IMG/VR virus record: IMGVR_UViG_2585427779_000013
Location: 1 to 52,997 of that record
Source of the DNA: a virus
Lineage: Duplodnaviria; Heunggongvirae; Uroviricota; Caudoviricetes
Reading direction: 5' to 3' (one strand)
Length of the DNA: 52,997 nt
Part shown: positions 1-52,997 of the stretch, one piece after another
How the letters are laid out: every line of letters starts with the position of its first letter
Position numbering within the stretch: position 1 is the stretch's first letter
Notes under the pieces: generated by a model
The model's database searches: none
Told to the model about the DNA's origin: nothing
Seen by the model: only the letters and a program-made list of their open reading frames with translations
Program-made: the position numbers and the translations under genes

Positions 1-231
1 TTATGTATTATCTTTGGCTGACGTTAAACCAATCTGATCAAAGAACTGCATTACGTCCTGATAGCGGTACATAACGCCACGACCGTTACCAAGTACATCA
101 ACCGGGTCGGGGAACGGAGTTCCGTTCCGTTCCCATTTTTTACGCCATAAATAAAATGTTCCCCTGCTAATTCCACCAAGCATCCGGCAGATGGCAGGGC
201 GACTAAGAAGGATTGTCCCTGTTTTATCCAT
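1..231 (-). CDS. AlpA/Vis-like phage transcriptional regulator or excisionase-like protein (76 aa)
   Basis: Small basic protein with HTH-like segment (RGTFYLWRKKWERNGTPFP) typical of AlpA family; stop codon at 1-3; sits at the end of the minus-strand early arm where xis/alpA usually lies. Confidence 0.55.
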   Translation of the reverse strand: MDKTGTILLSRPAICRMLGGISRGTFYLWRKKWERNGTPFPDPVDVLGNGRGVMYRYQDVMQFFDQIGLTSAKDNT

Positions 232-884
232 TATTTACCTCCCGTGTACTCAACGTGTCCGATACATCCATCAATAATAGCTTGCGCCATATTGCGATAA
301 TCGCACGTAAATTCACTGTCACGGCTAAAGTCAATCTCTTTTGCCGCGTCTTCACCCATTACCTTAGTGGCAAGTGCAAACGCGATTTCAGCGAGCGCCT
401 TTTCTTTCGGATCAATATGAACTCGATACGAGTATTGTTTCCATGCAATCGGCGTCTCAATACCATTCTCTAACTTACTGTGAGCAATAGACCACTTATC
501 GCCAATGTAGAAAAACTTAACCACATCAATCACTCTGTCACTTGCTAATCCGATGCAATCAAGCCACACGCCAATCGGAGGCTTTTCTCCTGCCGACCAT
601 TCCGTTTTTTCTTGTTGCGTTTCGCAATCATGGCGCTCATCTTCGATCAGTTCATCAATAATTTCGCTTTCTTTGTTCATACCGTCATCATCCTTTTCAG
701 AGTAACGCACAAAGCGCCACGTATTAGCCATCAGCGTATAAGATTCACCGCCTACCTTAGATCCGGCGTAATACTCCGTCCCAAAATCGTAATAACTTGA
801 AAACGTGGTTACTTCAAAAGGCTGAATATCACCACGGAAGCGGTGGAACATTGCGCCTATTGCAAAAGGGGTTTTCTTCGTCAT
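231..884 (-). CDS. hypothetical phage protein (217 aa)
   Basis: Long ORF, acidic central region, tightly packed between neighbouring genes (stop/start spacing 1 nt with upstream ORF). Confidence 0.5.
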   Translation of the reverse strand: MTKKTPFAIGAMFHRFRGDIQPFEVTTFSSYYDFGTEYYAGSKVGGESYTLMANTWRFVRYSEKDDDGMNKESEIIDELIEDERHDCETQQEKTEWSAGEKPPIGVWLDCIGLASDRVIDVVKFFYIGDKWSIAHSKLENGIETPIAWKQYSYRVHIDPKEKALAEIAFALATKVMGEDAAKEIDFSRDSEFTCDYRNMAQAIIDGCIGHVEYTGGK

Positions 885-885
885 A

Positions 886-1047
886 TTACGCCACCGTTAC
901 ATTGTCAACCTTAATGTAATATTCAGGGTTGTTTTCTATTTCAGATTTAAACTTAGAAAAACATTCCCGCCATTCATGGGCTTGATTATTGAAGTAGTAC
1001 ACCGTATGGCGTTCTATTTTGTACAAAATCCCCGTTGATTTAGCCAT
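886..1047 (-). CDS. small hypothetical protein (54 aa, MAKSTGILYKIERH...)
   Basis: ATG-initiated ORF not in the six-frame track (<60 aa); stop lies 1 nt before start of the 231-884 gene; contains the perfect palindrome TTTTGTACAAAA at 1017-1028. Confidence 0.35.
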   Translation of the reverse strand: MAKSTGILYKIERHTVYYFNNQAHEWRECFSKFKSEIENNPEYYIKVDNVTVA

Positions 1048-1061
1048 GTAATAACTAACCA

Positions 1062-1493
1062 TCATTGCCCCCAGCGTTTTATAAATTCCTCGTTTAATTT
1101 CGTATCACCCGACCATTGAACATCATGTTCAGCACCGAACGAGTAGATCAATTCGATTAGTTCGCTGAATTCTGATTTACTCATTCGACTTGTAGACGTT
1201 CCCAATACAACGAAGCCTGATTTATCTAGGTTAGGGACTACGCCATATTTCTTAAGTCCGGCAGTGAATACCGCTTTCCAGTCTTCCGGCGACAGCTTTT
1301 TACCGTACCAATTAACCTGATCGCTAATGTCGGTTAACAGCGCCCAAAGCAACGCATTTTGACTTAGCGAGCGGGTTTTCTCCTGGATGGTAATTATCAG
1401 CGGGCTTTTGCTATCAGGCTGGATCTCTCTTATCTGCCTGATAGCATTTTCTTTCACGGCGTCGTTTACTATCTCAAATCTAATTTGCCTCAT
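1062..1493 (-). CDS. ninB: NinB/Orf-family recombination protein
   Basis: 143 aa; SQNALLWALL motif and overall similarity to lambda NinB by recall. Confidence 0.75.
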   Translation of the reverse strand: MRQIRFEIVNDAVKENAIRQIREIQPDSKSPLIITIQEKTRSLSQNALLWALLTDISDQVNWYGKKLSPEDWKAVFTAGLKKYGVVPNLDKSGFVVLGTSTSRMSKSEFSELIELIYSFGAEHDVQWSGDTKLNEEFIKRWGQ

Positions 1494-1687
1494 AATACAC
1501 CGTTGCTATTTTTCCATTGTGCCCGTGCGTACATGATCGCCCGCAAAGAAATTAGGCGCGAGCTTGTCATAAAAGCGCTTTTTAAGTACCTCATATCAAC
1601 AACAACAGGCTTATCAGGATCATCGCCGCGCATGTATTCAGCAATAGTGCTTAAATCCTCCACGGTCAATTCTAAATCCTTGTCCAT
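1490..1687 (-). CDS. hypothetical protein (65 aa)
   Basis: ORF with 4-nt overlap (ATGA) onto ninB start, consistent with operon coupling. Confidence 0.45.
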   Translation of the reverse strand: MDKDLELTVEDLSTIAEYMRGDDPDKPVVVDMRYLKSAFMTSSRLISLRAIMYARAQWKNSNGVL

Positions 1688-1696
1688 AATTCCCCC

Positions 1697-1903
1697 TTAC
1701 ACAATCCGCATTGTGTTTCGCAATTCCCCACGCAGCGCCCGCAATGCATCGTGCATTGGCACAAAAACCCGGTTAAATTTTACGTGTTTATATTTCCGCA
1801 TCAGTGGCGGTGTATACACCTTTGCGTCGTATACTTCCCACGGATAATAAACGCGCGTATCGTCGACAAACGTTTCAACTGAATAAAAGATTACCCGTCT
1901 CAT
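1697..1903 (-). CDS. hypothetical protein (68 aa)
   Basis: ORF in the nin-like region, overlaps upstream gene end by 4 nt. Confidence 0.45.
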   Translation of the reverse strand: MRRVIFYSVETFVDDTRVYYPWEVYDAKVYTPPLMRKYKHVKFNRVFVPMHDALRALRGELRNTMRIV

Positions 1904-2457
1904 AATTCTAACCCCGTTTCACCGTTAAGTTTTTCGATCTCAAATACTGGTTTATCCGGTAACAGGCCGTTATTTTTCCGGTATTCATTCAGGCGGCTGT
2001 CAAAATCAAACGCGAGATCATTAGCGTGACCAAAGCGCCCAGGTTTAAACAGTGAGTAAAAGTTAAGGCCGTGTTTATTGGTGTCTATGCAAAGCGTTTC
2101 ATCAAGTACCATTAAACGCAGCGTGCGCGACAGGTAATTCCACGGGATACCAGTTTCCGCGCTAATGTCACGCATACGCTTCTTAACGCTGTAGTCACTA
2201 AATAACGCCGCCACACGATCACGACGTTGTGCATACAAATATTTAATTCGATACCCCAATAATCTGCGGCGCGGTCCGAAATATGTATATACACGCTCGA
2301 CAATACCAGTATCAATCAAGTGTTTAATTGTCTCAGGCAAACATCCGGCTTCGTCATATTCCGCTGATAATCCGGTTTTCTGGCGTAGCTGGTGCATTGT
2401 TGCGATGCCGTCCAGTTCAAGGATATTGATAACTTTTGTTTCAAGTTCAATGCTCAT
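1900..2457 (-). CDS. hypothetical protein with N-terminal winged-helix-like segment (185 aa)
   Basis: Track ORF 1900-2493 uses a GTG; ATG at 2457 (MSIELETK...) has a GAGG RBS 10 nt upstream. Confidence 0.5.
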   Translation of the reverse strand: MSIELETKVINILELDGIATMHQLRQKTGLSAEYDEAGCLPETIKHLIDTGIVERVYTYFGPRRRLLGYRIKYLYAQRRDRVAALFSDYSVKKRMRDISAETGIPWNYLSRTLRLMVLDETLCIDTNKHGLNFYSLFKPGRFGHANDLAFDFDSRLNEYRKNNGLLPDKPVFEIEKLNGETGLEL

Positions 2458-2536
2458 TGTTTTTCGCCTCGTTTTAAGCGCGAAAACAGCCACCAGAAAG
2501 AGATCAACTTTCCGGTAAGCCGTTTGCTCAAGTTAA

Positions 2537-3958
2537 TTAAAAGGATGCGTTATTCTGGTTATTTCGTGGGGAGAATCGGCTTGCTGCCGGACGTTGTTGC
2601 ATTGACTGGATGCAGGCGGACGCCGCGCGAGCCTGGTCGCATGGAATGATGTTGCCGTTATCGTCAAACCGCTGGTAAACAGTCCCCGTTTTCCCGTGAC
2701 GGTTTTTTGAAACAATGATCTCCATGTATTCGCGGGCAACTGATTGTTCGTTGTAGTAGCCGTCGCGGTAGACCATGATGATCCGGTCTGCGTCTTGTTC
2801 AAGATTACCGGAATCACGCAGATCAGAATTGTTCGGGCGCTTGTTCGGTCGTTCTTCAACGCGGCGGGATAATTGCGCCAGCGCCGCCACTGGCACGCGC
2901 AACTCTTTCGCCATCATTTTCAATGACCACGACAATTGCCCTACGGCGAGATCATGACGTTCGGCCTTAGCCAGCTTCATTAACCCGATGTAGTCAATCA
3001 TCACCATTCCAAGATTAGGATGGTCCTGTTTCATCCGTTCGACGGTGGCGCGTATTTCCTCGACCGTTAACTGAGATGCGTCAACAATCCACACATCGAG
3101 ATCGGCAAGGGCACTCATTCCTTGTGCGACGTGCGCCCAACCTTCGTCATCCAGTTTTACCGGATTACGTAGGCAATCCGTTGATAAGTTCCCAGCGCCA
3201 GCGATAGCACGTTCAGTCATCTGATCGAGCGACATCTCAAGCGTGAACAGCAAAACGCCGACCCGCTGACCTTCGCCGCCAGGGTATGGACGTTCAGCCG
3301 CCGCGCGGGCAATTGCCAACGCCAACGCCGATTTACCAGACCCCGGGCGTCCGGCGATAAGCACCAGATCAGTAGCGTTAATGCCGCCTAACATTTCGTC
3401 GAGTGGGTCAATCCCTGTTTTGATGTTGTCAGAGTTCACGCCACACTCCATGCGTTTACTTAGCACTTCCGTGTATTCCTGGACCGCATCGCGCAACAGC
3501 ACCGGGATAATTTGATCTTTTGTTACCTTTAATTTTGAATACCGGGAATCAAAATCTTTCATCGTCTCTTTGACGACTTCAAGCGTCCCTGTTTCCAGTT
3601 TGTAGCGCATATCGTCGATGAGTTCCAACATCTGCCGACGCTGGTGCTCTTCACGTAGTAGCTGTGCGTATCCCTTCAGGTTGGCAGCAGAAGGGCACGA
3701 TCGCGCCGTTTGCATTAGCGGCACAAAGTTTTCATTACCAATCTCATCACCAACCAGTAACGCGTCGATGAGATTTCTGTTTCTGGCTTGCGCACGGATA
3801 ATTTCAAAAGCCCGCTTATATAGCGGAATAGTGAATACTTCAGGATCTAGAGTAGCGAGAACGTCTTGCGCGTTAGGAGTAAGCCCACCTAACAGCAGGC
3901 CACCGATAACCGCAGATTCTCTTTCTTGCCGCAATGAGTTTACTTGTTCGGTTATCAT
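2537..3958 (-). CDS. dnaB: DnaB-family replicative DNA helicase
   Basis: 473 aa; Walker A GRPGSGKSALALAIA, DnaB-like N-terminal domain and RecA-fold C-terminal motifs; GGAGG RBS upstream. Confidence 0.9.
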   Translation of the reverse strand: MITEQVNSLRQERESAVIGGLLLGGLTPNAQDVLATLDPEVFTIPLYKRAFEIIRAQARNRNLIDALLVGDEIGNENFVPLMQTARSCPSAANLKGYAQLLREEHQRRQMLELIDDMRYKLETGTLEVVKETMKDFDSRYSKLKVTKDQIIPVLLRDAVQEYTEVLSKRMECGVNSDNIKTGIDPLDEMLGGINATDLVLIAGRPGSGKSALALAIARAAAERPYPGGEGQRVGVLLFTLEMSLDQMTERAIAGAGNLSTDCLRNPVKLDDEGWAHVAQGMSALADLDVWIVDASQLTVEEIRATVERMKQDHPNLGMVMIDYIGLMKLAKAERHDLAVGQLSWSLKMMAKELRVPVAALAQLSRRVEERPNKRPNNSDLRDSGNLEQDADRIIMVYRDGYYNEQSVAREYMEIIVSKNRHGKTGTVYQRFDDNGNIIPCDQARAASACIQSMQQRPAASRFSPRNNQNNASF

Positions 3959-3976
3959 TATGGCATCGCCTCCGGT

Positions 3977-5095
3977 TTACAAAATGGAATATTCAGGGTA
4001 ATAAACAAAGCGCCCGATTTCTCCATGATCCGGGCTGTAAATAATCACCGCTGCCAGCCGCCGCGACCGCCAACCACCATTCGTTGAATAAGCGTCTTTG
4101 CCAGCTAACGTGCCGTGATACTCAACAACGCCTAACGATGACTCAATCAGCCGTTGATGATGCCAGTGCCCGCAATGAGCGTAAACCGCCGCAGACTTGC
4201 CGAAATCCTCACGCCAGTCAGATACGCAAGCAGACAATAAATTTTCCGGCTTTTTGATAGTGTGCCCGTGGTGGTAAGCAAGGAATGTTTTGCCGTACTG
4301 TGTGTGGTGGACGATAGCAGGGGACACATCAACCGTCACGCGCGGTTCATCTTCGTAAAAAGCCGCCAGCGCCGCGCGTAGCCAAATCATGCCTGACTGA
4401 TCGTGATTGCCTGATAACACCTGGATTTCAACATCCTTATGATTTAGTAACATCTTCCCGACCGCACGCCGGACCGACCGGATCGCCACGTAAACCAGTT
4501 TTGCGTAGCGTGAATCGCAATCCAGGACGTGATTGCTTGATGGCGTCACTGGTAACAGGCCGTCAGTATGAAGCACATCACCGCCGAGAAGTAAAACAGC
4601 CTTTTCAGACATTGGCGCAGCGCCTACCGCGTAGTCGAAGAAATCATTTAGCACACGTTCAGCGATCCCGGTGTCGTAGCTTTCGCCGCATTCAGCTTTA
4701 TGAGCAAGCGCCCCGATATGTAGATCGAATACCGGATAAAGGGCCAGGCTTTTTTGGAAATCAATTTCCGGCACTGGCACGGCCTCCGCGCGTGGCATAT
4801 CTTCCGTGAAAGCATCGCAAGCCGCTTGCATTAGCCTTTCCATTTCATCGCGATCACGGGCTGTTTTAATCCAGCGCATAATCACATTGCCATCCTTATC
4901 GACGAGCAAAGACTCACCATTGATGCCAAAACCAGGCGCGCGACGCGTGGATATTAAACCGCGCTTTGCCAATCGTGCGCCCAGCCGTTCGACGTTGCGT
5001 TTTGCCATGCCGTACTTTTCAGCGATCTGTTTATATGTCAGGCCGCTGTTATGTTCAGCGATTAGTTGTTCATCGCTGATCTTTCTTTGTGACAT
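3977..5095 (-). CDS. HTH domain fused to calcineurin-like metallophosphoesterase (372 aa)
   Basis: N-terminal HTH (LTYKQIAEKYGMAKRNVERL); C-terminal motifs GDVLH, GNHD, HHGH, HCGHWHH typical of metallophosphoesterases; occupies the helicase-loader position between initiator and DnaB. Confidence 0.7.
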   Translation of the reverse strand: MSQRKISDEQLIAEHNSGLTYKQIAEKYGMAKRNVERLGARLAKRGLISTRRAPGFGINGESLLVDKDGNVIMRWIKTARDRDEMERLMQAACDAFTEDMPRAEAVPVPEIDFQKSLALYPVFDLHIGALAHKAECGESYDTGIAERVLNDFFDYAVGAAPMSEKAVLLLGGDVLHTDGLLPVTPSSNHVLDCDSRYAKLVYVAIRSVRRAVGKMLLNHKDVEIQVLSGNHDQSGMIWLRAALAAFYEDEPRVTVDVSPAIVHHTQYGKTFLAYHHGHTIKKPENLLSACVSDWREDFGKSAAVYAHCGHWHHQRLIESSLGVVEYHGTLAGKDAYSTNGGWRSRRLAAVIIYSPDHGEIGRFVYYPEYSIL

Positions 5096-5256
5096 AACGT
5101 TACTTCCTCATGTTTACAGAATGTATATTTATTTTCCGTAAAACGCGCTACAACGCAAAATTCCACCGCGTAACCCATTTGTAAGGGTGCAGTGTCTTTT
5201 TTGCGCCAGAGGCGCTATCAGGTGGCTAATTTTCGATTTACAGACTGGTAGGTAGG

Positions 5257-5358
5257 TTATGGATTAACGAGAAGGTACAAACCGCCGAACAAAGCGACGT
5301 TAACAGCGATTACCGCAGCGATGGCAAAAGCCAGGGCGAAAACGTGTTTACCGTCCAT
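5257..5358 (-). CDS. small hydrophobic peptide (33 aa, MDGKHVFALAFAIAAVIAVNVALFGGLYLLVNP)
   Basis: ATG ORF with AGAGGA RBS 7 nt upstream; single predicted TM helix; not in ORF track (<60 aa). Confidence 0.3.
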   Translation of the reverse strand: MDGKHVFALAFAIAAVIAVNVALFGGLYLLVNP

Positions 5359-5490
5359 TTTAAAATCCTCTCTGTAACGCTCTATAACGAGCTAATCGCA
5401 AAAGGTAAGCAAGTGTAGCCCCATATGCGATTTAGCTCGCTGGTGAGGTTGTTTTGTGGGTAATTTTGGATTTTTGCGGATCGTGGTTGG

Positions 5491-6543
5491 TCAAAGAACG
5501 CCAGCGCGTGTATCACGTAGCGTTTTTGGTTTAAGCAGGAAATCAAGTGTCGCAGTAAAGCCATTGCCGAAGTAAAAATCTGAAGCCGTGTTTTTGAACG
5601 TTTCGAAGTAGGCGACAAAGCCGTTAATGCTTTTGTCTTTCAGGTAGTCAGTGAACGCATAGATCTTGCGTTCAAGATCCCGATCCAGTTCGGCAGGTGG
5701 TAACAGGCCGTCAAACGTGCTGTTAAATGCTTCCACCACGTCGGCAGCGTTTACAGTAGCTGATAGCTTGCGCCATTGTTCAGCATCAGCCAAATACCCA
5801 TCAAACTTAGTTACCCGGCAAATGTTGATAGGCTTAGGTGTTCCGCCACGGCTACGCCATTGCGTTAAAGCCCACTCAATCACTAATGTGATCTCATCCT
5901 CCGTATACGCTTTACGTGTTTTTGTTTCTGTCAGTAGTTCTACGAATGGCTTAGCGTCACGACATTTGCATCCTGCCTTGTCGTTGTAGAAGGCAAGGCA
6001 ACGCAATGCCGCTTCGTTTACGCCATCCTGATTGACCATTTTTTGTTCATTTTCGACAATACACGAAGTGTATATATCTTTTTCTCTTTCTTTTTCTACT
6101 TCTAATTCTAATTCATGACCCTTTCCTGACCCGGTCATGACCCTATCATGACCTTTTTGTGTTGGATTGATTAACTTTTCTAATTTTAATTGCTCCTTCG
6201 CTGTGTTTATGGCGGCCCTGTAAGCGCTTTTAGAAGTCATTGATTGGTCCAGCCTTTTCAATAACTTTAAACAAGTTATGTGGCCTTGAGAACATTCAAA
6301 CAAACCAATTTCGATGAAGTATTTCATCATTTCTTCTATACGTTTTTCAGTAGATCCGACGTTTCGCGCAATTATTCTTGCGTCATGTCGTAGGTCAAAA
6401 GTTAGATTGTGCTGATCTACGTCATAAGTTATTAGTTCTAGGCAATACCAATAAAGCCCGTACCCTTCCAGGCCATAATCTAATAAAACGTTTTGAAGTT
6501 TTTCATCGCGGTTCGCATCGCTATCATGCTTAAACCACTTCAT
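5491..6543 (-). CDS. phage replication initiation protein (O-like replisome organizer)
   Basis: 350 aa; N-terminus MKWFKHDSDANRDEKL is the hallmark of phage replisome-organizer N-domains by recall; lies immediately upstream of helicase module. Confidence 0.75.
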   Translation of the reverse strand: MKWFKHDSDANRDEKLQNVLLDYGLEGYGLYWYCLELITYDVDQHNLTFDLRHDARIIARNVGSTEKRIEEMMKYFIEIGLFECSQGHITCLKLLKRLDQSMTSKSAYRAAINTAKEQLKLEKLINPTQKGHDRVMTGSGKGHELELEVEKEREKDIYTSCIVENEQKMVNQDGVNEAALRCLAFYNDKAGCKCRDAKPFVELLTETKTRKAYTEDEITLVIEWALTQWRSRGGTPKPINICRVTKFDGYLADAEQWRKLSATVNAADVVEAFNSTFDGLLPPAELDRDLERKIYAFTDYLKDKSINGFVAYFETFKNTASDFYFGNGFTATLDFLLKPKTLRDTRAGVL

Positions 6544-6546
6544 AGA

Positions 6547-6801
6547 TCATTCCTCCGGCAATGCAATGTCATAAATGTCGCCGTATTCGTCAGCGCGTTT
6601 AATGAATCCTTTGCGGATCAATGAATTTAATGCGTCAACAGCAGTATGCAGTGGCAGTTCGCACACTTTTGCGATCTCTTCGCGTGAAGCATGTGCGCGG
6701 CCTTTGTTGTCTGCCTTTTCTGCAAACGCAATTAAGACAAGTTTTTGGATCGGGCTGTTAAGTTTTACGTTCCATGCTTCATTCATCATGTGCATACTCA
6801 T
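6547..6801 (-). CDS. winged-helix/HTH DNA-binding protein in Cro/CII position (84 aa)
   Basis: HTH segment ASREEIAKVCELPLHTAVDALNSLIRKGFI; first gene of minus-strand operon divergent from repressor; GGAGA RBS. Confidence 0.65.
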   Translation of the reverse strand: MSMHMMNEAWNVKLNSPIQKLVLIAFAEKADNKGRAHASREEIAKVCELPLHTAVDALNSLIRKGFIKRADEYGDIYDIALPEE

Positions 6802-7107
6802 CTTGTTTTTCTCCTATGGTTAGAGTGAACGCGCGGGCGGGCATCCCATTAGCATTAGATAGCAGTGACTGACCGCTCAACAGATCCCGCCGTTGCGTGA
6901 TATTTGTTTTTCGCTTCGCAGCGACACCGGATTTTTAAAGAGCTTAAGGTAAGTGCCTTTTTGTGCCTTCCGTTATCTTTTTCCTTGCGTCTTTGCAAGT
7001 ATGGCCTTACCTTGTCTGCAAGTTTACAAAATGGAATTTTAAGATCAAGGCTTAAAATACACGTTTTGTGACTTGCATCAAACTTTTTGAGGTTATAGGG
7101 TAGCGAC
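6802..7107. promoter_or_regulatory. divergent immunity-region control region (candidate PR/PRM-like promoters and operators)
   Basis: 306-bp non-coding gap between divergent repressor and Cro-position gene; repeated half-site TGCAAGT at 6994-7000 and 7017-7023 and inverted as ACTTGCA at 7071-7077; inverted repeat AAGGTAAG/CTTACCTT; motif TTTACAAAATGG at 7023-7034. Confidence 0.5.
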
Positions 7108-7755
7108 ATGAAAACAAAATGGTATGACTTAGCAAAGCAGCTCATGCGGGCGCAGGGCATGAGTCAGGATTCACTCGCAGATCTCATGGGGATAACTAAA
7201 GGCGGCCTGTCACACTGGCTTAACGGTCGCCGCGAGCCAAATCTTGAAGATATTGCGCGGATTATGCGGGCGCTTGGGCGTCGTCAGTTCACTGTTACAC
7301 ATGATGGTATGGTCATTGATGATTCTGTTTCTAATACACTTCAGGCCGCACCGCCGCGTGATTTAGGTAGTTACCCGGTTATTGACTGGAAGGACACAGT
7401 AAACAATATGGATGACACAAGGCGATCAGCATTACCACACGTTACGACTAGCGTTATTTGTTCAGATGATAGTTACTGGCTGGTTGCCAAAGGTGAATCA
7501 ATGAACGCGCCGCAGGGGTTAAGCATCCCGGCGGGGACGATGATACTTGTTGACCCGCACGCGCCAGCTATTGACGGCAAACTGGTTATAGCCCAGCTTG
7601 AGGAAGGGCAGATACCGACGTTTAAACAGTTGATTATTGATGGAGGTCAAAGGCTTTTACGTTCGCTGAATCCGCTGTATCCGCCAATCCCTATGAATCC
7701 AGAATCAAAAATTATAGGCGTGGTGGTTGATGCGAAGATCGTAACCCTGCCATAA
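7108..7755 (+). CDS. CI-like phage repressor (HTH plus LexA/S24 peptidase domain)
   Basis: 215 aa; N-terminal XRE-type HTH; C-terminal S24 autoproteolysis motifs (AKGESM serine, TFKQL lysine). Confidence 0.85.
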   Translation: MKTKWYDLAKQLMRAQGMSQDSLADLMGITKGGLSHWLNGRREPNLEDIARIMRALGRRQFTVTHDGMVIDDSVSNTLQAAPPRDLGSYPVIDWKDTVNNMDDTRRSALPHVTTSVICSDDSYWLVAKGESMNAPQGLSIPAGTMILVDPHAPAIDGKLVIAQLEEGQIPTFKQLIIDGGQRLLRSLNPLYPPIPMNPESKIIGVVVDAKIVTLP

Positions 7756-7760
7756 ACATT

Positions 7761-7786
7761 AGCCGCCGAATGGCGGCTTTTCTTTG
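7761..7786 (+). terminator. rho-independent terminator after repressor gene
   Basis: Hairpin AGCCGCC-GAAT-GGCGGCT followed by TTTTCTTTG. Confidence 0.6.
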
Positions 7787-7878
7787 CCTGGAAAACACCA
7801 AAACGTAAACAGAAAACGTTATTTATTATTTAAATATCAATGGTATATAAAATATTATAAAAAAGTATACAAAATGGA

Positions 7879-7907
7879 TTGACTCGGTGTTTTACGGGGC
7901 GTATATT
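7879..7907 (+). promoter_or_regulatory. candidate sigma70 promoter (PL-like)
   Basis: TTGACT (7879-7884), 17-bp spacer, TATATT (7902-7907); motif TATACAAAATGG ends 2 bp upstream of the -35. Confidence 0.45.
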
Positions 7908-8255
7908 GCGAATCAAAGGAAGGGCGCAGGTAACAAAAGCAACTTCCTGGCACTTTAAAAATCAGGCTTAACACCTTGTCAACCGTGGAGTAACTCCCCG
8001 ATGGGGGACCGAAAGCGGCACTGATAACAAGGCGCATGGGGTGTTTAAAGCGTTACATCCCCCACGAAACCGCACGCAAGGCGACGAGTCAGCTTGCTTG
8101 GAGTGAGCAAGGTCACGCCGGGAACGGCGATGATTGCGGGATTAGTTGAAAGATGTTAAGCCGCTCATTAACAATCTGGTCAGCCGCTGGAAGTGCGGCA
8201 ATTAACGAAGATGATTTTTTATTAAGTATCATCAAGGATATACGGAGATCAGATT

Positions 8256-8546
8256 ATGAGCGTTACAATTATATATGGTAAATGTGATAGCAAAATGAAT
8301 GCCAGGGAACGCAGAAGGATAAAAAGAGAAAACGAAAGAAAATCATCACCTGCAATCAATAAAACAGACAATGTGGATAAAGCTATTCGATTTGCAAACG
8401 AGGAAAGATGCAAACCAAATAGCATTAAAGAACGTCGCAAAGGATCAGTAAAATGGTATACGGAAAATGAAAGCGGCAGCTACTACCACGCAACGCAACC
8501 ACGCCATTTAGGGGAAAAACCCCTAGATAAAGTCCGCTATCATTAA
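8256..8546 (+). CDS. putative N-like antitermination protein (arginine-rich motif)
   Basis: 96 aa; segment MNARERRRIKRENERK resembles the ARM of lambda N (MDAQTRRRERRAEKQ) by recall; GGAG RBS before 8256; alternative start at ATG 8295 would place the ARM at the N-terminus. Confidence 0.45.
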   Translation: MSVTIIYGKCDSKMNARERRRIKRENERKSSPAINKTDNVDKAIRFANEERCKPNSIKERRKGSVKWYTENESGSYYHATQPRHLGEKPLDKVRYH

Positions 8547-8695
8547 TACAAAATGTAAACATCCGGAGATGACATTATGGTTATTCAGGCGCTTCAATTC
8601 AAACTGGCAGTAGCGGAAATGCTTCACGATGCCGAAATGTGGAGCGCCGCGAATAAAGCCTTATACATAGTGTTAACAGCGAAGGAGGCTAGTTA

Positions 8696-9226
8696 ATGTC
8701 TTATTCAAAACATGGAATGACGCACACAAAACTTTATGAAGTTTTTAAAGGAATGAAAACGAGATGCAGGAAAACCGATAAGAATCCACGAAATAAACAC
8801 TATAAGGATAAGAATATAACTATATGTGATGAATGGTTGAATGATTCATCAAAGTTTATTGAGTGGGCTTTCAATAACGGTTATCAGGAAGGGTTAGAGA
8901 TAGACAGAATTGATAACGACAAAGGTTATTCACCGGATAATTGCCGATGGGTTACACATGCTGAAAACATGCGCAATACATGTAGAACTACGATGTTAAC
9001 AGTGAGCGGGGAAACTAACACAATACATTATTTTTCCGAAAAATACGGTATATGTGAACGCACCATATATACAAGATTACGTCGCGGCTGGAGTCATGAG
9101 GCCGCTGTACTTCTTCCTTTAAGAAAGGGGAAACGATGTGAAGAAAGATTTATACAAAAAATTGTGGCTAATTCAGCAACAATTAAAAGCGCCAAAATCT
9201 CAGCGCAATTCATACGGTGGATATAA
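8696..9226 (+). CDS. HNH homing endonuclease
   Basis: 176 aa; pattern FKGMKTRC...ICDEW...IDRIDNDKGYSPDNCRWVTHAENMRN typical of phage HNH endonucleases; 3' end overlaps erf by 89 nt. Confidence 0.65.
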   Translation: MSYSKHGMTHTKLYEVFKGMKTRCRKTDKNPRNKHYKDKNITICDEWLNDSSKFIEWAFNNGYQEGLEIDRIDNDKGYSPDNCRWVTHAENMRNTCRTTMLTVSGETNTIHYFSEKYGICERTIYTRLRRGWSHEAAVLLPLRKGKRCEERFIQKIVANSATIKSAKISAQFIRWI

Positions 9227-9779
9227 TTACAGATCGGCGGAGGATATTTTAGAGGCTGTTAAGCCTTTATTGGAAGGCATTACGTTAACGCTTAATGATG
9301 AAGTGGTGTTAATTGGTGATCGTTATTACATTAAAGCAACAGCGATATTGAGCGATGGTGAAGATGAAATAACGGCTACTGCTTTCGCCCGCGAGGAAAA
9401 AGAACAAAAAGGCATGTCGTCTGGTCAGTTAACTGGCGCGACTTCTTCTTATGCTCGCAAATATTGTTTAAACGGCTTGTTCTGTATCGACGACGCAAAA
9501 GATCTGGATAGCGACGCTTACGCGAAGCAGACAGGCCAGCAGCCGCGACAACAGAAAAACCCACCAAAACAACAACCGCAGCAGAAGAAAGCGCCGCCAA
9601 ATCCTGATGAAGTATTAGCACGTTTCTGTGATGCAGCAGCGAAAGCGCAGGACGCTAACAAGCTGCGTGAAATATTTGGCAAATGCTGGAAATTACTACC
9701 GGAAGGATCGGAGCATCGAATCAAGGCAAAAGATGTTTATGACATCCGGGTAGCAGAGCTTAACGGGGAGATGGGTTAA
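9138..9779 (+). CDS. erf: Erf-family single-strand annealing recombinase
   Basis: GTG start with GGGG RBS; N-terminal region closely resembles P22 Erf (…YRSAEDILEAVKPLL…IGDRYYIKATA…TGATSSYARKYCLNGLF) by recall. Confidence 0.85.
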   Translation: MKKDLYKKLWLIQQQLKAPKSQRNSYGGYNYRSAEDILEAVKPLLEGITLTLNDEVVLIGDRYYIKATAILSDGEDEITATAFAREEKEQKGMSSGQLTGATSSYARKYCLNGLFCIDDAKDLDSDAYAKQTGQQPRQQKNPPKQQPQQKKAPPNPDEVLARFCDAAAKAQDANKLREIFGKCWKLLPEGSEHRIKAKDVYDIRVAELNGEMG

Positions 9780-10183
9780 TGAGTTTAAATTCAATCACGC
9801 TGGGCGGGAATATCGGTAATGATATGGAGGTTCGCTACACACAAAACGGGAAAGCGATTGGTAGTTTTCCGTTAGCTGTAACGAATGGCTACGGCGATAA
9901 TAAGCGGACAATGTGGGTCACTTGCCTGGTATTTGGTGAGCGTGCGGAAAAATTAGCGCCACATATCCGCAAGGGTGGAAAAATAGTGGTAAGCGGTCGC
10001 CTAGATGTTCGGCAATATGACCGGAACGACGGCACGAAGGGAACTGCGGTAGAAGTGGCGGTCAATGAGTTTGAGTTCATGGCTGTTAACCAGCAAGGCC
10101 AGCAGCAGAAAGCGCCGCCGCAGCAGCAGAATAATAACGGGAATAATGTTCCTCCTGACTTCGATGACGACATCCCGTTTTAA
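9779..10183 (+). CDS. ssb: single-stranded DNA-binding protein
   Basis: 134 aa; OB-fold SSB pattern, Gln/Pro-rich linker and acidic C-terminal tail DFDDDIPF. Confidence 0.9.
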   Translation: MSLNSITLGGNIGNDMEVRYTQNGKAIGSFPLAVTNGYGDNKRTMWVTCLVFGERAEKLAPHIRKGGKIVVSGRLDVRQYDRNDGTKGTAVEVAVNEFEFMAVNQQGQQQKAPPQQQNNNGNNVPPDFDDDIPF

Positions 10184-10198
10184 ATCAATAGGTTAGCG

Positions 10199-10477
10199 AT
10201 GGGTGATTATTTAAAACCGCCACCGCCACCGCGAACAAAAGAGCAAGTTCTAAGAGAAGCCCGTGATCAAATCGATCATGGGCTTTTTTTATGCGGAACG
10301 GCAGCGGAACGGATGGCAAAAAGATTTAGTGACCTGTACGCAAAACAAATATGGCTCGACAACTGGCAGGCAAGTTTTTATCCGCTGCAAAGAAAACCGG
10401 ATATGCACTGGCCTGAATATGTCGATCCACGTATGCGCAAATATCGCGGGCGTATGGGCCAGGTTATTAACGATTAA
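10199..10477 (+). CDS. hypothetical protein (92 aa)
   Basis: ORF in co-directional early cluster. Confidence 0.45.
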   Translation: MGDYLKPPPPPRTKEQVLREARDQIDHGLFLCGTAAERMAKRFSDLYAKQIWLDNWQASFYPLQRKPDMHWPEYVDPRMRKYRGRMGQVIND

Positions 10478-10491
10478 TGAGGTATTAAATC

Positions 10492-10716
10492 ATGATCGAA
10501 GATAAAGAAGTTGACGGAGAAATTCCTGACGGCGCTGATGAGCTTATCACTTTCGGCGGCGGGCTGTACGAGTTCGAAACGTCTGCGGGGTGGCACGATA
10601 AATGGCCTTTCCCTACTCGCCAGGAATTAAGTGACCGCAAAGCATTCGGCGAAGATGCAGAACGGCTGGCTAATAACAAATGGCTTGATAAGTTCATTGC
10701 GGAGGGTGGCAAATGA
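10492..10716 (+). CDS. hypothetical protein (74 aa)
   Basis: ORF in co-directional early cluster. Confidence 0.45.
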   Translation: MIEDKEVDGEIPDGADELITFGGGLYEFETSAGWHDKWPFPTRQELSDRKAFGEDAERLANNKWLDKFIAEGGK

Positions 10717-10826
10717 ATCTTGCAAAAATTGCCGCATTGCTTGCGGCTTTATCTATCGCCGTGCTGTATCTCAGCGTGTCGCTTTATATCACGGTAGCGA
10801 TCATTAAACTCATTACTAACATGTGA
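10713..10826 (+). CDS. small hydrophobic membrane peptide (37 aa)
   Basis: ATGA overlap with upstream stop; MNLAKIAALLAALSIAVLYLSVSLYITVAIIKLITNM single TM helix. Confidence 0.4.
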   Translation: MNLAKIAALLAALSIAVLYLSVSLYITVAIIKLITNM

Positions 10827-10834
10827 GGCCAATC

Positions 10835-10954
10835 ATGAAAGTCGGTAAGGACATTGTGACGGTCGCGTTTTGCATTATTTTCTTCCTTTTTGTTGTTGTG
10901 TTTTGTGGCGCATTTGCTGCGCTTGTTAGCTTTATTTTCAGAGGGTTGATGTAA
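10835..10954 (+). CDS. small hydrophobic membrane peptide (39 aa)
   Basis: MKVGKDIVTVAFCIIFFLFVVVFCGAFAALVSFIFRGLM; stop overlaps next start (TAATG). Confidence 0.4.
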   Translation: MKVGKDIVTVAFCIIFFLFVVVFCGAFAALVSFIFRGLM

Positions 10955-11223
10955 TGAAAACGTGGGATGCAAAGGCTGGTGATCTTGTCGTATTGCCTGA
11001 ATATCGTGATGACCCTGGCTTGGTTGTGCTGAATAAGGGGAGCTACGATCAGCGCCCGTTACTGGTTAAATATCTTGACGGAACAATAATAGAGCCGCGT
11101 TTCTTTGACAATATTGAACTGAAGGCCCGAAATGTTCGCGTTAAGCCGTTCCGGGCTTATGCTGAAAACCACTGGCGGAAATTGTTCGCCGGGCTGAATG
11201 GGATGTTCGGCGTATGGCTATAA
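10954..11223 (+). CDS. hypothetical protein (89 aa)
   Basis: ORF, coupled to neighbours. Confidence 0.45.
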   Translation: MKTWDAKAGDLVVLPEYRDDPGLVVLNKGSYDQRPLLVKYLDGTIIEPRFFDNIELKARNVRVKPFRAYAENHWRKLFAGLNGMFGVWL

Positions 11224-11405
11224 AAGAAGTAAAGGTTAAACACCTGAAAGGTGGGGAGCGCTTAAAGGCGTGGTGGGGCCGTGAATTTACAGCTACTGCT
11301 TTCAGATTCAGGCAAGGCGGAGAGGTCATTATATACGACGAAAACATGGATGAAGTTGGTAAATGGCATCTTGAGCAATACGTCGAGGTGTTAAATGAAA
11401 ATTAA
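11214..11405 (+). CDS. hypothetical protein (63 aa)
   Basis: ORF, overlaps neighbours by a few nt. Confidence 0.4.
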   Translation: MAIKEVKVKHLKGGERLKAWWGREFTATAFRFRQGGEVIIYDENMDEVGKWHLEQYVEVLNEN

Positions 11406-11727
11406 ATTCCATAAAGCATATGATAGCGAAACAAACAAGCTATCACTATTTATCGAATTCGAACGCCGGATCGTGGTTGTGCCCTGGGCGCGGCGCTTCA
11501 ATGACGCTGGCGGACGCAGACAATTCGCGGTTGATATGCTGTTACGCGGCTGCGGCCTTATGCGTCCGCTATCTGATTTAAAACGAATGATGCCGGGATC
11601 GTTCGGTCAGATTGATGAAATAGAAATAAGCCCGGAAGAACTGAAACGGGAGCGTGATTTATTCCTTTCAAGCGAAGGAAACCCGTTTAATTCAGAAACT
11701 GAAATGAAATGGCATCACCCACTATAA
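11395..11727 (+). CDS. hypothetical protein (110 aa)
   Basis: ORF in early cluster. Confidence 0.45.
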   Translation: MKIKFHKAYDSETNKLSLFIEFERRIVVVPWARRFNDAGGRRQFAVDMLLRGCGLMRPLSDLKRMMPGSFGQIDEIEISPEELKRERDLFLSSEGNPFNSETEMKWHHPL

Positions 11728-11740
11728 AAGGATAAATATC

Positions 11741-12361
11741 ATGAAAGACATCAAAACGGCTTATTCACTCGGCAGCGAAGGCATGTTAATCACTCGCTAC
11801 ACTGAAGACGCAAGTTTTCATGAAGTTGAAATTAAAGATTATCACGAAGTATTGAAAGATATGGAAGCTGGCAAGTATGACGCTGATTTGAATCTGGCGT
11901 TACAGATTGTTGATATTGTGATGGATGCGTCGATCCGCGATTATATGTCTTTAAATGCTGAAGAAAAAACTGCCGTAGCTCGTTATGTCTTCTGCCTTAC
12001 TTTCGTAAAACGAATGGAAGAGGAATATGGACGCGTACCAGTGCCGGAAGAGGTTGATCCGCTCGCGTTCGGAAGTGCTGTTATTTTCCCGTTGAACAAG
12101 GATCAGCTTGGTAGTGTTTCACTGCATTCTATGCGCGGCCTGATGAAAAACATCTTTGAAGTTAAGATGTTGCAGAAATGCATTGAGGAAGGCCACAAAG
12201 AAGAAGAAGTAAAAGCGTTTATGCCGCTGTTTTACGGTGAAATGGTTGGCAATGATATGCGCGCAAATGATTTCGGTGTGCAGGCGGCTATCGCTGTGCT
12301 TAATGATGCACGGAAAAACGCACAGCCGATGCCTGAACAGGAAAAACGTGTACTGCATTAA
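11741..12361 (+). CDS. hypothetical protein (206 aa)
   Basis: Long ORF with good coding continuity. Confidence 0.5.
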   Translation: MKDIKTAYSLGSEGMLITRYTEDASFHEVEIKDYHEVLKDMEAGKYDADLNLALQIVDIVMDASIRDYMSLNAEEKTAVARYVFCLTFVKRMEEEYGRVPVPEEVDPLAFGSAVIFPLNKDQLGSVSLHSMRGLMKNIFEVKMLQKCIEEGHKEEEVKAFMPLFYGEMVGNDMRANDFGVQAAIAVLNDARKNAQPMPEQEKRVLH

Positions 12362-12459
12362 CCGAGTGATTCCGATTACATAAATATACATTATGTATTG
12401 TGATCGCATATCCGTTTTGTAAGCCAAAATCAAAAGGTTTACGGTGCGGAGGAAGCAAA

Positions 12460-12678
12460 ATGGAACGCGAATTGATGCTTTATTGCGTAGAAGGTGGCGT
12501 AGGTCACGATGCCTACGTCGCTGGGAAAGGCTATCCAGCCGATGAAGTGCTTTCTAATATGCACTTCAGAGAAAATGAAAGCCAGGTGTCTGTGTGGAAA
12601 CGGTGCATTGATGGTATTGAGGTTGTAAGTATAGAACGGTATTTAGGCACGTTTGATTACGGTGTTATTGAGGCTTAA
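12460..12678 (+). CDS. hypothetical protein (72 aa)
   Basis: ATG at 12460 with GGAGGAAG RBS; track ORF 12400 starts earlier without RBS. Confidence 0.45.
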   Translation: MERELMLYCVEGGVGHDAYVAGKGYPADEVLSNMHFRENESQVSVWKRCIDGIEVVSIERYLGTFDYGVIEA

Positions 12679-12776
12679 TTATGGACGATACATTGTTTTA
12701 TATGTGCTGTTGCTGGGGTTTTATTGCCTTATGCCTGTTTATCAGGTGGTTTATTGAATACCATATGAGGTGATCT

Positions 12777-12968
12777 ATGAAAAAGGTTGGCGAATACATG
12801 ATACCGGATAACGCTAAATTAGCCGGAATCGGTCAATTTGGTTGTTATTACTATAACTGCGTTGGTGATATTTATCAGGTCAGTATTGTTGGTGGTGTAC
12901 AGCATTTTCGTCTTATGCACTTTGAATTGAGCGCACTTAAAAAGGCGGTGTTAATGTATGAAGTTTAA
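12777..12968 (+). CDS. hypothetical protein (63 aa)
   Basis: GAGGTGA RBS upstream of ATG. Confidence 0.45.
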   Translation: MKKVGEYMIPDNAKLAGIGQFGCYYYNCVGDIYQVSIVGGVQHFRLMHFELSALKKAVLMYEV

Positions 12969-13161
12969 ACACTATAGGGAATGGAAGATTCCAGAATCAG
13001 CAACAAAGGCAGCGCCCGGAAATGTTTCCGGCGTTTATTTTTATATGGAAGGTAAATGGTATTTCGGCAGCAGGCCGGATCACTATTATCAGGAAATGTG
13101 TGATTCTCATGTACTTGATATAAAATTTCGCGTGCAAGGCGGTGTGATTGAGGACGTTTAG
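12958..13161 (+). CDS. hypothetical protein (67 aa)
   Basis: ORF overlapping neighbours. Confidence 0.4.
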   Translation: MKFKHYREWKIPESATKAAPGNVSGVYFYMEGKWYFGSRPDHYYQEMCDSHVLDIKFRVQGGVIEDV

Positions 13162-13162
13162 A

Positions 13163-13390
13163 ATGATGCGTGCACTTATTGACTTCATTATGGGCTGGCT
13201 ATTTTGTTCTTTTTTTGTATTCTCATGCATAGCTACGGTTCTTATTGGAATTTTATGCGGTGTGTCTTTTGTTACATGGGAACTACCAGAAATGCCATCA
13301 CCTGATGATGCGCTTTATATGTTAAGGATCATTATTGCTGTTAGTGTATTTGTTGGGTTCTTTTTCGCTGATTCTACTGATTATTTATGA
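13163..13390 (+). CDS. small membrane protein (75 aa)
   Basis: ATG 13163 with GAGGA RBS; two predicted TM helices. Confidence 0.45.
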   Translation: MMRALIDFIMGWLFCSFFVFSCIATVLIGILCGVSFVTWELPEMPSPDDALYMLRIIIAVSVFVGFFFADSTDYL

Positions 13391-13391
13391 A

Positions 13392-13625
13392 ATGGCTTTA
13401 TTTAACCTGTCAGAGCCGCAATTTAACGCCGTAAAAGCTGCCGCCCGCGCAGCGCTTTCTGCCTGCAAAGCGGAGGTGGAGAAAAACGGCTACAGCGATA
13501 AAGCTACGCGGCTGATATTAGAGAAGCATTATCGCAAGGTCGCCCCACTAATCAGTATTGAGCGCTTTGTGTGGTTGGTGGGGTATTTAAACAACCGTTG
13601 GGGAACGGAACAGGATTATTTCTAA
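13392..13625 (+). CDS. hypothetical protein (77 aa)
   Basis: ATG immediately after upstream stop; start uncertain (alternative 13335). Confidence 0.35.
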   Translation: MALFNLSEPQFNAVKAAARAALSACKAEVEKNGYSDKATRLILEKHYRKVAPLISIERFVWLVGYLNNRWGTEQDYF

Positions 13626-13634
13626 GGGGGCGTA

Positions 13635-14174
13635 ATGAAAAATGATTACGGCGGCAGCTATACGCCGAAAGAAATAAAAGACTTATGGCAAACGCCAAAA
13701 CCTGTTTTTAGAGGAATGGATCGTGAATTCGAATTCGTCGCGGATGTGGCGGCAAACAAGGCAAACGCATTAATCCCGCGATATATAACCGAAGAAATGG
13801 ACACGCTCCATTATCCGTGGGGAGCGGTGGCAATGCCTGGTGAGTATGTCTGGCTTAATCCACCATATTCTAATCCGGGGCCATTCGTTGATAAAGCGGC
13901 GCTTGAACACAGCCGAAACCATATCGGATGCGTAATGTTATTGCCCGCTGATATTTCTGTTAACTGGTTTATGAACGGCGTGGAGACGGCAAACGAATGC
14001 CGATTAATTACGCGCGGGCGGCTGGCGTTTATCAATGCTGCGACGGGTAAACCAGCAAGCGGAAACAATAAAGGGAGTTTGTTCTTGATCTGGCATCCAC
14101 GATGCAGACATGAATGTATTTTCACGCAGATAACACGTAAAGAGCTATATGCAAGAGGTGCAGAAAATGAGTAA
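13635..14174 (+). CDS. phage DNA N6-adenine methyltransferase (Dam-like)
   Basis: 179 aa; catalytic NPPY motif (VWLNPPYSN) and overall resemblance to small phage Dam family by recall. Confidence 0.7.
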   Translation: MKNDYGGSYTPKEIKDLWQTPKPVFRGMDREFEFVADVAANKANALIPRYITEEMDTLHYPWGAVAMPGEYVWLNPPYSNPGPFVDKAALEHSRNHIGCVMLLPADISVNWFMNGVETANECRLITRGRLAFINAATGKPASGNNKGSLFLIWHPRCRHECIFTQITRKELYARGAENE

Positions 14175-14658
14175 AGCGGCTGAATTGCTAAGACTTGCGG
14201 CTGAAACTATTGAGGCAAGAGGGGAACAAAACGGATACGATCGAAAAGAAGAAAAATCAGCGCCAAAAATAGCCACTATTTACAACGCTAAGAAGGGGAC
14301 AAATCTAACCCCGCTTGATGTATGGGATCTACTAATTTGTCTCAAGGAGGGGCGATTAGAGGCCATTTTAAGCAATGGTAGCGACCCGCTCGACACTCTT
14401 ATAGACCTTATTGCTTATAACGCGCTAAAAGCGGAGCAAATATTAACGGAGCGGGAGGAAGAACAAAGAAAGAAACAGGCTGTTTTTGATATGCCGTTAA
14501 ATTGCGGCTGTAAGAATGTCACTATATCCGGCGGCACGATCGCCGCCAGCGGGATAACGCTAAATGGTAGCCTTTCAAATAGGATTGATGTGAAGTTCGA
14601 TAACGAATCACTACTACGCGCGGCGGGGTATCATAAAAATGGAAAGGGTGACAATTGA
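14167..14658 (+). CDS. hypothetical protein (163 aa)
   Basis: ATG 14167 with AGAGGTG RBS; overlaps Dam gene end by 8 nt. Confidence 0.45.
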   Translation: MSKAAELLRLAAETIEARGEQNGYDRKEEKSAPKIATIYNAKKGTNLTPLDVWDLLICLKEGRLEAILSNGSDPLDTLIDLIAYNALKAEQILTEREEEQRKKQAVFDMPLNCGCKNVTISGGTIAASGITLNGSLSNRIDVKFDNESLLRAAGYHKNGKGDN

Positions 14659-15142
14659 CAGGTTATTGGCCTGCGTTTATGTCGCCGTTTTCGTGATCAT
14701 CAACCTTATTGTTAACCATTGCGGCCCGTGGGTGATTCCGATCACTACGGTAGCCGCTGTGTGTGTCAATATGATGATCCGCGACTTCCTGTTATATGAC
14801 GGCGGCCTGAAATGGTCGGCTACAACATGCGCCGCCGCTGGCGCAATCACTGTGCTGATAAATTACGACGCCGGAATGGTGGCGATCGCGTCATTCGTTG
14901 CTGTTGTTTCCGGTGCGCTTATTTCTGGCGGCGTTTACCGGGTTTTGCCTGGTGATTTTGATTCGAAACGCTGGCCTGCCAATATAGCGTCAGCCATTGG
15001 CGATGCGTTGATTTTTCCTACGCTATCGTTCATGGCGTTTATGCCGGAAATATCAGCGATGCAATTCATCTCAAAAATGGCAGCGGTAACGGTGATCACT
15101 ATCATCATGCGCCGCTATTTCACGTTTGAGGGCAGAAAATGA
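14639..15142 (+). CDS. polytopic membrane protein (167 aa), possibly transporter-like
   Basis: About 5 hydrophobic helices; sits between the two methyltransferase genes; family not recognised. Confidence 0.45.
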   Translation: MERVTIDRLLACVYVAVFVIINLIVNHCGPWVIPITTVAAVCVNMMIRDFLLYDGGLKWSATTCAAAGAITVLINYDAGMVAIASFVAVVSGALISGGVYRVLPGDFDSKRWPANIASAIGDALIFPTLSFMAFMPEISAMQFISKMAAVTVITIIMRRYFTFEGRK

Positions 15143-15897
15143 GCAGGGCTAAACATTGGTTAAATAATTGGCTTAGAAGTTGGGTGGTATGGTCGCTGTA
15201 CGACGGCAGCGGGTACGCCGTTAAAGACTGGGCGGAAGCAGGATATAAGTGCTATTGCTTCAACTATGACGGCGCAAATCACGGCGATTATGAAGGCGTT
15301 AAAATCATTCATCCAAATATTGAATACGTTAACGTATGGATTGACAGCCATTTCCTGGTGATGTTCTCCCCTGAATTGTCTGTTTATCCAGAGCCTGACA
15401 TTATCTTGGGCTTTCCGCCGTGCGATGATCTCGCTGTGTCTGGCGCTCGCTGGTTCGCTGATAAACGGAGAAAAGATCCTGACTTCCAGGTGAAGGCTGC
15501 GCATAATGCAAAACTGGTAGAAAAACTGGCGAATATGCATAACGTGCCGTGGATGGTGGAAAATCCGGTGGGCGCACTGTCAACGTTATGGCGTAAACCG
15601 GATTTTATCTTCAATCCTTGCGCTTACGGTGGCTACCTGCCGGAAGATGACAAACATCCTGCTTTCCCGGATGTTTACCCGGCGCGCGACGCGTATACAA
15701 AGAAAACTTGTATTTGGTGCGGTAACGGATTTAAGCAGCCGCTTTTCAGACCTGTAGATCTTAACTCTGGTGATAACCCGGGGTGGGCGAAAACAGGAGG
15801 CAGGACGAAACGAACAAAGATGATCCGCTCACTAACGCCGCGCGGCTTTGCCCGTGCTGTATTCCTGGCTAACCATGACCGCGTTTTACCGGACTGA
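15139..15897 (+). CDS. putative DNA cytosine-C5 methyltransferase-like protein
   Basis: 252 aa; PC motif (GFPPCDDLAVSG) and ENV-like motif (MVENPVGAL); divergent from canonical motifs, so assignment is tentative. Confidence 0.5.
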   Translation: MSRAKHWLNNWLRSWVVWSLYDGSGYAVKDWAEAGYKCYCFNYDGANHGDYEGVKIIHPNIEYVNVWIDSHFLVMFSPELSVYPEPDIILGFPPCDDLAVSGARWFADKRRKDPDFQVKAAHNAKLVEKLANMHNVPWMVENPVGALSTLWRKPDFIFNPCAYGGYLPEDDKHPAFPDVYPARDAYTKKTCIWCGNGFKQPLFRPVDLNSGDNPGWAKTGGRTKRTKMIRSLTPRGFARAVFLANHDRVLPD

Positions 15898-16056
15898 AGT
15901 TTACAAAATGGCGTCATTGCGTGATATGGATCACATAATGGCGCTTTTCGCCTTGTTCTGGTGTATCCATTTTGTATACTTCAAGCAAACAAAATGCTCT
16001 TTAAAAATCCGGCAGCGCTGAAATGCGTAGAAATCACCTGAAAAGGAGAGAGCATT

Positions 16057-16233
16057 ATGTCTTTTGATAATTACCAATGGCATGACGACTATGAACGAGA
16101 AAGCGTTATGCGTGCAATGTGCAATGTATGCAGCACGAAGAAAGGAGGCTGTAACGAGTGCAACGAATGCTTAGAACATTGGCTAAGGGCTGGACACGCC
16201 GAAAGGCTGAACGAAACAGAGAATCAAAAATAA
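16057..16233 (+). CDS. small Cys-rich protein (58 aa)
   Basis: AAGGAGAG RBS then ATG; MSFDNYQWHDDYERESVMRAMCNVCSTKKGGCNECNECLEHW; not in ORF track. Confidence 0.4.
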   Translation: MSFDNYQWHDDYERESVMRAMCNVCSTKKGGCNECNECLEHWLRAGHAERLNETENQK

Positions 16234-16247
16234 TCGGGGTGGTTTTT

Positions 16248-16853
16248 ATGCAAAACCCTAAAAAACCCATAAGACGCCGTTGCAAATGCTGCGGCGTTTT
16301 TTTTGAGCCTAAATATCACAATCAAACGTGGTGCAGCGATGAATGTCTGGAAGAACTGAAGTTTGACCAGCTATGCCGCGACCGTGAGAAGGCTATGAAG
16401 GCTATGGAGCGGAAGAAACGCCGTGATAGCCAGAGGGAAGAACGCAACCGGAAGCGTAAACAGTTAAATCCGCGTAGTTATTGGATCAAGCAAGTTCAAA
16501 ACGTATTTAACGCATATATTCGCGAACGTGATGCGCGGTTGCCGTGTATATCCTGCGGGACTTACTACGGTGAGCAATGCGGGTGGGATGCGGGCCATTA
16601 CAGGACGGTTGCCGCCGCAGGACACCTTCGCTTTAACGAGGATAATTGCCATAAACAATGCAGGCACTGCAACCAGACATTAGACGGAAACATAGGAGGG
16701 TATCGCCCGGCACTGATTCGAAAAATTGGCCTCGCCAGGGTGGTAGCGCTGGAAAACAACAATGATACGCATAAATGGACGATCGCAGAATGTAAGGAGC
16801 TAATAAACATCTATCAGGCTAAATTGGACGCTTTAAGGAGAAAGGCGGCATGA
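16248..16853 (+). CDS. ninG: NinG/Rap-family recombination protein
   Basis: Conserved Cys pattern and strong similarity to lambda NinG (RRRC…PRSYWIKQ…LPCISCGT…WDAGHYR…LRFNE…HKQC) by recall; start set at ATG 16248 (track ORF begins upstream). Confidence 0.8.
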   Translation: MQNPKKPIRRRCKCCGVFFEPKYHNQTWCSDECLEELKFDQLCRDREKAMKAMERKKRRDSQREERNRKRKQLNPRSYWIKQVQNVFNAYIRERDARLPCISCGTYYGEQCGWDAGHYRTVAAAGHLRFNEDNCHKQCRHCNQTLDGNIGGYRPALIRKIGLARVVALENNNDTHKWTIAECKELINIYQAKLDALRRKAA

Positions 16854-17257
16854 ATGAATATTCTTTTAGTCTGCCTTACCCGCCGTCGAATAACCGCTAT
16901 TACCGACATTCACGCGGTTTTCACTATATCAGCAAGGTTGGAAAAGAATACAGGGAACAGGTAAGAGACATCATCGAGCTATTAAATTTAAATATTAACC
17001 TACCTTGCCGACTGGCAATTGCAATTTACGCCGCGCCGCCGGATAACCGGATCAGAGATCTGGACAATATCCCTAAATGCCTTTTTGACAGCCTTACTTA
17101 TGCCGGATTCTGGAAGGATGACGGGCAAATCGACTCAATAAAAATTGTTCGCTGCCGGAAGGTAAAAGGCGGACGCTTGTTTATTAAGATCCGCGAACGC
17201 GGCGACCTACTACCGGATATTGACGAATACGCGACTAATATGTGGGGTGAGCAATGA
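16850..17257 (+). CDS. rusA: RusA Holliday junction resolvase
   Basis: 135 aa; SLPYPPSNNRYYRH…RDLDN…GGRL pattern matches E. coli RusA by recall. Confidence 0.85.
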   Translation: MNEYSFSLPYPPSNNRYYRHSRGFHYISKVGKEYREQVRDIIELLNLNINLPCRLAIAIYAAPPDNRIRDLDNIPKCLFDSLTYAGFWKDDGQIDSIKIVRCRKVKGGRLFIKIRERGDLLPDIDEYATNMWGEQ

Positions 17258-17436
17258 AAAACGAAGTTAAAGATCTGCAAATAGATATTCAGCGCGACGA
17301 GCGTGATTTAGAGACGGTCCGACAAATCCAGGCTTTCCACATGCGCGAATTACTTGCGCTGAAAGAGTTCGAAAGAAAGCTGGTGCAATCCATTTCTGAT
17401 CGTAAACGGCTGGCGGCACGTTATGAGGGCAAATAA
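17254..17436 (+). CDS. hypothetical coiled-coil protein (60 aa)
   Basis: ATGA-coupled ORF between rusA and Q-like gene. Confidence 0.4.
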   Translation: MKNEVKDLQIDIQRDERDLETVRQIQAFHMRELLALKEFERKLVQSISDRKRLAARYEGK

Positions 17437-18164
17437 TGAATTTAGAATCCATTCTAAAATTCCACTTTCCTAAATCACCGCGATTATCTGACGAAAGCCG
17501 GGGCACGTCCCCGGACGCTCTTAATACGACGGATGCGCTAACAGCTGCGGGTATGGCGCAATCGCGCGTAGAGCTTGGCTATAGCGCTTTTTTGGGAAAG
17601 ATGGAGCTATCACAAGCCGAAAAACATAAGGCCGTAGTTTTGCTTACAGAGCGTTTAAGGGCTATGGCAAAAGATTATGAATACGTTATGGAACTGGACG
17701 AGGCCAAACGCAATGATCTCATTATTCTTGTTGCCGTTTTCGCGTTTCGGGATTATTGCCAGAGTGCGGCGACCGAAAAAGTTTGCCCTAAGTGCGGCGG
17801 TAACGGGCTTTCACCACATCCATATTGTGAGTACGCATCGACAGTTTGCTCGCGGTGCGGCGGCAAAGGCTACGTTAAAAACCATTGCCAGCGGTGCAAG
17901 GGTCGTGGCGAAGTACCGGATAAAGCAGCCAGCGAGGCGGCGGAAATGCCAGTGTTCAAAACATGCCAGCACTGCGGCGGGCGCGGGTACTCGCGTTTCC
18001 CTGTAGATCTTGTCCGGCAGGCGGTTAATCAGCTTGTTTTCCCGGTAAGCCGATCAACATGGTGGAAGAAATACCGGGCTTTCTATGAAGACGCCATTGC
18101 TGAATTGTTCAAAGAAGAGGCGCGGGCTGACAACGAAATTAAACGAGTGACGCGGGGTGAATAA
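17436..18164 (+). CDS. putative late antiterminator (Q-like) with DnaJ-type zinc finger
   Basis: 242 aa; four CxxCxGxG repeats (CPKCGGNG, CSRCGGKG, CQRCKGRG, CQHCGGRG); located directly after ninG-rusA where lambdoid phages place Q. Confidence 0.45.
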   Translation: MNLESILKFHFPKSPRLSDESRGTSPDALNTTDALTAAGMAQSRVELGYSAFLGKMELSQAEKHKAVVLLTERLRAMAKDYEYVMELDEAKRNDLIILVAVFAFRDYCQSAATEKVCPKCGGNGLSPHPYCEYASTVCSRCGGKGYVKNHCQRCKGRGEVPDKAASEAAEMPVFKTCQHCGGRGYSRFPVDLVRQAVNQLVFPVSRSTWWKKYRAFYEDAIAELFKEEARADNEIKRVTRGE

Positions 18165-18364
18165 TGGATAAGCTGGAAATAAACGATCAGTTTGCCGTTA
18201 TCTTATTTGAAGATAAAACAGGCGGCGCATGGTGTAAGAAAGTCACTGGCGCGGAAGCGCGTTTAATATTGGGTATGGCAAGCGCGTTAAACGAAGGTGA
18301 ATTGCCAGCCGTGCCAATTGAGCCAGTTCATATTTACGGACGGAGTAACGACAATGAAGCCTAA
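18164..18364 (+). CDS. hypothetical protein (66 aa)
   Basis: ATGA-coupled ORF. Confidence 0.4.
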   Translation: MDKLEINDQFAVILFEDKTGGAWCKKVTGAEARLILGMASALNEGELPAVPIEPVHIYGRSNDNEA

Positions 18365-18623
18365 ATTAAAGGAACATATATTTGCAAAGCTGGTTAATGA
18401 CCTGACATTATCTGCGCGGTTGTGTCGTGATACGCAACAATTAAGGGCGTGGATAGCAAGGGATTTAAGAAAATATATTGAACCAGGCAGGCCAGGCGGA
18501 GAAATCACGATGGACGAAGCCATCAAGCGCCGTTCGGCTGAATGGTCAGTAAGTAATACAGGATTAACCGGATACATCGAAGGCTATAACGACTGTTTAC
18601 AGGATCATGGCGATGGCAAGTAA
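18354..18623 (+). CDS. hypothetical protein (89 aa)
   Basis: ATG 18354 with GGAG RBS. Confidence 0.45.
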   Translation: MKPKLKEHIFAKLVNDLTLSARLCRDTQQLRAWIARDLRKYIEPGRPGGEITMDEAIKRRSAEWSVSNTGLTGYIEGYNDCLQDHGDGK

Positions 18624-18921
18624 AGATCTGCATTTAAACCTGAAAGGAGAATACTTTTACGCCATCCGGGCGGGAAAGAAGGTGGAAGAATACAGGCTTT
18701 ACAATGACTATTGGCGTAAACGCCTGGAAGGGCGGGAATATGAACGCCTGATCATTAAGCTGGGGTATCCAGCCAGCCACGAAGCGCACCGGATTATAAA
18801 CCTGCCTTATTTCGGGTACGAAGTAAAAACTATCACGCATCCATTATTCGGCCCTGATCCTGTTAAGGTATTCGCAATTAAGTGTGATGTGAATTGGATG
18901 TTAAGGTGGGGTGAGCAATGA
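18607..18921 (+). CDS. hypothetical protein (104 aa)
   Basis: ORF in packed accessory cluster. Confidence 0.45.
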   Translation: MAMASKDLHLNLKGEYFYAIRAGKKVEEYRLYNDYWRKRLEGREYERLIIKLGYPASHEAHRIINLPYFGYEVKTITHPLFGPDPVKVFAIKCDVNWMLRWGEQ

Positions 18922-19127
18922 AAAAAGCTGGCCTGTCAATTAGCCGTGTATTGTGCGGCGACGAAAACGAGATCCGCATAGAAATTAAATTTAGCATGGG
19001 TAAAGAGATAATTCTTTACACGACACCTGAAAACATGACGCTGGCGCTTACTGGTAAATCTGAAACGCCGTGCGACGTCCGGTTACGCAATATTGAAATT
19101 AAGGAATTAAGGAAGGGTGAAAAATGA
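18918..19127 (+). CDS. hypothetical protein (69 aa)
   Basis: ATGA-coupled ORF. Confidence 0.4.
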   Translation: MKKAGLSISRVLCGDENEIRIEIKFSMGKEIILYTTPENMTLALTGKSETPCDVRLRNIEIKELRKGEK

Positions 19128-19339
19128 AAAGTAACCGTAAACGCCTGGTAAGGGCGTATGATAAAGCATTAAAGGCTTTTGACGACCTGCGACACAATAA
19201 GCGCCAGCGCCGCAAATGGGCGCGTATGCTTGTTTATGAGTGGCATTATTCTGATGCTTTTATGGAAAGTGCGCCGCTATTAACACAAGAACAAGCCGAC
19301 GAAGTAGCTAACGATAACGTTTATTATATGATGTGGTGA
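19124..19339 (+). CDS. hypothetical protein (71 aa)
   Basis: ATGA-coupled ORF. Confidence 0.4.
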   Translation: MKSNRKRLVRAYDKALKAFDDLRHNKRQRRKWARMLVYEWHYSDAFMESAPLLTQEQADEVANDNVYYMMW

Positions 19340-19343
19340 TAAT

Positions 19344-19709
19344 ATGCAAATAATCATTGATTACCTTTGCCACGCTGCAAATACGCTTTTCGGTTTTTAT
19401 CAGCAACCATTCCTGAAAGAATGGGACGAAATGCTTAATGACATCCTCGACAAAGGATTAATAATGGAATTCGGGGAGCTAACAATCAAATTTAATTACG
19501 AAGGCAAAGAATATGACATATGGGTAGGCAACAGATGGTATTCATACGGGCATATTTATTCAATTGGCGGTAAATACATTAAACGAAGTCAGGAATTTAG
19601 ACCGCGCTTCCGCACAATGCGACGACTGCATGACCTGCATATGAAGATATTTGGAGATCAGGAAGCACGGGAATTATTCAAAATTTACGGGGATAAATCA
19701 TGGAGCTAA
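19344..19709 (+). CDS. hypothetical protein (121 aa)
   Basis: ORF in packed cluster. Confidence 0.45.
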   Translation: MQIIIDYLCHAANTLFGFYQQPFLKEWDEMLNDILDKGLIMEFGELTIKFNYEGKEYDIWVGNRWYSYGHIYSIGGKYIKRSQEFRPRFRTMRRLHDLHMKIFGDQEARELFKIYGDKSWS

Positions 19710-19930
19710 AAATCTGGCAGGCTATCGACGTAGTTGATAATGAATTAACAATGTTTGCCACTGACGGAAAACGCGTGGTGATCGCCACATGGACGCACAA
19801 CCATGATGATATTGTTTTTCGTCGCAAAGCTGCGGAATGGCTTTTCTCTGATGAAGGCTACACGATGAACATTGCACAGCTTGCAAGAATGAAGGATGAA
19901 AAGCTGGTAGACAGCTACACAACTGCATAA
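19700..19930 (+). CDS. hypothetical small protein (76 aa), member of apparent paralog family
   Basis: Shares a loose pattern (G..Y… D.G..W.F) with neighbouring small ORFs. Confidence 0.4.
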   Translation: MELKIWQAIDVVDNELTMFATDGKRVVIATWTHNHDDIVFRRKAAEWLFSDEGYTMNIAQLARMKDEKLVDSYTTA

Positions 19931-19940
19931 CGGGGTAAAT

Positions 19941-20174
19941 ATGCGTATTTATGAACACAAGCGGGATAAAACCCGCTTTTTTGTTCGTGCTGGCGTGGCG
20001 TACCAGTATCACGACTGCGGATATATTGAGGCGCTTGCTTACGACATGGATTTCGAACAAGAAAAAGAATGGTTTGACTTTAAGATTTACCGTAAGCGCA
20101 AGCCAACGCGTGACGAACGACACGCTATCCGGGACTTTTTAATCAGCATAGACCGCTGGGAGGCAGACGAATGA
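19941..20174 (+). CDS. hypothetical small protein (77 aa)
   Basis: ORF in packed cluster. Confidence 0.4.
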   Translation: MRIYEHKRDKTRFFVRAGVAYQYHDCGYIEALAYDMDFEQEKEWFDFKIYRKRKPTRDERHAIRDFLISIDRWEADE

Positions 20175-20398
20175 AAGTTAAATTCTTGCACGATCACGGA
20201 TACCCGTCATTGAAACAGGTTGTTGGTAAGGTCGTTAATGTCGTTCATAGCGATGATATTACTTGCATGATTAATGGTGCTGATCTCATTGCTGCTGGTG
20301 CTGATGACCATTACATCAATCCGGCGTGGTCGTATACGTTCAGCATGGGCGATTTCGTCGGGGACAAGGGGCGCGGGCTTGAGATTGTAGAGGATTAA
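20171..20398 (+). CDS. hypothetical small protein (75 aa)
   Basis: ATGA-coupled ORF. Confidence 0.4.
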   Translation: MKVKFLHDHGYPSLKQVVGKVVNVVHSDDITCMINGADLIAAGADDHYINPAWSYTFSMGDFVGDKGRGLEIVED

Positions 20399-20402
20399 CG
20401 GT

Positions 20403-20618
20403 ATGGACGTTTACGAAGATCTCTACCTACAGACCAATAGCCGCACTTTTTATTTTCTGAAAAGCGGCGTCGTATATCGCAGCGACGACGGGGTGATAAT
20501 GAAAGAGTGGTTATTTAAGCGTAAAGACCTACTCGAAGATCTGGTTTTTGCCGGGATATTTCGTAAACGTCCGGCTAACCTGGAAGAAGAAATGTTGATC
20601 GACGAGGTGTTAAAATGA
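20403..20618 (+). CDS. hypothetical small protein (71 aa)
   Basis: ORF in packed cluster. Confidence 0.4.
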   Translation: MDVYEDLYLQTNSRTFYFLKSGVVYRSDDGVIMKEWLFKRKDLLEDLVFAGIFRKRPANLEEEMLIDEVLK

Positions 20619-20860
20619 AAGTGAATTATTTCAGGGCAAAAGACAAGGCAACAGGAAAGCGGGTGGCTATCCTGGTTAATGAAGCAAATTATATGTTTGT
20701 TCTCCAGCCGTGGTGCATGGCTGACTATAACGATGATTATCGTCGTCACGCTGCGCGGCGGGCGGTCGGGATGAAAGGCTGGCAACCGCGCGACATGCTT
20801 AATTATTGCGACTGGAATCTGATAGCAAAATACACGGTAGATTATAAAGGGGTTTTCTGA
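20615..20860 (+). CDS. hypothetical small protein (81 aa)
   Basis: ATGA-coupled ORF. Confidence 0.4.
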   Translation: MKVNYFRAKDKATGKRVAILVNEANYMFVLQPWCMADYNDDYRRHAARRAVGMKGWQPRDMLNYCDWNLIAKYTVDYKGVF

Positions 20861-20862
20861 TT

Positions 20863-21078
20863 ATGTTTGCAAGATGCGTTTATTCTGACACTACATGCTT
20901 TACTACTGGCGAACTATATAGCGTTGATCTTCTTAATGGGTGCAAGCGCGGCGCGGGCGGTATTCATTATGTAAAAGATAATGATGGCGATGCGTGGCAA
21001 TTTTACGGCGATTACGCAAAAGGGTTTGTTAAGGGTAGTTTTGATAATCGTGTGATGGCGCGCTTTGTTAAGTGGTGA
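20863..21078 (+). CDS. hypothetical small protein (71 aa), paralog-like
   Basis: FTTGELYSV…DGDAWQFYGDY pattern recurs in neighbours. Confidence 0.4.
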   Translation: MFARCVYSDTTCFTTGELYSVDLLNGCKRGAGGIHYVKDNDGDAWQFYGDYAKGFVKGSFDNRVMARFVKW

Positions 21079-21087
21079 GGTGGTGTT

Positions 21088-21327
21088 ATGAGACGGAACC
21101 ATAGATACCAGTGCACATACTCACGATGCAGCGCGTTTTTTAAGAATGGCAAGATCTACGAAGTCGGCGCGGCATTGGTTGACGCAAAGGATCAGGAATA
21201 TATTCACGCCATTACTGACGACCAGGGCCAGTTATGGCGATTTTATAAGATGGGGTGTGGCACGGCGCTTGTTTATGCGCGTGCTGGTGGTGGTGCTTTT
21301 GCTGCGTTTTCGTATGTAGGGGTATGA
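21088..21327 (+). CDS. hypothetical small protein (79 aa), paralog-like
   Basis: FKNGKIYEV…DQGQLWRFYKMG pattern. Confidence 0.4.
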   Translation: MRRNHRYQCTYSRCSAFFKNGKIYEVGAALVDAKDQEYIHAITDDQGQLWRFYKMGCGTALVYARAGGGAFAAFSYVGV

Positions 21328-21548
21328 AAATGATTTTAACGTGTAACGAATCGGAATTGGGCTGTTTTGAGGAAGGCGTACAGTATACGGCTGAAAAACC
21401 GATGGGGTTGTCGCCTAAATTTCCGTTTATCGTCGTGACTGACACTTACGGTCACTTATGGTATGCAGAGCCGCTAGGCGGTATTGGTCGTTATGTTGTC
21501 CGTAGTTCGGATGGGGCGATGAAGGTTACTTTTACGGAAGAAGCATAA
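21324..21548 (+). CDS. hypothetical small protein (74 aa), paralog-like
   Basis: ATG overlapping upstream stop; FEEGVQYTA…YGHLWYAE pattern. Confidence 0.4.
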   Translation: MKMILTCNESELGCFEEGVQYTAEKPMGLSPKFPFIVVTDTYGHLWYAEPLGGIGRYVVRSSDGAMKVTFTEEA

Positions 21549-21646
21549 ATGTGATCTACCCTTCAAAGTTTACAGAATGGCATTGCTCTGGCGGTGCCAT
21601 TTTGTTATAAAGAAGCTGAAGAGAGAACGATGCGGAGGGTAGAAAA

Positions 21647-21919
21647 ATGAAACGCTGGATTAACGAAGAAACAGAGGCCCGCTTCAATGCAATTTGGGAT
21701 CTGATTGAAAAAGAGGACGGCGTTTCTAGTCCCTACCTGAACAATCTTGAGTTCCACTATGTAGAAGCGATGAACGCAGAGCATGACCACGAAGGCGGTG
21801 CCGATGAATTCGCTAAAAAATACGGCTTCGATGATGCAAACCATATGATTAACAACGTGGTGATGCAGGCAGAGGAAGACTACGAATGCAAATCACTTGA
21901 ATTCGCACGCATGGCATAA
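21647..21919 (+). CDS. hypothetical acidic protein (90 aa)
   Basis: GGAGGG RBS; preceded by motif pair and a 20-codon upstream ORF. Confidence 0.45.
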   Translation: MKRWINEETEARFNAIWDLIEKEDGVSSPYLNNLEFHYVEAMNAEHDHEGGADEFAKKYGFDDANHMINNVVMQAEEDYECKSLEFARMA

Positions 21920-21929
21920 GGGGGAAAAC

Positions 21930-22070
21930 ATGAACGCTAACGCTAAATATCCGGCCTGGGTCTTTGAACTATACGCCCGCTATTTTGAAGAACTGGCACC
22001 AGGTGAAGAAGCATTAAGCATTGACGAATACGCGGAGTGTTTAGGATTCAAGGGGGACGAAGAAGAATAA
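21930..22070 (+). CDS. small acidic protein (46 aa)
   Basis: AGGGGGAAA RBS then ATG; not in track. Confidence 0.35.
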   Translation: MNANAKYPAWVFELYARYFEELAPGEEALSIDEYAECLGFKGDEEE

Positions 22071-22113
22071 AACACGGGGCCGGATGGCCCCATCAAATCA
22101 GAAGGGTGTAATT

Positions 22114-22413
22114 ATGAAAAGCGCTAAATTCATTGCGTGCTGTTTTGTTGAAGTCCCTAACGATGATGTTTTCTGCAATTATGAATTTAAAGACAGTTTA
22201 GGCAGATCTCATGTTGTTGTTGGTAAGCGCGGCGACTGGTTATATATCACTGATGGAGACAGGATCTTCACTAAAAACCAGTTGTTAAGAATAAAGGCAG
22301 AAAATGATGAAATACCAGTAGGTAATATGGGGATTATGAATTATCACGCTGGTTTATCGTTAAAGCACGATGCGGTAAATAAAGCGCGTAGCTTACCTGG
22401 TGCGGAGTTTTAA
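22114..22413 (+). CDS. hypothetical protein (99 aa)
   Basis: ATG 22114 with GAAGGGTG RBS. Confidence 0.45.
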   Translation: MKSAKFIACCFVEVPNDDVFCNYEFKDSLGRSHVVVGKRGDWLYITDGDRIFTKNQLLRIKAENDEIPVGNMGIMNYHAGLSLKHDAVNKARSLPGAEF

Positions 22414-22436
22414 TTTATTACGAAGGGGAATAATAA

Positions 22437-22760
22437 ATGTCTAAATTTATCAGCGTTAAGGTTTTTCGTGGCAATTTTCCAGAAGATAAAGAAATTGGAC
22501 AATTCGCAGGTGAACGTGGAGTATGTTTCCGTGTAGCTACTGAAGACGATGCGCACGTTAAATGCTTTCACGTATCTGAACCGCCTTTTAATGCAGAACA
22601 TCTTGAAGACCTGAATAGAATTAAAAGCCTTATTTTTGCCTATCTGGCGTTCCCTGGCATAGCTAATGCTGATGTGGGATTGGTTGGCGCTGAACTGGTT
22701 GCGGAATACAAAATGACTGAAGGTGTAACAGGGGGAATTGACATTGAGCGCATCAAGTAA
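22437..22760 (+). CDS. hypothetical protein (107 aa)
   Basis: ORF in packed cluster. Confidence 0.45.
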   Translation: MSKFISVKVFRGNFPEDKEIGQFAGERGVCFRVATEDDAHVKCFHVSEPPFNAEHLEDLNRIKSLIFAYLAFPGIANADVGLVGAELVAEYKMTEGVTGGIDIERIK

Positions 22761-22995
22761 GCTATACAAGATCAGGTGTAAAGGCGAATACCCTGGCTTT
22801 ACGATTGGTTGCGAATACCTGGGCCACATTGGGTACGGCCCTTTCGGTGAGTTGGGGATGAGCACGCTGGACGATGACGGCGACAGCCGGACGCTTGATC
22901 TTGATTCTGATGATTTCGAATACATCCCGCCAGTCACTTACCGTGACGTCGATGATTTCCTGGCTGAACAAGAAGACGATGAAGAGGATGATTAA
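22738..22995 (+). CDS. hypothetical protein with acidic C-terminus (85 aa)
   Basis: ORF; C-terminal EQEDDEEDD. Confidence 0.4.
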   Translation: MTLSASSKLYKIRCKGEYPGFTIGCEYLGHIGYGPFGELGMSTLDDDGDSRTLDLDSDDFEYIPPVTYRDVDDFLAEQEDDEEDD

Positions 22996-22997
22996 CT

Positions 22998-23138
22998 ATG
23001 GATGACGAATACGTTAATAATTTTATTGTTATGTTTCTTAGTGAAAACTGGCGCATGTTTGAACATTATTGTTTTGAGCGCGGGGAAAATGCTGAAGAAA
23101 TATATCAATATTTAGGCGGGGAGAAAGAGGATGATTGA
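22998..23138 (+). CDS. small protein (46 aa)
   Basis: ATG ORF not in track; overlaps next start. Confidence 0.3.
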   Translation: MDDEYVNNFIVMFLSENWRMFEHYCFERGENAEEIYQYLGGEKEDD

Positions 23139-23328
23139 ATGCCTTATTATTGCGGTTATTCTCCTTTACCTGGCTGGCGTAATTTTAATGGGCGCTTTTC
23201 AGAAAGCTGTTGATAGTGACGGCGTCATTTGGTTCGAGCTAGTCTTCTGGCCTTTCATTACGATATACGCTTTCACTGATGCTATGCGCATTAACATCAT
23301 GCGGGAAATTAAGGAGCGCAAAAAATGA
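23131..23328 (+). CDS. small membrane protein (65 aa)
   Basis: Two predicted TM helices (MIECLIIAVILLYLAGVILMGAF…). Confidence 0.45.
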   Translation: MIECLIIAVILLYLAGVILMGAFQKAVDSDGVIWFELVFWPFITIYAFTDAMRINIMREIKERKK

Positions 23329-23495
23329 TTGAAGACGGTATCTATTTGCACAAGTTATTTGACATCGCTTATCTGGTTAAAGGTGACAAGGTGATGATTC
23401 AGAATCCAGAAAAACCATACTGGGAATCAAGCGAGATGGATCGGTGGCATATGCAAATGTTGCTTGATAATGGCCTGATATACAGAAAGCAGTAA
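23325..23495 (+). CDS. hypothetical protein (56 aa)
   Basis: ATGA-coupled ORF ending just before candidate late promoter. Confidence 0.35.
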   Translation: MIEDGIYLHKLFDIAYLVKGDKVMIQNPEKPYWESSEMDRWHMQMLLDNGLIYRKQ

Positions 23496-23503
23496 AGCCG
23501 TAT

Positions 23504-23532
23504 TTGTGGGTCGAAAACAAACGGATTAAAAT
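23504..23532 (+). promoter_or_regulatory. candidate late promoter (PR'-like)
   Basis: TTGTGG, 17-bp spacer, TAAAAT; about 30 nt upstream of a strong terminator and 70 nt upstream of the holin start. Confidence 0.4.
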
Positions 23533-23560
23533 ATTACCTAACAATGCGAAACTGTAACTA

Positions 23561-23586
23561 CCCGGCCCCGTGCCGGGTTTTTGCTT
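23561..23586 (+). terminator. rho-independent terminator (tR'-like) upstream of lysis cassette
   Basis: GC stem CCCGGC-CCCGT-GCCGGG followed by TTTTTGCTTTGTT. Confidence 0.65.
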
Positions 23587-23602
23587 TGTTGGAGGAAAAT
23601 CT

Positions 23603-23803
23603 ATGTTCGACAAAATACGGGAGGCGTGCGCGTATGCAGTAGGGGCCGTAACGGCCTTTTTTGGTGCGATAACCATTAATGATGTTGCTGTCTTTGTGGG
23701 TATCTTATCAACCGTAGGCACATTTGCCGTTAATTATTACTTCAAATCACAGGAGAACAAGCGAGCGCAAGAGGAACACGACGCGCGAATGGGGAATAAG
23801 TAA
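23603..23803 (+). CDS. holin (pinholin-like, two TM helices)
   Basis: GGAGG RBS; 66 aa with two TM helices and charged C-terminus; immediately precedes SAR endolysin as in phage 21. Confidence 0.7.
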
Positions 23804-23804
23804 C

Positions 23805-24296
23805 ATGATTAGCCAATCGCTGAAAAATAAGATTATTGCGGCGGCGGCTGGTGGGGCGATCGCTATTGCGGGGATGATGATAAAAGATCTTGAAGGCGTT
23901 GAGTATAAGCCGTACAGAGATGTCATCGGTGTTTACACGATATGTTATGGACACGTCGGAAAAGACATCATGCTTGGGAAGACTTACACGCAATCAGAAT
24001 GCGATGCTTTGTTAAATAAAGATCTACACAAGACCGCAAAAGCGATTGACCCATATATCAAGGTCGAAATATCAGATTTTACCCGCGCTGCACTTTATTC
24101 CTTCGCCTATAACGTAGGCACTACCAACTTCAAAACATCAACCTTATTAAAGCTACTCAATGACGGCAAGAAATCAGAAGCGTGCGCACAGCTTAAACGC
24201 TGGATTTATGCTGGCGGTAAGCAGTGGCAAGGGTTAATTAACCGCCGTGATGTTGAATATGCCGTTTGCGAATGGGGTGAGACATGGACAAGGTGA
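23805..24296 (+). CDS. SAR endolysin (lysozyme, T4/P1 Lyz type)
   Basis: N-terminal Gly/Ala-rich SAR helix, then [34 protein letters not shown]… closely resembling phage 21 R / P1 Lyz by recall; track ORF starts upstream at 23724. Confidence 0.85.
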
Positions 24297-24754
24297 AGAC
24301 GTTAATTATCGCCGTTGTTGTTTGCATTATTGCCGGGCTGACCGCCGTAACGTGTTATTACCAGAGTGAGGCGGCAAGGTTACAGGAAGAAGTCACGGTG
24401 ACGCAAGGTGCACTAAAGACAGCAAGTAACACTATTCAGCAGATGAAGGATCGGAACGCCGAACTGTCAAAACTTGATAAGAGGTATCACGATGAGATTA
24501 AAGCTATCAGATCTGACATTGCCGATCTGCGTGCTGGCATTGATAGCGGTGCTATCCGGTTGCACGTCAACGCCGAGCCAGTGCGATTGCTCGACAATAC
24601 CGGAACCGCCAGCCGCATTGATGGAGCCACCTGTAGACTCACTCCAGACGCTGAATCGGCTTATCTATCCCTCAGAGAACAACTAAAAGAGAAAGATGCG
24701 AAGATCGCCGGACTTCAGAGCTATATCAAAACGCAGTGCTTACGCAAAAAATAA
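24284..24754 (+). CDS. Rz-like i-spanin
   Basis: 156 aa; N-terminal TM helix, coiled coil, C-terminal pattern similar to lambda Rz. Confidence 0.8.
24492..24686 (+). CDS. Rz1-like o-spanin lipoprotein embedded in Rz (+1 frame)
   Basis: [24 protein letters not shown] lipobox then Pro-rich region, like lambda Rz1. Confidence 0.75.
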   Translation: MRLKLSDLTLPICVLALIAVLSGCTSTPSQCDCSTIPEPPAALMEPPVDSLQTLNRLIYPSENN

Positions 24755-24986
24755 CAGCGCGTGGACGTGTCGCCGTTTCCGCCAGCCAGCCATAACCGGG
24801 TCAATCCTTCCCGCGAGCGACGGCGGAATAGTCAAAAACACGTAATACCGGATCATCCATCCCATTAACAGGTCAGGCGCTACCTGGGTAGAAGAAAGCG
24901 CCATTCTCCAGTTTTATAAAATTCTAAAAACGGTACTCATGCAGCGCCGTTTTTAGTGTTTTATAGCATTTGCCTATGGTGGAGAT

Positions 24987-25559
24987 ATGTTAACACTAGA
25001 CGAACTAGACAGGATTTTATTCTGTGATGTTGAAAATGGTTTGCTTTACTGGAAATCACGCCCGCGTAGTGACTTTAGCAATGATTTTACTTGCAGGATG
25101 TTTAATTTTAAGGCCGGGAAGATAGCTGGCGGTATTAATGGCGACGGATACGTCGTTATCCATCATAACGGTAAACCTATATTTGCTCATGATGCCGTAT
25201 GGCTTTTTGCTGGTAATGAATTGATAGATGGGCTTGTTATAGATCACATAAACCATATAAGGAGCGATAACAGGCTAAAAAATCTTAGAATGGTTAGTGA
25301 GTTAACTAATTCAAGAAATCAAAAACTTCATAGCAATAACATTACGGGATATAGCGGGGTAAGAAAAACCAAATCAGGAAAATGGTCCGCGCACATACAT
25401 GTAAACGGTAAGGAAAGGCAAATAGGGACATTTTTAACGATTGATGAGGCTGTTAAAGCCAGAAAGAACGCTGAAGCAATTAACGGTTATCATGATAATC
25501 ACGGGCGAGACATCTATGTTGATCTGCCATATATAGACCCGTGGAATAGAATAAATTAA
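24987..25559 (+). CDS. HNH homing endonuclease (HNH plus AP2-like DNA-binding domain)
   Basis: 190 aa; DGLVIDHINHIRSDNRLKNLRMVSELTNSRN and GYSGVRK…W.A motifs; GGTGGAGA RBS. Confidence 0.75.
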   Translation: MLTLDELDRILFCDVENGLLYWKSRPRSDFSNDFTCRMFNFKAGKIAGGINGDGYVVIHHNGKPIFAHDAVWLFAGNELIDGLVIDHINHIRSDNRLKNLRMVSELTNSRNQKLHSNNITGYSGVRKTKSGKWSAHIHVNGKERQIGTFLTIDEAVKARKNAEAINGYHDNHGRDIYVDLPYIDPWNRIN

Positions 25560-25574
25560 TAAAGGAGTCCTGCG

Positions 25575-26117
25575 ATGGCTAAGGGTAAAGGCATTAAGTT
25601 GCCTCAATTCAAAGTCCCGCTCTTTGAGCATACAACAGTATTCTTCTGCCCTACTCGCGATATGTTTTACGAGTTTTGCGAAAAGGCAGGGATCCCAATC
25701 GAACCTGATTTTGAACTGGCAGGAGGTTTAACACTTACTTGCACTGGCGAGAAAGGCGGTAACTTCTACGTGATCGCAGTATTCGATAATGAGCTGGGTA
25801 CGCTGGTACATGAATGCGCTCACACCACATTCCACGTTTTAAGTGATGTAGGCGTCGTAGCGACCACTGATCCAACTCATCCGGCGAACGAGACTTACGC
25901 TTACATGGTAGGCCGCATCTTTGATGCATTTTTCCCTATCCTGGCCGAATCAAACGAAGCACAGGTTGCAGCAATGCAGGCTGCTGAAGTAGTAGAGCAG
26001 GCATTAGAACAGGCAGAACAGCCGAAGAAAGAAGAAAAACCCGCTAAGAAAGGCAAACGTAAGCCGAAATCAAAAGAAGCGTATGTACCGCGCGTAATGA
26101 GCTTTAAACGAGGCTGA
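25575..26117 (+). CDS. hypothetical protein with HExxH motif and Lys-rich tail (180 aa)
   Basis: LVHECAHTTFH motif suggests a zinc-peptidase-like fold; C-terminal KKEEKPAKKGKRKPK. Confidence 0.5.
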   Translation: MAKGKGIKLPQFKVPLFEHTTVFFCPTRDMFYEFCEKAGIPIEPDFELAGGLTLTCTGEKGGNFYVIAVFDNELGTLVHECAHTTFHVLSDVGVVATTDPTHPANETYAYMVGRIFDAFFPILAESNEAQVAAMQAAEVVEQALEQAEQPKKEEKPAKKGKRKPKSKEAYVPRVMSFKRG

Positions 26118-26119
26118 TT

Positions 26120-26209
26120 ATGATTGCGTCAATATTAACGTTTATGGGTGGCGTGGCATTCGGATTCATTATTTGCCTGTTTATGGTGATTATGTCTATG
26201 CGAGGCTGA
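26120..26209 (+). CDS. mini-ORF 1 of tandem hydrophobic peptide array (29 aa)
   Basis: MIASILTFMGGVAFGFIICLFMVIMSMRG; GAGG RBS 7 nt upstream. Confidence 0.4.
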   Translation: MIASILTFMGGVAFGFIICLFMVIMSMRG

Positions 26210-26211
26210 TT

Positions 26212-26307
26212 ATGGACGCTTACATCATCTCCGGATTAATCGGTGTTTCTGTATTTATGGTGGGATTTGTTATTGCCGTGCTGATAACCGTAAAGAGTAA
26301 ATTATGA
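26212..26307 (+). CDS. mini-ORF 2 (31 aa)
   Basis: MDAYIISGLIGVSVFMVGFVIAVLITVKSKL; same GAGGCTGATTATG context as ORF 1. Confidence 0.4.
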   Translation: MDAYIISGLIGVSVFMVGFVIAVLITVKSKL

Positions 26308-26378
26308 ACTCCTACGATTTCATCTGGTTATTGGTGCTCATCGTAGGTATTGGCGTGAACATTTGCAGGCTATGGTGA
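26304..26378 (+). CDS. mini-ORF 3 (24 aa)
   Basis: MNSYDFIWLLVLIVGIGVNICRLW; ATGA overlap with ORF 2. Confidence 0.4.
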   Translation: MNSYDFIWLLVLIVGIGVNICRLW

Positions 26379-26382
26379 AAAT

Positions 26383-26457
26383 ATGATTGACCCGCTAATT
26401 ATCCTTTCTGCCTGCGTCGCTGTATGGCTGGCGATCATGATATTCATTGAAAGCTGA
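26383..26457 (+). CDS. mini-ORF 4 (24 aa)
   Basis: MIDPLIILSACVAVWLAIMIFIES; GGTGA upstream. Confidence 0.35.
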   Translation: MIDPLIILSACVAVWLAIMIFIES

Positions 26458-26468
26458 AGGTATTCACC

Positions 26469-26543
26469 ATGAATATTTACGATCTCATCTGGTGGTCGTT
26501 GGTCGCCGTCATTATCTATTTCTGGTGGAAGAATGTTGTATAG
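26469..26543 (+). CDS. mini-ORF 5 (24 aa)
   Basis: MNIYDLIWWSLVAVIIYFWWKNVV; GAAGG RBS. Confidence 0.4.
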   Translation: MNIYDLIWWSLVAVIIYFWWKNVV

Positions 26544-26551
26544 GTGAAAGC

Positions 26552-26632
26552 ATGAACGCATACGATATGCTATTGCTGGTGGCTGTTATTACAGTCATTG
26601 CCGTTGATGTGTATCGGGAGCTTAAAAAATGA
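26552..26632 (+). CDS. mini-ORF 6 (26 aa)
   Basis: MNAYDMLLLVAVITVIAVDVYRELKK; AGGTGA RBS. Confidence 0.4.
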   Translation: MNAYDMLLLVAVITVIAVDVYRELKK

Positions 26633-26697
26633 AATGGCTTGATTTCTTTTTCCTGATTGTTGCGATTGTTCTTACCATGACAGCACTGACTCAATAG
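26629..26697 (+). CDS. mini-ORF 7 (22 aa)
   Basis: MKWLDFFFLIVAIVLTMTALTQ; ATGA overlap with ORF 6. Confidence 0.35.
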   Translation: MKWLDFFFLIVAIVLTMTALTQ

Positions 26698-26705
26698 GTG
26701 AGCTA

Positions 26706-26780
26706 ATGGATGTTATCGAAGCCGTATTATTCGTATGTATCGCCGCGTTAATTATTGTTGGGGTGATTATCAATGTCTGA
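26706..26780 (+). CDS. mini-ORF 8 (24 aa)
   Basis: MDVIEAVLFVCIAALIIVGVIINV; AGGTGA RBS. Confidence 0.4.
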   Translation: MDVIEAVLFVCIAALIIVGVIINV

Positions 26781-26841
26781 TAGTGATTTCTTAATTATGG
26801 CTATAAGCACGCTGTTGGTTGTTATTGTTTTCTTCTGGTGA
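26773..26841 (+). CDS. mini-ORF 9 (22 aa)
   Basis: MSDSDFLIMAISTLLVVIVFFW; GGGTGA RBS; overlaps ORF 8 end by 8 nt. Confidence 0.3.
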   Translation: MSDSDFLIMAISTLLVVIVFFW

Positions 26842-26849
26842 GAAATATT

Positions 26850-26993
26850 ATGTTTGAATTTATCGATCTACTGATGTTCTTGCTTTGCGCTGGTGTGCTT
26901 ATTATCGCGTTAATGCTATGCGCATACGTGATTGTAATGATTGGCGCGCTCATTTACAGAGAAGCAAAACAGAGATTTAAGGGTAAACAATGA
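26850..26993 (+). CDS. mini-ORF 10 (47 aa)
   Basis: MFEFIDLLMFLLCAGVLIIALMLCAYVIVMIGALIYREAKQRFKGKQ; GGTGAG RBS. Confidence 0.4.
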   Translation: MFEFIDLLMFLLCAGVLIIALMLCAYVIVMIGALIYREAKQRFKGKQ

Positions 26994-27076
26994 AAGAATT
27001 ATTCGACTGGTTGGAAGTATTAACGTACTGCGCGACGATGGTCGTGTGTTTGTATATTCTGTGTAAATTATATTGA
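26990..27076 (+). CDS. mini-ORF 11 (28 aa)
   Basis: MKELFDWLEVLTYCATMVVCLYILCKLY; ATGA overlap with ORF 10; ends 12 nt before terS start. Confidence 0.35.
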   Translation: MKELFDWLEVLTYCATMVVCLYILCKLY

Positions 27077-27087
27077 GAGGTGACATT

Positions 27088-27573
27088 ATGGCCCGCACGA
27101 AAAAGGCAAAGGCTGAAGACAAAAAGCCAGCAGCCAAAAAGACGGGCCGTCCGCATGGCTATTCAGAAGAAAAGGCATTGGAGATCTGCGAGCTTGTGTC
27201 GGACGGCGAAAGCATTAACAAAATTTCGAAGATGCCTGGTATGCCTGCACGTTCAACAATCCTTAAGTGGTTCCGTGATGTGCCGGAATTTTCGGACATG
27301 TACATACGCGCGAAGGAGATCGGCTTTGAGGTGTTAGCTGATGAAATCATCGATCTCGCTGATGCGCCAGAGAACATCAAAAAGGAAGAGTTAAACAGAC
27401 ACCATTTGATGATTGAAACGCGCAAATGGCTATTAGCAAAACTGCAACCGCGTAAATACGGTGAACGCGTCACGCAGGAAATCGTAGGCAACAAGGAAGA
27501 AGCGCCCGTCCAGGTTGAAGTCACGAAAGAAGAGATCGCCCGCATCGTCCAGGAAGTAGAAGACGAGGTGTGA
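27088..27573 (+). CDS. terminase small subunit
   Basis: 161 aa starting MARTKKAK; basic N-terminus and HTH-like region; directly precedes large terminase with 4-nt overlap. Confidence 0.7.
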   Translation: MARTKKAKAEDKKPAAKKTGRPHGYSEEKALEICELVSDGESINKISKMPGMPARSTILKWFRDVPEFSDMYIRAKEIGFEVLADEIIDLADAPENIKKEELNRHHLMIETRKWLLAKLQPRKYGERVTQEIVGNKEEAPVQVEVTKEEIARIVQEVEDEV

Positions 27574-29054
27574 TTATGTTGTCCATCAAAGAAAGGGTTA
27601 TTCAGTCAAAATGTGAAAACGATGGCCTGTTCTTCAACCGTTATTTCTACAAGCAAGCAAACGGAACGAAGATGTTAATCTCAGGCCATCACATAGCCAT
27701 ACGTGATGCTCTACAACGCGTTATTAATGGTGAGATTACCCGGCTCATCATTAACATTCCCCCAGGGTACGGTAAAACCATGATTGCGACCATTAACATG
27801 ATGGCCCGCTCCCTCGCAATAAATCCCCGCACACGCTTCCTTCACGTTTCATACTCCGACAACCTGGCATTACTTAATTCCTCGACAGTCAGAAGCATGG
27901 TTTGTTCGCAGGAATACCAAAAGCTATGGCCCATGAAGATCCGCAACGATGCCAACAGTAAATCGATGTGGTGGACGGAACAGGGCGGCGGGATATATGC
28001 CGCATCGTCACACGGTCAGATTACGGGTTTTCGTGCTGGTTACATGGAGCCAGGTTTTAACGGCGCGATGATTATCGACGACCCATTAAAGCCCGCTGAC
28101 GCTTACTCTGATGTGATGCGGGATAAGGTAAAGAACAACTACAACGATACGCTTGCTTCACGTCTGGCAGTGCAAACAACGCCTGTTATCGTCATTATGC
28201 AGCGTATCCACTACGATGATTTGTCCGGCTACCTGTTACGCGGTGGCAGTGGTGAGAAGTGGTATCACCTTAACCTGCCAGTGAAGATCGACAATAGCAT
28301 CGACTATTGGGATCTGTACCCGGAAAACGAATTCGCTATTCCTATTGCTCATAACCTGCCGGACGGCTGGCTATGGCCTAAAAAGCACAATGACAGCCAT
28401 GAAGCCGGACTGAAAGCGCACCGTAGGTCATTCGAGGCACAGTACATGCAGCGCCCGCGTAAATTCGACGAGGAAGGCGCGTTATGGACTGAAGCCATGA
28501 TAACCGCCGCGCACCGGATGCAGATAACGCAGGACAAGATCCGCACGGTGATAGCCATCGACCCGGCGACAACATCATCTGATGAGTCAGACGAAACAGG
28601 GATTGTAGCCTGTTCAGCCTATGGTGGCGGCAAGTACGCACAGTATTCTGTAGACGGTGACTACTCAGGCCGCATGTCTCCTAACGATTGGGCGCAAGCA
28701 TCAATTAACGCTTACAACATCCATGAAGCTGACGCGATAGTTATCGAAACCAACCAGGGCGGGGAAATGGCAGAGGCCACGCTACGTAACGCCGGATTCA
28801 AAGGCCGCATTGTTAAGGTGCACGCAAGCAAGGGTAAATTCGCCCGCGCCGAGCCAATATCGGCACTGTATGCACAAGGAAGGGTGGCCCACACAGGCAG
28901 CCTGTACACGCTGGAAAATCAAATGATGGAATACGTGCCAGCTACCGCTAAAAAATCCCCGGACCGCCTCGACGCAATGGTGTGGGGTATCACTGAATTA
29001 AGCCAACCACAGGCTATGGGCCTCATGTTACCGAAGCGCCTGCGCGGATTTTAA
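27570..29054 (+). CDS. terminase large subunit (ATPase/nuclease)
   Basis: 494 aa; Walker A PPGYGKT, Walker B MIIDDP, C-terminal nuclease-like acidic motifs. Confidence 0.85.
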   Translation: MIMLSIKERVIQSKCENDGLFFNRYFYKQANGTKMLISGHHIAIRDALQRVINGEITRLIINIPPGYGKTMIATINMMARSLAINPRTRFLHVSYSDNLALLNSSTVRSMVCSQEYQKLWPMKIRNDANSKSMWWTEQGGGIYAASSHGQITGFRAGYMEPGFNGAMIIDDPLKPADAYSDVMRDKVKNNYNDTLASRLAVQTTPVIVIMQRIHYDDLSGYLLRGGSGEKWYHLNLPVKIDNSIDYWDLYPENEFAIPIAHNLPDGWLWPKKHNDSHEAGLKAHRRSFEAQYMQRPRKFDEEGALWTEAMITAAHRMQITQDKIRTVIAIDPATTSSDESDETGIVACSAYGGGKYAQYSVDGDYSGRMSPNDWAQASINAYNIHEADAIVIETNQGGEMAEATLRNAGFKGRIVKVHASKGKFARAEPISALYAQGRVAHTGSLYTLENQMMEYVPATAKKSPDRLDAMVWGITELSQPQAMGLMLPKRLRGF

Positions 29055-29132
29055 AAACCATCCCACAATCCCCCACAAGTTTTTCTATTTTTCGCGTAGC
29101 AACGCGTAAACATGTATTCAGGAGTAAACATT

Positions 29133-30506
29133 ATGCCATCCAATTTAGAATTGGCGGTTAATGCTGCCTTGTCACAACGCCAGGCGGCCTTTGCCCGCTA
29201 TGCAGCCGCTAACCCATTCACTATGGGGATCGATGCTAAACGTAACGCCGCGTGGAGTGAATACGGATTCAAAGAAGAGCTTACCTATACTGATCTATAT
29301 AAGCTGTATCGTCGCGGTGGTATTGCTCACGGGGCCATTGAAAAAATTATCACCACATGCTGGCGCGATAGCCCGGTGCTGATAGAAGGCACTGAAGACG
29401 AGAAAGCGGAAACGGAAACACCCTGGGAAAGAGAAATAAAGAAACAATTCGATAACCGATTCTGGCGTGTTATTGCTGAATGCGATCGCCGTCGCCTGGT
29501 TGGTCGTTATGCCGGACTATTGATTCACGTCAAAGATAACCAGCCGTGGGATCGTCCAGTAACAAAAGGGGTAGGCATCGCTAAATTCACTCCTGTATGG
29601 GCTGGCGCACTAACACCAAAGGACTTCGATGAAAACCCGGATAGCGATAACTACGGTCTGCCGACATGGTGGGAATACAAAGAACGCATCAACAGCAAGA
29701 CCATCGCAAGGAAAATACATCCAGACCGGATATTTATCTTTGGTGACTATTCTGATGATGCTATCGCTTTCCTTGAGCCATCCTATAACGCTTTCGTTTC
29801 GCTGGAGAAAGTGGAAGGTGGTAGCGGTGAGTCATTCCTGAAGAACGCCGCACGCCAGCTTGCTATCTCATTCGACAAAGAAATTGACTTCCGCTCACTG
29901 GCTGCAACGTATGACTGCGACGTCACAGAGTTACGCGAAAAATTCAATGAAGCCGCAGCGGAAATGAATAAAGGTAATGATGTGATGATGGCGTTACAGG
30001 GCGCAACAGTAAGCCCGCTGGTAACTGCCGTATCTGACCCGTCCGCAACCTATGATGTAAACCTGCAAACCGCCGCCGCTGGTATCGACATTCCAACGCG
30101 TATCCTAGTTGGGAATCAACAGGGTGAACGAGCATCAACTGAAGATCTCCGCTATTTCAATAACCGATGCATGACCCGCCGCCAGGAAATCGGAGGCGAG
30201 CTTGAAGAACTATTCCGCAAACTGGCAGATCTACGCCTTACCAGTGAGCCACGCGACATATCAGTGCTATGGGATGACCTTAACGCTATGACCAAAGCCG
30301 AACTACTGGAAGCGGCACACAAGATGGCGCAAATCAATCAGGCATGTCTTGCTACTGGTGAGCAGGTATTCAGCGGTGATGAGATCCGCGAAGCTGCCGG
30401 ATATGAAGGGCCAACGCAGGAAGTAGAAGTGGAAGACGAGGAAAACGATGATGAAGGTGAAGAAAATAATCAGGCGAATACCTCCAGCCGCGATAATGCC
30501 ATCTAA
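29133..30506 (+). CDS. putative portal protein
   Basis: 457 aa following terL, acidic C-terminus; AGGAG RBS before ATG 29133; assignment by size and gene order. Confidence 0.6.
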   Translation: MPSNLELAVNAALSQRQAAFARYAAANPFTMGIDAKRNAAWSEYGFKEELTYTDLYKLYRRGGIAHGAIEKIITTCWRDSPVLIEGTEDEKAETETPWEREIKKQFDNRFWRVIAECDRRRLVGRYAGLLIHVKDNQPWDRPVTKGVGIAKFTPVWAGALTPKDFDENPDSDNYGLPTWWEYKERINSKTIARKIHPDRIFIFGDYSDDAIAFLEPSYNAFVSLEKVEGGSGESFLKNAARQLAISFDKEIDFRSLAATYDCDVTELREKFNEAAAEMNKGNDVMMALQGATVSPLVTAVSDPSATYDVNLQTAAAGIDIPTRILVGNQQGERASTEDLRYFNNRCMTRRQEIGGELEELFRKLADLRLTSEPRDISVLWDDLNAMTKAELLEAAHKMAQINQACLATGEQVFSGDEIREAAGYEGPTQEVEVEDEENDDEGEENNQANTSSRDNAI

Positions 30507-31392
30507 CACCGAAGACCCGACCATGACAGGTAAGTTGCGGTCGGGCGCTATTAAGCGTTTTAAGTCCTGCCTGAAGAAAATAGCCGATCCATATATCGCC
30601 ATACTGGACAGAATACAATATAGCCTGGCTGTTAATAAGAAATACACCTTCCAGATTTACATGGATGAATTGCACGACATGCTGGAGGACGCCAGCAACA
30701 TGATTGATGAGATATTCGAACTAACCGACCCGGAAAGTTTTTGGTTCTGGCAGGAATACGTGAAGGTGGCCTATCAGCGCGGCACGGCACAGGAATACGC
30801 CAACATCGCTAACCAGTCTGTCACGTACTCAAGCGCATACCCTGATGTATCTGCCGTGTTATCAAGCACAACTTACCGCACCCGCCTTGCCCTGGTGCGT
30901 ACCCGTGTATTTGAGGAAATGCGCGGGCTGACCGCACAGATCAAAAAGGATATGGCCCGGCGATTAACTGAAGGCATGGCCCGTGGTTTAAATCCACTGG
31001 AAATAGCGCGCACATTGAATCAGGAAACGCAATTGCCACTGTACAGGTGCAAACGTATTGCCCGAACTGAAATATGCACAGCGTTACGCACAGCACGTAT
31101 GGATGAGGCCGAAGCGGCGACAGAAGAATTTAATCTGCGCACTATGCAAATGCACATTTCGGCATTATCACCGACTACCAGGCTATCGCACGCGCAGCGG
31201 CACGGGAAAACATACACCATAGATGAGCAGCGCGAATGGTGGAGCAGATCCCCAAATTCTATTAACTGCAAATGTAGCACGATTACCGTATTAGTTGACG
31301 AAGACGGTAATATATTAAACGAAAGAATATTAGATCGGGCGCAAGAAAACTATAAGGTTGCGCACGCTAAATATGGCGAAGATTGGGAGTAA
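30448..31392 (+). CDS. head morphogenesis protein (Mu F / SPP1 gp7-like minor head protein)
   Basis: 314 aa; position after portal and overall resemblance to Mu F-like family by recall; start uncertain because it overlaps the portal gene end. Confidence 0.6.
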   Translation: MMKVKKIIRRIPPAAIMPSNTEDPTMTGKLRSGAIKRFKSCLKKIADPYIAILDRIQYSLAVNKKYTFQIYMDELHDMLEDASNMIDEIFELTDPESFWFWQEYVKVAYQRGTAQEYANIANQSVTYSSAYPDVSAVLSSTTYRTRLALVRTRVFEEMRGLTAQIKKDMARRLTEGMARGLNPLEIARTLNQETQLPLYRCKRIARTEICTALRTARMDEAEAATEEFNLRTMQMHISALSPTTRLSHAQRHGKTYTIDEQREWWSRSPNSINCKCSTITVLVDEDGNILNERILDRAQENYKVAHAKYGEDWE

Positions 31393-31405
31393 AACCGTGA
31401 GTAAA

Positions 31406-31888
31406 ATGATTAACTGGCATGATTATTTCACGTATGAATCAGGTCATATTTATTGGAAAATATCACCAACTAACGGCGTACATATTGGCGATCATGCAGG
31501 CAATGACAGCGGGTTAGGATATTTGCGTGTCCGTGTCAACTATAGGTTATATCTTGTTAGTAGAATCATATGGGAAATGCACAACGGACCGATACCTGAA
31601 GGTTACGAGATAGATCATATTGACCATAACACGCTAAATAACGATATAACGAATCTAAGGATGGTAAGTCATTACGAAAATACACTAAATGCGCCAATGA
31701 GAAAAGATAATAAAAGCGGTTACATCGGTGTTATTTGGCATAAGGCGTCACGTAAATGGATGGCGTATGTACAAGTGAATAAGAAGCGCAAACATTTAGG
31801 TTTATTTGACAGCATAGATGAGGCTGTAGCCGCACGCCGACAAGCTGAAAAAGAGAACAATTATCATCCAAATCACTGGAGTGTTTAA
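31406..31888 (+). CDS. HNH homing endonuclease (paralog of 24987-25559)
   Basis: EIDHIDHNTLNNDITNLRMVSHYENT and GYIGV…W.A motifs align with the other HNH gene; track ORF begins at TTG 31358, start set to ATG 31406. Confidence 0.7.
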   Translation: MINWHDYFTYESGHIYWKISPTNGVHIGDHAGNDSGLGYLRVRVNYRLYLVSRIIWEMHNGPIPEGYEIDHIDHNTLNNDITNLRMVSHYENTLNAPMRKDNKSGYIGVIWHKASRKWMAYVQVNKKRKHLGLFDSIDEAVAARRQAEKENNYHPNHWSV

Positions 31889-31889
31889 G

Positions 31890-33155
31890 ATGTCAGATTT
31901 AATTCAAGTAAACGCAAAAATTTCATGTAATAAAATACGCAGGGAGATATACAACGGTAGGGAACACATCGTAGTCCCTTCGTATACACTCCCTTTCGGT
32001 ATCGTTATGAATCGTGAATATTACCCGGAAGCTGAAATTATCGCTAATTACCAGTCACTGGAGGGTACACTTGCCCCGCTGGGCCATCCTACCGTTGACG
32101 GTAAATTTGTTTCCGCATTTAGCCCGGAAGGATTAAACACGGGTTTTTGTGGAGCGTGGAACAGAAACGTTGAATTACGCGGCAATCGTGTTTATGTGGA
32201 AAAGTGGGTGGATATTGAAACAGCCAGCCACTCAGAACAAGGCCGGGAATTGTTGAGCAGGCTGGAAGCACTGGAGAAAGGAGAAAGCAAGGATCCCATC
32301 TGGTCGTCCGTCGCTGTATATCGTCAACGTATGCCAGCTACTGAAGAGATGAAAGCCCAGGGCGCTGACAGCGTTGTTAAAATTATGTCGATCGACCATG
32401 ACGCTATTTTACTGCATGAGCCGCCAGCCGCCTCACCTGAACAGGGTGTAGGGTTGATGGTTAATACTGACCAGGCGAAACCGTTAATGGCGGTGGCAAT
32501 GAAAGAAAACAGCTACCGCACGCTTGAGAAACAATTAACCGACGCGGCGCGGGAATTATTCCCTGATGCCGATTATGTGTACGTGGTGGACTTCACTGAT
32601 AAAGAGGTGACGATCGCCACTAATACTGAAAGTGCTCAAGTTTGCGCATATGAAAAACAGGCTGATAAAATTATTCTCAATAATGGCGAGCTTGCAACCA
32701 ACGAGGAAAGTAAATCCTGGTTTGCTCAGTTCGCTGAACACCTTTCTAATCTTTTCTCCCTGAATGAAAAAATTAAGGCCAATAAATCGGAGGACGATCC
32801 CATGCCTTTGACCAAAGAAGAACGCGCCGAACTGGTAAAAGAAATTAACGAAGGCTTAGCCGCCAATATCGCTAATGCAGTAGCAGAGGCATTAAAACCA
32901 GTACAGGCAAGCGTGGAAGAATTACAGACCAACCAGAAAGCAATTAAAGAAGAAATTGCAGCAAATGCAAATAAAGAAGTAGCAGAAAAACGCGCCGCAG
33001 TAGCAAAAGTACACGGCGAAATTGTTGCTAACGCATTAAATGGTGAAGCGTTAGAAGCAATGTTTAAATCCCTGGGTAAAGCAGCGCCGATGGCAACCAA
33101 CGCAGCAAGCGAAGGTAAAAAAGGCGAAGTACCAGACTTTAACACTTATTTCTAA
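31890..33155 (+). CDS. putative scaffolding protein / prohead-assembly protein
   Basis: 421 aa; Ala/Glu/Lys-rich coiled-coil C-terminal half; GGAG RBS; lies between head morphogenesis and capsid genes. Confidence 0.55.
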   Translation: MSDLIQVNAKISCNKIRREIYNGREHIVVPSYTLPFGIVMNREYYPEAEIIANYQSLEGTLAPLGHPTVDGKFVSAFSPEGLNTGFCGAWNRNVELRGNRVYVEKWVDIETASHSEQGRELLSRLEALEKGESKDPIWSSVAVYRQRMPATEEMKAQGADSVVKIMSIDHDAILLHEPPAASPEQGVGLMVNTDQAKPLMAVAMKENSYRTLEKQLTDAARELFPDADYVYVVDFTDKEVTIATNTESAQVCAYEKQADKIILNNGELATNEESKSWFAQFAEHLSNLFSLNEKIKANKSEDDPMPLTKEERAELVKEINEGLAANIANAVAEALKPVQASVEELQTNQKAIKEEIAANANKEVAEKRAAVAKVHGEIVANALNGEALEAMFKSLGKAAPMATNAASEGKKGEVPDFNTYF

Positions 33156-33171
33156 TTAAAAGGGGATCACA

Positions 33172-33600
33172 ATGTTTCGTTTTCGTCGTGTAAATATTGA
33201 TGGCAAGTCAATTACCGAAACCTATGCAGCCAATGAGGCGGTGAAGCCCGGTGAACTGGTTAAACTGGCTGAAGGTAAATTCGCTAAAGCAGCCCTTGCA
33301 GATGTTGGCAAGGCCCAACTTTTCATCGTTAACCCGGCATTCCATGAAGGCAAAACCATTGCTGATGAAATTGCTAAAGGTGCAACCGTTGTTGCTGATT
33401 ATGTGGAGCAGGGCCGTGAGTTTGCTCTTCGTGTCCCTGCCGCAGCATACAAAAAGGGGGCAGCTATCGCTTTCACGGCTACTGGCGTCAAGCTGTTTAC
33501 CGAGCCACTTGAATCAGCACCCGCAGATCCGATTGTCGCATACTGCCAGGAAGACGTAACCCTGGAAGCGGAAGACTTTATCCGCGTTCGCGTCGCTTAA
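33172..33600 (+). CDS. putative head decoration / capsid-associated protein
   Basis: 142 aa; position immediately upstream of major capsid gene. Confidence 0.45.
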   Translation: MFRFRRVNIDGKSITETYAANEAVKPGELVKLAEGKFAKAALADVGKAQLFIVNPAFHEGKTIADEIAKGATVVADYVEQGREFALRVPAAAYKKGAAIAFTATGVKLFTEPLESAPADPIVAYCQEDVTLEAEDFIRVRVA

Positions 33601-33617
33601 TTTAAAAGGGGGAAAAC

Positions 33618-34682
33618 ATGTACTTTACTAAAGAAAACCTTGCTACCAACGCCCGTATGCAGGGCCATTGGAAAGAACTGTGGGCGCAACGCAATATCTT
33701 CAACGAGCAGCACAACGCCATGATTGCAGCAAATCAGGCAAATATGACCGCTGAAATGTTGACCTGTAACGCCGTCGGCGGCTTCGCAAAAGAATTCTGG
33801 AAAGAAATCGATAACCAGATTATCGAACTGAACACCGAAGAAATCGGTATTGAAATCGTCAACGACCTGATGGGCGTGCAAACCGTACTGCCTATCGGTA
33901 AAACGCTGAAAATGTACAGCGTATCCGGCGACATCAACGATGAAGTCGTGATGTCTATGGATGGTCAAGCGCCGCACGGCTTTGATCACACCGAATACGG
34001 CAGCGATGGCGACCCGATCCCGATGTTCGCGGCTGGTTATGGTGTCAACTGGCGTCTTGCTCAAGGTCTGAATACTGTAGGTATCGATCTCGCCCTGGAT
34101 AGCCAACGCCTGAAACTGAAAAAATTCAATAAAGCCCGCGTACAGTTCTATCTGAACGGTAACGACAATATCGTGGTAGATGGTCATAAAGCAATGGGTA
34201 TTAAAAACCACAAAAACACCCAGCAACTTAAACTGAAATCTGTCGCTAAAATCGACCTGACCACCGCGACTTTCGATAAGATTATTGAATTCTTTACCAC
34301 TGGTGAGTTCGGGAAACTGGCCCGCGCCAACTTCGTAGCTAAATACGATGTAATGTGGGTATCGCCAGAAATCATGGCTAACCTGGCACGCCCACACATC
34401 GTTAATGGCGCAATTGTTGGTAGTGTACTGGATGTTATCAAGCCGTTTGTCCCGGTTGATGATATTCGCCAGACCTATGCGCTGACTGGCAACGAATTTA
34501 TCGCTTATCAGCGTAGTCGCAGCGTCATCACCCCGCTGATTGGCATGACCACTGGCGTAGTTCCGTTACCGCGCATGATGCCGACCGATAACTACAACTT
34601 CCGCATTATGTCTGCTGAGGGTCTTCAGATCACCTGTGATATGAAAGGTCGTTCAGGTGTGGTCTACGGCAGCAATACCTGA
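33618..34682 (+). CDS. major capsid protein
   Basis: 354 aa; GGGGGAAAA RBS; followed by strong terminator; order after scaffold/decoration genes. Confidence 0.7.
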   Translation: MYFTKENLATNARMQGHWKELWAQRNIFNEQHNAMIAANQANMTAEMLTCNAVGGFAKEFWKEIDNQIIELNTEEIGIEIVNDLMGVQTVLPIGKTLKMYSVSGDINDEVVMSMDGQAPHGFDHTEYGSDGDPIPMFAAGYGVNWRLAQGLNTVGIDLALDSQRLKLKKFNKARVQFYLNGNDNIVVDGHKAMGIKNHKNTQQLKLKSVAKIDLTTATFDKIIEFFTTGEFGKLARANFVAKYDVMWVSPEIMANLARPHIVNGAIVGSVLDVIKPFVPVDDIRQTYALTGNEFIAYQRSRSVITPLIGMTTGVVPLPRMMPTDNYNFRIMSAEGLQITCDMKGRSGVVYGSNT

Positions 34683-34701
34683 TTGATGTGTTTCTGTAAC
34701 T

Positions 34702-34730
34702 CCCCGGCGCGATGCCGGGGATTTTTTTTG
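34702..34730 (+). terminator. rho-independent terminator after major capsid gene
   Basis: CCCCGGC-GCGAT-GCCGGGG followed by ATTTTTTTTG. Confidence 0.75.
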
Positions 34731-34747
34731 TATGTGGAGAAAACAAA

Positions 34748-35134
34748 ATGGTCACTACAGAACAGGCGCGGGAATATCTTGAAAGCCAGGGTATTGACCT
34801 GCCAGACATTATCTTATCTTTGCTGGTGGAGCAGGCAAATAGCGTTAATGAATGCCTTGATGCCAACTATCCGGCCTCCACTGCAACATTGATTCAGCTT
34901 TATCTGATTGGACTGTTAGGACTCAGCCAGGCTGATAAATACGTCTCATCGCAGACGGGTCCGAACGGTGCAAGCCAGTCATACCGCTATGTCGATTTCA
35001 ACAAACGATGGAAGGCGGCCTATTCGTTGCTTTACTCACTTGATAAACATCACTGTACAGCCGAACTAATTCCAGCAGATCCAGAAAACACCGCGCACGC
35101 CGGACTGTGGATAGGTAAAAGCGGGAGGATGTAA
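34748..35134 (+). CDS. putative head-tail connector/adaptor protein (128 aa)
   Basis: ATG 34748 with GGAG RBS; first gene after capsid terminator. Confidence 0.45.
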   Translation: MVTTEQAREYLESQGIDLPDIILSLLVEQANSVNECLDANYPASTATLIQLYLIGLLGLSQADKYVSSQTGPNGASQSYRYVDFNKRWKAAYSLLYSLDKHHCTAELIPADPENTAHAGLWIGKSGRM

Positions 35135-35136
35135 CA

Positions 35137-35322
35137 ATGTGGAACGACCTGACATTACCGGATCCGCTATTGCCGAAACTGTTTACCCGCGTGTGGGTGA
35201 AGACAGACACCGGGCGACAGGTGGCAGCCTACCTCAATGATGCTGGTGAATGGGCAATTCTTTGCCCGCGCGTGGCGAAAACTCATCCAAAGGTCATTAG
35301 CTGGAGTTACGGTTATGAGTAA
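35137..35322 (+). CDS. hypothetical structural protein (61 aa)
   Basis: Short ORF between connector-region genes. Confidence 0.35.
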   Translation: MWNDLTLPDPLLPKLFTRVWVKTDTGRQVAAYLNDAGEWAILCPRVAKTHPKVISWSYGYE

Positions 35323-35683
35323 GATTGCGCGATTCAGTTACAAGGCATTAGCCACCATTTACCCCGTAACGCATGACGACTGGACAAACTCCGATGTATA
35401 CGGTGCACCATACCTGATTAACTGCGCATGGGAGCGCACAGACGGCACTGCAACAGACACAAACGGCAATGAGGTTAGCAATACAATAACTGTATTTACC
35501 GAACTGCTTCACAATATGCAGCCAGTGCAGCGCCCGGAAAAAGGCTGGATGATTGCCACTGGCGACACCACTGATATTTCAGACCCGCTGGCGGCAGGTG
35601 CGAACGTTATAACCGGAATCGTTGAATGGGATATGAGCATGTTTAACGACACGCCGGATTATAAGATCGTGACAGGGGGTTAA
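35315..35683 (+). CDS. putative head-tail joining protein (122 aa)
   Basis: ATG 35315 with GGAG RBS; track ORF 35237 starts upstream in overlap. Confidence 0.45.
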   Translation: MSKIARFSYKALATIYPVTHDDWTNSDVYGAPYLINCAWERTDGTATDTNGNEVSNTITVFTELLHNMQPVQRPEKGWMIATGDTTDISDPLAAGANVITGIVEWDMSMFNDTPDYKIVTGG

Positions 35684-35685
35684 TC

Positions 35686-36126
35686 ATGCCTATCAAGGGT
35701 GTTAAACGTGTCAGGGAGCGATTAAAGCAGGAGCTAAAGGAAATCACAGATAAGAAAACTCATGAGGTGTTATGGCGAGTAGGGATGCTGGCTGGTGGCT
35801 TCGCGGCGAACATGACCCCCGTTGATACGGGTTTTTTAATTAACAGCCAATTTCAGTATATAGGTAGCACGGCGGAGGGTATGCAGTTACGGCTGGGATA
35901 TACGGCCCGGTATGCTGAATGGGTGCACAATATGCCAGGTAAATTAAAAGGACAGCCGCGCGAACATTTCGGCAAGACTAGCGAAGGGGTTGAATTCGGC
36001 GGCGGTACTGGAAAAGGTAAATATTGGGACCCAAACGCGGAGCCGGAATTTTTGCGCAAGGCATTCGAAGATCCAAACAACGCTGACGATATTTATAAAG
36101 AGATTGTAGAAGGTTACAAAACATGA
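35686..36126 (+). CDS. HK97 gp10-like head-tail joining protein
   Basis: 146 aa; VDTGFLINS motif typical of HK97 gp10 family by recall. Confidence 0.55.
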   Translation: MPIKGVKRVRERLKQELKEITDKKTHEVLWRVGMLAGGFAANMTPVDTGFLINSQFQYIGSTAEGMQLRLGYTARYAEWVHNMPGKLKGQPREHFGKTSEGVEFGGGTGKGKYWDPNAEPEFLRKAFEDPNNADDIYKEIVEGYKT

Positions 36127-36509
36127 AACGCAGCGAAGTATACGACGAAATAAGGGATTGGATTAAATCCCACGGGTACGATGAAGGCTATATTTTGCAG
36201 GCCCGTTTCTGGAATGAAAAATCCAATTCGAATAACGACCGATACATTGTTATCCAGCAAAACGGCGGCGCGGCTGGTGAGGAAGCAATAACCCGTGATT
36301 ATTTCCGCATCCTGGTTATTTCGGCGCGTAATGATGCAAATATCAGTGAAGTGGAAGACCTTGCCGACGCCATCCGTCAAAGTATGTTAACAGAATATAA
36401 AACTGATAAAATTACACACATGAAGCCAGTTGGCGCTATTCCTGCAATGCAGACAAGAGAAGGGCGCTTTATTTTCACCGTAGCTTTTCAAACCATCATA
36501 TCCAGATAA
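36123..36509 (+). CDS. putative tail completion/neck protein (128 aa)
   Basis: ATGA-coupled ORF preceding major tail gene. Confidence 0.45.
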   Translation: MKRSEVYDEIRDWIKSHGYDEGYILQARFWNEKSNSNNDRYIVIQQNGGAAGEEAITRDYFRILVISARNDANISEVEDLADAIRQSMLTEYKTDKITHMKPVGAIPAMQTREGRFIFTVAFQTIISR

Positions 36510-36521
36510 GAGGTAATAAAC

Positions 36522-36998
36522 ATGTCTCAGACTTGCGAAAAGGGCGCGTTTTTGGGCCGCGACGTGGCTGTATTCTTCGCTATCGCTTGTCCTAACGCGA
36601 AGCCGTTAGATGACGACTACAAAGCGTTAGGAATGATGCGCGGCAAAACGCTCTCAGTCGAATGGGAAACCGCAGACGCCACCGCTGATAAATCAGCAGA
36701 CTACACAAAAGAATCAATGGTTACTTACAAATCTGTTTCTTTCTCCGGCGATGGTGTATCGCGTACTGAAGCAATCCATAATCAGAAAGAACTGAAGCGT
36801 CACGTTATTAACCCTGGTGAAACAACCGGATCTCAGCCTTATGTGTGGCTTAAACTTGTTTCTCCGGTTGATGTAACTGAAGGTCCATTCCTTTGCACTT
36901 CCTTTAAAGAGGAAGACCCGAACGATGATGTCTCCACCTGGTCTATTGAGTGCTCAAGCGCTGGTAAGGTGACGGTTGGCGACATCCCAGCAGCATAA
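36522..36998 (+). CDS. major tail protein
   Basis: 158 aa; position before chaperone and tape measure genes; followed by terminator. Confidence 0.6.
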   Translation: MSQTCEKGAFLGRDVAVFFAIACPNAKPLDDDYKALGMMRGKTLSVEWETADATADKSADYTKESMVTYKSVSFSGDGVSRTEAIHNQKELKRHVINPGETTGSQPYVWLKLVSPVDVTEGPFLCTSFKEEDPNDDVSTWSIECSSAGKVTVGDIPAA

Positions 36999-37016
36999 TA
37001 ATCAATATTAATAATC

Positions 37017-37040
37017 GGGGCCGTTGGCCCCTTTCTTTTA
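37017..37040 (+). terminator. rho-independent terminator after major tail gene
   Basis: GGGGCC-GTT-GGCCCC followed by TTTCTTTTA. Confidence 0.7.
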
Positions 37041-37051
37041 GGGTGAAAACT

Positions 37052-37729
37052 ATGATTCATGTTCGAACAGGACAATTTGCGGCGGTGGTAGACGGCAGGC
37101 GGTATGTGTTTAATCCCTGTTTCGCTGCAATGGCTAAGATCGGTAGTGACAGAGAACTGGTCGAATACTTCGCAACCATCCACGGTGGCAAATATCCATC
37201 ACGATTGCCAGCAGATCCAGACCTACGCAATCGCATTCTGGCGCGGTGTTATGGTGAGATAGTGCAAACGTCAATACACATCCTGAAATGTTGCTCAGAA
37301 GACGAAATAGGCCCGTTATTGGGTGAATGTAGGTTTACTCCTTCCGGCAAATTGCGACTAAAACCCGGACTGATGCCGACCAGTGACGTTATCACGCTGG
37401 CGCAACATTGCATGTACCACGGCTTAATCGGTGACGGGCCGGAAGAAGACGCCGGAGAGATCCGGGAAGGGGAATATAAGCCTACTTTTAACGTGCTGGA
37501 ATTCGTTTATTCTGCCGTTGCTCACCTGGGCTTGTCAGAATCGGAAGCATGGAATATGACAATGACCGGATATAGGGCCGCTGTACGCGCTAAAACGCCG
37601 CCAGACGAAAGAAACGAGAGAAGCAAGCCAAACGTTCACATAAATAAACGTGCTTATGACGAGCAAATGGAGGTCGCTAAAAAGGCACTAGAAAGAATGA
37701 AAAATCGAGAGCAAGAAAAAGCCCGGTAG
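37052..37729 (+). CDS. putative tail assembly chaperone (225 aa)
   Basis: GGGTGA RBS, ATG 37052 (MIHVRTGQF); position between major tail and tape measure genes. Confidence 0.45.
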   Translation: MIHVRTGQFAAVVDGRRYVFNPCFAAMAKIGSDRELVEYFATIHGGKYPSRLPADPDLRNRILARCYGEIVQTSIHILKCCSEDEIGPLLGECRFTPSGKLRLKPGLMPTSDVITLAQHCMYHGLIGDGPEEDAGEIREGEYKPTFNVLEFVYSAVAHLGLSESEAWNMTMTGYRAAVRAKTPPDERNERSKPNVHINKRAYDEQMEVAKKALERMKNREQEKAR

Positions 37730-37745
37730 ATCCGGGCGTTTTTGT
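37716..37745. terminator. bidirectional terminator between chaperone gene and reverse-strand moron
   Basis: AAAAAGCCCGG-TAGAT-CCGGGCGTTTTT, A-run and T-run on either side. Confidence 0.7.
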
Positions 37746-37754
37746 TAAGTTCGC

Positions 37755-38075
37755 TTATGCTATTTTTTCGTAAAGCACATTCATCTGGGTGCGAATCACT
37801 GTTAATATATTGATTGCTGCGTTCTTATCAATGCGTTTATTCGCTACTATTTTTGTTTTCCCATCAATAACAACCAGATCTGCGTGCAATACATGGTTGA
37901 AGTTAATAATGTAATAATACTGTTTATCGCCAACATGTTGAACATATGCACCATTTAGATTTCCTTTATACCCACAATCACGCTCTGCGACACCGAAGTC
38001 AAATTCGCGGTTCATCTTGCGATTATATGCTACTTGTTTATGTTCCCATTTTCTCATCCATTCATCGCGCTTCAT
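37755..38075 (-). CDS. hypothetical moron protein (106 aa)
   Basis: Reverse-strand ORF inside tail cluster, coupled to upstream lipoprotein gene. Confidence 0.5.
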   Translation of the reverse strand: MKRDEWMRKWEHKQVAYNRKMNREFDFGVAERDCGYKGNLNGAYVQHVGDKQYYYIINFNHVLHADLVVIDGKTKIVANKRIDKNAAINILTVIRTQMNVLYEKIA

Positions 38076-38084
38076 GTTTCACCC

Positions 38085-38744
38085 TTAATTCCAGTTGCAA
38101 GCGTTTTTTACTTTGTCGATGTGGTTATAAAGACCATCAATGTTAAACACTGCTTTCTCAATGTCGCCAGCTTCCGGCACTACTTCAATGATGAATTGTT
38201 TTTCGTTAACCATTTTTTTAATCATTGGGATGGCTTTTTTGCCGTCCCATAATCCAAGAGCTTTATAATTAGTTGACCGTCCCCACTCAGTAGCTACAGC
38301 TTTGTGAACGCCGATCCGGTAGTTAATATAAGTAGTGTCCCCGGCGTCAGTTACATGGTGTGACCATGCTACGAACATTTTTGTTTTATTACCCTGGCAA
38401 GCGATTGTTAATACCGGTTTATTCTTATCCTGTGCCTTCAGTGTCGGGAAAGCATCAAGACTTCCGCTGAATTGTTCTGCTTTCACAAAAAGGAATACGT
38501 TTTTTGCGTCCTGCATATCATCTTTTCTTTCAACTACAAGCCACTGTTTACCAGCATTTTCTTTTTCTAACTGTGCATCGTATGCGGCTTGTTTTGCTTG
38601 TTGTTCTGCAAGCCATTTAGCATTTTTCTCTGCTAATGCTTGTTGTTCTTGATTGGTCACTATAGGCGCTTTTTCATTATCCTCATTGCAACCAACCAGA
38701 CCCAATACCGCCGCAATCATTGCCACTTTTGCTAACTGTTTCAT
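38085..38744 (-). CDS. moron lipoprotein (219 aa)
   Basis: Signal peptide with lipobox MKQLAKVAMIAAVLGLVGC; coiled-coil rich N-terminal region. Confidence 0.6.
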   Translation of the reverse strand: MKQLAKVAMIAAVLGLVGCNEDNEKAPIVTNQEQQALAEKNAKWLAEQQAKQAAYDAQLEKENAGKQWLVVERKDDMQDAKNVFLFVKAEQFSGSLDAFPTLKAQDKNKPVLTIACQGNKTKMFVAWSHHVTDAGDTTYINYRIGVHKAVATEWGRSTNYKALGLWDGKKAIPMIKKMVNEKQFIIEVVPEAGDIEKAVFNIDGLYNHIDKVKNACNWN

Positions 38745-39004
38745 AACCCACCACGCTTAGTTTTTATTTTTAAGTGATTTTAACATTTCTTCAATGAAAT
38801 CCGCATAGCGTTCATGTTCGTTGGGACGGTAGTTTACGTTTTTCATTTTCTTGTCCTCTTTTGCTTCCTCCGGTTTATCCGGTCCTTTTAAATCCCTTTA
38901 CTCTATCCATTTCCTTTAGCCTCTTTATACAAAATGTATTCGTTGAAGTGAAGCCATTTTGTATAAAATAGAGACATAGATCACATCTTGTATGAGGTTA
39001 AATC

Positions 39005-41350
39005 ATGGCTACCAGTGTAGGTACAATTTATTACGAAGTTGATGCAAAAACTGGTCAACTTCTCGTTGCACAACGACAGGCAGACCAGGCCTTTGACCGT
39101 ATAGAGCGCGGCGCAAAACAGGCTGACCGCCAGGTAAACACCCTGAAAACATCCATCAAGGCACTGACCAGGGTTATCCATTTGCTAATTGCTGCCGAGG
39201 CTGTGCGCCAATTTATGGATATGGCGGAGCAAGCAAAAATGCTTCGCGTAAAAATCAAAATGCTTACGGGCGATGCGGAGTCCGCTGGACGGGTTTTCGA
39301 CGGCCTGAAAGCAATATCCAGGGAAACGGGGCAAAGCCTGAAGGATACTGGCGAGCTATGGCAAGGTCTTGCCATCTCACTGAAGAACACGTCAGCTACG
39401 GAAGGGCAATTACTTAACCTGGTTGGCACTATTCAGAAAATGGGGGCGTTAGGCGGCGCATCAGCGGAACAGATGTCTAACTCTATGCGCCAGTTCCGCC
39501 AGTCTATAGACGGCGGCGTGCTGCGTGCTGAAGAATTTAACAGCCTACTTGAAAACACCCCGACCATCGTACAGACAATGGCCCGTCAGATGGGGTTATC
39601 TATGGGCCAGTTCCGCGCCGAAATGCTGGACGGCAAGATCACGGCAGAAAGGATGGTTAACGCAATCCAGGCGGCTACGCAGGAAACAAACGAGCAGTTT
39701 GCTCAGTTGCCGCGCACATCCGGCATGGCTATCAATGAGCTTAAAGTCGAAATCATGGGTCTTGTTGAACAGCTTGATGATCTTTTCGGCGTGTCAGATG
39801 GCGTAGTCTCAGCTATCGACTTAATCACAAAAGGCGTTAAGGGGTTAGGTGAGGGCGCTAAATTCGCTAAAACCTGCTTCGATACACTCAAAACGGCTGG
39901 TGGCGAATTCATCGACATGTTTGATGATGTGGCTGTGAAGGCTGGCGAGGTGGCAGAGAAGATCATCGCAATGGTGACGCCAATCAAGGCACTTATGGAC
40001 GCCTACAAATGGATGAAGGAGGTTGTAGATAAGCGCAAGGAAGAACTAAATAGCAACAATGAGAAGAAATTCGGCCCTACAGTCGGTAAAGTCATGACTT
40101 TTGCAAACGACATTAAAAACGCGACTGCCGCTTATGATGAGTTTATGCAGAAACAGGCAGAAGCCAACGACGGCAAGATCACCGGATTCGACAAGCCAGT
40201 TGATAAGCCTAAAAAGGGTAAGAAGACTGGCAGCAAGAAAAGCAAAGAGGATACGCTTGGTGACAAGGGTATAAGCGTTTCTGACCAGTACAATAAAGAC
40301 GCCGCCGCCATGCGCAAAGCGTTAGAGAACGGCAAGGCCATTGATGCTGCATTCGCCCAGGGTAAAATCACCCTCCTTGAGTACCGCGCCGCGCAAAAAG
40401 GGATAGGTAAGGAACTGAAGGAAGAATTAGCCCAAATTCCGGTAGATGAATTGCGTGATAAATGGGCGCAAATAGTAAGCCCGATGAATCAGCTTAAAGG
40501 CGAGGTTGACCCTATTCAGCAGGTACAAAATGAATGGGCCGTCCGTAAGCAAATGCTTATCGACCTGGGCGCTACCGAAGCGCAACAGAAACAGGCATTG
40601 TTAGCCTATGAGCAACAGATCCGCGATCTGAAATGGGAGCAATGGCAGGCGCAAAGCCAGACAAACGGCCTGATCGGTGATTGCGTTAATGGCCTTAAAG
40701 GTGGCATGAGCAATGCGCTTGTTGGCCTGCTTAACGGTACTCAATCATTGAGCGATGTTTTTGCTAACTTAGGGAGCAATATACTAGGGAATATTGGCAA
40801 CAGACTTTCTGATATAGCAGCCGACTGGATAGCAGATCAGATCATGATGGAAACACAAAGCAAGGCAACTCAAGCAAGTACAACGGCAAGCGCGGTTGCC
40901 GCTCAGGGAAGCATCGCGGCGGCGGCGGCCCCGGCGGCGGCGGCAACGGCTGCATCAACTGGCGGTAGCTGGGCGGCGGCTGGTTCGGCGGCGCTCACTG
41001 CGATCATGTCGCTGGCTACGTCAATTTTCGGCGGCGGTCGCTTTAATGGTGGTAGCGTCATTGGTGGCAATATGTACCGCGTAGGGGAACACAACAGGCC
41101 GGAGCTATTCCAGACGTCTAACGGCAACCAATATATGATCCCAGGCGAGAACGGCAGGGTTATTCCTGGTCGTGATATTGGTGGCGGTGGCGGTTTTAGT
41201 ATGCCTGTCAGTATCAGTATTCAAACCACAAACGGATTTAGCGAAGAAGACAGCCGCAGACTTGAATCAACAATGGAACGTGTAGCAATGAAGATGATAA
41301 CAAGGGAATCGCAAAGACCTGGCGGGATGTTGCAACCGCGCCGCAAATAA
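39005..41350 (+). CDS. tail tape measure protein
   Basis: 781 aa; long helical protein with Gly/Ala-rich C-terminal region; location and size typical. Confidence 0.85.
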   Translation: MATSVGTIYYEVDAKTGQLLVAQRQADQAFDRIERGAKQADRQVNTLKTSIKALTRVIHLLIAAEAVRQFMDMAEQAKMLRVKIKMLTGDAESAGRVFDGLKAISRETGQSLKDTGELWQGLAISLKNTSATEGQLLNLVGTIQKMGALGGASAEQMSNSMRQFRQSIDGGVLRAEEFNSLLENTPTIVQTMARQMGLSMGQFRAEMLDGKITAERMVNAIQAATQETNEQFAQLPRTSGMAINELKVEIMGLVEQLDDLFGVSDGVVSAIDLITKGVKGLGEGAKFAKTCFDTLKTAGGEFIDMFDDVAVKAGEVAEKIIAMVTPIKALMDAYKWMKEVVDKRKEELNSNNEKKFGPTVGKVMTFANDIKNATAAYDEFMQKQAEANDGKITGFDKPVDKPKKGKKTGSKKSKEDTLGDKGISVSDQYNKDAAAMRKALENGKAIDAAFAQGKITLLEYRAAQKGIGKELKEELAQIPVDELRDKWAQIVSPMNQLKGEVDPIQQVQNEWAVRKQMLIDLGATEAQQKQALLAYEQQIRDLKWEQWQAQSQTNGLIGDCVNGLKGGMSNALVGLLNGTQSLSDVFANLGSNILGNIGNRLSDIAADWIADQIMMETQSKATQASTTASAVAAQGSIAAAAAPAAAATAASTGGSWAAAGSAALTAIMSLATSIFGGGRFNGGSVIGGNMYRVGEHNRPELFQTSNGNQYMIPGENGRVIPGRDIGGGGGFSMPVSISIQTTNGFSEEDSRRLESTMERVAMKMITRESQRPGGMLQPRRK

Positions 41351-41354
41351 CACT

Positions 41355-41382
41355 AAGGCCGCTTATAGCGGCCTTTATTTTA
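41355..41382. terminator. bidirectional terminator after tape measure gene
   Basis: AGGCCGC-TTATA-GCGGCCT followed by TTATTTT. Confidence 0.7.
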
Positions 41383-41667
41383 CATGGTGAGAATATAAAT
41401 CAAACAGCACAGGAATACAGGTGCGGCGAAGTCGCAAACGCTAGCCATATTCCATGCTTTAGGTAATAATCCGCCATACCACGGCATTCTTTCCCGTTTT
41501 CCACCGCAAAATTCCGCTATGTAACGATATTCAGCCTGCGTGTGTTCCCGTGCAAAAAAGAATGTACATCCAATCAGGCCGCCAGTGAGATAATCACCAG
41601 TAAGCAGGCCGATAACAACCTGCATAGCCGCCGCAGCCAGTGCGTGACCAATGACGGTTAAATCCAT
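41380..41667 (-). CDS. moron membrane protein (95 aa)
   Basis: Three hydrophobic segments; reverse strand inside tail cluster. Confidence 0.5.
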   Translation of the reverse strand: MDLTVIGHALAAAAMQVVIGLLTGDYLTGGLIGCTFFFAREHTQAEYRYIAEFCGGKRERMPWYGGLLPKAWNMASVCDFAAPVFLCCLIYILTM

Positions 41668-41669
41668 TG

Positions 41670-41855
41670 TTAATCCTCCTGATCGTTCTCAAATGTGCCA
41701 TCTATAAATTTTTGAAGCCCGGCGATAAGTTGCGTCGCCTGCGATTTGTCAATTACGAGGGTGTCAGTCCCCATGAGTTCGGTTATCCATAGCCGACCAT
41801 CCTCATCAAGATCTAACCTAACTCCGTAACATAACTCTGTTTCGTCAATAATCAT
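41670..41855 (-). CDS. moron acidic small protein (61 aa)
   Basis: ORF 2 nt upstream of membrane protein gene (coupled pair). Confidence 0.45.
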   Translation of the reverse strand: MIIDETELCYGVRLDLDEDGRLWITELMGTDTLVIDKSQATQLIAGLQKFIDGTFENDQED

Positions 41856-41964
41856 TTTTCCTCCTATAATCTTCCGTTACGTGCTACGTAACCACTGCCG
41901 AACATCACCAACCAAATATTCCAGATCTCCCGCCAGGTGAATTTATCGTCCTCCATGTCCCACC

Positions 41965-42219
41965 TCACTTATGCACCCCTTTGACTCCACAGTGCCTGTT
42001 ATATTCCAGATGATCGATAATTAACCAGACTTTTAGGTCTTCGCTAAACAGCCTCCAGTCAGGGGTGATGTCGAATTTAAAGCCATAACCATCACGTAAC
42101 TTTTTGGGGCGCGCCTCTTTCTTCAAAAATGCTTTAAGCAGTTCCCTCCCTTTCTTGATAATCCTGTCTTGTGCGTTTTTCTGTACTTTCAGGTTTTTAT
42201 CAATCGCTACCAGTTTCAT
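41965..42219 (-). CDS. moron basic small protein (84 aa)
   Basis: Reverse-strand ORF. Confidence 0.45.
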   Translation of the reverse strand: MKLVAIDKNLKVQKNAQDRIIKKGRELLKAFLKKEARPKKLRDGYGFKFDITPDWRLFSEDLKVWLIIDHLEYNRHCGVKGVHK

Positions 42220-42236
42220 AACTCACCCCATCATCC

Positions 42237-42392
42237 TTAGTTGAGTGCCTTCAGGAAGAAATCACGGTATTCATCTTCTTTTGCATTCATCATGAATTGA
42301 CCGTATTTGAATGCGTCGTCGAAGCCCTTAACGATTGCTATTTCCACTTGTTCGAATGCGTTGTTCAGCATTACCACTACATAGCGTTTCAT
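42237..42392 (-). CDS. moron small protein (51 aa; possible N-terminal extension to 42467)
   Basis: ATG at 42392 has GGAGG RBS; an in-frame upstream ATG at 42467 lies inside the TTTACAAAATGG motif. Confidence 0.45.
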   Translation of the reverse strand: MKRYVVVMLNNAFEQVEIAIVKGFDDAFKYGQFMMNAKEDEYRDFFLKALN

Positions 42393-42560
42393 TTTTGGCC
42401 TCCTTCGTTGGTACTGCTTTTCTTCTTGCTTTCTATATACATCTTGTTGCGTACTATGTGAAGCCATTTTGTAAACTAGCTATAATCATTGTGATTAAGA
42501 TCTCATTTTTCGCGTAGAGGCGCGTAAAGATATATACAAAATGTAACTTATGGGGGTTTT

Positions 42561-42914
42561 ATGCCGGAAGTGTTCAGATGGACGCCGCAACGAAGCTACA
42601 GCGTGACCAGGGAGCCGGACGTATCAGTTGTTAAGCTGGGCGATGGTTATGAGCAAAGACAGGTTAAAGGTATCAACCCGTTACTTGATAGCTACACCCT
42701 GGTGTTTAAGGGCAGTAGCGCCGGATGTGGTGATGGTGAAAACGTAGCAATCCAGGCGGAAGCATTCTTGAGGGCGCGCGGCGCGGTCGAGGCTTTTTAC
42801 TGGTCGCCGTCGATGGATAACGTGCAAAGGCTTTTTGTTTGCCGTAGCTGGAGCATGACTAAAGACGGTCCGCTATACACGCTAAATGCAACATTTGAGC
42901 AAGTTATTAATTAG
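42561..42914 (+). CDS. minor tail protein M (lambda gpM-like)
   Basis: 117 aa; resemblance to lambda gpM family by recall; followed later by L, K, I, J in lambda order. Confidence 0.65.
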   Translation: MPEVFRWTPQRSYSVTREPDVSVVKLGDGYEQRQVKGINPLLDSYTLVFKGSSAGCGDGENVAIQAEAFLRARGAVEAFYWSPSMDNVQRLFVCRSWSMTKDGPLYTLNATFEQVIN

Positions 42915-42922
42915 GGGGGGAT

Positions 42923-43105
42923 ATGCCTTATTTTTGTGTAGTGGAGCGCACTGGCGCTTTTACATTGTTCGCCGACTATGAAATTAATGATCTTACTGTC
43001 CGGGCTGATAACGGTGAGACGTGGTATCTTCATGATATGGGTGATGGATATATCGGCTGTACGACTTGGGATGGCAAAGAAGTAGCATTTCTATCCTACG
43101 ATTAA
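42923..43105 (+). CDS. hypothetical protein (60 aa)
   Basis: Short ORF after gpM, before bidirectional terminator. Confidence 0.35.
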   Translation: MPYFCVVERTGAFTLFADYEINDLTVRADNGETWYLHDMGDGYIGCTTWDGKEVAFLSYD

Positions 43106-43131
43106 AAAACACCCCGCCACGGCGGGGTTTA
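43104..43131. terminator. bidirectional terminator
   Basis: AAAAAAC-ACCCCGCC-ACG-GCGGGGT-TTAT. Confidence 0.65.
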
Positions 43132-43203
43132 TAGTGTCGATAGCAGAATGCATAACAATCCAATAATGATAATGATCATTTCCAGAACGTAATGTTCGCA
43201 CAT
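43129..43203 (-). CDS. very small hydrophobic peptide (24 aa, MCEHYVLEMIIIIIGLLCILLSTL)
   Basis: ATG 1 nt after upstream stop; overlaps terminator; speculative. Confidence 0.25.
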   Translation of the reverse strand: MCEHYVLEMIIIIIGLLCILLSTL

Positions 43204-43204
43204 C

Positions 43205-43453
43205 TCATAACGCCCCCTTCAAATATGTCAATCCCTTATCAGTGACGAATGAATGATTAACCTTGTTTTCATCCGTCATGATGATGAATAACTTTTCCTG
43301 CAAGTATTTTGCTTTCGGGTACAGCGTTAAGCAGACCTGGTATAAAATCCCGCGCTCAATCAGCAAATCAATAAATTCGTGTTCATGATAACCGACGAGG
43401 CGGGCGGCCTGTTTCAACGTGTACACATAATCACCGTGATTGCGCCGCCCCAT
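43205..43453 (-). CDS. moron protein with HTH-like segment (82 aa)
   Basis: TLKQAARLVGYHEHEFIDLLIERGIL resembles a DNA-binding helix-turn-helix. Confidence 0.45.
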   Translation of the reverse strand: MGRRNHGDYVYTLKQAARLVGYHEHEFIDLLIERGILYQVCLTLYPKAKYLQEKLFIIMTDENKVNHSFVTDKGLTYLKGAL

Positions 43454-43462
43454 GTTGTCGCC

Positions 43463-43810
43463 TTATTTATCGAACGCAGACAAATTGTCGATACAGAAAT
43501 CTTTTGCCGCTTTTTCGTATTCGCGTTTTGCTTGCGGATCGTCTGCCGGGAAACCTTTTGCGTGTATTTCACCAGGGCAAGACTGATCCATAGAATCAGC
43601 AAATTCAACATTGACGTTAAAGTTAATATCTTTCGGATTCATGTTTTCCACCTCATCAATTATCTGCACCGGATTAGCGGCATATTTCACTGGATGGCCT
43701 AAACTACATTCAAGAATCCTGCCTTCTTCCAGGGCTGCCTCTTCGCTATCAAATAATCCGAAACACTCCTTGCAACCACTTAACCACACATCAAGACTAT
43801 ATTTTTGCAT
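43463..43810 (-). CDS. moron protein (115 aa)
   Basis: Reverse-strand ORF, several Cys residues. Confidence 0.45.
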   Translation of the reverse strand: MQKYSLDVWLSGCKECFGLFDSEEAALEEGRILECSLGHPVKYAANPVQIIDEVENMNPKDINFNVNVEFADSMDQSCPGEIHAKGFPADDPQAKREYEKAAKDFCIDNLSAFDK

Positions 43811-43822
43811 TTCGTTAACCTC

Positions 43823-43978
43823 TCATTTGACAGGTTCGATTCTGTACCCCAAAACGCGTTCGTCTTCAGCGAGTAATAGCGCGTCAGTCAGTGCCTCGCC
43901 TTCGTCTTTATACAGAGCTACAGTCATTTCCCTGCCACCTGACAGGAATACCTTCAACCTCCACACCTTATCAGCCAT
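43823..43978 (-). CDS. moron small protein (51 aa)
   Basis: ATG 43978 with GGAGG RBS; in-frame upstream ATG at 43996 sits in motif CCATTTTGTTAA. Confidence 0.4.
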   Translation of the reverse strand: MADKVWRLKVFLSGGREMTVALYKDEGEALTDALLLAEDERVLGYRIEPVK

Positions 43979-44107
43979 CTCACACCTCCGCGCCATTTTG
44001 TTAACTGTGCTTCCGTTTGAGTAAAATATACATATTGTATAAACCGCGATCAATCCATTTTGGTATGATTTAGCGTGACGCAGATCACAAAATCAGAAGG
44101 TGAGAAA

Positions 44108-44812
44108 ATGCGCAATATACCTACAGAGATGATTATTGATTCCGTGGACGCTGGTGTGGGCGCGGTGATTGACTTGTTCGAACTGGACTTGTCGCCCCTG
44201 GGTGGCGAGGTTATCCGCTTCCATTCCGGCGCGAATGGCTATTACGGCCCGGTTATCTGGAAGGGATTAACTTACAACAGCTACCCGATCGAGGCTACTG
44301 GCTTCGAAATGAAAAACGAGGGCGTTTATTCGCGGCCTCAAATGGTTGTAGCTAATATCGGCGGGCTAATCACAGGGATGAATAACGACTTCAACGACCT
44401 GCGAGGAATGAAGGTTACGCGCCGCCAGGTGGAAGTAAAATACCTGGACGCCGTTAACTTCCCAAACGGCAATCCAGACGCAGATCCATCTATTGAGGCT
44501 GTATCTTTTTACGTCGTGGAGGCCATGAGCGAGGAAACAGCGGATCAGGTGCAATATGAGCTGTCAACGCCAATTGATGCTGATAAGGCCGTTATCCCTG
44601 GGCGCACCATCCTTGCTGACGTTTGCCAGTGGCAATACAGAGGCGACGGGTGTATGTACGCTGGCGGACCAGTAGCAAACGATAAAGACGAGCCGACAAG
44701 CGATCCTAAAGCCGACAGATGCAGCCACCGTCTAAGCGGTTGTCGTTTGCGTTTCCCGCGTCCAAATCCGTTACCGATTTCCTGTTTCCCTGGTTCCAGC
44801 AAGGTAGGTTAA
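44108..44812 (+). CDS. minor tail protein L (lambda gpL-like)
   Basis: 234 aa; C-terminal Cys cluster (CSHRLSGCRLRF) as in gpL; AGAAGGTGAG RBS. Confidence 0.7.
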   Translation: MRNIPTEMIIDSVDAGVGAVIDLFELDLSPLGGEVIRFHSGANGYYGPVIWKGLTYNSYPIEATGFEMKNEGVYSRPQMVVANIGGLITGMNNDFNDLRGMKVTRRQVEVKYLDAVNFPNGNPDADPSIEAVSFYVVEAMSEETADQVQYELSTPIDADKAVIPGRTILADVCQWQYRGDGCMYAGGPVANDKDEPTSDPKADRCSHRLSGCRLRFPRPNPLPISCFPGSSKVG

Positions 44813-44814
44813 TC

Positions 44815-45546
44815 ATGGTAATGGAAGACAAAATGTTGCGTTATGCCGCCGCGCATCCGTTTGAAGAAGTTTGCGGACTGGTAATAGATAACGAATATTT
44901 TTACCCGTGCACTAACGTGTCTGAAACGCCCTACAACAGCTTCAAAATTTCGCCGGACGATTACATCAAAGCGGACGAATTGGGCGTTATAACCGCCGTT
45001 TTCCACTCCCACGTTGGTGATATTCCTGTATTGTCAGCGCGGGATCGACAGCAACAGGTTATTTCCGGGCTACCCTGGTTTTTATATTCCGGCGGCAAGA
45101 TCAGGAAATTCCGTCCGGTTGCGCACCTGCTAGGCCGTAAATTCGTACACGGAACGACAGACTGTTACGCGCTTTTCCGCGACGCATATCACCTTTGTGG
45201 CGTGGATCTGCCTGACTTTGAGCGCCACGATGGGTGGTGGCTGCGTGGTGAAAACCTGTACATAAAAAACCTGCCACTAAACGGGTTTTTCATGGTTGAT
45301 GCGCAAAGCATTCAGCCTGGTGACGTGATTATTCGCCAGCCGTTCAAGGGCGCTGCCCCATGCCACGCGATGATTTACCTGGGCGATAACACTGTTTTGC
45401 ATCATGACAATGCCGGACTGCTAAGCCGCCGCGAGCAAATGCGGCCCGCGTATGTTCGACAAACGCATTCAATATGGAGATCTGACAAATGCTCAAATTT
45501 AGATTTACGGGCAATCTTCGAAGATATTACGGCAAAGTGTGTTTAA
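44815..45546 (+). CDS. tail protein K (lambda gpK-like, MPN/JAB plus NlpC/P60-like)
   Basis: 243 aa; FHSHVGDIP (JAB-like His motif) and Cys/His NlpC-like motif; order after L. Confidence 0.7.
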   Translation: MVMEDKMLRYAAAHPFEEVCGLVIDNEYFYPCTNVSETPYNSFKISPDDYIKADELGVITAVFHSHVGDIPVLSARDRQQQVISGLPWFLYSGGKIRKFRPVAHLLGRKFVHGTTDCYALFRDAYHLCGVDLPDFERHDGWWLRGENLYIKNLPLNGFFMVDAQSIQPGDVIIRQPFKGAAPCHAMIYLGDNTVLHHDNAGLLSRREQMRPAYVRQTHSIWRSDKCSNLDLRAIFEDITAKCV

Positions 45547-46019
45547 ACGTTGATACGCCAGCGCAAGGACTTAGCCTATTGACCGCGCAGGATCAGGAGT
45601 TCAAGAAGGCTTTTTTAAATACACCTTTGCGCTTACGAATTGCCGGAAAAGATTATGACGAAAAGAACGCGCCCGCAGCAGTTAACAGTAAATACCCTGA
45701 CGGAACAACCATCATTATTGCCCCAGTAGTTGAAGGTGGTATTGCGGGGATTGGTGTTGTGGGTTGGATCTTGATTGGTGTTTCAGTGGTTAGCGTTGCG
45801 TTTTCAATCTTTATGTCTCGCAACATGAAGGTAAAAACATCATCAGAAAGCGCGCAGGATAACACCATAACTAATAACACTTACACCAGCATAGAAAACA
45901 GGGTAGGACAGGGTAGACCAGTGCCGATTCTACTTGGCGAAATGAAAGTAGGTTCAAACGTCGGATCGTTAGGCATAGACACAACAAACAATAAAGACGC
46001 CTTAGACGTTGTAAGTTAA
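45489..46019 (+). CDS. tail assembly protein I (lambda gpI-like)
   Basis: 176 aa; hydrophobic central helix; position between K and J. Confidence 0.65.
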   Translation: MLKFRFTGNLRRYYGKVCLNVDTPAQGLSLLTAQDQEFKKAFLNTPLRLRIAGKDYDEKNAPAAVNSKYPDGTTIIIAPVVEGGIAGIGVVGWILIGVSVVSVAFSIFMSRNMKVKTSSESAQDNTITNNTYTSIENRVGQGRPVPILLGEMKVGSNVGSLGIDTTNNKDALDVVS

Positions 46020-46033
46020 TAGGAGGATTAACC

Positions 46034-49000
46034 ATGAGTAGCGGCGGCGGTAAAGCAAAAACACCGACTTTAATTAATGATAATCTATACCATAAACAAT
46101 TTTATCGTGTACTGGATATTATTTCGGAAGGTCCTATTTATGGACCTGTAAATACAAAAGCACCATTAAATAGCGTGATGCTTAATGACACGCCTGTAAC
46201 TGACGCGAACGGCAATACAAGTGTCCCTGGTGTTAGCGTGGCGTGGCGTAACGGCACGTTAGATCAATCACCTATTAACGGTTTTAACGCCATTGAATCA
46301 ACCGTTATTGTTAACGCTCAGGTGAAACACGATACCCCAATAATCAGGACTGTATCAGATCCTAACGTTACGCGCGTTCGCCTGAATATCGGCGTCGATT
46401 CACTTGTACAATCTGACGAGCAAAGCAATCAACATAACACATCGGTTATGATGATGATTGATGTCAAGCCTTCATCTTCTTCTACGTGGACGCTTGTTAA
46501 AGACGTAACTATAGGCCCGGGTAAGATCAGCGGAGAATATCTTGAAGCGCATATTATCAATGCACCAGATGAAAAGCCGTTTGATATTCGCGTTCGCCGT
46601 GTAACGGCCGATAGCACAAGCGATCTATTGCAGAATGATACGAGATGGAGTAGTTACAGCGAAATAATCGACGATAATTTGTCATATCCCCACACAGCTG
46701 TAGCTGGCGCGGTTATTGATCATGATCAGTACACTGACACGCCTACCCGCACTTATCACCTGCGCGGGCTGATTGTTGACGTTCCTGATAACTATAACCC
46801 GGAAACGCGCACTTATTCCGGTTTGTGGCTTGGCGGCTTCAAGAAGGCGTACACCAATAACCCCGCGTGGATCTTCCGTTACCTGGTTAAAAACGAGCGT
46901 TTCGGTCTTGCCCGCCATGCTGGCTATATTGACGTTGACGACGGCGCATTATATACGCTCTCCCGATACTGCGACCAGTTGGTTGATGATGGTTACGGTG
47001 GCCTTGAGCCTCGCATGACGCTTAATGCTTACATTACAGAGCAAATGAGCGCCCGCGATTTACTGGACAATATCGCCGGGATGTTCCGAGGCATCGCGTT
47101 ATGGGACGGACAACGCCTTACCGTGATGATTGATGCGCCACAAGACCCGATCGCCACCATCACAAACGCAAACGTCGTTGATGGTGCGTTCACTCGTTCA
47201 AGTATCGCCCGAGCAGAATGCTACAACGCCGTGATTGTATCATGGACTGACCCGGAAAACGGCTGGGAGCAATCAAAAGAGTATGTGGCAGATGATGAGC
47301 TAATCGCCCGTGATGGTTATAACGAAACTACGTTGGAGGCGTTCGGGTGCACTTCACGCGGGCAAGCGCACCGCGCGGGTAAATGGCTGATAGAAACAGC
47401 AAAACGCGAGCCGTCAAAATTCACGTTTAAAATGGCCCGTGATGCGATTCACTTTACGCCAGGGGATATAATCGAGATCCTCGACAATAACCGCGCAGGC
47501 GCGCGTTTAGGCGGTCGTATCGTGGCGAACAATGGGAAAGTGATAACGGTCGATAAGGTCGATTCAGAATACATTGCAGCAGGCGACACCATCAGTTTAC
47601 TTGATGGCGATGGCAAATTTAAAAAACATCAGATCACTGGTGTTAACGGGAACAAAATCACACTGGCAGCAGCCCCGGCATGGATTCGGAACGGTACTGT
47701 TTTTGCTGTATCAACCGAATCTGCAAAACCCGTTTTATGTCGAATCATCAGCGTAGCAGAAACTGAAAACAACAGCGTGTACACCATCGAAGCCGCGCAA
47801 CATGACCCGAAAAAACAAGCAGTAGTCGATGAAGGAGCGATATTTGAAATCAACAACGACACGCTTAATCACTTCCGCGTGCCGAACATTGAAAATCTGA
47901 AGGTTGTAAACATTGGATCTGAAACGGTTCAATGCCGCGCAACATGGGAGACACAGACAACAACACATCGCATGACATTTGAGATCCGCATATATAACGC
48001 CGATGGTGCGGTGGTTAGAAGCTACGAAACAACGAAATACAGTTATGATTTTTATGGCATCGACTCTGGCGCGTATTCGTTAGGCGTTCGCGGAAGAAAT
48101 GACACTGGCATGAAGGGTGCAGAAAGCATAGTAGATCTTGTTATCGGTGCGCCAGCCTCGCCAATAGGCGTTAACTGGGTTCCAGGTGTATTTCAGGCTA
48201 CAGTGTACCCGATAAGCAAGACGACGCTAACAACTGATACAGCGTATGAATTCTACTATGCAGGTGAAAACCAGATTACGGATCCTGCAAAAATAACCAC
48301 GTCTGCGCAGTTTACCGGGCGCGGGTATCAGTGGACGTTTGGCGGCATGAATACAGGCCACACTTATTACGTTTATGTGCGCACGCGTAACGCTTTTGGC
48401 GTGTCTGACTTTGTGGAAGCATCAGGTAAGCCGACAGAAAATTTTGATGAAATTAGCGATTACGTCACCAAAGACGTGATGAATTCAGAACAATTTAAGG
48501 GAATGGTAAGTGATATTAAGGATCTTGGTGATCGCGCTGATATTATAGAAAGCGCAACCGCCGACCTTAAAACAGCTACAGACGGCCTTAAAGCTGATAC
48601 AGATACACTTAAAAAAGACACCGAAGACCTCTATAAAAAAGTCGAAGAAAACGCAGATGGAATAGGCAAACATGAGGTAAGAATAGACTCATTAGAGGTA
48701 TCAAACGAAAACGTTAACAATGAACTGGCACAGACAAAAGCAAGTCTACAAAACGCTTCTCTAGCCCTGATCAACAACTCACTTGCTCAAACTAACACGC
48801 GCGTTACTCTTACCGCTCAATATAAGAAAGGGCGCAACGAAACGAAAGCGCAGATTGACCGCATAGACAACGTTATCGCAGAGGAGAAAAAAGCGACAGC
48901 GGAATCACTGGAAACCATTACAGCAGAAATGAACGCAATGGACTCCAGCATCAAAGGGGAAATCGCCCGCGTTGACAAAGCAATCGCAACCGAAACGCAG

Positions 49001-50482
49001 GCAAGAAGCGACGCAATAACAGAGGTTAAAGCTGATTTAACCACGCTTGAAAATAGCACAAACGCCAGTGTTAGACGCCTTGATCAAGCTATCGCTGACG
49101 AATCAAGCGCGCGCGCCCAGGCAATATCAGGCATCAGTGCGGAGCTTGGTCTTGTTAAAAGTGATGTTGATAAAAACAGCGACAAGATAGAGCAGGCGAA
49201 AGCAAGTCTGCAAAACGCCTCGATTGCACTTATCAACAACTCAATAGCGCAAAGCAAGATGGGCACTGTTATTGAGGCGAAATACAGGAAAGGACAGACA
49301 AAAACAAAAGCGGAAATAGCAAGGATCGACACAGCAATAGCAGACGAAACACAGGCCCGCGCGGAGGCTATAGCATCACTTGAAGCCAATATTAATGAAA
49401 ACATTTCAGCAAAAATAACAGATATATCAACGGCGCTAGCTACTCACGAGGCATCAAGTGCTGAAAAATTTGTCAAAATATCGGCATCTTTCGACGATGT
49501 AAACTCAAGCATCACGGAATGGTCGCAGGCCATGTCAACGGCAGATGAGGCGTTATCGACAAAAATTGATCAACTGAAAGTGACCGTTAACGGAAACACA
49601 ACAGCGATCGAGACAACATCGAAAGCGTTAACCGATTTTAAAGGTAACGTTGATGCGTCATATTCAATCAAGATTGCCACTGATAACAACGGTATGAAAT
49701 ACGCAACAGGAATGTCACTTGGCCTAACTGGCAGCGGTACTGATGTTCAATCGCAGTGCATTTTCCTTGTTGACCGATTCGTGTTAATGACTGCCGCAAA
49801 CGGCACATATCAGACACCTTTCTATGTCACTAACGGCGCAATGTATGTGCGCGAAGCGTTTATTAAAGACGGTTCAATCGACAATGCAAAAATAGGCAAT
49901 GTCATAACGTCATACAATTGGAACGGTAGCGATCAAGGTTGGGCAATAGTTAAAGATGGCTGGGCTACATTTAACAACGTTACAGTACGCGGCACGGTAT
50001 ACGCTAATTCTGGTGTGTTTAACGGTGCTGTTTACGCGACTGACGGTAAATTCAGAGGCACTGTAGAAGCTACATCCTTTGTTGGTGACGTTGCGAGTAT
50101 GTCAGTAATTCCAGAGGCAACATTCCCTGCGCAATCAGGGTCAGGTAGCAGGAGTGTAACCAAAAATTATTGGGATTCATCATCATCCGCTTTATCGAAA
50201 ACGGTTTATGTAATGATACCTTATAACCTTGCTTACTATATATATAACCAGTCTGGACGCATTAACGTAACCATAAACATTAACGGAAATTCAAAGACTA
50301 TAGACATAGAAAGGGCGGCATCAACGCCCCACAAGTCAGACGTTGCCGTTCATTGTGTTTCAGGTATTACATCTCAGCATGTTTCCGTAACTGTTACAGA
50401 AAACTACACAAATACATCATCAGCGGCAATAAGGAGACCAGGCCTAGTCCTTGTCACAAGAAGCTCAGGATCGTGGTCATAA
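46034..50482 (+). CDS. host specificity / central tail fibre protein J
   Basis: 1482 aa; lambda J-like N-terminal region, fibronectin-III-like segment, internally duplicated coiled-coil region near C-terminus. Confidence 0.85.
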   Translation: MSSGGGKAKTPTLINDNLYHKQFYRVLDIISEGPIYGPVNTKAPLNSVMLNDTPVTDANGNTSVPGVSVAWRNGTLDQSPINGFNAIESTVIVNAQVKHDTPIIRTVSDPNVTRVRLNIGVDSLVQSDEQSNQHNTSVMMMIDVKPSSSSTWTLVKDVTIGPGKISGEYLEAHIINAPDEKPFDIRVRRVTADSTSDLLQNDTRWSSYSEIIDDNLSYPHTAVAGAVIDHDQYTDTPTRTYHLRGLIVDVPDNYNPETRTYSGLWLGGFKKAYTNNPAWIFRYLVKNERFGLARHAGYIDVDDGALYTLSRYCDQLVDDGYGGLEPRMTLNAYITEQMSARDLLDNIAGMFRGIALWDGQRLTVMIDAPQDPIATITNANVVDGAFTRSSIARAECYNAVIVSWTDPENGWEQSKEYVADDELIARDGYNETTLEAFGCTSRGQAHRAGKWLIETAKREPSKFTFKMARDAIHFTPGDIIEILDNNRAGARLGGRIVANNGKVITVDKVDSEYIAAGDTISLLDGDGKFKKHQITGVNGNKITLAAAPAWIRNGTVFAVSTESAKPVLCRIISVAETENNSVYTIEAAQHDPKKQAVVDEGAIFEINNDTLNHFRVPNIENLKVVNIGSETVQCRATWETQTTTHRMTFEIRIYNADGAVVRSYETTKYSYDFYGIDSGAYSLGVRGRNDTGMKGAESIVDLVIGAPASPIGVNWVPGVFQATVYPISKTTLTTDTAYEFYYAGENQITDPAKITTSAQFTGRGYQWTFGGMNTGHTYYVYVRTRNAFGVSDFVEASGKPTENFDEISDYVTKDVMNSEQFKGMVSDIKDLGDRADIIESATADLKTATDGLKADTDTLKKDTEDLYKKVEENADGIGKHEVRIDSLEVSNENVNNELAQTKASLQNASLALINNSLAQTNTRVTLTAQYKKGRNETKAQIDRIDNVIAEEKKATAESLETITAEMNAMDSSIKGEIARVDKAIATETQARSDAITEVKADLTTLENSTNASVRRLDQAIADESSARAQAISGISAELGLVKSDVDKNSDKIEQAKASLQNASIALINNSIAQSKMGTVIEAKYRKGQTKTKAEIARIDTAIADETQARAEAIASLEANINENISAKITDISTALATHEASSAEKFVKISASFDDVNSSITEWSQAMSTADEALSTKIDQLKVTVNGNTTAIETTSKALTDFKGNVDASYSIKIATDNNGMKYATGMSLGLTGSGTDVQSQCIFLVDRFVLMTAANGTYQTPFYVTNGAMYVREAFIKDGSIDNAKIGNVITSYNWNGSDQGWAIVKDGWATFNNVTVRGTVYANSGVFNGAVYATDGKFRGTVEATSFVGDVASMSVIPEATFPAQSGSGSRSVTKNYWDSSSSALSKTVYVMIPYNLAYYIYNQSGRINVTININGNSKTIDIERAASTPHKSDVAVHCVSGITSQHVSVTVTENYTNTSSAAIRRPGLVLVTRSSGSWS

Positions 50483-50515
50483 AAATAACCCCGCTTTGCG
50501 CGGGGTTTTCTTTTA
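50483..50515. terminator. bidirectional terminator after J
   Basis: AAAAATAA-CCCCGC-TTTGC-GCGGGG-TTTTCTTTT. Confidence 0.75.
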
Positions 50516-50761
50516 GTAGTTAGCTACACAATTCGACGGGCTACCGATGCGGCGCATATTGTGATCTAGTTCATGACACCATTGACCAGTATATGGAAGT
50601 TTTTCAGTGTCATAGACAAGATGACCATTAGCATCATAGACAATTTCTTGAGGAATTACTCCGCTATTTGGCAGGTTGTGCAATGCAGCATCTTTGTCAA
50701 CAGCACAACCAGTAAGAGCAACAGCCGCAGCGAATAATACCACTTTGAGCATGTTTTTCAT
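50513..50761 (-). CDS. small lipoprotein, candidate receptor-blocking superinfection exclusion protein (Cor/Llp-like)
   Basis: 82 aa; signal peptide with lipobox MKNMLKVVLFAAAVALTGC; reverse strand between J and tail fibre gene. Confidence 0.55.
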   Translation of the reverse strand: MKNMLKVVLFAAAVALTGCAVDKDAALHNLPNSGVIPQEIVYDANGHLVYDTEKLPYTGQWCHELDHNMRRIGSPSNCVANY

Positions 50762-50938
50762 TTTTGAATCCCCATTCTCGTTAGCTCGCCAGGTTCATCC
50801 GGTGGCTTAAATATCCGACAAAACAACATTTCGTATATTGATATAAATCAATAAATACATTTTGTATAAGCCAGAAATGTAACACAGATCACAAAATGGT
50901 AAAATTACCAGGTTAATTAACATAATGGAGTCATTGCG

Positions 50939-52720
50939 ATGATTTACACAACAGGCACGATAGCCGTTAGCGGAAAAACAGTTACCGGAACGGGGACTGA
51001 ATTCAATGCCGCATTATCTCTGATCAGGGTCGGTTGCACCCTTATTGCCATTAGCAATCCGGTGCAGATTTTCTCAATCACAGAGGTAAAAAGCGCAACA
51101 AGTTTATCAGTAACACCTGCGGCAAGTCCGAATATTCCTGCTGGAACTAAATTTAGTATCCTGCTTTCAGATTCGATCTCTGTGGATGGTCTTGCTCAGG
51201 ATGTTGCAGAAACACTGCGTTACTATCAGGGCAAGGAATCAGAAATAGCTGACGCCGTCGAATTTTTCAGCGACAACAAAGATGTGATTTCAGCCTCAAA
51301 ATTAGCGTCACAATCAGCTACCACTGCAACCAACGCTGCAACAACAGCGACAAGCGCCGCCGATTCAGCTAAGACATACAGAGACGAGGCCCACGAATAC
51401 GCTAATCAGACAGCGCAGCCTTACGCGTATGTTTTGCAGCCGCTGCCGGACGTATGGATACCGTTTAACGACTCTCTCGACATGATTACCGGGTTTTCCC
51501 CTTCCTATAAAAAGATTGTTATTGGTGAAGAAGAAACAACAGTACCAGGTGACAAGATCGTTAAATTTAAACGCGCGTCAAAAGCAACTTATATAAACAA
51601 ATCCGGTGTGTTTAAGGAAGCAGCCATTGACGAACCACGTTTTGAACGAGAAGGGCTGCTGATTGAAGGGACCAGAACTAACCACATTATAAACGGTAAC
51701 ACTCCATCAAGCTGGGGGAGATCGCCGTCAGTTACGACAACTGCAAACACGGATGCCTTCGGCTTCCTGTACGGTAAGTTCGTGATCGGGGACGATGATG
51801 TGGGAAAAACTACGGCGTTAAACATGGCTTCCGTAATTGCGGCTAACAGTCTTGATACGTCTGGTGACGAGAAATATGTAACGGCATCATGCCGATTCCG
51901 ATCCGACAAGGATGTACGTCTGCGCGTGCGTTTTGCAGAGGGTGCGGATCAGGATAGCATGACTTTCTCCGGCGACGCATACATTAAACTTAGCGACTTG
52001 TCAGTGTCTAAAACTGGTGGCGCTGCGGAACGTATCACGGTAGAAGTTGAGAGGGACGAGGTCACCGGATGGAATCGCGCGGTGGTGATGCTGCAATCCA
52101 CCACGGCATTGGTTAACGCACAGTTTCAGATCTCGCCAGTGAGTAGTTATGCTGCCGGGGATTATATCGAACTAACCACACCGCAAGTTGAGCTAGGTAT
52201 CGGGGCGTCCTCGTATATCATATCCAACACATCACCGACAACCAGGGCAAGTGATATAGCCACGGCTCCGATAAAGAACAACATTTATAATGCACCATTT
52301 ACTATTCTTTGTGAGGTGCATAAAAATTGGAACAAAACGCCGAGTTCAGCGCCGCGTGTTTTTGACACAGGAGGTCATCAGACTGGCGCGGCTATAATTC
52401 TTGCTTTTGGGTCGTCGGCAGAATACGACGGATTTCCTTATTGCGATATTGGCGGGGCAAACAGGCGCGTTAACGAAAACGCATCACTGCAAAAAATGAT
52501 TATCGGCATGAGGGTTAAAAGCACCTATGATACATGTTGTGTCAGTAACGGACGCATATCAAGCGAAACAAAAACAACATGGAGATATATATATAACGCA
52601 GCAATATTCCGTTTCGGCGGTCAAACAACATCAGGGGAGCGACATCTTTTTGGACATATTAGAAATTTCAGGGTATGGCACAAAGCATTAACCGATGCGC
52701 AATTGAGCGAGATTGTTTAA
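50939..52720 (+). CDS. tail fibre protein
   Basis: 593 aa; Ser/Thr/Ala-rich N-terminal region typical of fibre proteins; location after J. Confidence 0.6.
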   Translation: MIYTTGTIAVSGKTVTGTGTEFNAALSLIRVGCTLIAISNPVQIFSITEVKSATSLSVTPAASPNIPAGTKFSILLSDSISVDGLAQDVAETLRYYQGKESEIADAVEFFSDNKDVISASKLASQSATTATNAATTATSAADSAKTYRDEAHEYANQTAQPYAYVLQPLPDVWIPFNDSLDMITGFSPSYKKIVIGEEETTVPGDKIVKFKRASKATYINKSGVFKEAAIDEPRFEREGLLIEGTRTNHIINGNTPSSWGRSPSVTTTANTDAFGFLYGKFVIGDDDVGKTTALNMASVIAANSLDTSGDEKYVTASCRFRSDKDVRLRVRFAEGADQDSMTFSGDAYIKLSDLSVSKTGGAAERITVEVERDEVTGWNRAVVMLQSTTALVNAQFQISPVSSYAAGDYIELTTPQVELGIGASSYIISNTSPTTRASDIATAPIKNNIYNAPFTILCEVHKNWNKTPSSAPRVFDTGGHQTGAAIILAFGSSAEYDGFPYCDIGGANRRVNENASLQKMIIGMRVKSTYDTCCVSNGRISSETKTTWRYIYNAAIFRFGGQTTSGERHLFGHIRNFRVWHKALTDAQLSEIV

Positions 52721-52730
52721 GGTGGTGAAT

Positions 52731-52997
52731 ATGAAAGATGTTAGCTTGCAATTTACTGATAAACAGCAATACAACGACATTGTGATTAATAGCGGATGGC
52801 TGGACGCCAACTGGTCAACCGTATTTGTTGATGAAATTGGTTTTGTTCCTGTATTCGATGATCCAGAAAGTGAGACACCTGTACTGATTGAGAAAAAAGG
52901 CTATTACGTCAACATGCGCATAACTGGTGACGATGTTGATTTGTCGCCGCTGGAAAAATTCATCGTTCCAGATCCAGGCGTCCGCGCGTGGGCTTGA
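52731..52997 (+). CDS. hypothetical protein, possibly tail fibre-associated (88 aa)
   Basis: GGTGG RBS then ATG 52731; stop codon coincides with window end. Confidence 0.4.
   Translation: MKDVSLQFTDKQQYNDIVINSGWLDANWSTVFVDEIGFVPVFDDPESETPVLIEKKGYYVNMRITGDDVDLSPLEKFIVPDPGVRAWA

Follow-up and report, generated by a model that had tools for sequence, protein, structure and literature searches.

Short open reading frames in an mEpimmI-group coliphage are probable by-products of dispersed repressor operators

Two short ORFs and the elements they overlap

The analyzed DNA, a stretch of 52,997 nucleotides referred to here as the window, belongs to a temperate coliphage from the mEpimmI group, the relatives of mEp021. 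Two short ORFs sharing the residues MAL..W.C.HFV are found in it, and both are judged to be non-coding. ORF1 (15908..16021, plus strand; MASLRDMDHIMALFALFWCIHFVYFKQTKCSLKIRQR) has 37 aa and stops with TGA at 16019-16021. ORF2 (21577..21642, plus strand; MALLWRCHFVIKKLKRERCGG) stops with TAG at 21640-21642 and has 21 aa, not the 20 given in the initial annotation, which had located both frames and their common residues correctly. As also noted there, ORF2 ends four bases (AAAA) before the ATG at 21647 of the downstream 90-aa gene, whose PHROG match starts from residue 1.

Site 1 contains three copies of a 13-bp motif. Copy a (15901..15913, plus strand; TTACAAAATGGCG; PWM 18.8 bits) supplies the ATG of ORF1 and belongs to a block that is invariant in 35 distinct relatives. 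Copy b (15931..15943, plus strand; TCACATAATGGCG; 13.3 bits) lies in a conserved block, 34 bp from copy c, and supplies a second ATG (MALF...). Copy c (15965..15977, minus strand; ATCCATTTTGTAT on the plus strand; 19.3 bits) supplies HFV, is invariant in relatives and shows one mismatch to ATAC-N5-GTAT. It occupies the spacer position adjoining the -10 of a predicted sigma-70 promoter, 'PR2' (15953..15980, plus strand; scan score 8.4), which consists of -35 TTGTTC (15953-15958), a 16-nt spacer and -10 TATACT (15975-15980), with a predicted start near 15987. TTGTT and TATACT are conserved in relatives and the 5' part of the spacer varies; the predicted layout is that of PL. The nutR2 element (15996..16027, plus strand) follows, with boxA GCTCTTTAAAAA at 15996-16007 and a boxB-like hairpin CGCTGAAATGCG at 16016-16027. 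This block is invariant in relatives, and the stop codon of ORF1 sits in the boxB loop. ORF1 overlaps the motif copies, the predicted promoter and nutR2, so that its 3' third is, as in lambda nut sites, a boxA/boxB element, the nutR2 of mEp021 (PMC11893012). That paper placed nutR2 downstream of the gene for the cytosine methyltransferase gp32, corresponding to 15139-15897 of the window, but did not mention the predicted promoter with candidate operators 8-40 nt upstream of boxA.

Site 2 has two copies, 25 bp apart from centre to centre, with no indel between them in any relative. Copy a (21570..21582, plus strand; TTACAGAATGGCA; 16.5 bits) supplies the ATG of ORF2, and copy b (21595..21607, minus strand; TGCCATTTTGTTA on the plus strand; 17.8 bits) supplies HFV. 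A promoter is predicted at 21583..21611 (plus strand; -35 TTGCTC, 17-nt spacer, TGt-TATAAA; scan score 9.5), with a start near 21618; a stricter consensus scan returned no promoter at this site. Copy a, conserved in 26 variants, lies 1-2 nt upstream of the -35, and copy b lies within the spacer and overlaps the extended -10.

Coding potential of the short ORFs

The shared MAL..W.C.HFV is fully explained at the DNA level. ATGGC derives from ACAAAATGGC and HFV from C-CAT-TTT-GT, and the two fall in one frame because the copy spacings of 25 bp (site 2) and 34 bp (site 1) differ by 9. A DNA element that reads ATGGC on one strand and C-CAT-TTT-GT on its complement would, at these spacings, create the short ORFs by itself.

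The initial annotation proposed that the motif pairs encode homologous peptides which act as leaders or couple translation into the downstream gene, or else that they are by-products of a conserved DNA element, and it suggested a comparison of frames in related prophages. In that comparison the frames are disrupted and the nucleotide motif is kept. ORF1 is broken in eight of 35 distinct variants (seven premature stops and one frameshift), in all of which the three motif copies are intact. In a cousin phage, TAA directly follows the first motif ATG, and the frame of the second ORF runs differently through the third copy, giving PFC instead of HFV. The motif part of ORF2 is open in 27/27 variants, as translation would predict, but its 3' half carries 1-3 nt indels, its length ranges from 17 to more than 28 aa, and its stop is not reached in 9/27; its substitutions fall at codon positions 1 and 2 (L/F, W/R, R/Q) and are non-synonymous. 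Both ORFs are open in the window, ORF2 ends just before a gene start as bacterial uORFs and leader peptides do, and in MagusPhagus and mEp554 gene callers list a hypothetical protein at the counterpart of ORF1. Unlike bacterial uORFs, they have neither frame conservation nor purifying selection on the peptide, nor a ribosome-binding site: no Shine-Dalgarno sequence was found before any of the three ATGs (15908, 15938, 21577), which all lie upstream of the predicted transcription starts. Neither ORF matches a PHROG family, while neighbouring small genes match over their full length. Translation of the ORFs as leaders or couplers is largely refuted by the frame disruption and is now extremely unlikely; the by-product reading is supported by the broken ORF1 variants and the varying ends of ORF2.

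Motif-embedded ATGs at 42467 and 43996 (minus strand) had likewise been suggested as gene starts. They are indeed in frame with downstream starts following GGAGG in this window, but they do not start the genes: the Met behind the ribosome-binding site is where the PHROG profiles begin, and the extension at 42467 is kept open and in frame in only 6/26 variants.

The motif and its distribution in the genome

The motif is a 13-bp pseudo-palindrome, (A/T)TAC-AAAAT-GG(A/C)N, a variant of ATAC-N5-GTAT. Exact CCATTTTGT occurs 12 times in the window versus 1.0 expected, a count reached in 0/100 shuffles, and TTTACAAAATGGC with at most two mismatches gives 11 matches versus 3.2 expected, again with 0/100 shuffles reaching 11. 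At least 23 copies are present at about 11 promoter regions, often paired 25 or 34 bp apart with centres at about -42 and -17. The dyad centre falls at mid-core in 65/136, where 33 +/- 5 would be expected under the null. GG(A/C)N, not GTAT, makes up about half of the phage's half-sites, a strong asymmetry for a dimer. In each of the 11 regions relatives preserve the motif as a footprint, and in most regions the flanking sequence varies more. mEpimmI loci carry 2-3 copies per 10 kb, versus 0.07 in distant lambda-like tail loci, and the exact pair in IMG/VR is almost confined to the mEpimmI group.

Inverted copies are also found outside sites 1 and 2. A head-to-head pair upstream of the tape-measure gene (38927..38964; ATACAAAATGTAT / AGCCATTTTGTAT) lies between divergent promoters TTCGTT-17-TATAAA (plus) and TTCACT-17-TATAAA (minus). 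This pair, at 38929/38954, has the same geometry as the ORF-forming ones but is closed by an in-frame TGA (ATG TAT TCG TTG AAG TGA), a further point against coding. Another operator-type pair, 24 bp apart, occupies an intergenic gap of the early right operon (12386..12422, minus strand; ATACATTATGTAT / ATCCGTTTTGTAA). A single conserved copy (3977..3989, plus strand) separates the genes for a 372-aa HTH protein and the DnaB helicase.

Such inverted pairs could form RNA hairpins that act as intrinsic terminators in both directions or that affect RNA processing or stability, with ACAAAA/UUUUGU as A-/U-tracts. Folding energies are strong at site 2 (-23.8 kcal/mol, z = -4.2), the PL region (-24.1) and 38929/38954 (-16.9); on the plus strand of site 2, pairing holds in 99.7% of cells, one-sided changes are all wobble-compatible, and the mEp554 record annotates the hairpin as ARNold terminator T10. 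Yet site 2 shows no compensatory double change, and our terminator scan finds nothing there. Of 18 copies, just 3-4 have a stem that ends at the U-run; most pairs are located where genes start divergently, a setting in which terminators would not be expected, and single copies and pairs 62-72 bp apart are left unexplained. A hairpin function as the general explanation is quite unlikely, though an RNA role may exist at site 2, given its strong hairpin.

Further copies border the leftward cargo genes of the tail operon. Two (42462-42474 and 42534-42546; region 42462..42546) lie between a leftward ParE-like toxin operon and a minor tail gene, one of them at about -42 of a leftward promoter TTCACA-17-TATATA, whose hexamers are conserved and whose spacer varies in relatives. 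Three are found at 43991, 44028 (ATACATATTGTAT, with perfect ends) and 44053 (43991..44065), with sites at the -10 and about -42 of a leftward promoter TTGATC-17-TATATT. Three more, conserved in relatives, at 50855 (ATACATTTTGTAT), 50889 and 50918 (50855..50930), are placed between a leftward lipoprotein gene and the tail fibre gene. Among 31 relatives, the three cargo slots of the tail operon range from 685 to 1709 bp, and in nearly all of them a motif pair is kept about 95-135 nt ahead of the late gene that follows. This pattern would suit motif junctions acting mainly as recombination linkers, boundary sequences for the exchange of cargo cassettes, which is compatible with an operator role. 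As the main function it is very unlikely: the copies at PL, PR, the rep switch and site 1, the exact register with -35 and -10 elements and the occurrence of the same family beside rep homologues in other prophages are not explained by it.

Rep and the immunity switch

The candidate binder of the motif is Rep (rep, 7108..7755, plus strand), a CI-like repressor with HTH_3 and Peptidase_S24 domains (Pfam). It matches the lambda repressor 3bdn with E = 1e-19 over both domains and, judged by this similarity, is genuinely homologous to lambda CI, the cooperativity domain included. Immunity conferred by Rep021 has been demonstrated (PMC11893012).

Motif copies flank rep on both sides. In the OL/PL region (7024..7070), a perfect copy (7024-7036) sits in the spacer of leftward PL (TTGATC-16-TAAACT) and a degenerate inverted copy lies at 7058-7070, both inside 27-nt inverted arms (7017-7043 and 7051-7077); PL is followed by nutL boxA (6927-6943, minus strand). 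The conserved OR/PR region (7834..7907, plus strand) has three operator-type sites, called by ATAC-N5-GTAT with at most one mismatch, at 7834, 7867 and 7892, spaced 33 and 25 bp. The third overlaps the -10 of PR, TTGACT (7879-7884)-17-TATATT (7902-7907), with a scan score of 14.2.

The cousin phage has a Rep with 55% identity overall and a recognition helix, GITKGGLSHWLNGRREPN, identical to that of the window, with the same motif retained at its switch, its PR and the counterpart of site 1. Beside Rep homologues with other recognition helices, the half-sites are variant and CCATTTTGT is absent. Four further homologues have a cro|rep switch, and in these ATAC-N5-GTAT sites are clustered within 490 bp around rep (6/11, 4/9, 4/10 and 3/8 matches versus 0.2-0.5 expected), an enrichment that is partly circular since the pattern was recognised after viewing relatives. 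The same operator family also flanks rep homologues whose prophages are otherwise unrelated; one of these prophages is a remnant with little beyond rep. The motif-bearing phages also have other regulators in common (Q and an N-like protein), and co-occurrence alone does not point to Rep.

A putative dispersed immunity regulon

Taken as sequence evidence, these observations suggest that the motif copies are probably operators of Rep forming a dispersed immunity regulon; the short ORFs are by-products and not genes. We infer Rep as the binder, the transcription starts and repression. Rep would bind forward and inverted motifs as one 13-bp operator, with one operator abutting the -35 (centre about -42) and the other in the spacer or -10 (centre about -17), 25 bp apart or, where one helical turn is added, 34 bp. 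Cooperatively bound dimers would shut these promoters in the lysogen, because the geometry is that of lambda OR2/OR3 relative to PRM and OR2/OR1 relative to PR. Beyond PL and PR, operators would control a third early promoter with nutR2 (site 1) and the promoter before gene 21647 (site 2), and would guard the divergent promoter regions that lie, in the tail operon, at the right end of each leftward cargo slot. An alignment of eight promoters, and hexamers conserved with variable spacers among relatives, agree with this promoter context. On the other side, no convincing promoter accompanies the copies at 3977, 8546 and 43991, and promoters were called by a noisy scan, with 1744 matches of at least 5.5 in the window.

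The motif can also be read as a promoter element or a binding site for a factor other than Rep: an UP-like alpha-CTD element, or the site of another phage regulator, such as a Q-type antiterminator that binds between -35 and -10, or of a host factor. Six promoters have a copy 1-2 nt upstream of the -35, centred at about -42, the position of UP proximal subsites and class II activators, and at PR the copy extends a series of phased A-tracts. In lambda, Q binds within the PR' spacer; many copies here lie in promoter spacers, and a Q protein (PF03589) is encoded at 17436-18164. UP elements, however, have no need of an invariant C, a TGG or a dyad such as the motif shows, about half of the copies have no plausible promoter placing them at -42, and Q has no known role at PL, PR and the rep switch. 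Distant lambda-like tails from the same hosts lack the motif, which speaks against a host factor, and the operator family flanks rep homologues in unrelated prophages, including the near-rep-only remnant. A non-Rep factor is therefore unlikely.

Repression by Rep from scattered operators would be ordinary as regulation; we found no description of this regulon in the searchable literature, and no operators are described in the 2025 mEpimmI paper. Lambda CI acts at the tripartite OR and OL, where dimers cooperate across about 24 bp and OR2 and OR3 lie at -42 and about -19 of PRM. As in lambda, Rep is homologous to CI in both domains, the sites are pseudo-palindromic with one half better conserved, each control region has two to three sites, 24-27 or 33-34 bp apart and positioned near -42 and -17, and the rep mRNA is predicted to be almost leaderless. 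Unlike lambda, the putative operator has 13 bp instead of 17 and a different sequence, rep is oriented like PR and is served by a terminator of its own, the window shows no evident Cro gene, and operators would occupy about 11 loci instead of two.

The C1 regulon of phage P1 has many dispersed asymmetric 17-bp operators, some in inverted pairs. One immunity repressor would similarly control many scattered promoters here through asymmetric-looking, partly inverted sites, but C1 is unrelated to CI/LexA-type S24 repressors, and operator sequence and length differ. Cluster A mycobacteriophages have stoperators, 13-bp asymmetric sites of L5 gp71. Like these, the motif of the present phage has 13 bp and recurs about 20 times, in short gaps between genes on both arms of the genome. 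Stoperators all face the same way with respect to transcription and stop elongation within operons, whereas the sites described here coincide with promoter elements, occur in either orientation and form spaced pairs.

Short open reading frames at the motif sites

Two short ORFs bearing the residues MAL..W.C.HFV, ORF1 (15908-16021, 37 aa, site 1) and ORF2 (21577-21642, site 2), were found in both the sequence and the ORF list as reported in the initial annotation, with ORF2 encoding 21 rather than 20 aa. They lie on a 13-bp pseudo-palindromic motif of the ATAC-N5-GTAT type, present in three copies at site 1 and as an inverted pair at site 2. The motif pairs had been proposed either to encode homologous peptides, possibly leader peptides, or to yield them as a by-product of a conserved DNA element. 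The observation itself holds and its coding interpretation is mistaken: frame and length are not conserved among relatives, where frames break while the motif persists, the outcome that had been named beforehand as refuting the coding reading, and the shared residues derive directly from motif DNA. The M-A comes from ACAAAATGGC and the H-F-V from C-CAT-TTT-GT, and both are in frame at the two sites because the 25-bp and 34-bp spacings differ by nine.

Site 1 was aligned in 35 distinct versions, taken from 45 loci around NinG in IMG/VR. ORF1 is broken in eight of the 35, by premature stops in seven and a 1-nt deletion in one. The three motif copies, the -10 element and the boxA/boxB block show little or no variation and the stretches between them vary freely, with the variable block of ORF1 encoding WC, CR, TR, AR, GG and others. 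At site 2 the spacing of the copies is constant in every version, so that the first ten codons of ORF2 are always open. Its substitutions (L/F, W/R, R/Q) fall at codon positions 1-2 without synonymous-site bias, its 3' half carries indels of 1-3 nt, and its end ranges from 17 aa to past the alignment, nine versions reaching no stop. Identical geometry is seen in a third pair, 38929/38954, whose sequence is ATG TAT TCG TTG AAG TGA. A cousin phage (L250) keeps all three site-1 copies; in this phage a TAA comes right after the first ATG, and a second ORF reads the third copy as P-F-C in another frame.

Neither short peptide matches a PHROG, and the neighbouring genes, of 58 and 90 aa, each match a full-length profile. 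No GGAG-like Shine-Dalgarno sequence was found ahead of the ATGs at 15908, 15938 or 21577, and the predicted transcription starts (~15987 and ~21618) are downstream of the ORF ATGs. A predicted promoter and the published nutR2 site both fall within the region of ORF1, whose stop codon lies inside the boxB loop. Translation of the short ORFs is the least likely of the explanations considered here. The ATGs at 42467 and 43996, from which two further genes had been thought to begin, are embedded in the motif and fail as gene starts: the PHROG profiles begin at the Met after the ribosome-binding site, and the extension of the 42467 gene survives as an open, in-frame stretch in just 6 of 26 versions. 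Such ATGs should not be used as gene starts.

The equivalent of ORF1 is deposited as a hypothetical protein in MagusPhagus (CDS0096, L001 7780-7893) and mEp554 (mEp554_44, L203 1131-1244). These entries are probably gene-caller artefacts over operators and nutR2, and the ORF1 equivalent in at least two relatives should not stand as a hypothetical protein.

Phage group and distribution of the motif

Only mEpimmI coliphages matched positions 15000-23000 by megablast, at 88-91% identity (mEp044, mEp010, mEp554, mEp013, mEp515, mEp021 and MagusPhagus). This group of temperate siphoviruses was described in 2025, with the CI-like repressor Rep021, the N-like antiterminator Gp17, which acts at nutL, nutR1 and nutR2, and a Q-like protein as regulators (PMC11893012). 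Pfam domains in the window identify a repressor, Rep (7108-7755, HTH_3 and Peptidase_S24), Q (17436-18164, PF03589), and a leftward replication operon encoding an O-like N-terminal domain, Lin1244_N, a 372-aa HTH protein, DnaB and NinB. Within the window neither Rfam, at its gathering thresholds, nor a tRNA scan gave a match, and a search for a lambda-like late promoter and terminator before the lysis genes found nothing convincing.

The 13-mer occurs 11 times in the window with at most two mismatches (3.2 expected) and the 9-mer CCATTTTGT 12 times (1.0 expected); no shuffle attains either count. A position-weight scan gave 23 copies in the window at ≥13 bits. Nearly all copies lie in non-coding gaps at operon starts: at the leftward and rightward early promoters beside rep (PL with nutL, PR with nutR1), in the intergenic gap at 12386, at site 1 with nutR2, at site 2, and, in the tail region, where each of four leftward cargo blocks ends on its right-hand side. 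In phylogenetic footprints all eleven regions retain the motif, with flanks mostly more variable. Its density is 2-3 per 10 kb in mEpimmI loci versus 0.07 in distant lambda-like tail loci. The exact inverted pair is nearly confined to the mEpimmI group within IMG/VR; the exact-pair matches outside the group, L175 and L195, were rejected as unrelated chance palindromes. Since sub-words of the motif are enriched as well, a maximal-order Markov k-mer test failed to single it out. A full-text search for motif strings returned only primers in unrelated papers.

Other high-scoring copies were observed at 5114-5126 (TTACAGAATGTAT, in the 5096-5490 gap of the replication operon) and at 22706-22718 (ATACAAAATGACT, at the end of gene 22437-22760). 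Between the NinB gene and a 217-aa gene (231-884) lies a compact palindrome, CTATTTTGTACAAAATCC (1012-1031), in which two motif-like halves overlap.

Geometry of the proposed operators and predicted promoters

The motif has its dyad centre on the middle base, with 65 of 136 symmetric matches versus 33 +/- 5 at random positions (maximum 46). Perfect ATAC-N5-GTAT copies are found at 38927, 44028, 50855 and 12386. An asymmetric -10-linked element and a 434-like ACAA-N6-TTGT site had been considered, and both were dropped after the dyad centre and the ATAC-N5-GTAT relatives were seen. In the control region the repressor gene is flanked by two copies at PL (7024 and 7058) and three at PR (7834, 7867 and 7892), which overlap -35/-10 elements, and the same holds in the comparison loci L253, L254, L092 and L090. 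Measured centre to centre, copies are paired at 25 bp (21570/21595, 38927/38952, 44028/44053, 7867/7892), 24 bp (12386/12410) or 33-34 bp (7024/7058, 15931/15965, 50855/50889, 7834/7867), and sites of relatives are spaced at 25-27 and 33 bp. Such spacings, close to 24 bp with or without one additional helical turn, would allow cooperative dimers.

Eight promoters share a common plan of motif, 1-2 nt, -35, 9 nt, inverted motif and -10, and PL and the site-1 promoter follow it with ten extra bases. Transcription is predicted to start near 7014 on the leftward side and near 7914, 15987 and 21618 in the rightward direction. Our own sigma-70 weight-matrix scan, with 1744 matches in the window, is too permissive to prove promoters, and a stricter promoter tool found none at site 2; conservation of the -35/-10 hexamers around a variable spacer at several regions is a signature of real promoters. 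By the ATAC-N5-GTAT test in the window, the third PR site (7892) falls on the -10, and with three sites at PR the objection that this promoter has an upstream site only is removed. At 15996-16027, downstream of a predicted early promoter, a boxA-like GCTCTTTAA precedes a short hairpin whose loop is A-rich. This boxA/boxB block is invariant in relatives and its location agrees with the published nutR2 (PMC11893012).

Three phased A-tracts, TATAAAAT, TATAAAAA and TATACAAAA, spaced ~10 bp apart (7846-7878), lie directly 5' of the PR -35 and resemble the curved DNA found upstream of strong phage promoters. PL and PR share an initial-transcribed word, GCAGACAAGGTAAGG, which recurs elsewhere no more often than chance. 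A second enriched word, AGATCACA, contains a GATC site and occurs seven times versus 1.24 expected, a count attained by no shuffle. Four copies, at 21550-21557 (-), 38978-38985 (+), 44082-44089 (+) and 50886-50893 (+), lie ~12-25 nt downstream of motif-bearing promoters; the others are at 5887, 25241 and 50560.

The motif may also be read as an RNA hairpin or terminator, which has some support at site 2. There a stem GGCAUUGC/GCGGUGCC is followed by AUUUUGUU (-23.8 kcal/mol, z = -4.2), 99.7% of cells are paired, and the mEp554 record annotates the hairpin as the Rho-independent terminator T10 (ARNold). However, no compensatory change is seen among versions of this hairpin, most other motif copies are without a stem, and the pairs are mostly situated where genes start divergently. 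The + strand RNA hairpin at 21569-21611 (L203 5833-5878) has 15 bp with several G-U pairs and is made up of the two copies and the bases between them.

The repressor as candidate binder

Both domains of Rep are homologous to those of lambda CI (3bdn, E = 1e-19). Its homologues in other backgrounds (L253, L254, L092 and L090) each have a divergent cro-like gene beside rep, and ATAC-N5-GTAT sites with at most one mismatch cluster there in the switch region and just past the rep terminator. Within 490 bp of rep lie 6 of 11 sites in L253 (0.5 expected if uniform), 4 of 9 in L254 (0.21), 4 of 10 in L092 (0.36) and 3 of 8 in L090 (0.27); the pattern was recognised after inspecting these relatives, and this clustering test is therefore in part post hoc. 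In a comparison of four clades whose backgrounds also differ, the cousin phage, with a Rep 55% identical and an identical recognition helix, has the same CCATTTTGT form of the motif, and other recognition helices go with variant half-sites lacking that form. A Rep-alignment scan with one genome per species found no relative, and an alignment-based repeat of the Rep search in IMG/VR gave nothing new.

The motif positions (~-42 and ~-17) and spacings match those of lambda OR, and on this comparative anatomy Rep is probably the protein that binds the motif. An UP-like element or a site for another regulator would suit the copies at -42 as well as the PR A-tracts, but is at odds with the copies away from promoters, with the dyad, and with the association with rep in unrelated prophages. 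We regard the element as a set of putative repressor-type operators superimposed on promoters and, in the case of site 1, on a known nut site. Stoperators differ in being oriented one way with respect to transcription and in lying within operons, clear of promoters, whereas the sites in the window occur in both orientations, paired and in register with -35/-10 elements.

The first gene of the leftward early operon, 6547-6801 (-), encodes an 84-aa O-like replication-initiator N-terminal domain and not Cro; the equivalent position of the cousin phage (L250 9649-9876) holds a 75-aa HTH_3 Cro-like gene. In the mEp021 record the repressor begins 16 codons later (L202 1719-2315, 199 aa). The longer, 215-aa form of Rep is probably the real one, because its N-terminus MKTKWYDLAK (window 7108-7155) is kept at the protein level, with synonymous differences, in the 38%-identical L092 homologue. 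Codons 2-5 of rep (7112-7124) also match the operator motif.

Cargo slots and possible scope of the regulation

The leftward cargo blocks of the tail region encode a VasI-like protein, a ParE-like toxin pair, a small ANT-like protein and a lipoprotein. The slots differ in length among relatives, and the motif pair beside the downstream late gene stays put. Motif junctions acting as recombination linkers would suit these slots, a reading that leaves the remaining copies unexplained. With the copies read as operators, a lambda-CI-type repressor might run a genome-wide regulon via ~23 sites. A symmetric operator-promoter module would close each leftward tail cargo slot, bringing any inserted cassette and the downstream late genes automatically under immunity control, and in transcripts that read through site 2 its palindrome may double as an RNA hairpin or terminator. 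We hold this combined scheme only tentatively and consider it rather doubtful.

Operators, promoters or a repeated motif are not mentioned in PMC11893012, and no description of mEpimmI operators was found in the searchable literature. This regulation is ordinary in kind and involves no new principle. The analysis yields an operator consensus open to testing and maps at least 23 sites to ~11 promoter regions. It suggests that mEpimmI immunity reaches a third nut-linked early promoter and the cargo/tail junctions, wider than the two-operator lambda scheme; the number and spread of operators, including those at the tail-region cargo junctions, exceed the lambda pattern.

Among the leftward cargo, 38085-38744 encodes the VasI-like (type VI secretion-associated) protein of 219 aa. 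At 41965-42392, in the tail operon, the ParE-like toxin (84 aa) follows a 51-aa partner, and the two are likely a toxin-antitoxin pair. The 82-aa lipoprotein (50513-50761) is probably an Lpp-type exclusion protein, a type that was tested in PMC11893012.

Follow-up and report, generated by a model that had tools for sequence, protein, structure and literature searches.

The Q antiterminator of phage lambda offers the closest described comparison for the gene treated here. With NusA, residues 1–44 of lambda Q refold into a torus (the ‘torus/nozzle’) in the RNA-exit channel, while the body of the protein is made of four helices with an HTH (residues 61–113 and 153–207) (PMC9388147). The zinc-ribbon ‘arm’, residues 114–152, reaches positions 11–13 of the Q-binding element (QBE), which is located between the −35 and the −10, and the base of the arm touches the β’ zinc-binding domain (ZBD) through residues 110–112, 117 and 122–126 (PMC9388147). 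The Pfam families are PF03589 for Q-lambda, PF06530 for Q21 and PF06323 for Q82 (Yin et al. 2022, PMC9388147). A further described system is that of the mEpimmI phages, a Nus-dependent ‘non-lambdoid’ group. The N-like antiterminator Gp17 of the mEp021 group and its three nut sites have been experimentally characterised, the terminator t5 is listed as experimentally demonstrated, and the Q of mEpimmI phages has been termed ‘Q-lambda-like’ with no experiment on that protein (PMC11893012).

The DNA analysed here, which we call the window, is a stretch of 52,997 nt (IMG/VR record IMGVR_UViG_2585427779_000013). By sequence it is an mEp021-group (mEpimmI) temperate coliphage, and its Q region is 89–96% identical to those of mEp021, mEp010, mEp013, mEp044, mEp515, mEp554 and MagusPhagus. 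The Q orthologues are annotated as ‘putative late gene regulator Q’ (mEp021 gp37) and ‘anti-termination protein Q-like protein’ (MagusPhagus); they share 88–96% identity with the present Q in syntenic genomes that carry the same cassette before the holin gene. The mEp021-type Q has 240 aa and a first motif of CxxCGGYK instead of the CxxCGGNG found here, and these differences are allelic only.

The Q gene occupies 17436–18164 on the + strand, starts with ATG and encodes a 242-aa protein of the Q-lambda family. As the first-pass annotation had read from the letters, the protein carries four CxxCxGxG motifs, CPKCGGNG (aa 117–124, nt 17784–17807), CSRCGGKG (aa 138–145, nt 17847–17870), CQRCKGRG (aa 151–158, nt 17886–17909) and CQHCGGRG (aa 177–184, nt 17964–17987), and both the ORF listing and the motif positions agree with that reading exactly. 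The protein has 10 Cys and 16 Gly; when its own composition was shuffled 200,000 times, 314 shuffles contained one such motif and none contained two or more, indicating that the four motifs are not a product of chance. In an alignment to 45 homologues of as little as 32% identity, all eight motif cysteines vary little or not at all. The ATG start is supported by the Shine-Dalgarno sequence GAGGG, read directly at 17425–17429 on the + strand, and by an alignment to lambda Q that is collinear from the first residue onward (MNLESILKFH in the window and MRLESVAKFH in lambda).

The gene had been placed after ninG and rusA. It does lie downstream of both the ninG-like ORF (16158–16853) and the rusA-like resolvase ORF (16850–17257), which are on the + strand and are named from the orthologue annotations in mEp021 and MagusPhagus, but a 60-aa ORF (17254–17436, + strand) intervenes after rusA. 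This ORF belongs to PHROG 18514, a family that does not assign a function, and its product is charged and helical-looking. The TAA stop of the 60-aa ORF overlaps the ATG of Q in a TAATG at 17434–17438, and this stop/start overlap suggests that the two are translationally coupled.

Profile, pairwise, PDB-sequence and predicted-fold comparisons agree in placing the gene, which is already annotated, among the ordinary members of the phage lambda Q (PF03589) family of late antiterminators, and they support the Q identity first suggested from gene position. In the Pfam scan the protein matched PF03589 ‘Antitermination protein Q’ with 109.6 bits (E = 8.3e-32), above the gathering cut-off of 26.7, and residues 1–240 matched PHROG 127, ‘anti-termination protein Q-like’, with E = 7.2e-79. 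BLASTP aligned it end to end with lambda Q at 83 identical residues of 240 (35%, E = 5e-47) with one 33-aa gap, and the best matches in a phmmer search of PDB sequences were lambda Q chains (7ubm_Q, E = 1e-38; 4mo1; 7ubj). The AF2 model, built on 46 sequences, has a pLDDT of 82.3 and a pTM of 0.72, and the only significant Foldseek matches to it were eight Q-lambda chains, with E = 6.5e-15 for 7ubn_Q and a TM score of 0.83 at an rmsd of 2.8 Å for 7ubm_Q. This predicted fold fits a helical body with an HTH plus a zinc-ribbon arm. Membership of Q21 (PF06530) and Q82 (PF06323) was rejected, as the Pfam scan, at E ≤ 1, matched neither profile. The exact 242-aa protein is present in 13 contigs across NCBI, ENA and Logan, as ‘antitermination protein [Escherichia coli]’.

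When placed against lambda Q (PF03589; PDB 4MO1, 7UBJ–7UBN), the window protein is collinear over its full length, with residues 1–116 aligned directly and lambda 117–207 corresponding to residues 150–240. The best-conserved stretch is residues 1–44 (17436–17567, + strand), the counterpart of the torus/nozzle segment, in which 25 of 44 residues are identical (57%). Residues 186–240 (17991–18155, + strand) align to lambda Q 153–207 and are the counterpart of the body’s C-terminal half with its HTH; in the AF2 model they contain two helices, 190–200 and 206–239. Between these regions, residues 150–185 (17883–17990, + strand) with motifs 3 and 4 correspond to the lambda-like zinc-ribbon arm, in that the lambda zinc ligands C118, C121, C144 and C147 map to C151, C154, C177 and C180. 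The 26-aa spacing from motif 3 to motif 4 is the same as in lambda and invariant across the 45 homologues, and the model places a helix (163–169) between strands, matching B1-H3-B2 of lambda. Among the functionally mapped residues of lambda Q, G39, L58, E134 and T206 are identical; G39 and T206 (T239 here) are also invariant among homologues. Conservative changes to Ile are found at V6 and L202, while C53 is replaced by Leu and H56 by Met, so that C53, H56 and L202, all implicated in flap-tip or torus contacts in lambda, differ in the window protein.

Architecturally, the protein departs from lambda Q only in 33 inserted residues, 117–149 (17784–17882, + strand). These correspond to the single BLASTP gap and add two CxxC knuckles (motifs 1 and 2) to the arm as a putative extra zinc ribbon. 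In the AF2 model the insertion region has strands at 114–116, 125–128, 131–137 and 146–148 around both knuckles, with pLDDT values of 73–87. Motifs 2 and 3 are 13 aa apart in every homologue, while the loop from motif 1 to motif 2 can be as short as 19 aa or as long as 63 aa. From the fixed 13-aa and 26-aa spacings together with the variable two-strand segment between motifs 1 and 2, two zinc ribbons in tandem are the most likely arrangement of the four motifs, with the 3+4 pair equivalent to the lambda arm and the 1+2 pair an extra ribbon at its base. A nested pairing as in DnaJ (1+4 and 2+3) is possible, but the spacing and the homology to the lambda arm favour tandem sites. The 13 aa from motif 2 to motif 3 resemble the spacing of the single-zinc site of anti-TRAP. 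As for the source of the insertion, local alignment of residues 113–149 with 147–187 scored 60, a value equalled or exceeded by 54 of 500 controls with Cys and Gly fixed, and a recent internal duplication is therefore unsupported beyond the Cys/Gly motif itself.

The four motifs had earned the gene the label ‘DnaJ-type’, and a reading can be built on them in which a DnaJ-like or anti-TRAP-like zinc-finger protein, acting as a chaperone cofactor or a protein inhibitor, stands at the Q position by coincidence. The likeness to the DnaJ central domain in the four CxxCxGxG repeats is real, and the protein does match the corresponding profile (PF00684, DnaJ_CXXCXGXG) with 28.4 bits, the DnaJ equivalog TIGR02349 with 22.6 and anti-TRAP. 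All of these matches, however, fall under the curated cut-offs (32.7 for PF00684, 377 for TIGR02349) and are confined to the Cys-rich 50 residues, whereas the homology to lambda Q covers the full length including Cys-free regions. Lambda Q itself, with just two motifs, gives a similar sub-threshold match to PF00684 of 23.1 bits, and profile scans of the window protein matched neither a J domain nor the DnaJ C-terminal client-binding domain. The label thus describes the motifs but not the family, and since the matches are sub-threshold and at the level of motifs in a protein homologous to lambda Q over its whole length, we reject a DnaJ or anti-TRAP identity, to which we attach next to no probability.

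The four-CxxC arrangement is not special to this phage. The 45 aligned homologues, drawn from a search of 5.8 billion proteins, carry it, and in most source records the name given is ‘antitermination protein’; the same architecture is found in YdfT/QuuQ of the E. coli K-12 Qin prophage (250 aa) and in the Q proteins of SfV, HK225 and Bp96115, which share the 13-aa and 26-aa spacings with the window protein at 34–38% identity. A tblastn search against 50,697 phage records matched 250 of them, and among 59 full-length rows sampled evenly the long form accounted for 31 and the lambda length for 28, so that by sequence count roughly one in two Q-lambda family members in phage genomes is of this type. 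The mEpimmI proteins, including the present one, differ from other long forms in having the shortest known motif 1-to-2 loop, 19–21 aa compared with 35–63 aa elsewhere. In most long forms the sequence of this loop is highly variable (homologues P0013–P0044), and in one homologue, P0042, motif 1 is lost through an apparently frameshifted stretch. Our literature search found no paper on four-motif Q proteins, no structural or biochemical study of a long-form (two-ribbon) Q and no experiments on mEpimmI Q.

The Q gene has the same setting in lambda and in the window, within the nin/rusA region and upstream of the lysis genes. There is no intergenic space 3’ of Q in the window; the next ORF begins at its stop codon, and from 18164 to 23495 about 20 small + strand ORFs are tightly packed, mostly belonging to PHROGs without known function. 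Among relatives, the block between Q and the cassette described below ranges from ~1.9 kb (mEp021) to 6.7 kb. In one IMG/VR locus (L013, IMGVR_UViG_3300045988_060195, 54,420 bp) Q is 100% identical and the cassette lies 4.46 kb downstream, compared with 5.36 kb in the window, so the block differs even between phages that share the same Q. From its sequence, the region looks like a hypervariable accessory-gene (‘moron’) region between Q and its presumed target.

The only cassette of the kind expected for a Q target is found in the interval 23496–23602, directly 5’ of the first late genes, which encode the holin (23603–23803, PHROG 20, 2.9e-19), the endolysin (23805–24296, PHROG 7, 3e-61) and an Rz-like spanin (24284–24754, PHROG 13, 1.3e-40), all on the + strand. 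Its elements follow in the order AAACAAACGGAT (23515–23526), TAAAAT (23527–23532), ATTACCT, AACAAT (23540–23545), 14 nt, a stem-loop (23560–23578) and TTTTTGCTTTG, all on the + strand. We take TAAAAT, invariant in 50 sequences, as the candidate −10 of the late promoter, and AAACAAACGGAT, which adjoins it upstream and is near-invariant in the same sequences, as the candidate QBE. AACAAT is likewise invariant in the 50 sequences and is a candidate σ-dependent pause element, the counterpart at lambda pR’ being AACGAT. The stem-loop belongs to a tR’-like intrinsic terminator called by the terminator scan at 23560–23586, with the stem ACCCGGC/GCCGGGT, the 5-nt loop CCCGT and a U-tract; its RNA fold has an energy of −20.2 kcal/mol (z = −3.9), and it corresponds to TERM_5/t5 of mEp021.

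A scan of viral contigs recovered 45 IMG/VR loci that encode Q at 86–100% identity, while none was found in a scan of genome contigs. In 43 of the 45 loci the cassette occurs once, on the same strand and 3.0–6.7 kb downstream of Q; the two loci without it end 3.1 and 4.3 kb after Q. No second copy lies anywhere in the window within 3 mismatches. Positions 23515–23552 are almost invariant across the 50 sequences, 23 of which are distinct, and in relatives the terminator stem is invariant while the loop is variable. The promoter-terminator cassette noted in the first pass (23504–23586) is thus real and conserved, but its putative −35 hexamer is not. This TTGTGG (23504–23509, + strand) is weak, with 3/6 of the consensus, and variable in relatives: most sequences have TTGTGG or TTGTAG at this position, and 12 of the 50 have ATCGCG (L023, L025, L026, L028, L030, L040, L045, L050, L051, L053, L057 and L008). 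Which variant a sequence has is independent of whether its Q allele is of the 242-aa or the 240-aa type, and therefore this stretch is probably not a determinant of Q specificity.

A consensus promoter scan did not call a late promoter at the cassette, and the assignment is drawn from an analogy to the corresponding sites of lambda, HK225, SfV and Bp96115. In these phages Q is followed by a −10 hexamer, 5–7 nt, AACRRT and then a terminator, with TAAATT-TGACTC-AACGAT in lambda, AACGAT in HK225 and SfV, and AACAGT in Bp96115; the candidate target in the window shares with lambda the layout of −10, AACRAT pause element and terminator. The conservation supports the cassette well as an element linked to Q, while the weak and variable −35 and the lack of a call by the promoter scan leave the transcription start and the QBE assignment provisional, as is the assignment of the pause, which likewise follows the analogy. 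The position of the cassette differs as well: it lies directly after Q in HK225, SfV, Bp96115 and lambda, ~60 bp away in the last, whereas in the window it is 5.36 kb from Q and not adjacent as in the textbook arrangement. The cassette is also compact, as the terminator stem begins ~20 nt past the predicted start and the terminated RNA would be ~45 nt long, compared with 194 nt for the terminated transcript of lambda. The expected σ-dependent pause (~+16 to +18) would fall 5 nt before the hairpin sequence.

Taken with the lambda system, these comparisons make it very probable that Q is the late-gene antiterminator of this mEp021-group temperate coliphage, a true lambda Q homologue expected to work in the same way. 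That it binds DNA, captures the paused polymerase, antiterminates and depends on NusA is our inference from the homology. Q would be made from the delayed-early rightward transcript together with ninG and rusA. Once bound to its late-promoter element, which should sit between −35 and −10 (candidate 23515–23526), it would engage the σ70-holoenzyme paused at AACAAT (23540–23545). With NusA, residues 1–44 would refold as a ring through which the nascent RNA threads, making the RNA-exit channel narrower. The hairpin at 23560–23578 could then not form, and the polymerase would be expected to read into the holin, endolysin, spanin and structural genes.

The arrangement of the locus also admits a reading in which the Q homologue is dispensable or vestigial and late expression depends mainly on N-like (Gp17) read-through across the terminator at 23560. 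The group does possess the characterised N-like antiterminator with its three nut sites, as well as the demonstrated t5 (PMC11893012), and in the window ~5.3 kb of co-oriented ORFs lead from Q straight into the cassette with no terminator-free gap or promoter between them. Against this, an intact Q with conserved cysteines (all eight) and a conserved N-terminal segment is present in each of the 45 IMG/VR loci and 7 phage genomes examined, and the near-invariant −10/pause block before the terminator is not required by read-through alone. Lambda, moreover, still requires Q even though N-mediated read-through is present there. Given the strict conservation of both Q and the pause/−10 block, we consider a vestigial Q quite improbable, and a Q that acts as in lambda remains our preferred reading.

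In a further reading the present Q would be a mechanistic sub-type of Q-lambda, not a plain copy of lambda Q, with the extra ribbon altering loading through, for example, the length or phase of the QBE, a contact with the β’ZBD or σ region 4, or the dependence on NusA. By residue mapping, the insertion falls exactly where lambda residues 110–112, 117 and 122–126 contact the β’ZBD, and where the arm that extends to QBE positions 11–13 has its base (PMC9388147); the extra ribbon is also strictly conserved within a large sub-family. HK225 and SfV, on the other hand, have four-motif Q proteins and keep the −10/AACGAT layout of lambda downstream, and we regard a sub-type of this kind as possible but doubtful. 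The more specific proposal that the second ribbon gives long-form Q proteins a distinct loading geometry or an extra contact with RNA polymerase or DNA, and that mEpimmI Q acts on a compact cassette 3–7 kb away, behind hypervariable small accessory genes, is speculative; if true, such a geometry or contact would be one shown by no solved Q structure. With the preferred reading, the annotation is settled in that the late switch of an mEp021-like phage can be modelled on lambda, and a conserved promoter-terminator cassette is now defined for testing it. The wider interest lies in the two-ribbon arm, found in about half of the Q-lambda family in phage genomes, and in how unusually far the cassette lies from Q.

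Upstream of these genes, a boxA-like GCTCTTTAAAAA at ~15997–16008 precedes a short GC hairpin whose loop is A-rich (region 15990–16035). It is situated downstream of a cytosine methyltransferase gene (15139–15897) and upstream of a ninF-like ORF (16057–16233), and the region is consistent with nutR2 as described for phages of the mEp021 group. At 15940–15960, a weak hairpin with a T-run may be the equivalent of t4.

Follow-up and report, generated by a model that had tools for sequence, protein, structure and literature searches.

Background

In lambdoid phages, accessory genes occur in blocks such as the nin region of lambda, between P and Q, and the moron regions of Stx phages, between Q and S. 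The window analysed here (the entire stretch of 52,997 nucleotides, IMG/VR record IMGVR_UViG_2585427779_000013) is from a temperate Escherichia coli phage of the mEp-immI group whose nearest relatives are mEp044 and MagusPhagus. It contains a block of the same type: small non-essential ORFs, densely packed and co-directional, which adjoin the Q gene and vary among related phages. Unlike the lambda nin region, this block lies after Q and apparently ahead of the late promoter, and the general searches made here brought up no homology to nin genes.

A further comparison is with Gp54 of phage Bas11, which is recognised by the immune sensor CapRelSJ46 and is represented in Pfam by PF25180 ('Phage antiviral trigger protein Gp54') (Zhang et al., Nature 2024, PMC11578894). 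Other phages encode close homologues of Gp54 that nevertheless fail to trigger CapRel, and the six-stranded barrel of Gp54 was presented in 2024 as a near-orphan topology (PMC11578894). SH3-like small beta-barrels (the RecD SH3 domain 5LD2, eukaryotic SH3 domains and the PliC lysozyme inhibitors) are also among the closest known systems. Gp54 is a single-copy protein of a virulent Drexlerviridae phage, whereas the family described below occurs as three to five tandem paralogues in temperate mEp-immI phages and has no detectable sequence similarity to it.

Results and discussion

The accessory block and its boundaries

The first-pass annotation had counted roughly 25 small ORFs between positions 18164 and 23495; we count 22 tiling ORFs, all on the plus strand, with the Q antiterminator gene on one side of the block and a probable late promoter on the other. 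The Q gene (17436..18164, plus strand) forms the upstream boundary. Its product matches PF03589 (Antitermination protein Q, E 8e-32) and also carries a DnaJ-type CXXCXGXG zinc finger.

At the downstream end, the intergenic region that precedes the holin gene (23496..23602, plus strand) is more conserved than the adjoining coding DNA in an alignment of seven phages. It includes a TAAAAT hexamer resembling a -10 element, along with an AACAAT element and, at 23560-23578, an intrinsic terminator. Phage mEp021 has TERM_5 at the matching position, and terminator t5 is given as experimentally demonstrated in the list of the paper concerned. The region is therefore a candidate Q-dependent late promoter/terminator, the promoter being inferred from its consensus-like hexamers and conservation. 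If this is correct, the accessory block would sit upstream of the late operon.

Three consecutive genes and a probable fourth

Three ORFs singled out by eye as sharing a loose pattern are present as described, and pairwise and profile comparisons show that their products are homologous. All three are on the plus strand: A1 (20863..21078, 71 amino acids), A2 (21088..21327, 79 amino acids) and A3 (21324..21548, 74 amino acids). SD-like sequences precede each of the three starts, and the ATG of A3 overlaps the stop codon of A2 (ATGA).

The relationship between A1 and A2 is the closest (BLASTP E 1.3e-5 over 46 amino acids; hhalign probability 89%, E 2e-6). The phrog_31142 HMM matches A1 along its full length (E 1.7e-43, residues 1-71 of 71) and A2 in part (E 1.3e-5, residues 4-49 of 71); it does not match A3, and over the whole family it matches 18 of 36 aligned members. 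For A3, similarity is weaker both pairwise (E 0.07) and between the shallow subfamily profiles (hhalign probability only 6%), and its membership is carried by conserved F, G, Y and F positions in the alignment together with the leave-out profiles described below. A Pfam scan of all ORFs in the block gave no match for the family.

A fourth member, A7 (22744..22995, plus strand, 83 amino acids), is probable but marginal on sequence comparison. It corresponds over its full length to phrog_25234. Its N-terminal half bears the family motif (YKIRCKGEYPGFTIGCEY...DDDGD), while its last 40 residues form a strongly acidic tail (net charge -17; pI of the protein 4.05). Translation probably starts at a TTG, at 22744 or 22738; the reading frame of the resulting N-terminal extension stays open in five phages, where it is conserved, although their GenBank records annotate the truncated form. 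Profile searches place A7 at E 0.02-0.19 (0.06-0.19 in leave-out searches), always above or beside the best decoy, and comparison with subfamily A4 gives an hhalign probability of 33%.

The resemblance had been proposed to run through several consecutive products between 19700 and 22413. This holds for the three consecutive genes but not for the remainder of that stretch, and the probable member A7 lies outside it. No significant similarity to the family was detected for the ORFs at 19700, 20171, 20615, 21647, 21930 and 22084, which never rise above decoys by BLASTP, hhalign or profile search. The 20615 gene (20615..20860, plus strand), although a non-member, is conserved in all seven phages; it lies directly before the array and forms the upstream border of the variable slot. 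The products of 19941 and 20403 are mutual best matches, with E values of only 0.1-0.5 and an hhalign probability of 1.6% after enrichment with 59 homologues. We also rejected a minus-strand ORF (41673-41876), which matches only the DEDGRLW motif, and a single-linkage cluster joining A2 to proteins of 60 amino acids, an artefact that arose through the natural deletion fusion mEp013_60.

Evidence for common ancestry

For each subfamily, a profile was built without that subfamily and searched against 712 sequences, 606 of which were six-frame decoys from the window. Six of the seven subfamilies (A1 to A6) were each the top non-training match, at E values of 1e-10 to 2e-3: 9e-9 for A1, about 1e-10 to 2.3e-10 for A2, 1e-9 for A4, 2.5e-4 for A5 and 1.2e-4 for A6. 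The A3 subfamily, always the top non-training match, was recovered through its orthologues at 1.7e-4 to 2e-3. These include the MagusPhagus variant (1.7e-4), with 24% identity to A1 in pairwise comparison and about 54% to A3 of the window, and an orthologue that shares 91% identity with A3 of the window (1.6e-3). The longer, stop-to-stop segment of A3 from the window itself scored 0.04-0.065 with profiles built without A3.

A profile constructed from non-mEp sequences only (Bas11 ORFs and metagenomic tandem-domain proteins) placed 18 family members ahead of the first decoy and recovered all subfamilies before reaching one, with A2 at 1.2e-8 and E values between 1e-8 and 0.03 for the window proteins. 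Across A1 to A7, the core F-x-x-G-x-x-Y ... D-x-x-G/D-x-x-W/Y ... F is collinear and accompanied by recovery in the leave-out searches, marginal in the case of A7. In an alignment of nine sequences from six subfamilies, F13, G16, Y19 and F68 (A1 numbering) are invariant; with 36 sequences only F13 and Y19 remain so, and G16 nearly so. The refined motif F..G..Y.{8,24}D..[GD]..[WY] occurs only in A1, A2 and A3 among the 606 six-frame segments (mean of 0.005 in shuffled sequences), a test that is post hoc since the pattern was derived from these same three proteins. We are confident that a real paralogous family is present.

Predicted fold and the link to Gp54

The members would be anciently diverged paralogues (A1, A2, A3 and probably A7) of one single-domain protein of approximately 70-80 amino acids. 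Their predicted fold is all-beta: a six-stranded barrel in which a long loop joins strands 1 and 2. The order of the signature would be a [C] strand, F-x-x-G-x-x-Y, h-x-h-x-D-x-x-G-x-x-W-x-F and a C-terminal strand ending in F. Structure prediction, which had been suggested as a check for a shared fold, yielded a confident model of A1, the best-sampled member, from an alignment pooling all subfamilies. A separate model of A3 from its own shallow alignment reached a pLDDT of just 66.6; its strand order matches, but it found no Gp54 match in the fold search.

The A1 model is a closed six-stranded barrel whose best structural match is a monomeric barrel. It reproduces the features of the Gp54 structure (PDB 9AXB): six strands, the first two joined by a prominent loop, and a length of about 65-70 residues. 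We therefore regard a Gp54-like barrel as the likely fold, and, judged from this model, Gp54 of Bas11 is the sole solved structural relative of the family.

Sequence comparison does not reach Gp54 from any direction tried. PF25180 (gathering score 27 bits), with which Gp54 itself scores 116 bits, matched neither A1, A2 nor A3 at E values up to 1 and none of the 36 family members at E values up to 10. Alignment of the family profile with a 17-sequence Gp54 profile gave a probability of 0.2% (E 0.34; hhalign in both local and global modes). A Gp54 HMM searched against the window database found a non-member as its best match (E 0.31), and shuffled semiglobal BLOSUM62 comparisons between the family and Gp54 gave z-scores of no more than 2. 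Convergence of the family and Gp54 on one fold is possible.

Relatives in other phages

Collinear motif and length are shared with a group of small siphophage domains of the form 'KC...F/L-T-x-G-K-x-Y...D-D-x-G', which, like the window family, occur in several copies per phage. They include phrog_4927, phrog_9122, phrog_16833 and phrog_10169 as well as P0094 and P0088. Among the 36 family members, 14 match phrog_4927, eight phrog_16833 and five phrog_9122 (E 0.001-0.05). Five Bas11 ORFs score between 4e-4 and 0.085 with the family HMM: gp41, gp48 (C-terminal domain), gp61, gp71 and gp79 (N-terminal domain). The N-terminal domain of gp48 looks by eye like Gp54, a likeness that the Gp54 HMM does not support. 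The siphophage relatives are all uncharacterised and the links to them are weak (E 1e-3 to 1e-8). P0094 and P0088 are tandem multi-domain proteins (four and two copies), whereas the window genes encode single domains. DUF6501 (PF20111) and DUF7244 (PF23896) are reached only via P0094, a tandem-domain protein from metagenomes (41 bits, cutoff 23.8); in direct searches one of the 36 members touches DUF6501, at E 0.048.

A variable slot with old paralogues

The copies share 23-33% protein identity, and no DNA repeats of at least 14 nucleotides link them beyond chance matches (exact matches between A1 and A7 extend to 8 nucleotides at most). The duplications are therefore old, and DNA-level evidence for a recent one was sought without success. 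The local gene-family expansion initially proposed holds only in part. Sister phages carry differing combinations of eight subfamilies in one slot (as seen in the synteny table of seven phages), with no copy in mEp021, one in mEp554, two in mEp010, three in mEp044 and five in MagusPhagus; natural in-frame chimeras between family members occur. The differing combinations resemble an exchange of cassettes more than they do recent duplication on the spot.

The A-family ORFs are real genes under purifying selection. Apart from one near-identical pair, dN/dS is 0.07-0.27 at dS of up to 0.6 (A2, 0.07-0.16; A7, 0.12-0.27), and the ORFs have the SD-like start signals noted above.

Alternative explanations

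A chance or compositional resemblance between unrelated small ORFs would require no common ancestry, and the low pairwise identity, the weak scores of A3 (pairwise and by hhalign) and the post hoc nature of the motif test are what such an origin would predict. It would leave unexplained, however, why A1 and A2 are significantly similar by three methods, why A1 to A6 each head their leave-out search against same-genome decoys, why a profile of outgroup sequences recovers every subfamily before any decoy, and why the similarity is collinear along the full length with its core positions conserved. For A1 and A2 chance is largely refuted, and for the family as a whole we consider it extremely unlikely. 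Another reading accepts the similarity and takes the D-x-x-G-x-x-W/Y motif to mark single beta-propeller blades that oligomerise into a propeller, akin to repeat proteins and the designed 'Cake' propellers. Such large repeat proteins and 'Cake' propellers do top the exhaustive and PDB sequence searches, but as summed motif-level matches. Individual repeats score 6-7 bits per domain (i-Evalue 64-390), which is insignificant, and totals reach significance only when 5-24 near-identical repeats are added up; none of the window proteins, which are single-copy, has an individually significant blade match. The match also leaves out the conserved first and last strands, and the model is a closed barrel whose best match is a monomeric barrel and not a blade. 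Propeller blades are thus very improbable.

Granted a family of barrels, the array could be functionally neutral cargo that hitch-hikes in a recombination hotspot and brings the phage no benefit. The number of copies in sister phages, from zero (in mEp021) to five, fits this, as do the many truncated, frameshifted or chimeric versions in databases and the rarity of the region, which 27 of 5426 complete E. coli genomes carry. Neutral cargo would not, on the other hand, be expected to show purifying selection on all members tested (the near-identical pair excepted), conserved start signals and translational coupling, or a domain kept across distant phage groups, and we think it improbable. Somewhat less improbable, though still unlikely, is that the proteins are small beta-barrels (SH3/Tudor/KOW-like) with a nucleic-acid-binding or regulatory role, or else minor constituents of the virion. 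The PHROG labels are unverified annotations, and the protein detected in virions falls outside the family. Paralogue charge ranges from +3.6 to -17, unlike the expectation for a shared nucleic-acid ligand. In addition, mEp021 is viable without any family member, which argues against an essential structural or regulatory part.

A possible role of the array

The reading we prefer, of Gp54-like barrels acting as accessory binders, would run as follows. The genes fill a recombination-prone slot just downstream of 20615, and the proteins would be expressed, together with Q, from a delayed-early, N-type antiterminated transcript. The paralogues may be small, soluble proteins that each bind a distinct target belonging to the host or its defences, and binding would lead to counter-defence or host takeover. 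As a side effect, abundant small barrels could trigger sensors of the CapRel type. The association with anti-defence or host takeover made at the outset is consistent with presence/absence variation among sister phages, purifying selection and a fold common to a sensed phage protein; we put forward a protein-binding accessory or counter-defence role only tentatively. The explanation as a whole (paralogous Gp54-like barrels in a variable slot, delivered as delayed-early binders of host or defence proteins) we hold with moderate confidence.

Conclusions

A more far-reaching suggestion, and a speculative one that we consider unlikely, is that the Gp54-type barrel is the prototype of a large, fast-diverging, multi-copy accessory superfamily spanning temperate mEp-immI and virulent T1-like phages, its arrays forming a diversified battery of binders. 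Each binder would neutralise its own, distinct target (a host defence or a host factor), and as a set they would present the sort of target for whose recognition CapRel and other promiscuous sensors have evolved. As it stands, this is for the most part an accessory family of the ordinary kind, narrowly distributed (the region in 27 of 5426 complete E. coli genomes; 39 matches in 1.8 billion representative proteins), and the link to Gp54 is its one notable structural feature. If the fold assignment is true, the Gp54 barrel would be more than an oddity of a few Bas-type phages: the accessory regions of phages would commonly be built with it, each genome having several diverged copies. The variable slot also provides a natural series for relating copy content to host range, in phages that are otherwise nearly identical but have 0, 1, 2, 3 or 5 copies.

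The accessory block and its relatives

The block (18164-23495) lies between the Q antiterminator gene on its upstream side (17436-18164; PF03589, E 8e-32) and the holin and lysozyme genes on its downstream side. It contains 22 tiling ORFs on the + strand, fewer than the approximately 25 counted in the first-pass annotation, and every product is labelled 'hypothetical protein' in related records. Megablast with 18164-23495 retrieves only seven phage records (80-90% identity), all mEp-immI temperate E. coli phages (mEp044, MagusPhagus, mEp010, mEp554, mEp013, mEp021 and mEp515), a group described in PMC11893012.

Several features lie outside the family considered below. Beside PF03589, Q carries four CXXCXGXG repeats matching the DnaJ central zinc-finger domain. 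ORF 21647-21919 (90 aa) has no counterpart among the six sister phages compared, matches phrog_7287 and repeats 45 nt of its own sequence in direct orientation (21769-21813 and 21862-21906, 71% identity); it is preceded by a 99-nt gap, where a terminator is predicted in mEp044. A GC-rich hairpin (22074-22093) covers the first ATG of ORF 22084 (ORFs are named by start position). The length of the orthologues, 99 aa, points to ATG 22114 as the probable start, which would place the hairpin between genes.

Paralogy within the block

The first-pass annotation proposed a family of small paralogous proteins across 19700-22413, with 20863 (A1; 20863-21078, 71 aa), 21088 (A2; 21088-21327, 79 aa) and 21324 (A3; 21324-21548, 74 aa) as examples, to be examined by all-against-all and profile-profile comparison. 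Both approaches find significant similarity. All-against-all BLASTP of the 22 block products gives one clearly significant pair, 20863 and 21088 (30% over 46 aa, E 1.3e-5), followed by 19941 and 20403 (E 0.015); 21088 and 21324 match at E 0.07. PHROGs agree independently, as 21088 matches phrog_31142 (the family of 20863) at 1.3e-5. The comparison set was widened with the equivalent blocks of six sister phages to 128 proteins in 28 orthologue clusters, including related clusters not in the window (MagusPhagus 4603, 4329 and 4825, here A4, A5 and A6, and mEp010 3339). Profile-profile probability is 91% for A1-A4 and 89% for A1-A2. Six subfamilies, represented by nine sequences, align collinearly from end to end, with F13, G16, Y19 and F68 invariant; among 36 sequences only F13 and Y19 are invariant and G16 almost so.

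The rival reading, that the resemblance among these ORFs is due to chance, is to be set against two controls. Leave-one-subfamily-out profiles were searched against 712 sequences, of which 606 were decoys (six-frame stop-to-stop segments of the window). For A1 to A6 the left-out subfamily is the best non-training match in every case (E 9e-9 for A1, 1e-10 for A2, 1.7e-4 to 1.6e-3 for A3, the 21324 type, 1e-9 for A4, 2.5e-4 for A5 and 1.2e-4 for A6). The strongest control is an outgroup profile built from small ORFs of phage Bas11 and metagenomic tandem-domain proteins, with no mEp-group sequence; it ranks 18 family members before the first decoy (E 0.36), with E 1.2e-8 for 21088, 8.8e-4 for 20863, 1e-4 for A4, 3e-3 for A5, 0.02 for A3 and 0.02-0.06 for A7, a further candidate. 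Because both kinds of profile recover 20863, 21088 and 21324 ahead of decoys, we consider that they are true homologues. Both profile controls bear out the proposed relation of these three, and BLASTP and PHROGs that of 20863 and 21088. In family profile searches no other ORF of 19700-22413 scores above the decoys.

A7 (22744-22995, + strand, 83 aa) is a probable fourth member. Its leave-one-out E value (22738 type) is just 0.06-0.19 and it is not the top match. Its N-terminal 40 residues are in open reading and conserved in five phages; shorter products are annotated in GenBank. After the half-barrel-like N-terminus come 40 residues with a net charge of about -17; this tail includes DSDDFEYIPP and recalls DNA-mimic proteins or the acidic tip at the C-terminus of SSB. 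Gp61 of Bas11 is built in a similar way, with DYPGFIAGKTY...DEDGD and an acidic end.

The block contains a second paralogous family. A 56-aa protein, MIEDGIY... (23325-23495), is related (HMM E 1e-8 to 1e-4) to a 60-aa tandem neighbour (L002:7145-7327) found in four sister phages and missing from the window; the N-terminus of the 19344-19709 product (121 aa) weakly matches that neighbour (E 1e-3 to 0.03). ORFs 19941-20174 and 20403-20618 may form a third pair: with both sets of orthologues aligned, 12 columns are invariant, and the two are reciprocal best matches at just E 0.1-0.5. PMC11893012 reports mEp021_41, which in mEp021 is orthologous to 20403, among the proteins that mass spectrometry identified in purified virions; the window product differs at its C-terminus and is shorter (71 vs 82 aa).

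Wider relatives and distribution

In Bas11 (MZ501085.1) at least five small ORFs match the family profile: gp71 (E 4e-4), gp48 in its C-terminal domain (8e-4), gp79 in its N-terminal domain (1e-3) and, more weakly, gp41 (0.03) and gp61 (0.085). Bas11 gp48 apparently has two barrel-like domains in tandem. The profile also matches the metagenomic proteins P0088 and P0094, with two or four tandem domain copies, which strongly match phrog_4927, phrog_10169 and DUF6501; phrog_4927 is weakly matched by 14 of 36 family members. From these matches and a consistent pattern in the pooled alignment (K-C ... F/L-T-x-G-K-x-Y ... D-D-x-G), the window genes are part of a loose superfamily of small barrel domains with several copies per siphophage genome. 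Elsewhere in the window, ORFs 42911-43105 (+) and 41673-41876 (-) carry the partial motifs ADNGETWYL and DEDGRLWI and fall slightly short of significance in searches with the family (E 0.03-1); the match of the latter is limited to the D-x-x-G-x-x-W hairpin.

The A family itself is narrow in distribution. One database search gives 72 clusters, every source-named one from E. coli or its phages. Another, of 1.84 billion representative proteins, yields only 39 matches with an E value of 1e-3 or lower. The region is present in 27 of 5426 complete E. coli genomes (coverage 23-99%).

Fold

Foldseek against BFVD retrieves many small uncharacterised proteins (TM-score about 0.5-0.78), several from one and the same phage; judging from phage names, these presumably come mostly from T1-like (Drexlerviridae) phages. 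A further model, for 21324 and built on the shallow alignment of that protein alone, has low confidence (pLDDT 66.6) and the same strand order; its fold search gave no informative match. Bas11 also encodes Gp54 (PDB 9AXB), a six-stranded barrel sensed by CapRelSJ46. No family protein matches PF25180 (Gp54), hhalign gives 0.2%, a Gp54 HMM search finds no family match, and alignment z-scores are 2 or less. Because every sequence-level test failed, the relation that we claim is a modelled fold similarity, not family membership.

A variable slot

The phages differ in what one slot, directly after conserved gene 20615, contains. It has A1-A2-A3 in the window and mEp044, A5-A4-A6-A2-A3 in MagusPhagus, A1-A3 in mEp010, A4 in mEp554, A1 and an A2 fusion in mEp013, and nothing in mEp021. 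The duplications are old, since the paralogues are 23-33% identical as proteins and are not linked by any DNA repeat. Database searches reveal many natural in-frame chimeras between block genes (P0018, P0019, P0034, P0056, P0059, P0061, P0065 and mEp013_60). These are evidence that the array often undergoes deletion and recombination, and they distort single-linkage clustering. In mEp013_60 (L005:6698-6994) the join between A2 and a B-family protein of 60 aa falls at a GGG run; in P0059 and P0061, A1 or A5 passes into the acidic tail of A7 precisely at the DDxGD motif; and in P0065 A1 is fused to the A3 C-terminus.

Expression context and proposed role

An SD-like sequence precedes every A-family start, and A2 and A3 overlap at ATGA. 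In an alignment of seven phages, the 107 bp that separate the holin gene from the last small ORF (23496-23602) show higher conservation than the coding DNA on either side. Within them are TAAAAT and AACAAT elements and, at 23560-23578, a strong intrinsic terminator. This looks like a lambdoid pR'/tR' late-promoter module that lies 5.3 kb beyond Q. In that case all 22 small genes would stand between Q and the late promoter and would be expressed along with Q, from the early transcript that N antiterminates. The terminator is annotated as TERM_5 in mEp021, and t5 is listed as experimentally demonstrated (PMC11893012).

The proteins themselves already stand in databases, as PHROGs and under the label 'hypothetical protein'; the novelty lies in their recognition as one paralogous family in a variable slot, linked through its modelled structure to Gp54. 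The earlier observation is upheld in part, and its interpretation, local expansion associated with anti-defence or host-takeover functions, is partly supported. As to a reading as propeller blades, large repeat proteins and designed 'Cake' propellers score high, but single blade matches to these are insignificant (i-Evalue 64-390), only the multi-repeat sum being significant, and they were rejected. That the array is neutral cargo is to be weighed against the selection seen between orthologues: dN/dS is 0.07-0.27 at dS up to 0.6 for A1, A2, A3 and A7, except in one near-identical A1 pair (0.52 at dS 0.02). A nucleic-acid-binding or structural role is a further rival, against which the charge of +3.6 to -17 among paralogues counts. 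We tentatively favour putative diversified protein-binding accessory factors, a reading that is far from assured, because these are small soluble single-domain barrels under purifying selection with so wide a charge range, because they vary in presence between near-identical phages, and because a bacterial immune sensor is known to grasp a protein of their modelled fold. Such factors would most plausibly act against host defence or host physiology.

Follow-up and report, generated by a model that had tools for sequence, protein, structure and literature searches.

A putative lambda-Q-type late control cassette at the lysis genes of an mEpimmI-group coliphage, 5.3 kb from the Q gene

Introduction

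How might the lysis and virion genes of a temperate phage be switched on when the promoter-like sequence and terminator that precede them lie several kilobases from the only gene for a Q-like antiterminator? This question is raised by the window, by which we mean the whole 52,997-nucleotide stretch of DNA analyzed here. Its sequence marks the window as a temperate coliphage from the mEpimmI group, related to phage mEp021; region 22000-25000 is 87-91% identical to seven phage records (mEp010, mEp013, mEp021, mEp044, mEp515, mEp554 and MagusPhagus). The mEpimmI phages are described, in the accessible part of PMC11893012, as Nus-dependent, non-lambdoid temperate coliphages that also need a Q-lambda-like protein.

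At lambda pR', a -10-like element, AACGAT at +1 to +6, induces pausing (PMC4005639), letting sigma70 hold polymerase at +16 for Q loading (PMC4005639, PMC9388147). A sequence-only reading of the window had proposed a similar PR'-qut-tR' arrangement, consisting of a good sigma70-like promoter, a strong intrinsic terminator shortly downstream and the ribosome binding site (RBS) of the holin gene, with the Q-like gene unusually far away. All of the letters that it described (TTGTGG, 17 nt, TAAAAT, the hairpin and the holin RBS) are present where it placed them. The features of the locus, including a pause-like element that it had overlooked, are as follows.

23504-23509, + strand: putative -35 hexamer TTGTGG, 3/6 consensus, weak and unconserved
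23514-23526, + strand: AAACAAAYRGAT, conserved segment of the spacer; judged only by where it lies, a candidate Q-binding element
23527-23532, + strand: -10 hexamer TAAAAT, 5/6 consensus, invariant
23540-23545, + strand: -10-like element AACAAT, at predicted +1 to +6 (start at 23539/23540), a candidate sigma-dependent pause element
23560-23589, + strand: intrinsic terminator, the putative tR' equivalent (T-tract TTTTTGCTTTGT after a GC-rich 7-bp stem with a 5-nt loop), spanning roughly +21 to +45
23591-23595, + strand: holin RBS, GGAGG
23603-23803, + strand: class II (HP1-type) holin gene (PF16080, E = 7e-16; PHROG 20), first gene of the putative late operon
23805-24296, + strand: endolysin (lysozyme) gene (PF00959, E = 5e-43)
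24284-24754, + strand: Rz-like spanin gene (PF03245, E = 5.5e-24)

Sequences compared

The comparison set comprised 44 close IMG/VR loci, found via the holin protein and taken with 8-kb flanks, two E. coli prophages and mEp021. A set of 50 copies of the cassette provided counts for the -35, the -10, their spacing and the upstream alleles. For comparison of promoter layout, the regions just downstream of Q were examined in P22, HK225, SfV, Bp96115 and IMG/VR contig L052, along with lambda.

In more distant holin relatives (L048-L064) the regions upstream of holin are unrelated to that of the window, a search for the cassette motif in other species yielded only chance matches in unrelated taxa, and a search for Q among GTDB species representatives found nothing. 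Rfam produced zero matches at the gathering threshold across the whole window; over 23499-23590 there is a sub-threshold, chance match to the rnk leader (23 bits, vs a 55-bit cutoff). No tRNA or tmRNA was found by a dedicated search.

Results

A full-length Q homolog far from the lysis genes

Two features upstream of the cassette define the problem.

17436-18164, + strand: Q-lambda-family late antiterminator gene, 242 aa
18164-23495, + strand: array of ~24 small, closely packed genes without known function (from the ORF list), content varying among relatives

The gene previously singled out as Q-like proved to be a genuine, full-length homolog of lambda Q: its product matches PF03589 (E = 8e-32), PHROG 127 (E = 7e-79) and the Q-lambda cryo-EM chain of PDB 7UBM (E = 1e-38), and is 35% identical to lambda Q over the full length (BLASTP). 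It differs from lambda Q by an extra, Cys-rich insert of 33 aa (residues ~115-150) in the DNA-contacting zinc-ribbon arm, containing additional CxxC motifs. Across the group this insert alone is hypervariable, with its cysteines conserved, as are the N-terminus, the HTH body and the C-terminus. Outside the group, the nearest Q proteins (35-38% identity) are those of the Bp96115/SE1Spa and HK225/SfV types, which likewise exceed lambda Q in length.

Q ends at 18164 and the putative -35 begins at 23504, bearing out the separation of 5.3 kb; among relatives, the distance from Q to holin ranges from 2.0 kb (in mEp021) to 6.8 kb (44 loci). The canonical Q cassette consists of the Q gene plus an adjacent transcription unit (PMC9388147), and in six of six Q-lambda-family members inspected the cassette follows Q directly. 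The lambda Q stop codon, at 44509, is ~45 bp before the -35; the P22 promoter, almost identical to that of lambda, lies 43 bp after gene 23, with no intervening gene array; and the Bp96115/HK225/SfV-type cassettes, unlike that of the window, are less than ~100 bp from the Q stop codon and have a good -35. Given the canonical description and these six cases, calling the separation unusual is fair, but it is a property of the whole group and not of this genome alone.

The intervening genes provide few clues to function, 18 of the 20 ORFs scanned in 18164-23495 belonging to PHROG families of unknown function. Loci L001-L047 contain from 8 to 27 + strand genes in this array, which varies in content and length among phages that are alike in other respects. 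A minus-strand ORF at 22410-22937 was rejected as the shadow of two + strand genes with PHROG matches. The array also holds a strong terminator-like hairpin on the minus strand (22074-22093; 8 bp, 6 of them GC, then GTTTTATT), which falls between two genes of the + strand and has no minus-strand gene in its vicinity.

Sites nearer to Q were considered as alternative locations for PR'. A promoter directly after Q was rejected, as the next ORF overlaps the Q stop codon, leaving no intergenic gap, and no promoter-like site is found there. An AACGAT at 18182 was likewise rejected, promoter-like hexamers at usable spacing being absent (by eye). A third site, at 19714-19752, has the form CTGGCA-16-GATAAT-5-AACAAT and stands ~200 nt before a hairpin at 19959; it was rejected because relatives often carry GATAAC, and ATCTAT, GTCTAT, AAGTAT or AACCAT in place of AACAAT, drift that amounts to ordinary synonymous change in a coding region.

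The hairpin downstream of this third site (19956-19988; AAGCGGG-ATAAAA-CCCGCTT followed by TTTTTGTT; -10.6 kcal/mol) is terminator-like and falls within codons 6-16 of ORF 19941-20174, a core small gene of the array. Hardly any variation is seen in it across 45 related loci: third-codon-position diversity is 0.01 within the hairpin vs 0.246 elsewhere in the gene. In mEp021, the gene pair to which this gene belongs comes straight after Q.

The promoter match is weak and its -35 is not conserved

The description of a good sigma70-like promoter holds for the letters and the 17-nt spacing but overstates the quality. The site at 23504-23532 is not listed by a consensus promoter scan, as its -35, matching in only three of six positions, falls below the scan threshold. 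Hexamer pairs that are equal or better number 93 on the + strand of the window and 116 on the - strand, ~2 per kb per strand, and are thus rarer than in shuffled sequences (130 +/- 11), so that the promoter match by itself is at chance level.

Two classes of upstream allele were distinguished among the 50 copies. Class A (37/50) reads GCCGTATTTGT[GAT][GT], includes the -35 variants TTGTGG, TTGTAG, TTGTAT and TTGTTG, and keeps its TTG at a distance of precisely 17 nt from the -10. Class B (13/50) reads CCATAATCGCGCAT, placing TCGCGC at the -35 position; since the isolated phage MagusPhagus belongs to this class, the TTG is dispensable for viability. Either allele (class A GCCGTATTTGT..., class B CCATAATCGCGC...) stays conserved no matter which ORF comes before it, and there is no extended -10, in the class B copies included. 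All six reference PR' promoters (lambda, P22, HK225, SfV, Bp96115 and L052), in contrast, have good -35 hexamers, that of lambda being TTGACT (5/6) vs the 3/6 TTGTGG, or no -35, in the group of the window.

One explanation for so poor a -35, in all copies, would be an activator-dependent late promoter, at which the invariant -10 is used with the help of a phage or host factor bound upstream, such a factor being needed for want of a usable -35. Q, or a protein from the small-gene array, with its ~24 genes of unknown function, could serve as activator, besides or instead of antiterminating. The absence of the -35 in class B and the conservation of each upstream allele whatever gene stands before it would agree with this explanation. 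However, the analysis turned up no candidate for the activator, and with two upstream alleles that are unrelated, either two activators would be needed or none. Activation of initiation is not a known property of Q-lambda, and a terminator right after the start is a hallmark of antitermination control rather than of activation; we consider a promoter of this kind quite improbable.

The cassette is conserved as a module

What stands above chance, unlike the promoter match alone, is the arrangement as a whole and its conservation in sequence. Within the 130 nt upstream of holin, the stretch from 23514 to the ATG is almost identical in all relatives, which share a cassette of the form AAACAAAYRGAT-TAAAAT-AYTNNC-TAACAATGCGAAAYTGTAAYT-hairpin-TTTTTGCTTTGTTGGAGG. 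Nucleotide diversity in the non-coding core (23514-23602) is 0.056, compared with 0.129 and 0.215 at third codon positions of holin and endolysin, respectively, a 2- to 4-fold lower diversity in the core than at synonymous positions in the genes on either side. Indels are absent from the part of the core that precedes the hairpin loop, and the length from the -35 position to the pause element is constant in the 50 copies. The hairpin stem is fixed save for one A-to-G change that keeps a G-U pair, while its loop varies in sequence and length. The cassette is retained where the upstream gene differs, and also in two loci with a different holin allele, which argues that it is a module under selection of its own.

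The lysis cassette is separated from the gene for the small terminase subunit by an HNH endonuclease gene (24987-25559; PF13392, PHROG 99); the genes that two prophages (L002 and L003) have in its place are called only hypothetical proteins by PGAP.

The 17-nt spacer between the hexamers includes AAACAAAC, and its conserved part, AAACAAAYRGAT, is nearly invariant in all copies, whatever gene stands upstream. In lambda the Q-binding element sits between -35 and -10 (PMC9388147). No covariation was found between the Q allele and the class A or class B upstream allele; Q alleles that are not tied to either class, together with variation confined to the insert, are compatible with, without proving, a single shared Q-binding site in the conserved spacer.

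A -10-like element in the layout of the Q family

Seven nucleotides 3' of TAAAAT, and followed by GCG, lies AACAAT, which is invariant, and at fixed spacing to the -10, in the 50 copies. The layout is common to the window and lambda, which reads TAAATT-TGACTC-AACGAT-GGG vs TAAAAT, 7 nt, AACAAT-GCG here; the two share the Q family (PF03589), a -10 followed by an element at +1 to +6, and a G-rich triplet. In the five loci compared, a -35 is followed after ~17 nt by a -10, after 5-7 nt by AACGAT, TAACAGT or TAATAAT, by a G-rich triplet and, 10-45 nt on, by a terminator, the pause-element pattern after Q in the compared phages being AAC[GA][AG]T or AATAAT. In the Bp96115, HK225 and SfV types, whose promoters are sequence-inferred, the -10 is followed by 5-6 nt, (T)AACAGT or AACGAT, and a terminator 25-45 nt later; Bp96115, with the closest Q from outside the group (38% identity), has CCCTAACAGT vs CCTAACAAT in the window.

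When the window was searched systematically for -10 hexamers with a -10-like hexamer downstream, 30 + strand matches were obtained, so that the pair alone is common. AACAAT occurs in only two others of those pairs, one in ninG, upstream of Q, and one at the rejected site 19714-19752.

Conservation of the elements downstream of the -35 raises the further possibility of a promoter-independent Q-loading site, a stand-alone qut inside a long transcription unit, at which early-operon polymerase that had kept or regained sigma70 would pause at AACAAT or TAAAAT and be modified by Q. Class B, which lacks a -35 yet keeps all of the downstream elements, is what such a site would look like, and the cassette does end a continuous, gapless array of + strand genes. 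Sigma70 is, in addition, able to engage elongation complexes from solution. To be set against this are the exact 17-nt distance at which class A keeps its TTG, the invariant TAAAAT at promoter-like spacing from the pause element, which is what a promoter would predict, and the fact that all characterized Q proteins load on promoter-proximal paused complexes (PMC9388147). We give a site of this kind very little credence.

The terminator, the leader RNA and early antitermination

The hairpin at 23560-23578 (ACCCGGC-CCCGT-GCCGGGT, six GC pairs in a 7-bp stem, then TTTTGCTTTG) has a predicted free energy of -12.5 kcal/mol on its own, and the 52-nt leader one of -20.2 kcal/mol (z = -3.9; no shuffle equaled it). 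A terminator scan places it among the two best in 11 kb, and five related phage records carry a terminator annotation for it, its ortholog before holin in mEp021 being TERM_5; the strength attributed to it by the sequence-only reading is thus upheld. The legend to Fig. 7 of PMC11893012, within the accessible part of that paper, lists t1, t2 and t5 as experimentally demonstrated terminators, and from the GenBank numbering we infer that t5 is TERM_5, the hairpin before holin.

An invariant block of the leader, CTAACAATGCGAAA, is complementary to UUUUGCUUUGUU, just 3' of the hairpin, and part of its conservation could therefore operate at the RNA level. The predicted 5' end of the leader, AACAAUGCGAAA (leader at window 23539-23590), can pair with UUUUGCUUUGUU, which would lengthen the stem, with an 8-nt bulge in between, in the direction of the holin Shine-Dalgarno sequence. 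As all of the paired positions are invariant, covariation speaks neither for nor against the extended stem.

Two C/T differences six bases apart, at 23552 and 23558, are almost perfectly linked among relatives (AACTGTAACT vs AATTGTAATT); they lie near the predicted pause position and may merely mark two haplotypes. A small ORF starting from the ATG at 23544 was rejected, having no RBS and being shifted in frame by 1-nt indels of the loop or T-tract in some relatives.

The window also encodes the elements of an early antitermination system, located upstream of the terminator at 23560.

8256-8543, + strand: N-like early antiterminator gene, gp17 homolog, 92.7% identity to mEp021 gp17 (tblastn)
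15995-16030, + strand: nutR2-like site, with boxA-like GCTCTTTAAAAA and a small, weak hairpin with a GAAA-containing loop (by eye)

The boxA-like site (~15996-16030) is just upstream of the block that contains ninF, ninG, rusA and Q, and is probably the nutR2 described for the group, its position agreeing with that given for nutR2, downstream of the cytosine methyltransferase gene, in the accessible part of PMC11893012. There, citing Valencia-Toxqui 2023, Gp17 is presented as an N-like antiterminator that acts at nutL, nutR1 and nutR2, and Gp17-dependent read-through of terminators is reported in mEp021. In mEp021 itself (L071), the repressor gene gp15 (11218-11814) is on the same strand as the N-like, early and late genes and is directly followed by TERM_1, unlike the divergent cI/cro layout of lambda.

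These elements supply the basis for the remaining alternative, in which there is a terminator but no promoter: the hairpin at 23560 would end or attenuate a long, N-dependent early rightward operon, and the late genes would be reached by polymerase from the early promoter, modified by Gp17 at nutR1 and nutR2 and perhaps loaded with Q elsewhere. The conserved block would then serve the RNA, as the AACAAUGCGAAA/UUUUGCUUUGUU stem, stabilizing it or partly masking the holin RBS. The gp17 homolog and the boxA-like site (~15996), the read-through reported for mEp021, the weak or absent -35, the predicted extended pairing of the leader and the second conserved terminator-like hairpin (19956-19988), which is also in the path of early transcription, are all in keeping with this alternative. 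However, RNA pairing leaves unexplained both the invariant -10, GATTAAAATA, and the fixed, Q-family-like spacing between -10 and AACAAT, and the extended stem, with every paired position invariant, has no covariation behind it. A conserved, full-length Q, moreover, needs a sigma-dependent pause site, for which no other candidate was found in the window. A terminator without a promoter is in our view unlikely. In lambda, N-modified polymerase passes the late terminator at a low level, and read-through by the N-like antiterminator is a live rival here or a co-mechanism.

Discussion

We propose, with a probability of about 0.6, that 23504-23589 is a lambda-Q-type late promoter, Q-loading and terminator cassette that lies at the lysis genes and is acted on in trans by the product of a distant Q gene. 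The parallel with lambda PR'-qut-tR' drawn by the sequence-only reading gains from the Q homology, the AACAAT pause-like element, the order of the elements and their conservation, and loses from a -35 that is weak and unconserved.

Under the proposed mechanism, Q would be made late in the N-dependent early rightward transcript, and host RNA polymerase would start at ~23539/23540. Sigma70 would re-bind AACAAT at +1 to +6, holding the polymerase at a promoter-proximal pause near +15. Without Q, the polymerase would escape only to terminate at the hairpin and T-tract (+21 to +45), releasing an RNA of ~45 nt and leaving the lysis and virion genes off. Q, bound to DNA between -35 and -10, would load on the paused polymerase, which would then ignore this and later terminators, and the resulting read-through would switch on holin, endolysin and spanin as well as the packaging and structural genes downstream. 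Action in trans on a site 5.3 kb away would set this Q apart from those of lambda, P22 and the other relatives inspected.

Lambda, like the window, has an intrinsic terminator upstream of its holin gene and N-type early antitermination farther upstream, but its terminated RNA (6S RNA) is 194 nt long vs the ~45 nt predicted here. P22, whose gene 23 product is also a Q-lambda-family protein, provides a closer match: P-late starts at 37887 and the annotated terminator, at 37917-37945, corresponds to +31 to +59, so that a very short terminated leader is normal in the family and the 194-nt RNA of lambda is the outlier. The P22 T-tract, TTTTTGCGTTTT, also resembles that of the window, TTTTTGCTTTGTT.

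The mechanism itself is textbook, and the value of the present analysis lies in annotation and comparison rather than in concept. A late promoter, pause element or Q target site at this position is unnamed in the mEp021 GenBank record and in the accessible published descriptions; the accessible part of PMC11893012 describes no late promoter, the word 'promoter' occurring in it once, for Ptac. The combination of a weak or dispensable -35 with a distant Q is probably a variant absent from the accessible literature and records. It is conceivable, though a long shot, that Q loads on sigma-containing polymerase of the early operon, or that its enlarged, hypervariable zinc-ribbon arm replaces recognition of the -35; if either were true, Q action would be uncoupled both from pausing close to a strong, constitutive promoter and from cis-adjacency of the Q gene.

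If the proposed cassette is real, it would represent the late-gene switch of the mEpimmI coliphages, a group for which we found no late promoter described and whose members, in one study, are as common in human feces as lambdoid phages. Prophage annotation pipelines should then seek late promoters beside lysis genes, and not only beside Q. With Q acting in trans on a distant site, the ~24 small genes between Q and the cassette would be assigned to the early operon rather than to the late one. A lambda-type Q could, finally, have 2-7 kb of exchangeable genes standing between it and its target, which bears on how strictly Q proteins act in cis.

Follow-up and report, generated by a model that had tools for sequence, protein, structure and literature searches.

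The presence of three HNH-type genes in one temperate coliphage genome raises the question of whether they serve the phage, as in DNA packaging, or move as selfish elements placed between its genes. The window, i.e., the whole stretch of 52,997 nucleotides that was analyzed, represents a temperate coliphage of the mEp021 group (mEpimmI), and its sequence is identical to the E. coli draft GCA_000713675.1. The three open reading frames named in the preliminary description are all present and intact:

8696 to 9226, + strand: HNH-0, 176 aa (phrog_3377, E=1.7e-48)
24987 to 25559, + strand: HNH-1, 190 aa (Pfam HNH_3, E=3.8e-10; phrog_99 'HNH endonuclease', E=5.9e-56)
31397 or 31406 to 31888, + strand: HNH-2 (Pfam HNH_3, E=3e-20, 72 bits; phrog_99, E=1.6e-62)

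PHROG places all of them in HNH families, with E-values far outside chance, and PADLOC, like Pfam and PHROG, returns HNH or homing-endonuclease families. The Pfam HNH_3 cut-off of 24.8 bits is exceeded by HNH-1 (39.7 bits) and HNH-2, while HNH-0 stays under it with only 17.7 bits. No further HNH gene was detected when the three proteins were searched against the window by tblastn. The start of HNH-2 had been set at ATG 31406 (160 aa), which is possible; GTG 31397 (163 aa) is the likelier start, since it lies 7 nt past a GGGAG Shine-Dalgarno sequence. Gene callers on identical contigs use either one.

In HNH-1, an I-HmuI-like N-terminal part is followed by an HNH(HNN) domain and an AP2 domain; the protein ends in a tail specific to its clade, which reads …NHGRDxYxDxPYIDPWxRI in the clade alignment. 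HNH-2 contains the same I-HmuI-like, HNH(HNN) and AP2 parts, and the Pfam match to AP2 is weak in both proteins. The family profile matches plant AP2 domains (WRI1, 4.4e-8; TEM1, 5.2e-5) and I-HmuI (1U3E, E=8.8e-11; HNH-1 alone, E=0.0019). Residues D73, H74, N86 and N98 of the HNH-2 family are invariant (n=50 members). The AlphaFold2 model of HNH-2 (pLDDT 91) finds I-HmuI as its best Foldseek match, with only 19% identity in that alignment, and then AP2 domains; its AP2 part superimposes on 1GCC at 1.3 Å rmsd. Between HNH-1 and HNH-2 the identity is 36% over 162 aligned aa (E=2e-28), and the HNH and GY…W DNA-binding motifs ascribed to both are borne out, the latter being the YRG element of the AP2 domain. 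Their description as paralogs holds at the family level only. HNH-2 is 51% identical to an HNH protein of phage JulesPiccard and HNH-1 48% identical to one of a Yersinia prophage, and this greater closeness to the proteins of other phages suggests independent acquisition rather than duplication in this genome.

HNH-0 belongs to a different subfamily, as had been noted. This 'IDRIDN' subfamily is HNH-like, with a helix-turn-helix-like C-terminal region, and has 2691 database matches at E≤1e-8. At the position of the catalytic His of I-HmuI it carries Arg71, invariant in the family alignment of 42 sequences. The nuclease chemistry of HNH-0 is uncertain because the whole subfamily has Arg at this place; the invariance makes it a family trait, not a sign of decay.

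The borders of the insertions were set by comparison with empty alleles, i.e., the alleles of relatives that lack the gene:

8688 to 9137, + strand: HNH-0 cassette, a 450-bp insertion (BLAST breakpoints 8687/9138 against mEp010; junction alignment)
9138 to 9779, + strand: erf, a single-stranded DNA-annealing recombinase adjoining the 3′ end of HNH-0 (phrog_155, E=4.1e-47; ERF family protein in relatives)
24968 to 25573, + strand: HNH-1 cassette, 606 bp (BLAST breakpoints 24967/25574 against mEp021, mEp515, MagusPhagus, GF66.2, FAH and PAR)
25575 to 26117, + strand: homolog of mEp021 gp49 (180 aa, HECAH motif) downstream of HNH-1 (phrog_1365, E=6.4e-31)
30448 to 31392, + strand: head morphogenesis gene (Mu F-like) directly 5′ of HNH-2 (Pfam Phage_Mu_F, E=7.6e-15)
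31406 to 31894, + strand: HNH-2 insertion, 489 bp absent in empty alleles (BLAST breakpoints 31405/31895 against MagusPhagus, mEp021, GF66.2, FAH and PAR; junction alignments)
31890 to 33155, + strand: putative scaffold-like head-assembly gene, 421 aa (phrog_760, E=3.8e-134), between the Mu F-like gene and a DUF6260 capsid gene

All three cassettes are inserted exactly at gene boundaries, and each provides the gene that follows it with a substitute ribosome-binding site. The HNH-0 cassette starts just past GAAGGAG, the native ribosome-binding site of erf, and extends up to the GTG of erf, for which its 3′ end supplies the new site; the final 89 nt of the HNH-0 reading frame run on into erf in another frame, which is the overlap described earlier. 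In exchange for the HNH-1 cassette, about 65 bp between the genes are lost, and with them the native ribosome-binding site of the gp49-like gene, which is itself kept in all relatives; the cassette carries GGTGGAG for its own gene and a new AAGGAG for the gp49-like one. The HNH-2 insertion lies directly 3′ of GTGAGTAAA, the three codons with which the scaffold-like gene opens in empty alleles, and thus HNH-2 uses the ribosome-binding site and start codon of that gene; the 3′ end of the cassette in turn provides that gene with TGGAGTG as a new ribosome-binding site and with a new ATG. Such placement, with new ribosome-binding sites and, for HNH-2, also a start codon, keeps the host operon working. 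The GC content of the inserted DNA (36.5% in the HNH-0 reading frame, 38.4% in the HNH-1 cassette, 38.9% in the HNH-2 insertion) is low against 46% for the whole window.

Conservation of these genes at identical positions in all relatives would speak against mobility; each site was found empty in the great majority of them. The HNH-2 site is filled in 1 of 35 E. coli genomes, 1 of 7 isolated phages and 1 of 41 IMG/VR contigs, the HNH-1 site in none of 35 E. coli prophages, 7 isolated phages and 20 IMG/VR contigs, and the HNH-0 site in 4 of 35 E. coli genomes (an intact copy in one), 0 of 7 isolated phages and 0 of 13 IMG/VR contigs, counts that are not independent samples given the redundancy of prophage databases. 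The proposal that HNH-2 resembles a mobile homing endonuclease gene is thereby supported, and it extends to HNH-1 and HNH-0. No record of the phage collection, which includes the group's seven isolated phages, all of them plaque-forming, has an HNH-1 ortholog with 60% identity or more. The HNH-0 copy of STEC308 is frameshifted, and those of STEC306 and STEC307 give the same match statistics; in strain E21845 the HNH-0 site is taken by another HNH gene that shares 50% identity with HNH-2. Nearby gene boundaries in relatives hold further HNH genes, which are found downstream of the gp49-like gene in mEp013 and upstream of Rz in contigs L067 and L091, and mEp515 has four HNH-like matches.

The exact HNH-1 protein is present on 7 contigs, and the tract that recently moved with it extends slightly beyond the cassette:

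24942 to 25612, + strand: tract near-identical in otherwise diverged phage backgrounds

In four contigs (L015-L018), only 1-5 of the 671 bp of this tract are mismatched, while the flanks diverge by 10.5-12% (binomial P ~1e-30), and the cassette is about 99.8% identical across backgrounds whose flanks differ by 10-12%. Such recent spread into several backgrounds calls for an active mobility function, which bears on the reading of the HNH genes as inactive relics or as DNA-binding regulators devoid of nuclease activity. The Arg in place of the catalytic His in HNH-0 would suit it, and homing-endonuclease-derived AP2 domains are known as transcription silencers (bioRxiv 10.64898/2026.02.23.707548); the precedent is the recruitment of AP2 and CapR domains out of such endonucleases. 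However, HNH-1 and HNH-2 are intact, full-length and keep all invariant catalytic residues of their family, and the Arg of HNH-0 is common to its family, so that we regard this reading as very improbable.

A further trace of movement accompanies HNH-2:

31890 to 32000, + strand: recoded 5′ tract of the scaffold-like gene, about 110 bp (allele comparison)

This tract is 61-68% identical to all 36 empty alleles and 86-93% identical to the three other occupied alleles, whereas over the 200 nt that follow the identity is about 92% for either group; its association with HNH-2 is complete (36 empty versus 4 occupied alleles). Over 40 codons, a manual count on the alignment gives about 19 synonymous and 8 non-synonymous changes and one codon indel. 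The tract is likely a co-converted segment, or a target-site variant making the carrier immune to its own nuclease, although ordinary mosaic recombination ending at the cassette by chance could also have produced it.

Low GC content, precise boundaries, rarity, recent transfer, a linked tract and a decayed copy are together the marks by which free-standing homing endonuclease genes are usually recognized. Judged from these sequence features, HNH-0, HNH-1 and HNH-2 are most likely such genes, selfish cassettes that entered the mEp021-group prophage independently. All of the mobility evidence is also compatible with nucleases that persist chiefly as weapons against rival relatives, by interference competition or marker exclusion, and whose homing is a side effect. 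Their likely targets are within or next to genes which the phage probably needs or benefits from (the scaffold-like gene, erf, the packaging module), and a cut would therefore be costly to a rival phage; competition mediated by an intron homing endonuclease has been demonstrated in another phage (PMC11620839). Phage benefit and pure selfishness look alike in sequence, but the very low occupancy (~2-3% for HNH-2, <1% for HNH-1) and the decayed HNH-0 copy fit cycles of gain and loss better than a sustained advantage, which leaves the weapon role unlikely.

The position of HNH-1, with the lysis cassette on one side and the terminase genes on the other, had suggested a factor required for cos cleavage, and here the packaging genes have to be considered:

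27088 to 27573, + strand: small terminase subunit, Sf6 gp1-like (Pfam Sf6_terminase, E=4.3e-36; PDB 3HEF, E=1.3e-28)
27570 to 29054, + strand: large terminase subunit (Pfam Terminase_6C, E=1.9e-13)
29112 to 30506, + strand: portal protein (Pfam Phage_portal_3, E=6.1e-20)

An accessory of this kind, such as HK97 gp74, would stimulate terminase cutting of the concatemer. HNH-1 shares with it the upstream position and, in general, the His-Me finger superfamily, and a sister clade from Yersinia and Xenorhabdus prophages (46-48% identical) also stands just upstream of small terminase genes; the conserved tail could be a protein-interaction motif. The terminase-associated class is defined by His-Asn-His, a [CxxC]2 zinc site and a place adjoining the cos/terminase genes (PMC3592412). 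Against these descriptions HNH-1 fails each defining feature tested: it has neither a match to the classical Pfam HNH (PF01844) nor a CxxC motif, and a 543-bp gene plus about 950 bp of tiny ORFs separate it from the small terminase gene. The likeness of the latter to Sf6 gp1 points to headful rather than cos packaging. Moreover, HNH-1 is missing in every other E. coli prophage checked and in all seven plaque-forming phages, which can evidently dispense with it, and its clade is found before four unrelated terminase types. In a Xenorhabdus prophage (L099), a 47%-identical HNH-1 relative stands beside a separate, genuine gp74-type HNH gene (PF01844, 116 aa, E=8.8e-16) directly upstream of an HK97-type terminase. 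The packaging-accessory reading is largely refuted and scarcely credible for HNH-1, and no packaging role of the HNH genes is needed to explain the observations. The clade tail and its repeated place just upstream of packaging modules could still reflect an additional function.

Among known systems, I-HmuI of Bacillus phage SPO1 is the best structural and sequence relative of HNH-1 and HNH-2, whose family aligns with its N-terminal β-sheet and its His-Me finger (D-H…N…N). Since I-HmuI nicks DNA, HNH-1 and HNH-2 may likewise make nicks and not double-strand cuts. I-HmuI differs in being encoded in a group I intron and in its helical/HTH DNA-binding end, where the free-standing HNH-1 and HNH-2 have AP2. 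They share the HNN motif with DNR, NLR and EN boxes, followed by AP2, with the free-standing HNN-AP2 endonucleases of Xanthomonas phages Xp10/OP1/Xop411, of T1, Rtp, T5 and other phages, and of ICP1 (IPA-HNH genes), reportedly the HNH-AP2 class of Magnani et al. 2004. Relatives were found by tblastn in ~2,900-3,400 phage records, Rtp among them. This free-standing, multi-copy class is gained and lost in phages (PMC2248197), with several copies per genome, patchy presence in close relatives and decayed copies (PMC2248197, PMC10448857), and homing endonuclease genes are placed at recombination boundaries adjoining essential genes (PMC10448857). Most described cases are in lytic phages, whereas the present ones are in temperate mEpimmI prophages; the descriptive paper on mEpimmI phages makes no mention of HNH or homing. 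In the Xanthomonas study, flanks were not conserved and a sequence-independent mode of spread was proposed; the present cassettes have fixed insertion sites and informative flanks. The free-standing homing endonucleases of T4 (MobE, SegB, SegG and others), known for intronless homing, likewise lie between host genes, with inferred cleavage of the allele lacking the gene, flank marker co-conversion and immunity via target sequence differences (PMC2790892, PMC2330249, PMC2988022). The Seg enzymes are, however, GIY-YIG enzymes with no AP2 domain, and ICP1 HNH genes likened to the Mob class carry zinc-finger domains and no AP2 (PMC10448857); activity has been demonstrated for T4 enzymes, whereas we infer it for HNH-0, HNH-1 and HNH-2.

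The homing of these cassettes would begin with a phage that carries the HNH gene and a relative that lacks it in one cell, whether through co-infection or because a lysogen is infected. There the enzyme would nick or cut the empty allele, at the site of insertion or close to it, HNH-1 and HNH-2 using the I-HmuI-like N-terminal DNA-binding sheet and the His-Me finger, with sequence recognition supplied by the C-terminal AP2 domain. Recombinational repair off the HNH-carrying genome would then copy the cassette and a short flank into the broken one, to which the Erf/SSB recombination genes of the phage could contribute, and biased inheritance is predicted for all three cassettes. The carrier would be protected either because the insertion itself removes the target, as with the 65 bp lost at HNH-1, or because recoded flank takes its place, which with HNH-2 would be the 110 bp that open the scaffold-like gene and with HNH-0 the first few erf codons. 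Homing endonuclease cassettes are a known kind of element, which appears here with clear signs of recent movement.

The window carries a temperate coliphage of 52,997 bp from the mEp021 group, also known as the mEpimmI or Nus-dependent non-lambdoid phages (PMC11893012). One contig of the E. coli draft assembly GCA_000713675.1 matches it with 100% identity. It shares 87-93% nucleotide identity with mEp515, mEp010, MagusPhagus and mEp021, and likewise with prophages of 35 E. coli strains among the 5,426 with complete genomes. Three HNH-type reading frames had been proposed in a preliminary description of this DNA, and Pfam and PHROG matches confirm them at their loci; no further HNH genes were found in the window. 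The genes around them are arranged as follows:

8696-9226, + strand: HNH-0, upstream of erf
ending at 24754: the lysis genes (holin, lysozyme, Rz), followed by HNH-1
24987-25559, + strand: HNH-1
25575-26117: gene homologous to mEp021 gp49 (gp49-like gene; phrog_1365)
~950 bp between the gp49-like and small terminase genes: tiny ORFs
after the tiny ORFs: small terminase, with a Pfam Sf6_terminase domain
after the small terminase: large terminase (Terminase_6C)
29112-30506: portal, then a Mu F-like head morphogenesis protein, before HNH-2
31397-31888, + strand: HNH-2
31890-33155: scaffold-like protein of 421 aa, followed by further head genes

Several of these neighbors have features of their own. 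The conserved gp49-like gene has no Pfam or PADLOC match, and the HECAH motif of its product, which is of the HExxH type, suggests a small metallopeptidase-like protein. Downstream, at 26118-27072, some 11 tiny ORFs of 22-50 aa follow one another in tandem, each with one hydrophobic transmembrane-like helix (e.g., MIASILTFMGGVAFGFIICLFMVIMSMRG), and this array differs from relative to relative. The array looks internally paralogous, since its overlapping segments 26382-26699 and 26551-26669 match the same mEp515 region in two registers. The first unit (26107-26215) shares 93-95% identity over ~100 bp with rV5-like lytic myophages (Vequintavirus), an unexpected short segment common to a temperate siphophage group and lytic myophages. 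In phage rV5, the similar segment falls between ORF137 and ORF138. The first unit also matches several 'Campylobacter phage' records, apparently of the same coliphage type as the rV5-like phages. The portal protein is named 'anti-CBASS protein Acb1 family protein' by RefSeq (PGAP) in most related prophages, contrary to its Pfam Phage_portal_3 match and its portal position; the Acb1-family label is probably an annotation artefact.

HNH-1 (190 aa) and HNH-2 exceed the gathering cut-off of Pfam HNH_3 (39.7 and 72 bits; cut-off 24.8), and both match the PHROG family phrog_99, 'HNH endonuclease' (E=5.9e-56 and E=1.6e-62). For HNH-2, the ATG at 31406 given in the preliminary description is a less likely start than the GTG at 31397; the latter, 7 nt downstream of the Shine-Dalgarno sequence GGGAG, is the most likely one. 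The Pfam AP2 domain remains below threshold in the two proteins (18.7 and 22.4 bits vs a cut-off of 33.3), and a precomputed PF00847 match is present in several of their homologs. The shared 'GY…W' motif of the preliminary description is the YRG element of the AP2 domain. An alignment of 50 family sequences, HNH-1 among them, shows D73, H74, N86 and N98 (HNH-2 numbering) without variation, and this D-H…N…N series aligns with the motif of I-HmuI. A search of PDB with HNH-2 alone gave a chance match only, so that the family profile was needed; it retrieved residues 1-109 of I-HmuI, the SPO1 homing endonuclease (1U3E, E=8.8e-11), and, through its AP2 part, Arabidopsis WRI1 (4.4e-8), TEM1 (5.2e-5) and Plasmodium AP2 (0.039).

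The AlphaFold2 model of HNH-2 (pLDDT 91.1) contains a ββα-metal fold preceded by an I-HmuI-like N-terminal sheet. Its top Foldseek match in PDB is I-HmuI (1u3e_M, probability 1.00, E=3.4e-3), with a TM of ~0.4 that is lowered by the domain orientation. The AP2 part of the model consists of strands 112-115, 120-127 and 130-137 and a helix at 140-153, and it superposes on AtERF1 (1GCC) with 1.3 Å rmsd over 50 columns, with further Foldseek matches to 7ET4 and 7WQ5. The family therefore resembles AP2 both in profile and in fold, with a three-stranded sheet packed on a helix. Together, the family profile and the structural matches make HNH-1 and HNH-2 members of the 'HNN-AP2' class of phage endonucleases, which with I-HmuI is their structural home; this class is known from Xanthomonas phages, T1, Rtp and T5 (PMC2248197) and from ICP1-like phages (PMC10448857). 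Relatives of the two proteins occur in ~2,900-3,400 phage records, often in multiple copies per genome. Both proteins are predicted to nick or cleave DNA in a metal-dependent manner. I-HmuI is a nicking enzyme, which makes nicking plausible for the HNH proteins of the window.

The preliminary description also regarded HNH-1 and HNH-2 as paralogs. Their kinship holds (36% identity over 162 residues, E=2e-28), but an origin by duplication in this genome is rejected, because each has outside homologs that resemble it more than the other protein does. HNH-0 (176 aa), as had been noted, belongs to a different subfamily, phrog_3377 (E=1.7e-48), and with 17.7 bits it stays under the Pfam HNH_3 cut-off of 24.8. 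Its motif reads IDRIDN: Arg71, invariant in 42 homologs, aligns with the His of the I-HmuI DH motif, and the two Asn residues are retained in the family. The family has 2691 database matches at E≤1e-8, annotated as 'HNH endonuclease'. With Arg at the catalytic His position, HNH-0 is HNH-like by homology only and not an established canonical HNH catalyst. Conserved Cys residues and a Y..YG.RGI..C.EW motif at the N-terminus are further features of the family, and a precomputed Pfam domain is present in none of its listed members. NCBIfam returned nothing for the HNH proteins. Membership in a defence system was rejected, as PADLOC gave generic 'homing endonuclease' models only. Scans for tRNAs, promoters, terminators and Rfam families gave nothing bearing on the cassettes, and the Rfam scan found no group I intron or other RNA family around the HNH genes, which are therefore free-standing rather than intron-encoded.

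Alignment with relatives that lack the genes defines each cassette precisely. The HNH-2 insertion comprises 489 bp (31406-31894) and lies directly after GTGAGTAAA, the three codons with which the scaffold-like gene opens in the empty alleles, i.e., those without the cassette. HNH-2 thereby uses the ribosome-binding site and start codon of the scaffold-like gene, and the 3′ end of the cassette supplies that gene with a new ribosome-binding site and ATG. Similarly, the HNH-0 insertion of 450 bp (8688-9137) lies between the erf ribosome-binding site and the erf GTG, and it brings a replacement ribosome-binding site for erf. At the HNH-1 site, a 606-bp segment (24968-25573) stands in place of ~65 intergenic bp of the empty allele; this segment has a ribosome-binding site for HNH-1 and provides the downstream gene with a new one. 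The GC content of the HNH-0 reading frame and of the HNH-1 and HNH-2 inserts is 36.5-38.9%, vs 46% for the window.

The suggestion that HNH-2 is mobile is borne out, and it extends to HNH-1 and HNH-0: each occupies a fixed site that is empty in most relatives. Conservation of the genes at identical positions in all relatives, which would have argued against mobility, is clearly not what the comparison shows. The HNH-1 site is empty in 35 of 35 other E. coli prophages and in 20 of 20 IMG/VR contigs with the same terminase genes, and no record of the phage collection, the seven isolated phages included, holds an HNH-1 ortholog of at least 60% identity. The HNH-2 site is occupied in a single E. 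coli prophage, that of strain E21845/O/A (93.5% nucleotide identity), in a single phage, mEp515 (75% amino-acid identity), and in 1 of 41 IMG/VR contigs. For HNH-0, an intact copy is present only in strain GF66.2, and the site is empty in 13 of 13 IMG/VR contigs and in the seven phages. The STEC308 copy is frameshifted, split over two reading frames and left without annotation in that record, i.e., it is a pseudogene copy in decay; homologs in STEC306 and STEC307 have match statistics equal to those of STEC308. In the E21845/O/A prophage, which also carries the HNH-2 ortholog, the HNH-0 site upstream of erf holds a different HNH gene, 50% identical to HNH-2. Between its erf and ssb genes, ~550 bp (2287-2835 of that locus) are without annotation and have no counterpart in the window; they could represent a further insertion. 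Neighboring gene boundaries are also taken by other HNH genes in relatives, downstream of the gp49-like gene in mEp013 and upstream of Rz in two further loci (L067, L091), and mEp515 has four HNH-like matches.

Recent movement can be read from the sequences around the cassettes. Seven contigs encode a protein identical to HNH-1. Four of them (L015-L018) have diverged backgrounds, and there the stretch 24942-25612 has 1-5 mismatches in 671 positions, vs 10.5-12% divergence of the flanks (binomial P ~1e-30); the HNH-1 cassette has been transferred recently and independently of its flanks. Such identity of cassettes in diverged backgrounds is the informative signal for HNH-1, as no diverged flanking tract was seen around it against the empty alleles; the difference at its predicted target site is the deletion of 65 bp of the empty allele. 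HNH-2 presents a linked flank. In the 111 nt that open the scaffold-like gene (31890-32000), identity is 61-68% to each of the 36 empty alleles but 86-93% to the three other occupied ones, whereas the 200 nt that follow are ~92% identical in both groups. This variant tracks occupancy completely among the 36 empty and 4 occupied alleles. By our codon count on the alignment, it differs by ~19 synonymous and 8 non-synonymous changes and one codon indel. Such a pattern is what one expects of a stretch imported together with HNH-2 from a distant donor, and the recoded tract would render the carrier's allele a poor substrate for the nuclease that it encodes. Next to HNH-0, erf opens with a short variant stretch that the STEC308 copy shares (two lineages only), and erf, with 64-84% identity overall, is too mosaic for a clean co-conversion analysis.

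The position of HNH-1 between the lysis cassette and the terminase genes had led the preliminary description to consider a function in packaging or cos cleavage. The terminase-associated HNH class is characterized by a His-Asn-His motif and a [CxxC]2 zinc site next to cos and the terminase genes (PMC3592412). No CxxC motif is present in HNH-1, HNH-2 or HNH-0, and the Pfam search gave no match to PF01844 (classical HNH) at E≤0.01. The small terminase of the window matches gp1 of Sf6, a headful packager (E=1.3e-28); the large terminase had no match in PDB. HNH-1 ends ~1.5 kb upstream of the small terminase gene and is not directly adjacent to an HK97-type terminase, and seven plaque-forming phages with the same packaging genes are without it. 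HNH-1 thus fails each feature tested of the HK97 gp74 type, which combines PF01844 and [CxxC]2 and adjoins cos and an HK97-type terminase, and the packaging role is rejected on these grounds.

The clade of HNH-1 in other prophages leads to the same distinction. A 79%-identical ortholog occupies the same site in a more distant phage, and a sister clade of 46-48% identity, from prophages of Yersinia and Xenorhabdus, is encoded just ahead of packaging modules that between them have four different types of terminase. A terminase-specific partner would be expected to vary with the terminase type, but the HNH-1 clade does not. An 857-bp sister-clade cassette is 98.5% identical between two prophages with unrelated flanks and different packaging modules, and the encoded proteins are identical. 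In Xenorhabdus sp. TCT-1 (L099), the order is Bro-N, the clade member, a 116-aa ORF, a genuine PF01844 HNH (also 116 aa, E=8.8e-16) directly upstream of Terminase_4, then the HK97-type large terminase and the portal; the clade and the packaging HNH are therefore distinct and coexist. In the accessory region of the same locus (3680-4609), just upstream of the Bro-N and clade genes, a protein with a KwaB-like (Kiwa defence) domain is encoded. Another head-module boundary is taken by the HNH-AP2 class in a Pseudocitrobacter vendiensis prophage (L100, 6010-6489), where a gene 48% identical to HNH-1 and without the clade tail lies directly upstream of a portal gene 57% identical to that of the window.

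This recurrent position before the packaging genes agrees with what has been published on homing endonuclease genes, which are found where modules meet, adjacent to essential genes (PMC10448857). The proteins of the HNH-1 clade are 190-193 aa long and have a conserved C-terminal tail, …NHGRDxYLDxPYIDPWxR. On the basis of this tail, it is conceivable, though improbable, that the clade is a homing lineage specialised for the junction of lysis or accessory genes and packaging genes in temperate enterobacterial phages. If so, its cutting could promote the swapping of entire packaging and head modules and thereby contribute to mosaicism of the lambdoid type. Alternatively, the tail could dock onto a packaging or recombination protein. 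A scan of genome contigs with the clade yielded 8 loci, too few to gauge an association with the small terminase.

The three cassettes are most likely free-standing homing endonuclease genes, which would work in the manner of the intronless homing of T4 Mob/Seg. In a cell with both a carrier and an empty genome, the enzyme would introduce a nick or a cut into the empty allele close to the insertion point; during recombinational repair, the cassette and a short piece of flanking DNA would be copied into the broken genome. Deletion of the target (HNH-1) or its recoding (HNH-2 and possibly HNH-0) would protect the carrier. Cleavage, the target sites and biased inheritance are what we infer for this cycle; the anatomy, distribution and transfer of the cassettes are observed.

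This kind of element has long been known. The descriptive paper on the mEpimmI phages, a group reportedly frequent in the human gut, makes no mention of HNH or homing (PMC11893012), so that the presence and turnover of these genes in the group are apparently unreported there. The location of an HNH gene next to a terminase does not automatically indicate a packaging factor, and the two kinds can be told apart by domain type (HNH_3 and AP2 vs PF01844 and CxxC), by the kind of terminase and by how well the gene is conserved in relatives. Candidate target sites, open to direct test, are the empty junctions before erf, before the gp49-like gene and before the scaffold-like gene, and natural occupied/empty pairs among phages that plaque on E. 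coli K-12 make HNH-AP2 homing testable in a temperate coliphage. The current understanding of homing endonucleases is unchanged; the value of these elements lies in annotation and in the evolution of the mEpimmI phages, which swap short cassettes at fixed gene boundaries.
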